The notes under the pieces were generated by a model, which made no database searches, was not told where the DNA came from, and saw nothing but the letters and a program-made list of their open reading frames with translations. From assembly GCF_032062105.1 (NCBI RefSeq), contig NW_026919765.1, forward strand, positions 62,001 to 126,000: DNA of 64,000 nt. Direction: 5' to 3'. Origin of the DNA: Saccostrea cucullata (taxonomy: Eukaryota). Shown piece after piece: positions 1 to 64,000 of the stretch (positions are counted from its first letter, which is position 1; every line of letters starts with the position of its first letter). Made by a program: the position numbers and the translations under genes.

Positions 1-329
1 TGTTGTTTTTGACTTAGCGGGTTTCTATACGCCAAACCGCTAACAGGAAAAGGCAGTGAAATCTAATACGTTTACAATATTCATAATTTCTTTATTTAGA
101 GAACATTTATCAACACCAGAAAATAACAATTAATTATTTATTTTTTTAGTGAGTATATGTTGTGGCAATATTTGTGGGTTGCAAATCTATCTGTGTCATA
201 CTCATTTCAGTAAATATTGATGTATCTTCTATAAAAGATGTCAACCTCTGCCACAAAACAATGCAATTCCCAATAGCTCAAAATCTAGACTAAATGAAAA
301 CCATAATTTTACGTTAAATATAAATAATA

Positions 330-1512
330 CTTAGTTTAAATATCTGTTGGGTTGAGTTGGCCCATAAGGCAAATAGCTGCAAATGAGTCAAAGTTTGCAA
401 TCACCTAATAAGGAGCATCAAGTTAACTGACCCACGACAATACTCTATCCTCCAAGTTATTTCCTCCTGGATAGATTGTTCCTAAATTTAGACAAAATAT
501 TATAGACCCCCCCTCTGCATTGTGTTAAGAAAAACAGAATCTCCAAGGTCATACAGATAAACACCATTTTTCACAAAAAATGAAATATAGACCGCAGGAG
601 TTTTGGATATTAGAATTAGCACCCTCTAGAACTATTTAAGCGAATCCGAGCTCTTTCCGTTGCTTTATCGTTTTGGGATGATTCTTATTAGATTATGGAA
701 AGGAAGTTAGACCATATACATTTGTCATTTGGAAAAAAATATGTACAAATCCTACAGCTGTGACCTCGCTTACTGAAGTTTACGACATTATTGAATCCTC
801 TTTTGAAGACTTAGCTGTACTTTGATCTTGGTAATCGTTTAAATATTTCGATAAATGGTCAACTTTAATATGATTTTTTCTTAGGGCCCATATTTCTTTT
901 AGGTCTACATTGTTGGTGTTTTATAGTACCGCTGGCACCTGGGTATCGAAAGGGGTTTTGAAAATACATTTTATGATTATATGTAGATAGTCACATACCT
1001 GTTTGTTAAAGAATATAATGTTGGTAAATCATTTGTAGTGCGATACCTGCCCAGTTGAGATGAAATGGATAGCGACAGCCTGCGTGCATGAACATAAACT
1101 ATTTAATGTTTAGAGTCTATACCCGCCCAGTAAATTAATGGGATAACATTTATTCTTATATACTGTCCATTTATTTCAGCATATTTAGAATTGAACATGT
1201 TATCTTTGATGCTCTAGGAGACATTTGACGACAACAAACTTTTGACAGAATCAATCATGTGTGGTGTCTCAAGCACCACATTGCCACACAAACTACCTGA
1301 TGTTTCTAAGTACAAGTTATTCCACCATCTTAATTCTTTGTTGTAAATTTTGTGGTTCTGTAGCTAGCAGGGGTAACTCTCTAGGATTTTCCTCACTAGC
1401 TGCAACAGGATCCCTGGCTATGCTTTTTCTTTGTGAAGTGCCTCTTTCTAATGTTTGTAAAGTAACTGAATCATCTTCACCAGATATCATCCCACTGGAT
1501 CATGCAGCATAG
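330..1512 (-). mobile_element. Highly decayed DIRS/Ngaro-like (tyrosine-recombinase retrotransposon) relic
   Basis: Minus-strand fragments read IKVDHLSKYLNDYQDQSTAK (the copy at 8255-8330 reads KVTHLSKYLNDYQDQSTAKFLKEDF), CGLYF..KWCLSV*P and, in the unit-B copy, IDSVNSLLSSKVSQSIKDNM. From memory these resemble the pre-RT, RNase H and gag-like segments of DIRS-type elements. Many stops and frameshifts. Confidence 0.45.
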
Positions 1513-2227
1513 AAACTTACTAGGCAATATATAATAAATTTAAGAATTATTATATCTTGTTTTCTTTGCTATGGGTTTTGCCATCAATTTTATAAACTCG
1601 TGAGCTAAATATGGGAGGAAATTAATCATAACTTTTTTTGATATTCTTAATGATAAATTACAAAATCAGTGAATTGTATACATCTTAGGAGCAAGCTATT
1701 TTAGTGCGCTTCCATGTTCTTATGCACTAAATGACAATCCAAAAACAGCGTGTGTTTAAACATAAAATTATTTTTCATAAATGAAATGTATACAATAACA
1801 ATATCAATCATAATTTACATTTTTACTAGGGATGTTAATAGCATGACAAAGCGAGTGTGAGGCAGGCGTTTATTTAACATTAAGTATTTTAAGAAAAAAT
1901 CATCTCATTTACATGTCCAGGAAGTAATATGACTGCATTGATTATTGTCTGTTGAACCGTGAACGTTAAATTGAGGAAGTGCAGTATAACCACAAAGGTA
2001 CCACTCCCTATATAAGTATACATACCTACAAAGGAAATAGTCCTAACATAAAGAGGTAAAATAATTGTGCAAAAAGTCTTTTCAACTCAGGTTTGAAAAT
2101 AAGTAAACATACTGTATATCTAAAGATTGCTTACCCTCTATTAAAATAGACAACAGTAAGTTTATTTTTGTATAAAAGTCTTCAAAAGAAGTCGATAAAA
2201 TTCTGGTACATGATCGCGATTTCTCAA

Positions 2228-2800
2228 AGAGCGATATATGGTAAGTGTCTCAATTGGCCCCTTAAAATGAATATATTAATTTTACTTTATATTAAGCTTT
2301 AATTTGTACAGCTATATATGCAACCTTTATTGGTCATTTTCATTTTGATCAAAATGCCATAGTTCTAGAAATATGACATAATAAAAATCACGTTTTCCCG
2401 CCATTTTAGCATATTTTGTATAAAACTGCGTATTTTCAAGCAGTTTTTCTTCCAGAAAATATAAAGCGCATATTTATATTTTTACCAAAGATGTATCTAT
2501 CCAATACTAATTAGTGACAGAAAAATTATGCATGTTCTACACTGCGCTCTATGTTTCCCATAAGAAAAAAAAGCATCAAGAAAAAGGCATAATTTTGGCT
2601 TTTTTGTTAGATAGCAAGAAAATAGCATTATTTCTCATGTCATTTACAGCTAGTGATTGCATATAGATGTGAAAAATATAATGGAAATATTTCTAATATA
2701 ATCTCTTCTACAAAATAAATATCAATGAAACATATCTGAATGTCATTCTAAAATGTTGATTTTTAGGGGGCCAAAATTGGCTCTTATCATATATACTACT
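2228..2800. mobile_element. Non-autonomous TIR element (Kolobok-like MITE), present only in duplication unit A
   Basis: Imperfect ~45-bp TIRs (agagcgatatatggtaagtgtctcaattggccccttaaaat / atttttagggggccaaaattggctcttatcatatatactact), AG...CT ends, flanked by tcaa/ttaa; absent at the paralogous site ~9705-9716. Confidence 0.65.
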
Positions 2801-2879
2801 TTAAGATCACGCTATAAGAAAAAAAAATAGCATGATAAGGCACAGTAATAATGCTTATTATCCATTTAAAACAACACAA

Positions 2880-3000
2880 ATCAGAAGCAAAGCAATCATG
2901 GACTTTTGAAGTCATCAGAGGTGGGATCAGGAGCCATTAAGGAGCCAGCATCTTCCTTTGATATGTCATACCCGCCGTGTGATCCCTGTTCATCAGAGGA
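2880..3000 (-). mobile_element. Decayed Penelope-like element 3'-end fragment
   Basis: catcagaggtgggatcagg...catacccgccgtgtg matches the 3' module of the RT-bearing copy at 34051-34652. Confidence 0.7.
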
Positions 3001-3979
3001 GCAAACTCTTGCATATGGTAAAATTATAGACATAAACCCTATATAAATGTGCCACTGAAATAAGGGAAATTGACGTTAGAAAAGTAAAAGTCATCATTCA
3101 TCATAAAGTGTATTAATATACTTCCTAGTATATTATCTAAATATAAAACATATGTGTCACACTCTATATCAGTATTCAAACCTCAGTCGGAAATATCGAG
3201 TTGACATAAGAATTAATGGAAGTACCGATTTTTAATAATAAATAAATCTTAATTCGATATACATGCTATTTGAAGGTTTGATTACTTATTATTTGAAAAA
3301 ATTTCCCATGATTTGCTGAATAATTCACTGTTAAAAACTTAACACTCAATTCTTACAAAAATATCACCACCATTAAACATATCAAAAATACTTTTTCTTA
3401 CAAAAAGGGGTTTGCAGACCCAAATAGTTGTTAATCTAATGTCGATTTGTCTTTGACCCTATCTTCCAATTATCTAATAGAACGATCTCGAAAAAGAAAA
3501 TGAAAAATATACGAGTACACGTATGTACAGTACATAAACATAAATATTACTTCTCAATCGTTGATACTATAATGATAATAATGTAATCAAGGAACGGCGT
3601 GAAATGCAGAATTGACAAGAAGCTATTGCTGAATTAAATGGAAAAAAAAACTTTATCACATAGCAGTATTATTTTTAACTATACATAATCGTTACTGTAT
3701 AAAGATGAATAGAATTTTTTTTATCTGTAAGATGAATGATATATTGCAGAAGGATTATTAAAAAAAGGTACTGTAAGTTGTAGGCAAATAACAACCACTT
3801 TGTGGTGTCATTTTTATTGGGCTTGCGATAAAAATAAAAAAAAATGTGCAGACATTAGATTGCATTGGGTATGACGTTTTGTAATTGTAGTTAAGATGAT
3901 CCGTATTTTATTACAGTGACATGTAGGTATACGGGAGAAGGAAGTTATTAAATGTATACAATCCTCCTAACATTTAACT

Positions 3980-5206
3980 ATGGAGAACGATACAGATTAC
4001 CAGTTGATGCTACTGGAACGATATTCCGATATTTCTTTGAGTAGCTCAATACTTATTCTAATTGGTGCTGCCGTAGGGATCATAGGAAACAGTACCATCA
4101 TCGTTTTCTACTTTTTCCGCATCAAAGAGAGAGGGGAGCGTTACTTTATTCCGTTATTGGCCATTGTTGATCTTGTTGCGTGTTTTACAAGTCCCCCTTT
4201 CTACATCATGGACAACACCTTCTTTTACAATTACCCAAGTGATGCTGCTTGTCGATTTCTCTCGTTTCTGCAGATGTGTGTCCCTGGAGTGTCAGCCCAT
4301 ATACTTCTTGTAATATCTATACAAAGGTACCTTTTGGTATGTAAACCATTCGGCCCCAAAATGACGTTAGCTTGGAAAAGAGTTTTCTTTGGAATAGCGT
4401 GTGGTTTTGCCTTGGCATATTCCGTCCCGTTGTTTGGAACATCAGGGGTTCTAAAGACTGTTGACAAGTTCATGAATCATAACGTTACGACAGAGATATG
4501 TAAATTTTCTGTTGACACTTCACCAGTAATTACTGTGTATTTTGGACTTTTGGCGCTTATTATGGTGGCAAACATCGGAATAACGGCTGGACTATATGTA
4601 CCTGTTCTGAGACAGGTTAAGCTTTCTTTTCGGCGAAAAATAAAAATGACAAGCATTCAAAATGAAAGTAATTGTGCTTCTCATACGGAGTCTTCACATA
4701 CTACGCAGTCAACTGAAATGGAACTTGACAAAGACCAATATGGGAAAGATAACACAGAGTTACAAGAGGTTCATGTATCAACGAAAGAAAACTATTCAAA
4801 CATTCATGAAGACATTGGGAAAACCTCCAAAGTGGCATCCAATGAAATTAGTGAGGATGAAATGAAAGTTCAAAATCCAAATGGAACAGGTACAGTGGAA
4901 AGCAAAAATACGCGCCGAAAAGATGGATCCGTGCAGCGCAGAATCACAATCATGTTTCTTGTCATAATAATTGCTTATGTTTTGTCTTATATTCCACCGC
5001 TTGTAATTTTGATTTTGTCATATGCTATCGATGATTTTAATTTCATCACTCTGTCGGAATCGGCCACAATAGCCTGGCTTTATCTGGCACGGTTCGTTTT
5101 TCTGAATCATATCGTTAATCCCTTTATCTACGGCTACTTTGATACAAAATTTAGGGATCAATTACACATTTGTTTTATGAAATGCAAAAGAAAATTCATT
5201 TCTTAA
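3980..5206 (+). CDS. Intronless rhodopsin-family (class A) GPCR, 408 aa (GPCR-1); orphan, peptide-receptor-like or candidate chemoreceptor
   Basis: Seven hydrophobic segments; TM1 GN, TM2 LAIVD, Cys at the top of TM3 (AACR) and in ECL2 (EICK), TM3 QRY, TM6 SYIP, TM7 NPFIY, N-terminal sequon NDT, long polar ICL3. Confidence 0.95.
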   Translation: MENDTDYQLMLLERYSDISLSSSILILIGAAVGIIGNSTIIVFYFFRIKERGERYFIPLLAIVDLVACFTSPPFYIMDNTFFYNYPSDAACRFLSFLQMCVPGVSAHILLVISIQRYLLVCKPFGPKMTLAWKRVFFGIACGFALAYSVPLFGTSGVLKTVDKFMNHNVTTEICKFSVDTSPVITVYFGLLALIMVANIGITAGLYVPVLRQVKLSFRRKIKMTSIQNESNCASHTESSHTTQSTEMELDKDQYGKDNTELQEVHVSTKENYSNIHEDIGKTSKVASNEISEDEMKVQNPNGTGTVESKNTRRKDGSVQRRITIMFLVIIIAYVLSYIPPLVILILSYAIDDFNFITLSESATIAWLYLARFVFLNHIVNPFIYGYFDTKFRDQLHICFMKCKRKFIS

Positions 5207-5944
5207 TAACTGATTTTAAACTCACATAAAGGATTGACACATCTGGATATGAAAAAAATATTTTGGAGCATTTGGGCGATGAACAATTAAATATCTTTCG
5301 AATTAAGAAAATCTTATTTATATTGTATTCTTCATGAGCTATATTTGAATATATTTAATTTGTAAATATTCTAAATAAGGTTGTATATACATTTCAAACA
5401 TCTTATGGATTCAAGTGTATCTTTTTATATGCCTCCAAGATTGTCTAAGTATATTTTACTACATTTTACTAAATTGTTAATAGTTAAGTCTCATATTTAT
5501 TACTAAAGTATTTAAACACTTGGTTTTAAGCAGAAAATGTTTGAAAACAGCACATGCCTCCTAACTGGATGAAAATGTATCATCCAATTAATCATTTAGC
5601 AAGCTCATTGCTCACAATACCTCTAGTTTTCTCTACGACTTGTATAAAAAGTCGTTCATAATGACATAATCCCAAACAACAAATTACCTTTTTTTAGATT
5701 CTCTTAATGTTTATTTTCTAAGTTTTAAGGTTAATTTTTAAGTAACTTGTTCTTCCTGTATACGAAACTATGACTGGGTTAATATATAGTAAAATAAAGT
5801 ACGTGTAGGTATTACTTAAACAATGACAAAGCGTTTTCATATTTGTATTATTTATGAAAAATGTTTTGGAAGAAGAAACAAGATATTTAAAGCAAGATAT
5901 AATAGTATTCATCATGCAAGCATGATGATCTGTTTATTCAATTT

Positions 5945-6150
5945 ATTACACCATCGCTTAAAAAGTAGGAAGGTATATAGTGATGGGGATGTCCGTCCGT
6001 CTATACATCCGTTCGTCTGTTTGTTACGCTTTAGGGAACCCATCCTTACATGCAAATCCTTTATTAACAATAAATGAAATCTGATGACAATTTCACAGAA
6101 TCTTTCTTACATAGAGTCATCGTGCACCTCCTATTTTACTTTTTTATCTG
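5945..6150 (+). mobile_element. Helentron-type non-autonomous element (HINE/DINE-like), 5' part
   Basis: ttattacacc...ggtatatagtgatggggatgtccgtccgtct (GTCC microsatellite) followed by aaat..gatga.aa.tt.acagaat..gtgcacctcctatttt; paralogue at 13680-13900. Confidence 0.6.
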
Positions 6151-6371
6151 TGAATTATTTGAATTCATGTACATATTTAAGTAAACTTTTATATGACTTA
6201 TTATCTCTAAACCATAGATTCATATCAACTTGAAATTTATCTCAATAAATTTCGACTAACGATAAACAAAAAATATCATCTTAATATTTCTAATATTTCG
6301 TGAATGCCTGCTAGGCCTGCTAAAGCATGAAATACATGAATAAAATATATAATATGAAATGAAATACATGT

Positions 6372-6790
6372 ATGTGGATAAAACGAACAGCATTCAAACT
6401 CAAAAGTTCACGAAACATTACAAAACAGGAGCAGAGCAAGCAAGGACCTTCAAAACATTACAAAACAGGAGCAGAACAAGCAAGGACCTTCAAAACATTA
6501 CAAAACAGGAGCAGAGCAAGCAAGGACCTTCAAAACATTACAAAACAGGAGCAGAACAAGCAAGGACCTTCAAAACATTACAAAACAGGAGCAGAACAAG
6601 CAAGGACCTTCAAAACATTAGACGTGGGATCAAGTGCCTTGGAGAAGTGATCATTCCCTGCCGACCGGTCACACCTGACGTGTGCTCCTTGTCATGATCG
6701 GGAAATAAGGGGAAAAAATTCTTGGACAACTGAGTGTATATACAATGGCCTAAAAATCAGTATGAAATAAAGTTAGACAGCATTTGTTCT
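6372..6790 (-). mobile_element. Penelope-like element 3'-end fragment containing a 40-bp minisatellite
   Basis: ggataaaacgaacagcattcaa...gtgggatcaagtgccttggagaagtgatcattccctgccgaccggtcacacc...tcagtatgaaataaagttagacagcattt aligns with 34055-34310. Confidence 0.8.
6413..6620 (+). repeat. 40-bp minisatellite, ~5.2 copies
   Basis: Unit caaaacaggagcaga(g/a)caagcaaggaccttcaaaacatta repeated at 6421, 6461, 6501, 6541 and 6581. Confidence 0.95.
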
Positions 6791-7224
6791 GATTCCAAAA
6801 ATTACAAAATAATTGTCCTACAAATTATTTTTTTTTTTTTACAAATGTGTTACAAACATATTTGAATTGCGAACGTCAGAGGTAATATGCAGTTTATATT
6901 AAACTTTAAATATAAAGAGCACATGTTCGGAGTCATCCTTTTGTTTCATATAAGAATGTTTTCTTGATTTTTTAAGATGGGAGAAAATTAAAATTAAATT
7001 ATATTACAAACGAGATGACTTCAACTTCTCCGTCATCACCTTTCCTTATTCATGCAGTTATATTCAGCTATCACCCGCATGCATGGTGTTTACATTTCCC
7101 ATCTTATTATTATTACAGTAACCTCTCATTGGGTCATATTTTGTCTGAATCGGTTCATACCGTTAGTGTAACCATTGTTTTTATGCAGCAAATGACAGGT
7201 GTATAGTTCATCTACTTGATGAAA

Positions 7225-7375
7225 AAAGGCCCATGGCGGGTGTGACGGGTCACCAGGGGATAAGTACTCCTCCATTGCATCTGAACCACATTCTTATGTT
7301 TTAGAGGCCCGTTTTTGTCCTGCTTTTAAATTTTTTAAATGTACTTTTAAGTTTATATTGTTCGTTACTTAGACA
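7225..7375 (+). mobile_element. Older Penelope-like 3'-end fragment, plus orientation (paralogue at ~15685-15830)
   Basis: catggcgggtgtgacgggtcaccaggggataagtactcctccattgcatctga...gaggcccgtttttgtcctgct...attgttcgtta. Confidence 0.65.
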
Positions 7376-10030
7376 TTTAGACATTTAATTTACAAAGTAA
7401 CAAAGATGTGGTACAATAATGTAGCCGTGCACACAATTAATAAGATACCTCCCTGATTACATCTTGTGTGGAAATTTTCACATTTGTATGTATTCGGATG
7501 TACATTTGCAGGGATAGAATCTCTTAGACTAATATACATGTACTAAATTTACTAGAAATCTTGATTGTCGATAAACTGTGGTTTCTCAATGATAATTGTA
7601 TTCTATCTACAAACTCAGTTCCATTAATAATTGGATAGTAAATATAGGTTAATAAGTAATTATAAAAGGAAGACATGTTGACAGACGAAAATTGAGTGTG
7701 GTCGGTACGTAGTCAGTAGATGCTTTTTGCTCTACGGCATCTGGTGTTTGGAGGGCCGTGTTTGTTTTACTCCTACTTTGTGTTGCTAAATAAACTTTTC
7801 ATCTTTAATACTGTTCGTTATTTATATGTACATGAATTTCATTGAGCGGAAATTGATTTTTCAAGAAGTCACCTTTGACTTGATTAAACTCATTTCTAAA
7901 AATACTTATTTATGGATAAATGTGCAAGACATCTAGTGTTGTTCTTGAATTCGCGGAAGTTTTTATCCGCGAAAACTGCTAAAAAGATTAGCGAGTATAT
8001 GTCGTGGCAATATTAGTGAGTTGCAAATCAGATCAACACAACATTGGCAGACACACTACAGCAGCAGCAACAATTCAATCATCTATCTCTGCCATACTCA
8101 TTTCCGTACATATTGCAGTTACTTTTATAGAAGTTGTCAAACTCTATCACAAAGCAATACAGTTCCCATCAGCTTAAAATTTAGACTTAATGTTATCCAT
8201 CATTTTGCTTATTTAACTTAATAATACATGTATTTTGTTTAAATATCAGATATGTTAAAATCCTCTTTTAAAAACTTGGCTGTACTTTGATCTTGGTAAT
8301 CGTTTAAATATTTCGATAAATGGGTAACTTTATTATGATTTTTCCCGCCCAGGAAATTAATGGGATAACATTTCGTCTTAATCTGGACTGTTCATCATAC
8401 ATTTTCCATCCCATACACATCCCTCTTGAAGCCCCTAACCTAATGTTGTGCATAAATTTAAAATTACCCTGCATTTATCCTAATAGGCTGAAGCAAAAAT
8501 ACTAATATAAATCAAGGAAAAAATCTATTTTTCGATCTCGTTAATATTAATTTTAGCTTTTGATGTAATTTGGCAACAGGAATTTCTTTTTCATTGAAGA
8601 AATTTTCCTCTCTTCTAAGATTATTCAGTAATATATGTACTGTACATTTATATCAACATAATTATTTAGAATAAAACATGTTATCTTTGATGCTCTGGGA
8701 GACTTTGGATGACAACAAACTGTTGACAGAATCAATCATGTGTGGTGTCTTAAACACAACATTGCCACAGAGACTACTTGATCTTTCTGAGGTACAAGTT
8801 ATTCCATCCTCCTAATTCTTTGTTGTGTATTTTGTGGTTCTGCAGCAACCAGGGGTAACTCTCTAGGATTTTTCTTACTAGCTGCAGCAGGGTCCATGGC
8901 TATGCATTTTCTTTGTGAAGTGTCTCTTTCCAATGTTTGTGAAGTAACTAAATCATCTTCACCAGATACCATCCCACTGGATCATGCAGCATAGAGCCTT
9001 GCTATGTAATATATAATAAATCTAAGAATATTATATCTTGCTATCTTTGCTTTGAGTTTTGCCCTTCAATTTTATAAAACTCGTGAGCTAAATATTGCAG
9101 TTAAATTAATCAAGATAACTTTTTCTATATTCTGAATGACAAATTACAAAATCAGTCAATTTTATACGCCTTAGGAGCAAGCTATATTAGCATGCTTCCA
9201 TGTTCTTATGCACCAGATAACAATCCAAGACCATTGTGTGCTTAAACGTCAAATTATTTCTCCTAAATAAAATGTATACAATTGCAATATCAATCAAAAT
9301 ATACATTTTTACTAGGGATGTCAATAGCATGACAAAGCGAGTGCTCATTTTGACACAGGCGTTTAGTTAACATTAATAAGTTTTTAAAAAAAAAATCCCT
9401 AAAATCATTTCATTTACATGTCCAGGAAATAGTATGACTGCATTAATAATTGTCTGTTGAACTGTGAACGTTAAATTGAGGAAGTATAGCATAACCACTC
9501 CCTATATAAATATATCCATGCAAAGGAAATAGTCCTTACGTAAAGACGCTGAGAATAAGGTCAAATTATCTTTTTAACTCAGGCTTAAAATGAGAAAACA
9601 TATACCTTAAAATTGCTTACCCGAAATTAAAGTAAACAATAGTGAGCTAATTATGTTTTTAAAGTTTTAAAGAGAAGTAGGCGAAATTAAAATTGATCAT
9701 CATTTTCTAACTTTAAGATCACGATACTTAAAAAATTAGGAGATAAGGAACAATAATAATGCTTATAATCCATTTAAAACAACACCTATCGGAAGCAGAG
9801 CAATCAGGAACTTTTGAAGCCATCAGAGGTGGGATCAGGAGCCATTAAGGAGCCAGCATCTCCAGTTGATCTGCCATACCCGCCGTGTGATCCTTGTTCA
9901 TCAGAGGAGCAACCTCTTGCATTATGTTAAATTATAGACATAAACCCTAGATGCATGTGTTACTCAAATAAGAGAAGCTGACGTTAGAATAGTAAAAGTC
10001 ATTATTCATCATAAAGGTTTGTTTTAATAT

Positions 10031-10200
10031 AAGGATATGGAGATAACGAACAGTATTCAATCTCAAAATCCATAAAACACGAGCATTCACGGACCCCCGA
10101 AACATCAGAGGTGGGATCAGGTGCCATGGAGGAGTTAGCATCCCCTGCCGACCGGTCACAACCGCCGTGTGTTCCTTGTCATGATCAGGAAATAACGGAA
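10031..10200 (-). mobile_element. Penelope-like 3'-end insertion specific to unit B
   Basis: aaggatatggagataacgaacagtattcaatctc...gaggtgggatcaggtgccatggaggag...caggaaataacggaa, flanked by aatat on both sides; unit A (3115-3125) has the empty site. Confidence 0.75.
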
Positions 10201-11042
10201 AATATCCTTCCTAGTAGTTTATCCAAATATAAAACAGATGTGTCGTACTCTATATCGGTATTCAAACCTCAATCGGAAATATCGAGTCGACATAAGGATC
10301 AGAGTACCGATTTTTAATAACAGATAAATCTTAAATTCGATATGCATGCTTTTTGAAATTTTTTTTTTACTAATTATTTGACAAATCTTCCCACGATCTG
10401 CTGAATGATTCACTGTTAAAAACTTTAACACACATTTATTATAAAATATGAACACCATTAAACAAAACAAAAATAGATTTTTTAGACCCAAATAGTAATT
10501 AATTCAATGTCGACTTGTCTTTGACCTTATCTTCCAATTATTTAATAGAAGAATCTCGAAAAAGAAAATGAAAAGCATACTAATACACGTATGTACAGTA
10601 CATAGACATTAATATAACTTCTCTATCTTTGATACTATAATGATAATAATGTATCAAGGAACGGCTTGAAATGCAGAGATGGCATGAAACTATTGTTAAA
10701 TTAAATGATAAAAAAAAACTTTATCACAGAGCAGTATTATTTTCTTTTAAAAATACATACTCGTATAAAGATGAATAGAATCATTTTTAAATCTGTTGGA
10801 TGCATCATATATTGTAGAAGTAAAATAAAATGGGTAAAGTAAGTAGTATATAAATTGCAATTCTTTAGCAGTGTCATTTTTATTGGGTTCGAGATAAAAA
10901 TAAAAAAAAACCGTGCAGGCGTGAAATTGCATTTAGTATGACTTTATTTAACTTTGATCAAGATGATTCGTACTTTAGTACAGTGACATGAAGGTATGTT
11001 GGAGAAGGAAGTGAATGCATACACTCCTCCTAACATTTAAGT

Positions 11043-12269
11043 ATGGAGAACGATACAGATTACCAGTTGATGCTATTGGAACGATATTCCGATATTTTTT
11101 TGAGTAGCTCAATACTTATTCTTATTGGTGCTGTCGTAGGGATGATAGGAAACAGTACCATAATCGTTTTCTACTTTTTCCGCATCAAAGAGAGAGGGGA
11201 GCGTTACTTTATTCCGTTATTGGCCATTGTTGATCTTATTGCGTGTTTTACAAGTCCCCCTTTCTACATCATGGACAACACCTTCTTTTACAATTACCCA
11301 AGTGATGCTGCTTGTCGAATTCTCTCATTTCTTCAGATATGTGTTCCTGGAGCTTCAGGGCATATACTTTTGGTAATTACTATTCAAAGGTACCTTCTGG
11401 TATGCAAGCCATTCGGTCCGAAAATGACGTTAGTTTGGAAAAGAGTTTTCTTTGGAATAGCGTGTGGTTTTGCCTTGGCATATTCCGTCCCGTTGTTTGG
11501 AACATCGGGGGTTCTAAAGACTGTTGATAAGTTTATGAATCATAACGTTACGACAGAGATATGTAAATTTTCTGTTGACACTTCACCAGTAATTACTGTG
11601 TATTTTGGACTTTTGACACTTATTATGGTGGCAAACATTGGAATAACGGCTGGACTATATGTGCCTGTTTTGAGACAGGTTAAGCTTTCTTTTCAGCGAA
11701 AAATAAAAATGACAAGCATTCAAAATGAAAGTAATATTGCCTCTCATACCGAGTCTTCACATACAACGCAGTCAACTGAAATGGAACTTGACAAAGAACA
11801 TTATGGGAAAGATAGCACAGAGTTACAAGACGTTCATGTATCAACGAAAGAAAACTATCCAAACATTCATGAAGACATTAGGAAAACCTCCAAAGTGGCA
11901 TCCAATGAAATTAGTGAGGATGAAATAAAAAGTCAAAATCCTAATGGAACAGGTACAATGGAAAGCAAAAATACGCGCCGAAAAGATGGATCCGTGCAGA
12001 GAAGAATCACAGTCATGTTTCTTGTCATAATAATTGCTTATCTTTTGTCTTATATTCCACCGCTTGTCATTTTGATTCTGTCATATGCTATCGAGGATTT
12101 TAATTTCATCACTCTGTCGGAATCGGCCACAATAGCCTGGCTTTATCTTGCACGGTTCGTTTTTCTGAATCATATCGTTAATCCCTTTATCTACGGCTAC
12201 TTTGATACAAAATTTAGGGATCAATTACACATTTGTTTTATGAAGTGCAAAAGTAAATTCATTTCTTAA
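11043..12269 (+). CDS. Intronless class A GPCR, 408 aa (GPCR-2), paralogue of GPCR-1
   Basis: Same motifs as GPCR-1; 26 amino-acid differences by manual count (~94% identity). Confidence 0.95.
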   Translation: MENDTDYQLMLLERYSDIFLSSSILILIGAVVGMIGNSTIIVFYFFRIKERGERYFIPLLAIVDLIACFTSPPFYIMDNTFFYNYPSDAACRILSFLQICVPGASGHILLVITIQRYLLVCKPFGPKMTLVWKRVFFGIACGFALAYSVPLFGTSGVLKTVDKFMNHNVTTEICKFSVDTSPVITVYFGLLTLIMVANIGITAGLYVPVLRQVKLSFQRKIKMTSIQNESNIASHTESSHTTQSTEMELDKEHYGKDSTELQDVHVSTKENYPNIHEDIRKTSKVASNEISEDEIKSQNPNGTGTMESKNTRRKDGSVQRRITVMFLVIIIAYLLSYIPPLVILILSYAIEDFNFITLSESATIAWLYLARFVFLNHIVNPFIYGYFDTKFRDQLHICFMKCKSKFIS

Positions 12270-12510
12270 TAACTGATTTTAAACTCACATAAAGGATTGC
12301 AACATCTTGATATGAAAACAATATTTTGGAGCATTTGGGCGATGAAAAATAAAATATCTTTTGAATTAGGAAAACGTTATTCATATTGTATTCTTCATGA
12401 GCTATATTTGAATAAATTTAATTTGTAAATATTCTAAATAAGGTTGTATATACATTTCAGACATCTTATGGATACAAGTGTTTCTTTTTATATGCCTCCA
12501 AGATTTCATA

Positions 12511-12675
12511 CCGTATATACTCGCCTATAAGTCGGTTGTATTTAAGAAGCTTGTATATCAGATGGACTGACCTCATATAAAACCATACTTTTAATAGCTC
12601 GCCTATAAGTCGGATAAAGAGTTTTAGACCAGAGATTAACTCCCAAAAAAACGACTTATAGGGGAGTATATACGG
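12511..12675. mobile_element. Tc1/mariner (pogo-like) MITE, unit B only
   Basis: TIRs ccgtatatactcgcctataagtcg / cgacttataggggagtatatacgg with a TA target duplication; empty site in unit A at ~5440-5450. Confidence 0.85.
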
Positions 12676-13059
12676 TAACTATATTTTACCACATTTTACT
12701 AAACTGTTAATAGTAAAGTCTCATATTTATTTTTAAAGCATAACTATTATATGTCTTATTCCTGATATTTAAACACTTGGTTTTTAGCAGAAAATGTTTC
12801 AGAGCAGCACATGCCTCCAATCTTCTTTTTGATTGGATGAAAATATATATGGGGATAATGTTTCAAATCAATTAAATGATTTAAGTCTAAGTAACAGATA
12901 ATAAACATATTTCAATACAAATATTTTTCTAAGTATTTGGACATATAAAAAGGAATGTTACGGAAAACAGATAAAAATACTTTTGATTTTGTTCCGCAGA
13001 CGTAGATTAAATACACATATATTTATCATGTAAAATGTAATATATACATTCACTTGTTT

Positions 13060-13366
13060 TTTATACCCCCCGCTTGAAAAGAGGTAGGGTATATGGCAAT
13101 CGGTATTTCCTGTCCGTCCGTCCGTTCGTCAGTCTGTCGCTTTGGGATACCAATCTCTTATCCACAACTCTTATACCACTGAGTGAAATTTAATGAAACT
13201 TTCATAGAATATTTATTACATCTTGCCATTGTGCACCTCCTATTTTGCTTTTTGATACGACACATATTTTGGGTTTCCCTGCCAATCAAAACATGGACTC
13301 TGCCATTATATCCATATGGGAGGAGGAGTATCACTTATTAAGCTCATTGCTCACAATACCTCTTGT
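13060..13366 (+). mobile_element. Helentron-type non-autonomous element (HINE/DINE-like)
   Basis: ttatacccccc...ggtata, (GTCC)n microsatellite, 3' end gagtatca...gctcattgctcacaatacctcttgtt; unit A keeps only the last ~30 bp (5597-5628). Confidence 0.7.
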
Positions 13367-14104
13367 TTTCTCTACGACTCATGCAACAAGTGTTTCATAA
13401 TGACATAATCCATAACAACAAATTACATTTTATTAGATTCTTAAAGTCTACTTTCTTGGTTTTAAGGTTAATCTTTAAGTAAATTGTTCTCTCTGTATTC
13501 GAAACTATAACTGGATTTATATATAGCAAAATAAAGTTCGTGTAGGTATTACTTAAACAATGACAAAGCGTCTTCATATTTGTATCATTTATGAAAAATG
13601 TTTTGGAAGAAGCAACAAGATATTTAAAGCAACATAAAAAGTATTCATCTTGCAAACATGGTGAACTGTTTATTCAATTTATTACACTCCCGCTTAAATA
13701 GTAGGAGGGTATATAGTGATCGGGATGTCCGTCCGTCTATACATCCGTTCGTCTGTCTGTTACGCTTTAGGGTGCCCATCCCTTACATGCAACTCCTTTA
13801 TTACCACTAAATAAAATTTGATGATACCTTTACAGAATCTTTGTTACATAGAGTCATTGTGCACCTCCTATTTTACTTTTTGATCTGTCAATTATTTGAA
13901 TTCATGTACATATTTAAGAAAACTTTTATTTGAACTGTTGTCTCCACAACAAAGATTCATATTAATTTAAAATTCATCAAAATAAATTTTTACTAACAAT
14001 TAAACAACAAATCATCTAAATATTTCAAACATTTGGTGAATGCCTCCAAGGCCTGCTAAAGCTCTTGTAACATGAAATACATAGATAAAATATGAAATTA
14101 AATA

Positions 14105-14455
14105 TGTGGATGAAACGAACAGTATTCTAGCTCAAAAGTTCATAAAACATTACAAAATAGGAGCAGAGCAAACACGGACCTCCAAATCACCAAAGGTGGG
14201 ATCAGGTGCCTTGGAGAAGTGAACATCCCCTGCTGACCGGTCACACCTGCCGTGTGCTTCTTGTCATGATAAGAAAATAACGGAAAAAAATTCTTGGACT
14301 ACTTAGTGTGTATACACTGTACAATGGCCTAAAAAATCAGTATGAAATAAAGTCAGATAGCATTTGACTTAATGATATTGTATTTGCCGACAAGGTGATT
14401 GCATCAACCATAGAACTTACAAAATAATTACTTTAAACTAGACTGCTGATAAGTC
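14105..14455 (-). mobile_element. Penelope-like 3'-end fragment extending into the RT C-terminal coding sequence
   Basis: Aligns with 34055-34400; holds a single copy of the unit that is amplified five-fold at 6413-6620. Confidence 0.8.
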
Positions 14456-16397
14456 CTAGCACTAGTATTTTCAAAGTTCCAATAATGGTTAAAGTTTTTA
14501 AAATATTTTAAGTTTAAAGTTTAGGAACGACATGTCTTAAATGTTGATACTAAAATAATCGCCTTGTTACAATGAATATACATGAAATATAGCTTTAAAG
14601 TACATGTATCATAATCGACCTCAATAGAACTCGCAGACATGCAGTGTTTGTAAAAATCAATTATTTTAAGATAAAAATGACATTCGATCGCCAATTTGAA
14701 GGTCGAGGTTCCATGCTTCAAGACTTTTTAAGATGATTTTTTGCAGTTTTCCATGTAAAATTTTGTTAATTAAAGGACATGTACAGTGGGATGGTAATAA
14801 AGGAAAAAAAGCAGCAATATGCACGATATTTTTTGTTTTATTAGAGTGTGAATGAAGTATGCAAAGATAAACATTAAACATTATTAAAGCTCAACATTTC
14901 ACTGAAAAAAAAAATACAAATCACCTGAACAATTGAGGTGAATCCTTGTATATAAAACATGAAGTTTTATAAAGGAATCATGAAAATTAGGGCAAAATAC
15001 ATTTTCAGAATATAAGTTAAACTGTATCTCCTCCAGTTTTATTACTAGCGAATTTTTTGAATAATGATATAATAATTTGCACTAGACAATATTCCGCTAG
15101 AAATAATGCAAAACCACTATAAATTCATGTTTCTGCATTTCTTTTCATTGATTATATTTTATAAAAATAAATAGTTGCAAACAATTATTAAAAATCTGGT
15201 TTAAACGTGCTGAAATATATAATTCTGATTCCAAAAATTACAAAATAATTGTCACTTTTACAAATATATTTGAATTGAGAACATCAGAGATAATATGCAA
15301 TTTCATATTAACTTGAAATATAAAAGAGCACGTGTACGGAGTCTGTCATCCATCAGTTTCAAATAAGGATGTTTTCTTGATATTTTAAGATAGGAGAAAA
15401 TTAAAATTAAATTATATGACAAACGAGATGACTTAAACTTTTCCGTCATCACCTTTCCTTATTTATGCAGTTATATTCAGTTATCTCCCGCATATATGGT
15501 GTTTACATTTCCCATCTTATTCTATAACACAGAGCATGTTTCAAGTACAATCAATTTTTAACATTACATGTAACCTCTCACTGGGTCATATTTTGTCTCA
15601 ATCGGTTCATACCGTTTGCTTAACCATTGTTTCTATGCAGAAAATGACGGGAGTATGTTTCATCTAGTCTACTTGATGAAAAAAGGGCCCATGGCGGGTG
15701 TGACAGGTCACCAGGGGATAAGTACTCCACCACTACATCTGAACCACATTCCAATGTTTTAAAGGCCCGTTTTTGCTCTGCTTTTAATCTTTTTTACTTT
15801 AAAAGTTGAATATTGTTCGTTACTTAGACATTTTACTAACAAAGTAACAAAGATGTGGTACAATAATGTAGCCGTGCACACAATCAATTAGATTGTGTGT
15901 TGAGATTTTCACATTTGTATGTATTCGGATGTACAGTTGCAGGGAAAGGATCTATTAGACTAATATACAATTATACATGTACTAAATTTACTAGAAACCT
16001 TGATTGTTGATAAAATGTGATTTTCTAATGATTATTGTATTCTATCTACAAACTTGATACCATTAATAATTGGATAGTAGGTTCATAAGTTATTATATAA
16101 GGAAGACATGTTGACAGAAGAAACTTTTAACTATTTGTTAAAAAAAACCCTGAAATTTCGCTCAGTATTCAGGGAGATATTGTAATGAGCATTATGCCCA
16201 ATATAAGTAAGCTTTCTATAATGAAAGATGAGAGATATACAAATAATAAGAAAAACTCACGCGGAAACAAGCATAAATTATATATTCATTCTGATCAGAG
16301 TAGTGAGCGTAACAGGATGCAGGATTAAACGTTTTCTTCCTTTTGTCACTGAAAGTAGAATCTGATTAAAATAGATTATTTGTTACATATACAAGCC

Positions 16398-17630
16398 ATG
16401 GAGAACTCTACGAACTACACTTTATTGCTACAAAGTTCTTATTTTGATCTTGCTTTAGGTTGTACAATTCTGATTGGTATAGCAGCTCTTGTGGGAATAG
16501 CTGGGAATTTAATGATTATATTCTTTTATTTCTTTCGGATCAAAGACCGAGGAGAACGTTACTACATTCCGATTCTGGCAGTTATTGACTTTCTGGCAAG
16601 CATCACCAGCTCCTTATACAACATCATGGACAACTCTTATTTTTATAACTACCCCAATGACGTCATCTGTCGACTACTGAGCGCCCTACAGGTGTGTGTA
16701 CCGGGAATATCTGCTCATGTACTATTGTTGATATCAATACAAAGATACCTTCTAGTGTGTAAACCATTTGGACCAAAAATGACGTTATATTGGAAAAGAG
16801 TTGCACTGGGACTAGTTTGTGGAATTACAGTAGTCTATTCAGTTCCAATTTTGGGAACAGCTGGAGTGAAAACTTCCCAAGAAGTGTACCTAAATCACAA
16901 TGTTACTGTCAAGATATGCAAATTTTCGGCTGATTCATCGTCATACATAACGATTTATTTTGGAATTTTGTCCCTTATCATAATAGGTAACATTGTAGCA
17001 ACGGGAGCCTTTTATATTCCTGTTCTTAAACAAGTAAGAATAGCATTTCGTTCTTTTCGTAGAAAGGTAGCTAACAAATATAAAGAAGACACCGTTCCCA
17101 CAGAACTAGAGGCTGTTTCGGATTCAAACGCCGAGCAAATTGAAATGAAAACAATCTCGGTCTCTAATGCTTCAACTCCAGCGACAAATGAACTCCCAGT
17201 TTCAAATTTATCTCCAGGTAAAAATGCAGAACCCGGAAGTATTACAGAGACAGACGATACAGAGGATGTTGGTACTAATAATCCAAACATTTCAAAGAAT
17301 GAGAATACAGATGACAAACCGAAAGAAATGAAAGAAACCAAGTCAAAGCGTAAATCAGTTCAAAGGAGGTTAACTATGATGTTCTTTGTGCTTATCTTGG
17401 CATACATTATCTCTTACATTCCTCCCCTCGTGTTTTTGGTACTAACATACGCCATCGAAAATTTTAATTTTTTAACCTTAACAAAGACAGAGTCTGTGCT
17501 GTGGATATACCTTCCTCGTCTGGTGTTTTTGAACCATGTGATCAATCCATTCATATATGGATATTATGATACAAAATTAAGAGATCAACTGACAACGTGT
17601 TTTAAAAGGAAAAGACACATCATCAACTGA
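16398..17630 (+). CDS. Intronless class A GPCR, ~410 aa (GPCR-3)
   Basis: ATG at 16398 in gccATGg context (the ORF-track start at 16380 is a TTG); MENSTNYT sequons, GN, LAVID, QRY, SYIPP, NPFIY; aataaa at 17681. Confidence 0.95.
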   Translation: MENSTNYTLLLQSSYFDLALGCTILIGIAALVGIAGNLMIIFFYFFRIKDRGERYYIPILAVIDFLASITSSLYNIMDNSYFYNYPNDVICRLLSALQVCVPGISAHVLLLISIQRYLLVCKPFGPKMTLYWKRVALGLVCGITVVYSVPILGTAGVKTSQEVYLNHNVTVKICKFSADSSSYITIYFGILSLIIIGNIVATGAFYIPVLKQVRIAFRSFRRKVANKYKEDTVPTELEAVSDSNAEQIEMKTISVSNASTPATNELPVSNLSPGKNAEPGSITETDDTEDVGTNNPNISKNENTDDKPKEMKETKSKRKSVQRRLTMMFFVLILAYIISYIPPLVFLVLTYAIENFNFLTLTKTESVLWIYLPRLVFLNHVINPFIYGYYDTKLRDQLTTCFKRKRHIIN

Positions 17631-18304
17631 TTTAATATTCTAATATTCTATAACTCTTGTAAACTGTCCCTTTACTCTTAAATAAAAGTTTAAAAAATAC
17701 ATTATTCATGTAGAGGTAAAATACTGTCTGATATAGCTATCAAGATAAAGCTATCTGATATATATGATGTAAACTAAGTTTTTGCTCTATTTAAATGGAT
17801 TTGGCAGGTTTTCTAGGACGAATGAAATTATTCAGGCATTTTAAAAAAGGTAAACAAGATATTAAGCATTAACGTCCAGACACTGGCTATTTTTATTGAA
17901 AGACAATGTATTGATGGGTATTCAAAAATTCTGGACAACATTTAAACAGTTAAAGTCAAAATTTAAAGGCCTTTTGCATATGTTGAGAATGTATGAGAAA
18001 TACGTCACATCCCTAACAAGAAGTTACTTACAGTAGTTAAATATAATTAACTATATTAGATATATTGATTTTTATCTGATTTTTGTCCCCCAGTTTTTTG
18101 AAGATTTAAAGCTATAGTGAATCTGTGTAATAAAATCAAAAACATAAAATCTTTTGACTTTTCAACTTTTTCATAAAAACATTCCCCACAATAATCTCCA
18201 GCATTTCTTACATCATTGACAGCTGCTTTTCAAATGAAAAAGAAACTTTAAAAAATACTTACCTTGTCATTGTTTATTTGCAAAATTACTTCGGTAAGAT
18301 TAAT

Positions 18305-18490
18305 GATATGGGGATAACGAACAGTATTCAATATCAAAGTCCATTAAAAAAAACAAAATAGGAGCAGAGCAAACACGGATCTGAAAAACATCAGAGGTGG
18401 GATCAGGTACCATGGAGGAGTGATCATTCCCTGCCAACTGAACACTCGCCGTGTGCTCCTTGTCATGATCGGGAAATAACGGAAAAATCC
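18305..18490 (-). mobile_element. Penelope-like 3'-end fragment
   Basis: gatatggggataacgaacagtattcaa...tcagaggtgggatcaggtaccatggaggagtgatc...cgccgtgtgctccttgtcatgatcgggaaataacgg. Confidence 0.8.
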
Positions 18491-19863
18491 CTGCAGAAGA
18501 ATTTCCGAGATATAAGATTAACATTACAGGCGTGCGTTGTTCAAGTACGACTGAGTAAACCATTGTTTTTTGTCACAAGTGATCTAGATATTGACGTCAC
18601 GTTCACATTGCGACGTCAAATTATGGAGTAAACTATTTCATTACATATTCTCTCTACAGAACGTATTATATGACTCAGTGTGTGCCAAATTTCATTCTGA
18701 TCTGAACTTTGGTTGTACAAATACAAGTACACTGTATAGACGTAGTTCAGGCACTTTTTAATTACCCCTTGTATTATCAATTAACAATTATCTTATGGTT
18801 ACTTTAATTTTGTTTCTTCGATTAAACATCGCTGAATATCATCAATATGGCAATTTATAATGACGATGAAGCATCTGGCCATTTAGATGATTAGAACAGG
18901 CATTTCCGAAACCTGTTCCTTACCATTACAGTGTCTTATTTTATCTTACTTCATTTTAATCATTTTCGAATTCGTGTCTAATATATTGTTCAAAACTATA
19001 AACTCTATTTACAAAAAGGAGTTAGGTCTCTAATGTCAGAGGCAACATCATGTGGAGGACTTGTTAGAACAGTTTTTAGCATATTTTAGCATATTTAAAT
19101 AATTTTTAAAACTTAAGACTAATCGTTAGGTACAATATACATTTCTTTAACACAAATAGACATATGTTCTTAAAATAAACATATTAATGGAAAATAATAG
19201 TCTGTTTGAAAACAATACACCATGCACAACACCGTTAGGGAAATACTTTGGTGATGGGATCCTGAATTAGATATTCAGTATGTAATCATGGCGCTGAACA
19301 CTTAGAAAATACCATCAAGAAAAAGTTTTGCATTCTGTAAGTATTAATCTGTATTGTGTGTAGATCCGATGTTATTGTGTACCATACTAAAATTATCATA
19401 CATGTACATGTGAAAATGTTATTTCAATAAAAAAAAAAATAGTTTACAGCTTCAATGCTCTACTATTCGTATAACAGATAAACATGCCCTCTTTGAACTG
19501 TCAGATGGAAGATGGACTTGGATTGATGATATACCATATTATTTTTTATAAATATATATCTTTACATTAAACTACAGGGATATTTTTTATATCTTATCTG
19601 TATATTGTATTACACTGTTTTAAATTCTTAAATACGGACATATTAAATGGCTTATTAAATCAGAAAATGTAGGGCTTCAAAAGATAGATTTTAAAGTGAA
19701 ACTCAACTTAGGGTAATGTCAACGTTATCAGGATAAGGAAGTAAACATTTGTTTTAAATGATTTCTAAAACACAAAATGATTTTGCTTAAACTTAAGTAT
19801 ATCATTACCTGAATAAGAAAGAGAAGATTTATATCATAACAGAGTCCACCTTTTCTGTGCAAA

Positions 19864-21069
19864 ATGCTGAACAAAACCAACGCTTTAGTTATACTGCAGG
19901 AAAGTTACCTGGAATTAAGCTTACCTAACACCGTGTTAATCATCATGGCTGCTGTGATAGGGGTGACAGGAAATTGTTCTATCATAGTGATATATTTCTA
20001 TCGAATCAAAGAAAGAGGAGAGCGTTATTTCATCCCGCTACTCGCACTTGTTGACCTCGTGGGAAGCCTTACTATTGCTCCGTTCTACGTGATAGGAAAT
20101 CTTTATTTTTACGTGTATCCGAATGACAACGTTTGTCGAATCTTATCATTCTTCCAGTTTCTTGTCACGGGGATCTCAGCACACGTCCTGTTGCTGATAT
20201 CTATTCAGAGGTACCTCTTAGTGTGTAGACCATTTGGACCGAGAATGACACACTTCTGGAAAAGAGTTTCCTTTGCATTGGTGTGTATCTTCAGTTTAGC
20301 ATATTCTGTTCCAGTTCTGAAAACATCCGGAGTGAAAATAATGGATGATATCTACATGAACCAAACAATTTCAACTAGGGTCTGCAAATTTTCCGTGGCA
20401 AATTCAACCGGAGTTGTAGCTTATTTTGGACTGTTAGTTTTAATTTCAGTGTTGAATATTGTTATGACTGCAGGTTTTTATTCCCCTGTTCTGCGACAAC
20501 TAAGACTGTCAAAGAACATTATTTTCTCCACATGCACCCCTTTAGACAAAAAACGATGTAACCAATACTACTCATTCTCTGGCTCCTCAGTTTCAAATTC
20601 TGCTGGTGAAGAAACAGATCATTACGTTAATGAACCTAGTCATCCCACAACAGAACATCACAGTGAGAAATCAATCCCTACGGGTACAGAAACTAAAAAT
20701 GTCTCTATTTCTCAGGATAATTCTAGTCAGACTAAATCAGAGGAAACTCGAGCTGAAATCCCAAACAATGTGACAACCATGGATATTCGCTTCCGCCCAC
20801 AAAATGTAAGATTACAGAGGAGAATAAGTATCATGTTTCTTGTTGTTATCGTAACATATATTCTGTCCTACATTCCTCCCCTTATTCTTCTTCTACTCAC
20901 GTACACTATCAAGGATTTCAACTACATCACTCTGACCAAAGGAGAGACATTAACCTGGATTTATCTACCGCGCCTTCTGTTTATAAATCATGTTGTTAAT
21001 CCGTTTATATACGGGTATTTTGATGCTAAATATAGAGAGCAGTTGAGAAATTGTTTTAGAAGACAATGA
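19864..21069 (+). CDS. Intronless class A GPCR, 401 aa (GPCR-4)
   Basis: NKT sequon, GN, LALVD, QRY, SYIPP, NPFIY; clearly the same family as GPCR-1 to -3. Confidence 0.95.
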   Translation: MLNKTNALVILQESYLELSLPNTVLIIMAAVIGVTGNCSIIVIYFYRIKERGERYFIPLLALVDLVGSLTIAPFYVIGNLYFYVYPNDNVCRILSFFQFLVTGISAHVLLLISIQRYLLVCRPFGPRMTHFWKRVSFALVCIFSLAYSVPVLKTSGVKIMDDIYMNQTISTRVCKFSVANSTGVVAYFGLLVLISVLNIVMTAGFYSPVLRQLRLSKNIIFSTCTPLDKKRCNQYYSFSGSSVSNSAGEETDHYVNEPSHPTTEHHSEKSIPTGTETKNVSISQDNSSQTKSEETRAEIPNNVTTMDIRFRPQNVRLQRRISIMFLVVIVTYILSYIPPLILLLLTYTIKDFNYITLTKGETLTWIYLPRLLFINHVVNPFIYGYFDAKYREQLRNCFRRQ

Positions 21070-22004
21070 AGTTTGTTTTAGATTTATTACCATTGTTGAC
21101 AATTAAGAGGGGATGTAGGAACAAAGTTATGATATTGAATCAACAATTGGTACTGTAATAAATATTTTCAATATTGTGTTATGTCCTTTATAGTTTGTTT
21201 GTTTCTATTTTGTAGGATTTTTTTTTATCTGACAAGTAAAACAAGTGTGAATAATAATAAACTTATTCATTGTTTGAAATGACAAAATGATCCCTATTTT
21301 TGGGAGACTCCAGATTACGTAACAAAACTCCAGAATCAAAAACCTGATGTCATGTATACCTGTTTTAAAAAGGAATTAATATGTAGTGATAGAATAAACA
21401 TAGGTAACAAAAAGGTAAAATTAAAAAAAATTAATGAGTCGAGTTCCACGTTTTCTCAATTCTAAAATTCTTCATTTGAGAAATATTCGTTTTTAGAAAA
21501 AAAACGGCATAACCTTGCCTATCAACAAAATGTTTATGCACTGATATCCGACACATCTTTCCAATAAATACCTAAAAATTGTAATAAAAAAAATGTTCTT
21601 GTGGTCGGAGGAGATATCTGTGAGGATCACCGTCCAGATATTGTTTTGTAAAAGCAAACATTAGATGAATTATTTTTTTCTTTCAATTCATTTTGCACAC
21701 AAAATAATTCATCTTTAGAGTGCTCCTTGATTTAAAGTTTAAAATTTTTGATTTAAAGTTTAAAAGTTTTGATTTAAAACCTAGTTACTGGGTCATAGGT
21801 CAAGGTCATTGCGAATCTATGTTAAAGTATTATCATGGGAATATTTCAAACTCTCTATCTGTCTCAAATTTCACCAAAAGAGTTATCACCAGTTAAAGTT
21901 AAAATTAAAAGGCAAGGTTACACTAAAAAAAAACTGCTCCTTGAATCCCTTTATCAAAGTTTCTTTACTGAAAACAGGACCCTTTGACAGCCTCATCATA
22001 AAAT

Positions 22005-22122
22005 ATATGGAGATAACGAACTGTAGTTAAGCACAAAAGTCAATTAAACAATAAAATTTGAATCAGAGCAAACATAGACCTCTAAAACATCAGAGGTGGG
22101 ATCTGGTGACATGGAGGAGTGA
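22005..22122 (-). mobile_element. Penelope-like 3'-end fragment
   Basis: atatggagataacgaactgtag...agagcaaacatagacctctaaaacatcagaggtgggatctggtgacatggaggagtga. Confidence 0.7.
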
Positions 22123-22876
22123 AATCAATGATGCATATATCAACATTTTATCTAGCTATATATGTATGAAAACATGTTTTATGCGAGGTGAATATCTATA
22201 TACGTTCAGCAGGTTGTCTCTTGTGCCGATATACATGTAGCGTTTAATCACATGTATATAATTTAATACAGATGTATAATGTTAGTCATTTTATGGTAAA
22301 GAAAAATAATACTATATAACATAGAACTGCTTTATCAAGAAAGTATAAATATGAATAATTTAATAAAAAATTTGAATATTGCGTTTACTTTGTAAACTTA
22401 AATTAACGTGAGCAACAACAATCTCTAAATATTTCATTAACAGAAATAAATATTTTTTTATATTTTTTTTTCTACCAGAAATGTAAGGAAATCTGAATAA
22501 GTAGCCTTTACATGATACATGTATACGCAATACGAATTCTACAGAAATTAGTAAATAAACATTCAAGTAGGCATGTACGGGCCGTTAGTTTATGGTGTAA
22601 GTTTTTAATACATCTTTTAAAGAGAAAATCAACGTCCTCTTTTCAAAACGTGACAACATGCGAGGGTTTTATTTTTGAAAAATCAATGAATATCTGCACG
22701 AAAATCACCAATAAATCTGTAATAGTATATTCATCAAGAAGTTTTTTGCTGATCATTGAGGTATTGTAAATATGAATTTTACATTTACTTCCTGCTTCAA
22801 TATCTATATAATAAAAGACATTATCATTCTAGGAATTTTATATGTTTCATATTTTTGAGATTTAAAGACAAAGAGA

Positions 22877-23649
22877 ATGGTTTTCCTTCCTCTGTGTTTG
22901 ATTGTCTTTCTACAAACATCCATCATAGAAGGTAAATATGTCTTTGCTAAAAAAAAATCAATCCTTGTAAAAGTACCTCAACTTTTATTGTTCATTTAAA
23001 ATATAATAAGATGTTGCACAAACGGTTCATACGTAAAATATGCGATTTTAATAAGACTGTATTGATATAAAACTAAGGTTCGTATTACAAAAGCAAGATA
23101 TTGAGAAATAATATATTCAACTAAAGACAATTAATGTTTAAACAAATTTCTTAATTTTGAGTCACAAAAAGTGTTGCAGTAAGAACTGCAATGTTACAAA
23201 ATGTCAGGAATTGATTTTAAACGTCTATCTTTTGATTCACAGAGGTCTACTCAAGTCCTGCCATAGGATTTTCAGTGCAACTTTCAAGAGACACTCATTT
23301 GGGACACGGACAAGCGATCAGGTACGACAAAATTATTACTAATTACGGTAACAGTTACAACAAATGGACTGGACACTTTGTTGCTCCAAAGAAAGGATTA
23401 TACTTGTTTTCCTGTTCCATAATGGCATACAACGATGAAACAATTCATATTCAGATGGTAAAGAATGGTATCAAAGTATCCACGATTTATTCCAATCCTT
23501 CTAGATTTGATCACAGCTCACAGACAGTTGTGTTGGTCCTACAAAAAGGAGATAGCGTGTGGACAAGACAGGCATATTCAGGTAGACATCTACATAAAGT
23601 AGCGGTCTATAATATGTTTTCTGGTGTCCTCATTTCAGAAAACATTTGA
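22877..23649 (+). CDS. Secreted globular C1q-domain protein (signal peptide plus gC1q only), 153 aa, two coding exons: 22877-22931 and 23243-23649
   Basis: Exon 1 MVFLPLCLIVFLQTSIIE ends at G|GTAAAT; acceptor ttcacAG| gives a phase-1 join into E-VYSSPAIGFSVQL...; gC1q motifs: YDKIITNYGNSYN..TGHFVAPKKGLYLFS, VVLVLQKGDSVW, YNMFSGVLI. Confidence 0.9.
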
Positions 23650-23948
23650 AAGATGTTTACAATCCATTATTAAATATCAAAAAGCATGTTTCAAAGCTTA
23701 TACTATCTATAAAGTACTATCTATAAAGTAAATAAATGAACAATGATGCAAAATATGGCAATATTCTTGGTTTTTTATTATTTTTTCTTGTACATATTTG
23801 TTAAATTTGTTGCTGCTTTGCTCAAGCTGAAGGGGTGCAGTATTCAACAATCTTTCCCCTCTCTCGACTAATAATAGATATCATACCCAACAGAGAAATG
23901 TGCATAATATATATTGTTTCTTTGATAGAATCTGTGTCAATGATATAC

Positions 23949-24235
23949 TTTTAAAATCCCTGGATTGAAAAGCGGAAAGGTATATAGTAATCGGGATGTC
24001 CGTCCGTCCATCTGTCTGTTACACTAATCTGCAACTCCCCCCATACCACTGAATAAAATGTGGTGAAACTGTCACATTATCTTTATTTTATTTTGCTATT
24101 GTACACATCCTATTTTATGTTTTGATCCGAAACATATTTAGGTTTCTCCTAACAATACAGGGACACTGCCATTTTATTTATATGGAAGGCAGAGAGTATC
24201 ATTTAGTAAGCTCATTGCTCACAATACCTCTAGTT
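23949..24235 (+). mobile_element. Helentron-type non-autonomous element
   Basis: ggtatatagtaatcgggatgtccgtccgtcc...gagtatcatttagtaagctcattgctcacaatacctctagtt, same family as 13060-13366. Confidence 0.7.
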
Positions 24236-24605
24236 TACTACTGCACCACATTTGTGACTGATTTATACATGTACTTTATATCCATGTTGTCATATTTGCA
24301 AAGACATGAAATGTTGTATCTTTCAAGACTTTATATGTTTGATCCAGTGCAAGCGTTCCTACCTTTCATAACTTCGAATTCACTTGAACGTTTATGACTA
24401 TATGTTTTTTCAATTGTAATTCCCTCAAGTATCTCAGGTAAATTTATCATAATAGAGATAATATGATACCTGCCGTTATCGTTTAACACATATTCACTTT
24501 ATTCTACTACAACACAATAGAAAATGGTCATGTTAAATACATTTTACTTCTATTTTTATATACACCCACAACTTTATTTTTAGTATTCTCTCTTTCTTTC
24601 TAATA

Positions 24606-50365: not shown

Positions 50366-53300
50366 CACAGGAAAAATGTCCACATGTGTTAAACATATGT
50401 TTGGTTTCACATGTGTTCAACACATGTTTTATACATGTACTACATGAGTGTAAATAAACACATGTAAAATATGTGTTTCATTTATATGTAAAACATATAT
50501 AATATACACATGTTATACACCTGTGAGATAATATATATGTTAAACACATGTTTTTCACCACACATGAATAACACGTATTATATATATGTAATATATGTGT
50601 GCGAAAATACAGATGAATTATACATGTTTAATTTATATAAAATATATGTGTATTCATATACACATGTTATACACATGTTAAGTTTTATCTCATATGTGTG
50701 TGTACATTAATTCAAAAGAATTTGTAAATGTTAGTAAAATTTTACTCATGTAAAGTTTTACTTTGTTTATCCCCCCCCCCCCCCCCCCTTTCCCTTCTAA
50801 AAAAAAAAAAACTTTCACAATTTTTTTTCTGTAATAATGCATTTATCAGACAAAATTGATAAAGAATGAATTCATTTTCTTTTCATTTTAAATCTTTTGG
50901 GCTTGGCTTACTTCTTGAGTAAAATTAAAATAATTCCGTATTTGTCTTCGGGCCGGTTTTGTCTTTTATCGGATGAAAATGTACGTCATTTTTGACGTCA
51001 CTGCTGCAGCAGACGTGCTGGATGTATTGGAAAGGTAAGTGATCTCGAAACAATTTTTAAAAGACTTTTAATTCATATTGTTTAAATATCATTTCATTAT
51101 AGTTACAGGTGCGTATGAACCTTCTATATACATGTAATACTCTTATCATTGTGACTTGTCATGCATTTTGCAAACCTAACGATAGTGATCTGTAGAATTT
51201 TGGTGAAAATGTTTCTGACTGAATGTAAGCACGGGCACTGGAAGTTAATGTAAATATATTGTATGTGTATGTATAAAAAAGACCCTTCTTTTTTTTATAC
51301 ATACACATACTATATTATTTATATTAACTTCCAGTGCCCGTGAATGTAAGCGGTTACATGTTAGGCTAAAGGCATTACTATTTTTTATAATTTGTATACA
51401 AGTAAGTAATTTTGGATAAATTTGTTTCTGAATGAACGTAAACATTACATGTTAGGCTATTTTTTAAAGGCATTATTGGTTTTCCTTTTGTTACGTACTG
51501 ATATGAAAGTGAAAGTAGAAACCTTGAAACCATTGCGACTGTCAGTTGGTGTTTATGTATGTTGAGATTGCTGTCAAGTCGATTCTTTCATCAACTTAAT
51601 AACAAGTGTTTGTTTTTATGGCCTATAGATGCATGCAGTAACCTGAGTTCAGTGTCACAGTGCTGCGTCTAAAAAGCCCAAAGCTGATAAGACTGGCGAT
51701 TGATCCTAAAGCTGATTTGACAGAAGATTGCATCTTCACATATATTAAAGGTAAAAATAAATACTACTTGCAATAAAAAATCAAAGTAAACATCTGTAAT
51801 GACCCCTTCATGACAAAATATTTCTTGATACATTGTAATTTCTTTTTGTTCCTTTATAATTCTACATTATATTGTTTGCATGACTTCATAAATAATAAGT
51901 CCAACTCAATACTACAATAATTTTATTCTATATTATAAAACAGTTTTAATGCAGTGCACTTTTAAAATATGGAAAGTATGAATAGAATTTGTTGGCTTTA
52001 AAAGCTATGAAACTGGTACATGTACTGTAAATGACTTCAGGGGGGAGGGGGGGGGGGGGTATTGAATTTTTGAATTTCAGTTAAAAATTAATAATAACAG
52101 TGACATCCAACTTTCAAGGTACAAGTACATGTGCATATGTGTTGATTGTTGAAAGTACATCAGCTAGCTAATCCATTAGATACTTACATCTATTATGTAC
52201 CGGTATTCATTACCTGACATTTATTATTTTTTTCCAACACTAGAGAACATAGTTTCTGGTAAAATGTAATATATTAATTAAGACTATTAAGAACCTACAA
52301 ACATGTACTCTCTCTTTTTTATATTTGTAGTTTTGTAGTTTAATTAAGTTAATTAAGTTATGCTTAGAAGATATCTACTGCATGAATATTTGTTTTACAG
52401 GTTCAATATACAGTCAGCGTCTCATAAGAATAAATCCCAAGATCCAAGACTTGCTTAAAAGCTTAATTAAGGTAACTATATATATACACACTGTTAAATA
52501 AACTTTGTTATATTCTTTCCAACAACGTTTGGGATATCCTGGAATCACACTGTCTGTTTTTCTGCCTGTCTACTTCTCTGTAGTATTTTTGGTCCAAATA
52601 TAAAATAATTGTGTCAGAATCTTCTTAATTTTTGGCAATATGAATTAGTAATACTGTTTGAACATTCCAAATTTAATTGTCAAAATCAAAAAAAAAAATG
52701 CTTTTTATGACTTTATTATGAAGCATATCTTCCAACAGTGTAATTGTCTTGCAAATTACATCATAGGATTCCACAAAACACCTAGTATAGCATATATAAC
52801 ATTAGTTTTATCTCTTATCATATCTCTGTTGGTGAATTAGGCATACATTTGTTTGCTGAACTTTAATATTACTTGTAGAATTGATTTTGTAATTTAAGAA
52901 TTGTTTTATTTTTACTTTTGAAATTTTTGTAGAGACCATTCTGTGCCACAAAGAAATTGTTCAGGAAAGGGAGAAATGGTGGATTTGCATTTTGGGTACA
53001 GTTCAAAGAGAGTTCAAAATGGTCAAGCTCGTGGAAGATCAGAGGGAGGACAACTGAAGAAAACTGAAAGATACAGAAGGAAAAAGAACAAGAAAATATA
53101 TGAAATAATTATGAAATTGGGAGGATGTACACAATTTTGTCTGCATTTGACCTGTAAAGATTTAATTCCCATTCTTATTTGTATGCTGTAATATCAAATA
53201 ACTTGATTTTTCATAAATTTACAATAGAGAATACATGACAAATGTTATATGTGATATTTCAATTTTGCTTTGGACACTTTCATGTCAAATCATATAAATT

Positions 53301-54027
53301 ATAAAAAAGAACATGGACTAATTATGTTATTCATTTGTACATGTATGCATGTTTAACTATTTAATCATTTTGTGGAAATCTTATAATTGTACTCAACTTA
53401 GAATATGTAAAATATATGTATCGACAAATGCTACTGACTTGTTTGTATACTTTCCTGTTTAGAAAGTACATTGAAAAATAAGTTATTTCTCTTGATGAAA
53501 ATAATTTATCAAAAAAGTTGTGTAAGCATTTTAAGATATTAATTTTCAAATATTTAACCCATGAAGATAGATCATTCGAATGGAATGGATTTTCATCTAA
53601 AGCAGAAATATCTGAATTTTAAATGTGTACAAGAATGTGTTTTTCCTTGTGATAAATATTGAAAGAGAACACATGTAACTATTTCATATGACTTACATAT
53701 GCTGCCCTTTTCATATGATTCACATATGTGGACAAACATGAAAAAAGTATAAAAATGATAATAAGTACAACAGTAATATTATACACGTATAATTCACATA
53801 TAAAGTATAACATATATAAAACACATGTTTAACACATGTTTCATATGTATAAATATACAATGTGTTTATTTTTACACATGTTAAACACATGTGAAACATA
53901 TGTTTAACATGTGTAAAAATAAACACCCTATACATGTGTGCTCCTTTTATGTGTTTTACATGTGTAAAAAATATATGTTAAACACATGTTTAACATATAT
54001 TCAACACATGTGGACATTTTTCCTGTG
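50366..54027. mobile_element. 3.7-kb CACTA/EnSpm-like non-autonomous element
   Basis: 25-bp perfect TIR cacaggaaaaatgtccacatgtgtt, TA duplication, ~330-bp subterminal zones rich in acacatgt(tt/ta)aac repeats at both ends. Confidence 0.85.
50973..53067 (+). pseudogene. Four-exon orphan cargo gene (~129 codons, one internal TAA) inside the CACTA-like element; exons 50973-51034, 51629-51750, 52401-52471, 52933-53067
   Basis: Donors AAG|GTAAGT, AAG|GTAAAA, AAG|GTAACT and acceptors tatAG|, ttacAG|, ttgtAG| join ATG to TGA in one frame, with a single stop at 51639-51641. Confidence 0.6.
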
Positions 54028-54435
54028 TAGATTTTGAGCTGCTTCGCTATCTGACTTTTGCATTTTTTAAATCTGGATGTTTCGAATAAAACATGATATT
54101 TAAAAAAAAATTACAAATCATTTGGAATTATTCTTCAAATATTTCTACCATTTGGATAACATGTGATGTCAAAAAAAATATTAAAGAGGTCCACGAACTT
54201 TTCGAACAATTCTTTTAAGCATTAATACAACTGTAATGGTCCATGTAAATTATTTTTGCTCCTTCTCTATAGGTACATTGTTTAGAATATTAAACCCGGA
54301 CATGTTTTAATGCGGCAACAATGAAGTAAATCAGAAAATGTAGAACTTAAAGAGGTCAAATTTAAAGTGTTACTAGAGAATTAAGACAGCCCAGGGTTAC
54401 ATGTAATATCTACGTTATCAAAATAGGGAAGTTAA

Positions 54436-55510
54436 TCTATTATAGTGATATATTTCTATCGAATCAAAGAAAGAGGAGAGCGTTATTTCATCCCGCTACT
54501 CGCACTTGTTGACCTCGTGGGAAGCCTCACTATTGCTCCGTTCTACGTGATAGGAAATCTATTTTTACGTGTATCCGAATGACATCGTGTGTCGAATATT
54601 ATCCTTCTTCCAGTTCCTTGTCACAGGAATTTCATCACACGTCCTGTTGCTGATATCTATTCAGAGGTACCTCTTAGTGTGTAGACCATTTGGACCGAGA
54701 ATGACACACTTCTGGAAAAGAGTTTCCTTTGCACTGGCGTGTATCTTCAGTTTCGCATATTCTGTTCAAGTTCTGAAAACAATGGATGACATCTACATGA
54801 ACCAAACAATTTCAACTAGGGTCTGCAAATTTTCCGTGGCAAATTCAACCGGAGTTGTAGCTTATTTTGGACTGTTAGTTTTAATTTCAGTGTTGAATAT
54901 TGTTATGACTGCAAGTTTTTACTTCCCTGTTCTGCGACAACTAAGACTGTCAAAGAATATTATTTTCTCTACATGCACTCCTTTAGACAAAAAACAATGT
55001 AACCAATACTACTCATTCTCTGGCTCCTCAGTTTCAAACTCTGCTGGTGAAGAAACCTTAATGAACCTAGTAATCCCACAACAGAACATCACAGTGAAAA
55101 ATCAATCCCTACGGACCTACACAGTGCCAGAAACTAAAAATGTCTCTATTTCTCAGGATAATTCTAGTCAGACTAAATCAAAGGAAACTCGAGCTGAAAT
55201 CCCAAACAATGTGATAACCATGGATATTCGCTTTTGCCCACAAAATGTAAGATTACAGAGGAGAATAAGTCTCATGTTTCTGGTTGTTATCGTAACATAT
55301 ATCATGTCCTACATTCCTCCCCTTATTCTTCTTTTACTCACGTACACTATAAGGGATTTCAACTACATCACTTTGTCAAAAGGAGAGACCTTGACCTGGA
55401 TTTATCTACCGCGCCTTCTGTTTATAAATCATGTTGTTAATCCGTTTATATACGGGTATTTTGATGCTAAATATAGAGAGCAGTTGAGAAATTGTTTTAA
55501 AAGACAATAA
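54436..55510 (+). pseudogene. Disrupted duplicate of GPCR-4
   Basis: Near-identical to 19978-21069, but a ~232-bp deletion removes the ATG and most of TM1; also a 2-nt frameshift at ~54560, a 15-nt deletion at ~54781 and a -10/+10 indel pair at ~55057/~55120. Flanks 54275-54435 and 55510-56395 match 19610-19745 and 21070-21810. Confidence 0.9.
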
Positions 55511-55798
55511 AAGTATGATTTTAGATCAGTTACCATTGTTCACAATAAAGAGGTGACTTAGGAACAAACATTATAAATTTATTATAATGAAAGGACTCAA
55601 TGAAAATAAATATTTTGAATGTTTTTTTTTGTTCTGTCCTCTATAATTTCTTTCTTTTTCTATTGTAATGGATATTTCTTATCTGGCAAATGCAAAACAA
55701 AAGTGAATAAGAATTAACTGATGAATTGTTTGAAATGTCGGGATGGAATAAGACCTCTTTAGTTCCTATTTGTGGGTGTCTCCAGGTACGAAGATATA

Positions 55799-55989
55799 CT
55801 GTATACAGGGAAATTTTCGCCCCCGTTTTATTTTTGCCCCTTTCGCCCTATCTTCATTAGGGCGAATTTAAAACAGGGCGAACTTAAATAATACAGTATA
55901 ATATCTTAAACAAAACTAAGACTGGGTGAATTTAAAACGGGGCAAAATTGTTTGCAAGTATGAGAGGGCGAAAATAACATTGTATACAG
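55799..55989. mobile_element. Tc1/mariner-type MITE
   Basis: TA|ctgtatacagggaaattttcgccc ... gggcgaaaataacattgtatacag|TA; internal gggcgaa repeats. Confidence 0.8.
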
Positions 55990-56754
55990 TAGTCCTTTTC
56001 AAAAAATAATTTTAAGTGACACAATGAGCAAAGACCAAAAAGGTATTTAAAAAAAGAACAATCAACTTCCCAATTAACTCAAATACTAATCATTTACCCA
56101 TCATTTTGTATCAGGAAACACACGATGCTACCTTGCCTATCTACAAAATGAAATGTTTCTTGCACTGATCTCTTCCATTGATGCGCATCTCTTCTATAAA
56201 TATCTTAGAATTGAAAAGAAAAACTTGATGTCGGGGAGATATTTTGGAGAACCACTGCACAGATATTGTTTTGTAAAAGCATACATCAAATGTTTTTTTT
56301 CTTTTACTTCACCTGGCATAAACTTTATCTTAAGAGTGCTACTGGATTAAAAGTGTATAGTAAAACTTGTTTCTGGGTCAGAGGTCAAGATCATAGCTTT
56401 TTAAAAAGTCTTTTTGATGGAATTTGTACTTGAATAATTTTATTGTTGTTTTGGATTAATACAAAGGTATAATTGTACAACAGCTAACCTTTGAATATTG
56501 AATCTATTTTACTTTGTACAACGTTTTAGTAGTAGATTATAATCAATTATTTCCTGTGTAGAATTATTAATATATTTTTCTCTTATTTGTCATTCTGTTA
56601 TATTTTTTCAGTGATGTTTGATTTGTATAATCTATCGTGTAAAAGTCTTCCATTGAACATATCTCCTCTAGATATATTAAACAAGGAAATACAGTACAGA
56701 CTTTAATGTCTCTTCTGTACTATATATAAAGCTAAATGGAATAGTATGTTCAAT

Positions 56755-57100
56755 GATTGATTGAATGATTCATCGACTGTATTTAGTTTTTTGTTTGAGG
56801 TCCAATTCTAGAATTTTTCTCTAATATAGTGACTTCACCATTTACCGCTAAAAAGTTTCAAATTTTGACATTTACTCTGCTTTGAAGCCCATTGAAGAGT
56901 GATGGTCTTTATCGTGCTAAGGCATGTCGAGACACGGGTCTTCGGTTTTTAAGGGTTTTTTTTCTGAAGGACACGCAACTTACAATTCAGAGTGCCAAGA
57001 TTTTTGCGAGGAAACATATGCCACCCTATTCATTTTATCACCTTAGGTCAGTCGCGGCAGGGATTGAATTCACGACTTTCCATGTTGCTTTCAATGAGGT
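56755..57100 (-). mobile_element. Decayed tRNA-derived SINE
   Basis: (tgat)n tail, gacacgggtcttcggtttt core complement, gggattgaattcacgac B-box complement. Confidence 0.6.
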
Positions 57101-57959
57101 TGGGACTCTTTACATTAAACCCCCTCCTTCATATATTTTTAAGTTTATGAAGAGGAGGTTGTCAAACATGCTTGTAAAGCACTTTCTTTTTAATTTCAGA
57201 ATAAACCTTTAAAATTTTTTTTCTGAAAAAAACCTACATATATAATTATCTTACAAATATTGAGGGTGTTGTCAGGAAAGTTCGAGAAGACATATGGGGA
57301 AAACTTTAATTTTTACATAATTAATTTTGGAATTATAGGTCTGCGTTACGGATATTTTTTGTATGGATAAGGTGACTAAACACGGAATTTCAGATAATAC
57401 AATGACTCCGAGTCAAGGTCGTAAAACAACCTTTAGCCTAATTTAAAGATCAGATATAAAGCTAAACGGAGATTGTTTTGATAGGTTTTTTTGGAAACAA
57501 CTAGAAATCCATATATCATTGCATGTGTGACTTTATAGGAAAACATAATAGTAATTAGCTTATCAGAAACGTATTTCATTCCTTTGTCTTCCTCTTGCCC
57601 ATTCTACATAAAGCCTTGCCTAATAATGTTTGTAAATACCCTGGGGCCAAGTTTGAGAATAGGTAGTGAAGTTCAATGCAATTAAAAAAAAATGATCGTT
57701 GTCTGTGATGAATTATATTTTTGCCCTTCGAGAATATTTTCTTACTATTCTCCAACGAGTACGTTGGACCAATGACGAGAATCGTTTGAAATTAAACCAT
57801 ATTTTTGTAACTTCATGGATGGGTAATTATATATGTCTATGAATTTTTAAACTGGCCTCAATATTGTTGGTAAACATTAGACGCCGGGTAAAGTGATCCC
57901 TAAGTGCCGCGCTGCTCCGAAGGCCACAAAAAAATAAATAAATGAAAAACAAATGTTAA

Positions 57960-58171
57960 CCACTCCTTCAGGATCCACCACTTGTGCCTCTGTAGAAAGA
58001 CGGAATCACATGATTCGGCATAACCTGTTGTGAACCCCTTGCAGCAAACGGGGAAGATCTAGATCAGTTAATGAGATGAATCATGAATTAACGAGACGGA
58101 GTCAACTCGAGGGTTTTGGCGAAATCCTGCACTTGACACCTCACACGTAGTTTGGGCCATTGACAGTAAGT
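57960..58171 (+). promoter_or_regulatory. Possible promoter / non-coding first exon of the serpin
   Basis: Locally GC/CpG-richer stretch ending in ACA|GTAAGT (58166); an acceptor ttatttcAG| lies at 60564, 33 nt before the serpin ATG. Confidence 0.4.
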
Positions 58172-58389
58172 AAAACACAACAAAATGATTTTTATATTTA
58201 TTTATTTTATTATAAGATTATGGTTTGAGGAAAACAGACTTTTCTGCCTATCAATAACTCAGAATTATGGCGAAGTGTAACTGTCATATTATTGAATGAA
58301 ACATCTTAACTTTGATGGGTTAACTTAGTACATATTTCTTATTAGGGTCATGGTTATTTTCGGCGATTTTAGGTTGAACATATTTATTA

Positions 58390-60105
58390 CTTTTTGTCCC
58401 CCACTTTCGCGAAAGCGAGGGGGCATTAAATCTCTTTCGTCTGTTCGTCTGTCTGGCTGTCCGTCAGTCACAAAAACTTTAACCTTGCCCATAACTTTTG
58501 ATTTAGTGGAACTATGACTTTCATATTTCATATGTGTATTCCTTCTGACAAGACCTTTCTTTGAGAACATCAAATTTTCTTAACCTTTTTTGACCAACTT
58601 TTACACAAAAATTCCAAACTTTTACTTTGGCCATAACTTTTGAATGGAAGGTACTAGGACTTTCATATTTCACATATGTATTTTCTGTGGCATGACCTTT
58701 CTTTTCATACAAACAACTTTAACCTTTTGATCTTGACCTTGGAGACTTACGTACTTATGAAAAAACTATAACATTGACCATAATTTTTGAACGGTAAGGG
58801 CTAGGGCTTTCGTACTTCATATATTTTATTCTTGTGAGACGACTTTCATTGGATACCAAGAACTTTGACCCTTTGATCTTGACCTTGGATTCTTAACTAT
58901 TTTTTAAAAACTTTAACCTTGGTCACAACTTTTGAACGGTAGATACTAGGACTTTCATTTTTAACATATGTATTGTTTGTGACAAGACCTTTCATTAGAT
59001 ACCAACAACTTTGACTTTTTGACCTTGATTTTGGAGTGATACTTTTATGAAAAAACTTTAACCATGAAAAACTAATTAACTGTAAGGGTTTCGTACTTAC
59101 ATATGTAATCCTTGTGACAAGACCTTTTACTGCAAAAAATAATTTTTTGACCTTTGACATTGACAAAACCTTAAGTTTTAACTACTTTTTAAAACCTTTA
59201 ACCTAACTGTCACAGTTTTTTGAACGGTAAAGATATGCCTAGGACTTTTTCATATTTCAAATAGGGTTTTCTTTGTGGCAAGACCTTTCATGGGATACCA
59301 ATAACTTTGACCTTTTGACCTTGAAGATTTACTTACTTGGGAAAAAACTTTAAAATGACCATTAAATTTTGAACGGTCTTAAGGACTAAAATTATTTTAA
59401 TCTTCACATATGTAATCCTTGTGAAATAACAATTTCATTTAATCTTACCAAAAACTTTAACCCTTTGACTTTCACTTTGGAGTTTTAACTACTTAAAAAA
59501 AACTTTAACCTTTACATACTTTTTGAACGCGTAGGGTTAGCGTTTCCATCCTTCATATATGTATTACTCGTGACAAGACCTTTCTTAAGAATTCAACAAC
59601 TCAGATCCTTTCAATTCGGAGTTTGACCTACCTTTCAAAAATTTATCCTCAACTATAACTTTTGAACAGGTGGTGATAGGGATTTTTATTTCACAGTCGT
59701 ATTTCTTCTGAGAAAACCCCTAATTTGGGTAATAATAGATTTAATTTGCATTTAAGAATATCTTAATCTTCGTTATGTTGCCATTCGAGGTCATCAGTAT
59801 TTCACAAACATATCTTGTTCCTTATATTGAGAAGAGATAGGGCTTTCATATATGACATGTGCATTACCTGTGACAAGTTAATTTCCAAGCACTTTTGAAA
59901 TAATTATTTCAATATATTGACCTTGACCTTCATGATTGACCTTATTTTTCAAAACAAAAATCAATTTCAATGATAATTTCTATTAAAATAAATGACATAA
60001 CTTAATGATAGGGTATTCATAATAAACACAATATGTCTTAAAAAAATATCTCACCCATAAAGACACCGAAAGCGGGGGACCGCAATTCTTTGAATTTGCT
60101 TGTTT
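58390..60105 (+). mobile_element. Helentron-type element with a diverged ~145-150-bp tandem array (~9 units)
   Basis: 5' ttttgtcccccactttcgcgaaagcgagggg hairpin, (gtct/gtcc)n, recurring aaaactttaaccttg..cataacttttgaacgg..tagg.ctttcat..tgtgacaagaccttt, 3' cgaaagcgggggac.gcaattctttgaatttgcttgtt. Confidence 0.8.
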
Positions 60106-60597
60106 TGTCAATATTTGATCCATCGGCCACATTCACTTTTAGTATAGACCATCCATTCCATAATGCCAGAATCAGATGTTAAATATTTCCGTTAAGCGTT
60201 GCATACACGTACGTCTTTGAATCAAATATTTTCATCTTACAATTTATTTCAGTGAAGGAACTAATAGAAATGAAATAATTTTCGTTATAATAAGATATAG
60301 TGCTTTAATTAGTATTTCAAAATCGTGATGAAAATTAGATGATGAAGTCGTCTATAAATTTATTGTTACTTATTATAATTTTTAATTTTTTTAACTGCCT
60401 TTCCTTTCATACAACATATATCCATTTTAAACTTATTTTAATTTAAATAAGTATTGATATCCATGTGTACTTATATATATATGGAAATACACATAACCTT
60501 TACAATTCAAATAAAAAACAAGGAAATTTCCGTGAGTTTTTAATAAATAATTTGATTATTTCAGACAGGACTTGAGATCAAAGGACACATCCCAACC

Positions 60598-61944
60598 ATG
60601 CTCAGAGATTCCTATCATCAACAATTTTCAGCATGTTTGGTATTTTTACTTGTCTACTTGGCTTCACATAAAGTAACGACAACTGATCCTGCCTTTCAAA
60701 ACTCCGACACTGCCGCAGCCTTCACAAAAGCAAACAAAGAATTTACGTTGAATCTCTTAAAGCAGTTACCAGCGGAATCCAATGTCTTCTACTCGCCCTT
60801 TAGTATTGCTACGGCCCTCGCAATGGTTCAGTTGGGAGCAGGAGCAGAAACACTTAAAGAAATGAATCAGGCTCTACATTTTGGCACACTGGGTAAAGAC
60901 ATTTACTCTGCATTTGGCACGTATTTAGAGTTTCTTTCGAATTCTACTGGAAACAACACACTTAATACAGCAAACAGAATCTACCAAAGCACGAGGTTTA
61001 CAGCAGAAGAAACATTTCTCCAAAGTTGTATCAAATATTTTAACGCCACGGTAGAATCAGTGGATTTTGCCCAGTCTGAAGTAGCAAGTGATAAAATTAA
61101 TTCCTGGGTTAGTCAGAAAACAGCAAACAAAATCCAAGATCTTATTCCAGCAAATGCACTAAGCATTCAAACCTTAATGGTTCTCGTAAATGCTATCTAC
61201 TTCAAAGGAATCTGGAACAGTAAGTTTGAAGTTAAGCACACGAAAGAAATGGAATTTCGAAATGGCAAAGTAAAGTTCATGACGGACATGATGTACCAGA
61301 AGGATTCTTTTAAGATTTGCCATGTTTCAGACTTGAACCTTGACATCCTAGAACTTCCCTACGAGGGCGAAACCATAAGTATGTTAATTCTTCTTCCTAC
61401 CTCTGTAGATGGTTTACCGGCTGTGGAGAAGAGTTTGACAGAGACTGTCCTTAGAAATGCAATGAGCACTCTAAGAAAACAAGAAGTTAAAGTGTACCTT
61501 CCAAAATTCAAAATGGAGTCTGCCTTTCAGTTGAAGTCTTACCTTTCTGCATTGGGTATGTCATCAGCATTTGACCAAAGAAGAGCGAATTTTTCAGGTA
61601 TATACAGAGATGAAGAGGTGTTCATCAGCGAGGTTTTCCATAAAGCATTTGTCGATGTCAACGAGGAAGGCACAGAGGCCGCTGCGGCCACGGGAGTCGT
61701 TATTACTTTGACATCAATCCGAATCCCTCTCGAGTTTCGAGCAGATCACCCGTTTCTGTTTTTCATTCGTGATACTGTAAATGACGTCATACTATTTGCC
61801 GGAAGATTTAATAATCCCGTCGGTGTTAAAGGGATTCGGAATTCAAATAGTGCGTGTAATTTATGCAAAATGTCAAATGGGATTACATGCGTGTTCGTAC
61901 TGCTGATATATGTTTTGAAGAGCATGCTTTTCAAATCAGAATGA
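60598..61944 (+). CDS. Inhibitory-type serpin, 448 aa, single coding exon, with a signal peptide and a hydrophobic C-terminal extension
   Basis: NVFYSPFSI, LVNAIYFKGIW, VYLPKFKME, hinge EEGTEAAAAT, signature FRADHPFLFFI, ILFAGRFNNP; N-terminal h-region ACLVFLLVYLA; aataaa at ~62136. Confidence 0.97.
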   Translation: MLRDSYHQQFSACLVFLLVYLASHKVTTTDPAFQNSDTAAAFTKANKEFTLNLLKQLPAESNVFYSPFSIATALAMVQLGAGAETLKEMNQALHFGTLGKDIYSAFGTYLEFLSNSTGNNTLNTANRIYQSTRFTAEETFLQSCIKYFNATVESVDFAQSEVASDKINSWVSQKTANKIQDLIPANALSIQTLMVLVNAIYFKGIWNSKFEVKHTKEMEFRNGKVKFMTDMMYQKDSFKICHVSDLNLDILELPYEGETISMLILLPTSVDGLPAVEKSLTETVLRNAMSTLRKQEVKVYLPKFKMESAFQLKSYLSALGMSSAFDQRRANFSGIYRDEEVFISEVFHKAFVDVNEEGTEAAAATGVVITLTSIRIPLEFRADHPFLFFIRDTVNDVILFAGRFNNPVGVKGIRNSNSACNLCKMSNGITCVFVLLIYVLKSMLFKSE

Positions 61945-62435
61945 AATCCAATTAAGGATTCTTAATATTTTGTTTACCGGAATGAAAAAGATGCTGATGC
62001 AGTAGTGGCAGCCTACAAAAGTGTCATAATAACAACCTTTATCACCTATGCCATGACTTTGATTTTGTCATTTTGTAATTGAACCTGTTATTTGTTCTTT
62101 GATATATCTGTATAAGCCAGCAGATTCCCTGTGAGAATAAAAGTATTACTTTTACTTTAGTTGTAACATTTTTTATATATCTTCAGCGTTTTTTTAAAAT
62201 ATCTAATAAATATGAAATAAATTTGATAAAGTATGTATTATTTATTTATGGAATAAAGATATTATTTCTATATAGATCGTGTTCTCATAATTCTAAAAGT
62301 GATTTTAATGAACACTCCTGTCCCGGTGTTGAAAATGATTAAAAGAAAATGGACCTTGTTATTGACAACGTGGTATATTTATTCCAAATTTTAAATTAAA
62401 GGTATTTTGTATTGTCATAAAAGCTCTGAAAACGG

Positions 62436-62692
62436 GGTTGCTGAATATTCAGGTATGCATACATAAGTTGCCGGCGGAGAGCTTCAAAAATTGTCCTCTA
62501 ATTGGTACTCGGGGCCTTTGAGGAGGGAGAGATCTTTTTATGCCAGCTCTTATTGCGACACGGGACCTCTGTTGATAGGTCTTATCCGAAGGACGGGTCT
62601 CCACATTCTGCAGTAAGATTAGAACCCATGTCGTTAGAATCAACTCGTTTGTGACTCTAGAAAAGCCTTTCTAAGCAATAAACCACGTGGTC
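62436..62692 (-). mobile_element. Decayed tRNA-derived SINE
   Basis: ttgcgacacgggacctctgtt..ggtcttatccgaaggac core complement; aatcaactc..gactctag head as in 42545. Confidence 0.65.
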
Positions 62693-62904
62693 GAATCATT
62701 TTAAACTGATTGTCAAAGATTTGTTTGTAAAAAAAATATTCTTACACTTCACCCATTTTACTTGGGTGAAAAACCTGAAACGGAAACTTTTGAACGAATT
62801 CAAATATCAAACTATTTTTTTTTTTGTAATTATATGGAAAGCAAAATCGAACTTAGATTTTTAGATGTTTCTGTCAATCTACAAAAAAACTGTTCTGAAT
62901 ATTG

Positions 62905-63310
62905 ATATATACCCCCCCCCCCCCCCCCTGGGAGGATATATAGTAATCGGTATTTCCGTCTGTCCGTCCGTCCGTCTGTCTGTTACGCTTTATCTCTTAT
63001 CCGCAACTCCTCTTATACTACTGAGTGAAATTTAATGAAACTTTCACAGAATCTGTATTACATGTTGCCATAGTGCACCTCCTAATTTACTCTTTTATCC
63101 GACACGTATTTTAAGTTTCCCATAGCAAAACATGGACATTGCCATTATATGTTTACTTATGACATCACATATAGAGGCTTCTGGATAACATTTGATAGGA
63201 CGAGTTATTCCTCTTTTTACATTACCGTAAAACAATATATAGCAACACATGGACATTATTGGGGTGGGGGTATCATTTAGTGGGCTCATTGCTCTCAGTA
63301 CCTCTAGTTT
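62905..63310 (+). mobile_element. Helentron-type non-autonomous element
   Basis: tatacccc..ggatatatagtaatcggtatttccgtctgtccgtccgtcc..ggggtatcatttagtgggctcattgctctcagtacctctagtt. Confidence 0.75.
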
Positions 63311-64000
63311 GTTTACCTTACATGACAACACCATGATTGAAAACATATTATATTCTGAATTTCTTTTTGGTAATAAACTTTCTCTGCACAGGCGAAGTAT
63401 TCAATACAAGCATAAAATCTGCATCTGATTGAAATTATAATTAATAAAGTATTTTATATTAAGATGCTTAATCAATAGCAAGAACCCTTTTCATATTTCT
63501 TTTAATGTATTTAAGATGTTATGGGTACTGCATAGGTACTGCATAGCTATATAAGACATGAAAAATAATTCACTTATGTAGCCGTCCATGATGTCACCTT
63601 TAAAATAATGTATGTTTACCTTCTCCCGATTCAGGGTAAAAATTTGGGTCAGTGGGTAGGTGGTAATATTTTTGTTCTCAGAAGCTTTCATAATGATGGA
63701 ATAAAAAAATGCAGGAATAAAAAGTAAATAATTATTTTAGAATTTCTTGAGATTGAAAAAAAAGTTTGGGTCGGGCCAGTGTGAGCAGGGAGGGATGGAG
63801 AGAACAATCAAACAAATTTTTAAAGATGACAATTATCATTATTGAATTGTACATTTTATACCATTTTTATACCACTTTTAATTAAGTTAAAAGAATAGAC
63901 ATAACTGCATAATTATCTAACAATTTTTCTAATTCTTTGGTTGACTGAAACTTTTATCATTAAAATAGATTTGATAACTTCATAATGCCTTTATTCTTAA

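What the first reader, a model, noticed from the sequence alone, without database searches (positions are those of the whole stretch)
60598..61944. Candidate GPI- or membrane-anchored inhibitory serpin
Seen: the serpin fold ends at GRFNNP (residue 407), but the ORF runs 41 aa further (61819-61941): VGVKGIRNSNSACNLCKMSNGITCVFVLLIYVLKSMLFKSE. This is a small-residue cluster (N-S-N-S-A, omega-site-like), a ~9-residue spacer and a 13-residue hydrophobic block. The protein also has an N-terminal signal-like h-region and sequons (NST, NNT, NAT, NFS). The hinge EEGTEAAAAT is inhibitory, and counting from P17 gives P1-P1' Thr-Ser. Established: most animal serpins are soluble (cytosolic, secreted or ER-retained), and signal peptide + omega site + spacer + hydrophobic tail is the GPI-attachment pattern. 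Inference: a cell-surface-tethered protease trap. Caveat: the charged end (K..KSE) is imperfect for a GPI signal and could be a short TM anchor.
Basis: partly seen in the sequence, partly recalled or inferred. Interest (0 to 1): 0.8.

Follow-up and report, generated by a model that had tools for sequence, protein, structure and literature searches.

The report
Oyster serpin with GPI-like tail
A rock-oyster protease-trap protein (serpin), whose nearest relatives are held in the ER by a KDEL tag, instead ends in an expressed, conserved tail that looks like a GPI lipid-anchor signal; if so it sits on the cell surface, which I found no report of for a native animal serpin.

Summary
Window 60598-61944 encodes a 448-aa serpin (Pfam 45-407) with a signal-like N-terminus, an inhibitory hinge, P1-P1' Thr372-Ser373 and a 41-aa tail. 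The genome is most likely Saccostrea cucullata (inferred). The tail is no artefact. A spliced transcript and RNA reads run through it to the same stop. Two S. echinata genes keep it in frame (dN/dS about 0.33, while the 3'UTR has 11-16 indels). A more distant Ostrea-like serpin has a matching tail. All five fit a GPI-signal layout with an aligned Asn as omega (N417). The nearest relatives are KDEL-ending ER serpins. Sister paralogues that stop right after the fold still carry a frameshifted relic of the tail in their 3'UTR. So one oyster family appears to use three addresses: ER, membrane and secreted. GPI anchoring is the best reading (about 0.55) but is predicted only. The propeptide is long (31 aa) and ends in charged residues, unlike oyster alkaline-phosphatase signals. 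No GPI predictor or assay could be run. I found no paper on a native GPI-anchored serpin, and this scan has not noted one on other DNA.

The parts
58107..58165 (+). Non-coding exon 1 (5' UTR)
   Evidence: First 59 nt of transcript contig L003 match here. Homologous stretch upstream of both S. echinata genes.
58166..60564 (+). GT-AG intron, 2399 nt, containing repeats
   Evidence: Joint skipping 2399 nt in three raw RNA runs. Donor and acceptor read.
60565..62190 (+). Exon 2: the whole coding sequence and the 3' UTR
   Evidence: L003 aligns to 60565-62181 at 97%. RNA depth falls to about zero after about 62210.
60598..60684 (+). Predicted signal peptide (aa 1 to about 23-29; cleavage site uncertain)
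   Evidence: Hydrophobic 11-mer KD 2.84. Candidate cleavage after 23, 28 or 29. Same position as in KDEL-bearing paralogues. SignalP not run.
60730..61818 (+). Serpin domain, aa 45-407, with sequons N115, N119, N149, N331
   Evidence: Pfam PF00079; PDB serpin matches; AlphaFold2 model, mean pLDDT 82.6.
61663..61689 (+). Inhibitory-type hinge P17-P9 (E356-A364)
61711..61716 (+). Predicted scissile bond P1-P1' Thr372-Ser373 (P4 Ile, P2 Leu)
   Evidence: alignment to PAI-2.
61819..61845 (+). Linker V408-S416 (about omega-10 to omega-1); low-confidence coil in the model
   Evidence: pLDDT below 50 for 411-431.
61846..61854 (+). Predicted omega site N417 with omega+1 Ser and omega+2 Ala
   Evidence: Aligned Asn is the omega candidate in all five tailed proteins: N-S-A, N-S-A, N-G-A, N-I-A, N-G-S.
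61855..61878 (+). Spacer C420-N427
61879..61917 (+). Hydrophobic block G428-L440 (13 uncharged residues, KD11 2.95)
61918..61944 (+). Polar/charged end K441-E448 and TGA stop; the feature that fits a GPI signal least
62136..62141 (+). AATAAA, likely poly(A) signal
   Evidence: a cluster of read ends at 62167 and loss of depth shortly after.

Best explanation
A GPI-anchored, cell-surface inhibitory serpin of rock oysters, derived from the family of KDEL-tagged secretory-pathway serpins. SHOWN: the gene is spliced and expressed with the tail; the tail is kept in frame and under purifying selection between Saccostrea species; its layout matches a GPI signal. INFERRED: the signal peptide takes the protein into the ER; it is N-glycosylated; GPI transamidase cleaves after about N417 and swaps the 31-aa propeptide for a GPI anchor; the serpin is displayed on a roughly 10-residue stalk. 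There a protease cuts Thr372-Ser373 (or a neighbouring bond such as Leu371-Thr372), the loop inserts into sheet A and the protease is trapped covalently at the membrane. The loop has lost the Lys-Arg convertase bait of the KDEL relatives. The Ile/Leu/Thr bait suggests elastase-, subtilisin- or chymotrypsin-like targets, either microbial/parasite or host; this is the weakest inference. The short paralogues most likely lost the anchor by a stop plus a one-base deletion and became secreted.
For: Transcript and reads through the tail. Tail dN/dS 0.32-0.35 against the two S. echinata genes, with no frameshifting indel, while the 3'UTR has 11-16 indels in about 230 nt. Simulated P of pN/pS this low is 0.02-0.05 for P0002. 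All five tailed proteins pass a layout rule written from the NetGPI paper's description (10.1101/838680); 4 of 5 oyster alkaline-phosphatase ends also pass it. Hydrophobicity matches those controls (KD11 2.2-2.95 vs 2.2-2.9). The block is too short for a transmembrane helix in the relatives: 10-12 uncharged residues, KD19 1.2-1.3. A 22-aa in-frame duplication in P0003 lengthens the stalk and leaves the signal intact. Sequons at four aligned positions are shared by the window and P0009 and absent from six of the seven oyster KDEL serpins checked; the seventh has one. The Ostrea-like P0009 tail matches the P0002 tail (p 0.0002; best non-self hit). Relic tail in the 3'UTR of short paralogues (p 0.001).
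Against: The propeptide is 28-31 aa, at or above the 20-29 of the oyster controls. It ends in 7-8 polar residues with 2-3 charges, where the controls have none, and charged residues weigh against GPI in NetGPI. In the window itself the block plus KSMLF reaches KD19 1.9, in transmembrane range. The selection test is not significant for P0003 in the gap-free comparison or for the relic. The P0009 tail has no significant DNA similarity to the Saccostrea tails, so it could be convergent. No trained predictor and no experiment. My layout rule was set after seeing the sequence.
Confidence: 0.55

Rival explanations
1. The tail is an uncleaved short transmembrane or membrane-embedded helix that holds the serpin in the ER or Golgi (or at the surface), a membrane-bound replacement for KDEL retrieval.
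For: Window KD19 1.91 and a continuous predicted helix 426-447. Basic residues follow the block in the Saccostrea proteins. The nearest relatives are ER-retained (PMC2556349). Short transmembrane helices are typical of ER/Golgi proteins (own knowledge).
Against: Relatives have only 10-12 uncharged residues and KD19 1.2-1.3. P0009 has two Glu directly after the block. No conserved di-lysine motif. The conserved omega-like Asn motif at a fixed distance would be unexplained.
Confidence: 0.2
2. The tail is functional but not an anchor: a sorting signal for secretory granules (compare the 13-aa C-terminal signal of neuroserpin), a Cys-mediated partner-binding segment, or an inefficient GPI signal that mostly yields secreted protein.
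For: Neuroserpin's C-terminal extension sorts it to dense-core vesicles (PMC2556349). Cys420 is conserved in the Saccostrea proteins. The last 11 residues are amphipathic in P0002 and P0009 (moment 0.49-0.58). Sister paralogues survive without the tail.
Against: The amphipathic moment is low in the window and P0003 (about 0.2). P0009 has no tail Cys. Oyster alkaline-phosphatase propeptides also contain Cys. The order linker-omega-spacer-hydrophobic block is conserved.
Confidence: 0.2
3. The tail is a recent neutral stop-loss into AT-rich 3'UTR, or an assembly error.
For: AT-rich read-throughs are often hydrophobic (own knowledge). The homologous DNA is 3'UTR in the short paralogues, and the tree does not fix the direction.
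Against: An independent transcript has the same stop. The frame is kept across species at 70-74% nucleotide identity with dN/dS below 0.4. Only 0.3% of random read-throughs fit the layout.
Confidence: 0.05

Closest known systems
KDEL/HDEL secretory-pathway serpins (lancelet Spn-1, sea urchin Spu-Spn-1, Drosophila Spn4A, neuroserpin lineage; PMC2556349)
   Same: Signal peptide, inhibitory hinge, C-terminal address after the fold. The oyster, scallop and other KDEL-like serpins are its nearest relatives (about 58-68% and 41-47% identity), several with the same Met-Met-Lys-Arg/Ser loop as lancelet Spn-1.
   Different: No KDEL; a 41-aa hydrophobic tail instead; Leu-Thr/Ser in place of Lys-Arg/Ser; extra N-glycan sequons.
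GPI-anchored protease inhibitors of other folds: TFPI, RECK, CD109 (listed as human GPI-anchored proteins in PMC10569057)
   Same: Protease inhibitor or inhibitor-family protein held at the cell surface by GPI.
   Different: Kunitz, Kazal-motif or alpha-2-macroglobulin folds (own knowledge), not a serpin suicide trap. That review's text has no occurrence of 'serpin'.
Miropin of Tannerella forsythia (10.1101/2025.09.05.674453)
   Same: Lipid-anchored, surface-displayed inhibitory serpin with Thr at P1 and several usable reactive bonds; P0009 has the same Lys-Thr at P2-P1.
   Different: Bacterial; anchored as a lipoprotein (at the N-terminus, own knowledge), not through a C-terminal signal. An analogy only; no special kinship tested.
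Bacterial serpins with PEP-CTERM-like C-termini (for example P0159, precomputed PF07589)
   Same: Serpin followed by a C-terminal sorting signal with a hydrophobic block.
   Different: Prokaryotic exosortase-type signal with a full helix and basic tail; database proteins only, weak NCBIfam scores.
Clade B (ov-)serpins, the source of NCBI's names 'serpin B6-like' and 'B8-like' for the orthologues
   Same: Best PDB matches are PAI-2 and leukocyte elastase inhibitor.
   Different: [quoted passage not shown]

Membership tests
Serpin superfamily | Full serpin domain with conserved shutter, breach and gate residues | tested here: met
   PF00079 E 3e-119 over profile 2-370. Invariant S66-P67, W206, H348, P385-F386, G402-R403. 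Model with serpin-like secondary structure.
Inhibitory serpins | Hinge E-E/K-G-T-E followed by small residues, and a 17-residue P-side loop | tested here: met
   E356-A364; P1 T372.
Inhibitory serpins | SDS-stable covalent complex with a protease | not testable with these tools
   Needs recombinant protein.
GPI-anchored proteins | N-terminal signal peptide | tested here: met
   By hydropathy and by homology to KDEL-bearing paralogues only; SignalP not available.
GPI-anchored proteins | Omega residue S/N/G/D/C/A, omega+2 G/A/S, polar linker and spacer | tested here: met
   N417-S-A; conserved in five proteins; criteria from 10.1101/838680.
GPI-anchored proteins | Hydrophobic stretch starting near omega+10 | tested here: met
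   Starts at omega+10 to +14; KD11 2.2-2.95, as in the oyster alkaline-phosphatase controls.
GPI-anchored proteins | Hydrophobic stretch runs to the C-terminus without a charged tail | tested here: inconclusive
   7-8 polar residues with 2-3 charges follow the block; the controls have none. Some validated signals such as glypican-4 end in charged residues (from memory, not checked).
GPI-anchored proteins | PI-PLC release or dependence on transamidase | not testable with these tools
   Experiment needed; membership therefore remains a prediction.
Type I single-pass membrane protein | Hydrophobic helix of about 19-21 residues conserved in relatives | tested here: not met
   KD19 1.9 in the window but 1.2-1.3 in P0002, P0003 and P0009.
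ER-retrieved membrane protein | C-terminal KKXX or KXKXX motif | tested here: not met
   Ends are FKSE, RRST, ITSE and SRSV.
KDEL secretory-pathway serpins | C-terminal KDEL-type signal | tested here: not met
   present in the paralogues.
KDEL secretory-pathway serpins | Dibasic P2-P1 convertase bait | tested here: not met
   Leu-Thr.
KDEL secretory-pathway serpins | Linkage to PDCD10 | not tested
   Neighbours seen here are GPCR and C1q ORFs; PDCD10 was not searched.
Clade B (ov-)serpins | No cleavable signal peptide and no C-terminal extension | tested here: not met
   Both extensions are present.

The most novel reading that the evidence does not exclude
A natively GPI-anchored animal serpin, of which I found no earlier report. 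It would have arisen in the common ancestor of Ostrea and Saccostrea from an ER-retained convertase inhibitor, and later reverted to secreted forms by losing the anchor, so that one young gene family covers ER lumen, cell surface and fluid by editing only its C-terminal address and its bait loop.
Probability: 0.4. Interest if true: 0.72.

Novelty: new variant of a known kind. Interest (0 to 1): 0.57.

Why it matters
Animal serpins are described as cytosolic, secreted or ER-retained, and reach membranes through cofactors or receptors (own knowledge). A lipid-anchored one would put an irreversible protease trap directly on epithelial or haemocyte surfaces of a filter feeder exposed to protease-secreting bacteria and parasites. 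It would also show that the serpin's large conformational change works with a C-terminal tether. The family offers a small natural experiment in retargeting: KDEL, GPI-like and short forms coexist in one genome, with the lost anchor still readable in the 3'UTR. The tailed and short versions can be compared directly in cell culture. The reach is limited: so far it is seen only in a few oysters, and GPI-anchored inhibitors of other folds are known.

Tried and rejected
Assembly error or unspliced intron: rejected. Splicing that removes the tail: none among the joints listed, and depth does not drop over the tail, but 140 weaker joints were not shown. Origin of the tail from the 3'UTR of KDEL genes: tested at DNA level, best p about 0.05 among 39 comparisons, not accepted. 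A relic in the paralogue P0034: similar only over the first codons, not significant. Tree position of P0009: grouped with the O. edulis KDEL serpin in a quick tree, unresolved in the careful tree, and a single tailed clade is not rejected (p-AU 0.44). Further tailed relatives: none in a tail-region word search, in the P0009 region search, in the profile search of 1.84 billion representatives (50% clustering hides paralogues, so this is weak) or in the ESM Atlas. No Crassostrea/Magallana, scallop or other bivalve hit carried such a tail. Caveolin synteny with S. echinata was not found in the 101 kb read from the window to the contig end. Literature searches found no native GPI-anchored serpin and no paper on these genes; the library lacks most subscription journals. 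The glypican last exon could not be identified and 5'-nucleotidase loci could not be fetched, so the in-species control rests on alkaline phosphatases only. My first P-numbering was off by one and is corrected.

Full report
OBSERVATION. The ORF at 60598-61944 (+) encodes 448 aa. Pfam Serpin covers residues 45-407 (E 3e-119), and the best solved relatives are PAI-2, tick serpins and leukocyte elastase inhibitor. An AlphaFold2 model gives a confident core (mean pLDDT 82.6), a disordered loop at 359-376, a low-confidence stretch at 411-431 and a terminal helix at 426-447. The hinge runs E356-A364 and P1-P1' is Thr372-Ser373 (one search was off by one). The 41-aa tail is at 61819-61941.

ORGANISM. 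Three proteins named Saccostrea cucullata by NCBI translate letter for letter from loci of this genome, and a fourth is a cluster member with the same name. The genome is therefore most likely the S. cucullata assembly (inference). The gene lies alone in an array of rhodopsin-type GPCR and C1q ORFs; no other serpin lies in the 101 kb from the window start to the contig end.

THE TAIL IS EXPRESSED. A 1682-nt contig from a public run (L003) encodes a 97% identical protein with the same tail length and stop. Its first 59 nt map to 58107-58165 and the rest to 60565-62181, so it is spliced across a GT-AG intron. Three oligo-dT RNA runs show the same 2399-nt joint. Their depth over the tail and the start of the 3'UTR is as high as over the end of the core, and it vanishes after about 62210, just past an AATAAA at 62136. 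These reads come from other individuals at 90-99% identity and may include close paralogues; the tissue is not given. The 92-nt leader was joined only inside a script, to check for upstream ATGs; there are none.

THE TAIL IS CONSERVED. Two tandem S. echinata genes (XP_061178772.1 and XP_061178771.1; P0002, P0003) align over the whole length and share the non-coding first exon. Against them the tail has 70-74% nucleotide identity, dN/dS 0.32-0.35 (core 0.18-0.21) and no frameshifting indel, whereas the adjacent 3'UTR has 11-16 indels in about 230 nt. In simulation the pN/pS against P0002 is unlikely under neutrality (P 0.02-0.05); a gap-free comparison with the last repeat of P0003 is not significant. 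P0003 carries an in-frame 22-aa duplication of linker, omega region and spacer. A fifth protein, P0009 from a JGI contig, is 62% identical and closest in DNA to Ostrea edulis (77%). Its tail matches that of P0002 at the protein level (p 0.0002; best non-self hit for its last 89 residues) but not at the DNA level. It also shares the loop pattern G-V-V-I-T-x-T/S and four sequon positions with the window. The core tree leaves P0009 unresolved and does not reject one tailed clade (p-AU 0.44). One origin is plausible but not shown.

WHAT KIND OF SIGNAL. The published layout of a GPI signal is a polar linker, an omega residue, G/A/S at omega+2, a spacer and a hydrophobic stretch from about omega+10 (10.1101/838680). 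A simple rule built on this is met by all five proteins with the aligned Asn as omega (N417 here), 28-31 residues from the end. It is met by 0.28% of random read-throughs and 0.8% of long open stretches of oyster non-coding DNA. The rule was set after I saw the tail. As an in-genome control, four of five alkaline-phosphatase C-termini pass it; these are presumed GPI signals by homology only. Their hydrophobicity equals that of the serpin tails, but their propeptides are 20-29 aa and carry no charge in the last ten residues, against 2-3 charges in the serpins. A true transmembrane helix is less likely, because the relatives have only 10-12 uncharged residues and a 19-residue hydropathy of 1.2-1.3, and there is no di-lysine motif.

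FAMILY CONTEXT. The genome holds many serpin genes whose domain lies in one open frame. The closest oyster, scallop and other relatives have a signal peptide and end in KDEL-type signals, several with a Lys-Arg/Ser loop. That is the secretory-pathway type described for lancelet Spn-1, which inhibits proprotein convertases (PMC2556349). The tailed genes form a well-supported Saccostrea clade (100/99) with paralogues that stop 3-8 residues after the fold. In three of these (L009, L010, L022) the DNA after the stop is homologous to the tail but shifted by a one-base deletion. In L022 it still reads as an open 32-codon copy with the omega-like cluster and hydrophobic block (p 0.001); in L010 it has a stop and in L009 a deletion. 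Loss of the anchor is the simpler reading, given this decay and the tail in P0009. Gain from a 3'UTR is not excluded, since selection on the relic is not significant and the order within the clade is unresolved (p-AU 0.31).

MECHANISM. Shown: expression, conservation and layout. Inferred from established pathways: ER entry, glycosylation, transamidase cleavage near N417, surface display on a short stalk, and covalent trapping of a protease that cuts the loop. The target is the weakest step. P1 Thr with P2 Leu and P4 Ile excludes the furin-type bait and suggests elastase-, subtilisin- or chymotrypsin-like enzymes; the bacterial surface serpin miropin has Thr at P1 and a broad spectrum. Odds: GPI anchor 0.55; uncleaved membrane helix 0.2; functional but non-anchoring tail 0.2; neutral or artefact 0.05.

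COMPARISON AND NOVELTY. It is a serpin and by sequence an inhibitory one. It fails the defining tests of the KDEL type and of clade B, whose name NCBI gives the orthologues. It works most likely like TFPI, RECK or CD109, which are listed as human GPI-anchored proteins (PMC10569057) but have other folds. Surface-anchored serpins are known in bacteria (miropin), and PEP-CTERM-like serpins turned up among the hits. Seven literature searches found no native GPI-anchored serpin and nothing on these genes, within a library that lacks most subscription journals. No further tailed relatives were found, with the limits those tools state. Two unchecked notes of this scan describe other membrane-retargeted families in the same genome; they are parallels, not support.

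VERDICT. A real, expressed, selected C-terminal signal on an oyster serpin; probably a GPI signal, not proven. New variant of a known kind; interest 0.57.

Noticed in passing
window 3980-21069 and 54569-55510; more on contig C1902 beyond the window: Tandem array of single-ORF rhodopsin-family GPCR genes (four full, about 401-416 aa; one truncated), with further broken copies downstream; C1q-domain ORFs at 23275-23649 and about 9 kb past the window end.
   Followed up: partly
L022 (G000:C20826, about 52770-52870), L010, L009: The 3'UTRs of the short serpin paralogues hold a frameshifted relic of the GPI-like tail, in three stages of decay.
   Followed up: yes
window 61709-61716: In RNA run X21 about 14-22% of reads show 6 nt missing in the reactive loop; S. 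echinata P0003 has a loop 3 residues shorter. Suggests an allele or paralogue with a different bait.
   Followed up: no
P0145, P0149, P0159, P0160, P0164, P0175, P0226, P0231: Apparently bacterial serpins ending in a PEP-CTERM-like signal (Pro-Glu-Pro, hydrophobic helix, Arg cluster); some have precomputed dockerin-type PF00404 hits. A prokaryotic parallel of C-terminal anchoring.
   Followed up: partly
P0013, P0014, P0021, P0023, P0024, P0027: Crassostrea/Magallana paralogues also lose KDEL by stopping one residue after the fold, some also lacking a signal peptide in the annotated model; address loss looks recurrent in this family.
   Followed up: no
L001:573-7864: The S. echinata tailed genes lie next to two caveolin genes; no caveolin match in the 101 kb around the window gene, so local synteny differs.
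   Followed up: partly
window 32176-32883 (-): 235-aa ORF made of about 48-aa tandem repeats; Pfam hits are weak or repeat-driven; probably a repeat element.
   Followed up: no
window 49212-49880: About 690-nt element, 69-70% identical to stretches downstream of both S. echinata serpin genes; no ORF; probably a dispersed repeat.
   Followed up: partly
window 37202-37759 and 46187-46606 (-): Two related ORFs (185 and 139 aa) with no Pfam match.
   Followed up: no
L057 (G000:C9919): One alkaline-phosphatase last exon ends without a hydrophobic signal, unlike four others; a possible secreted or broken copy.
   Followed up: no
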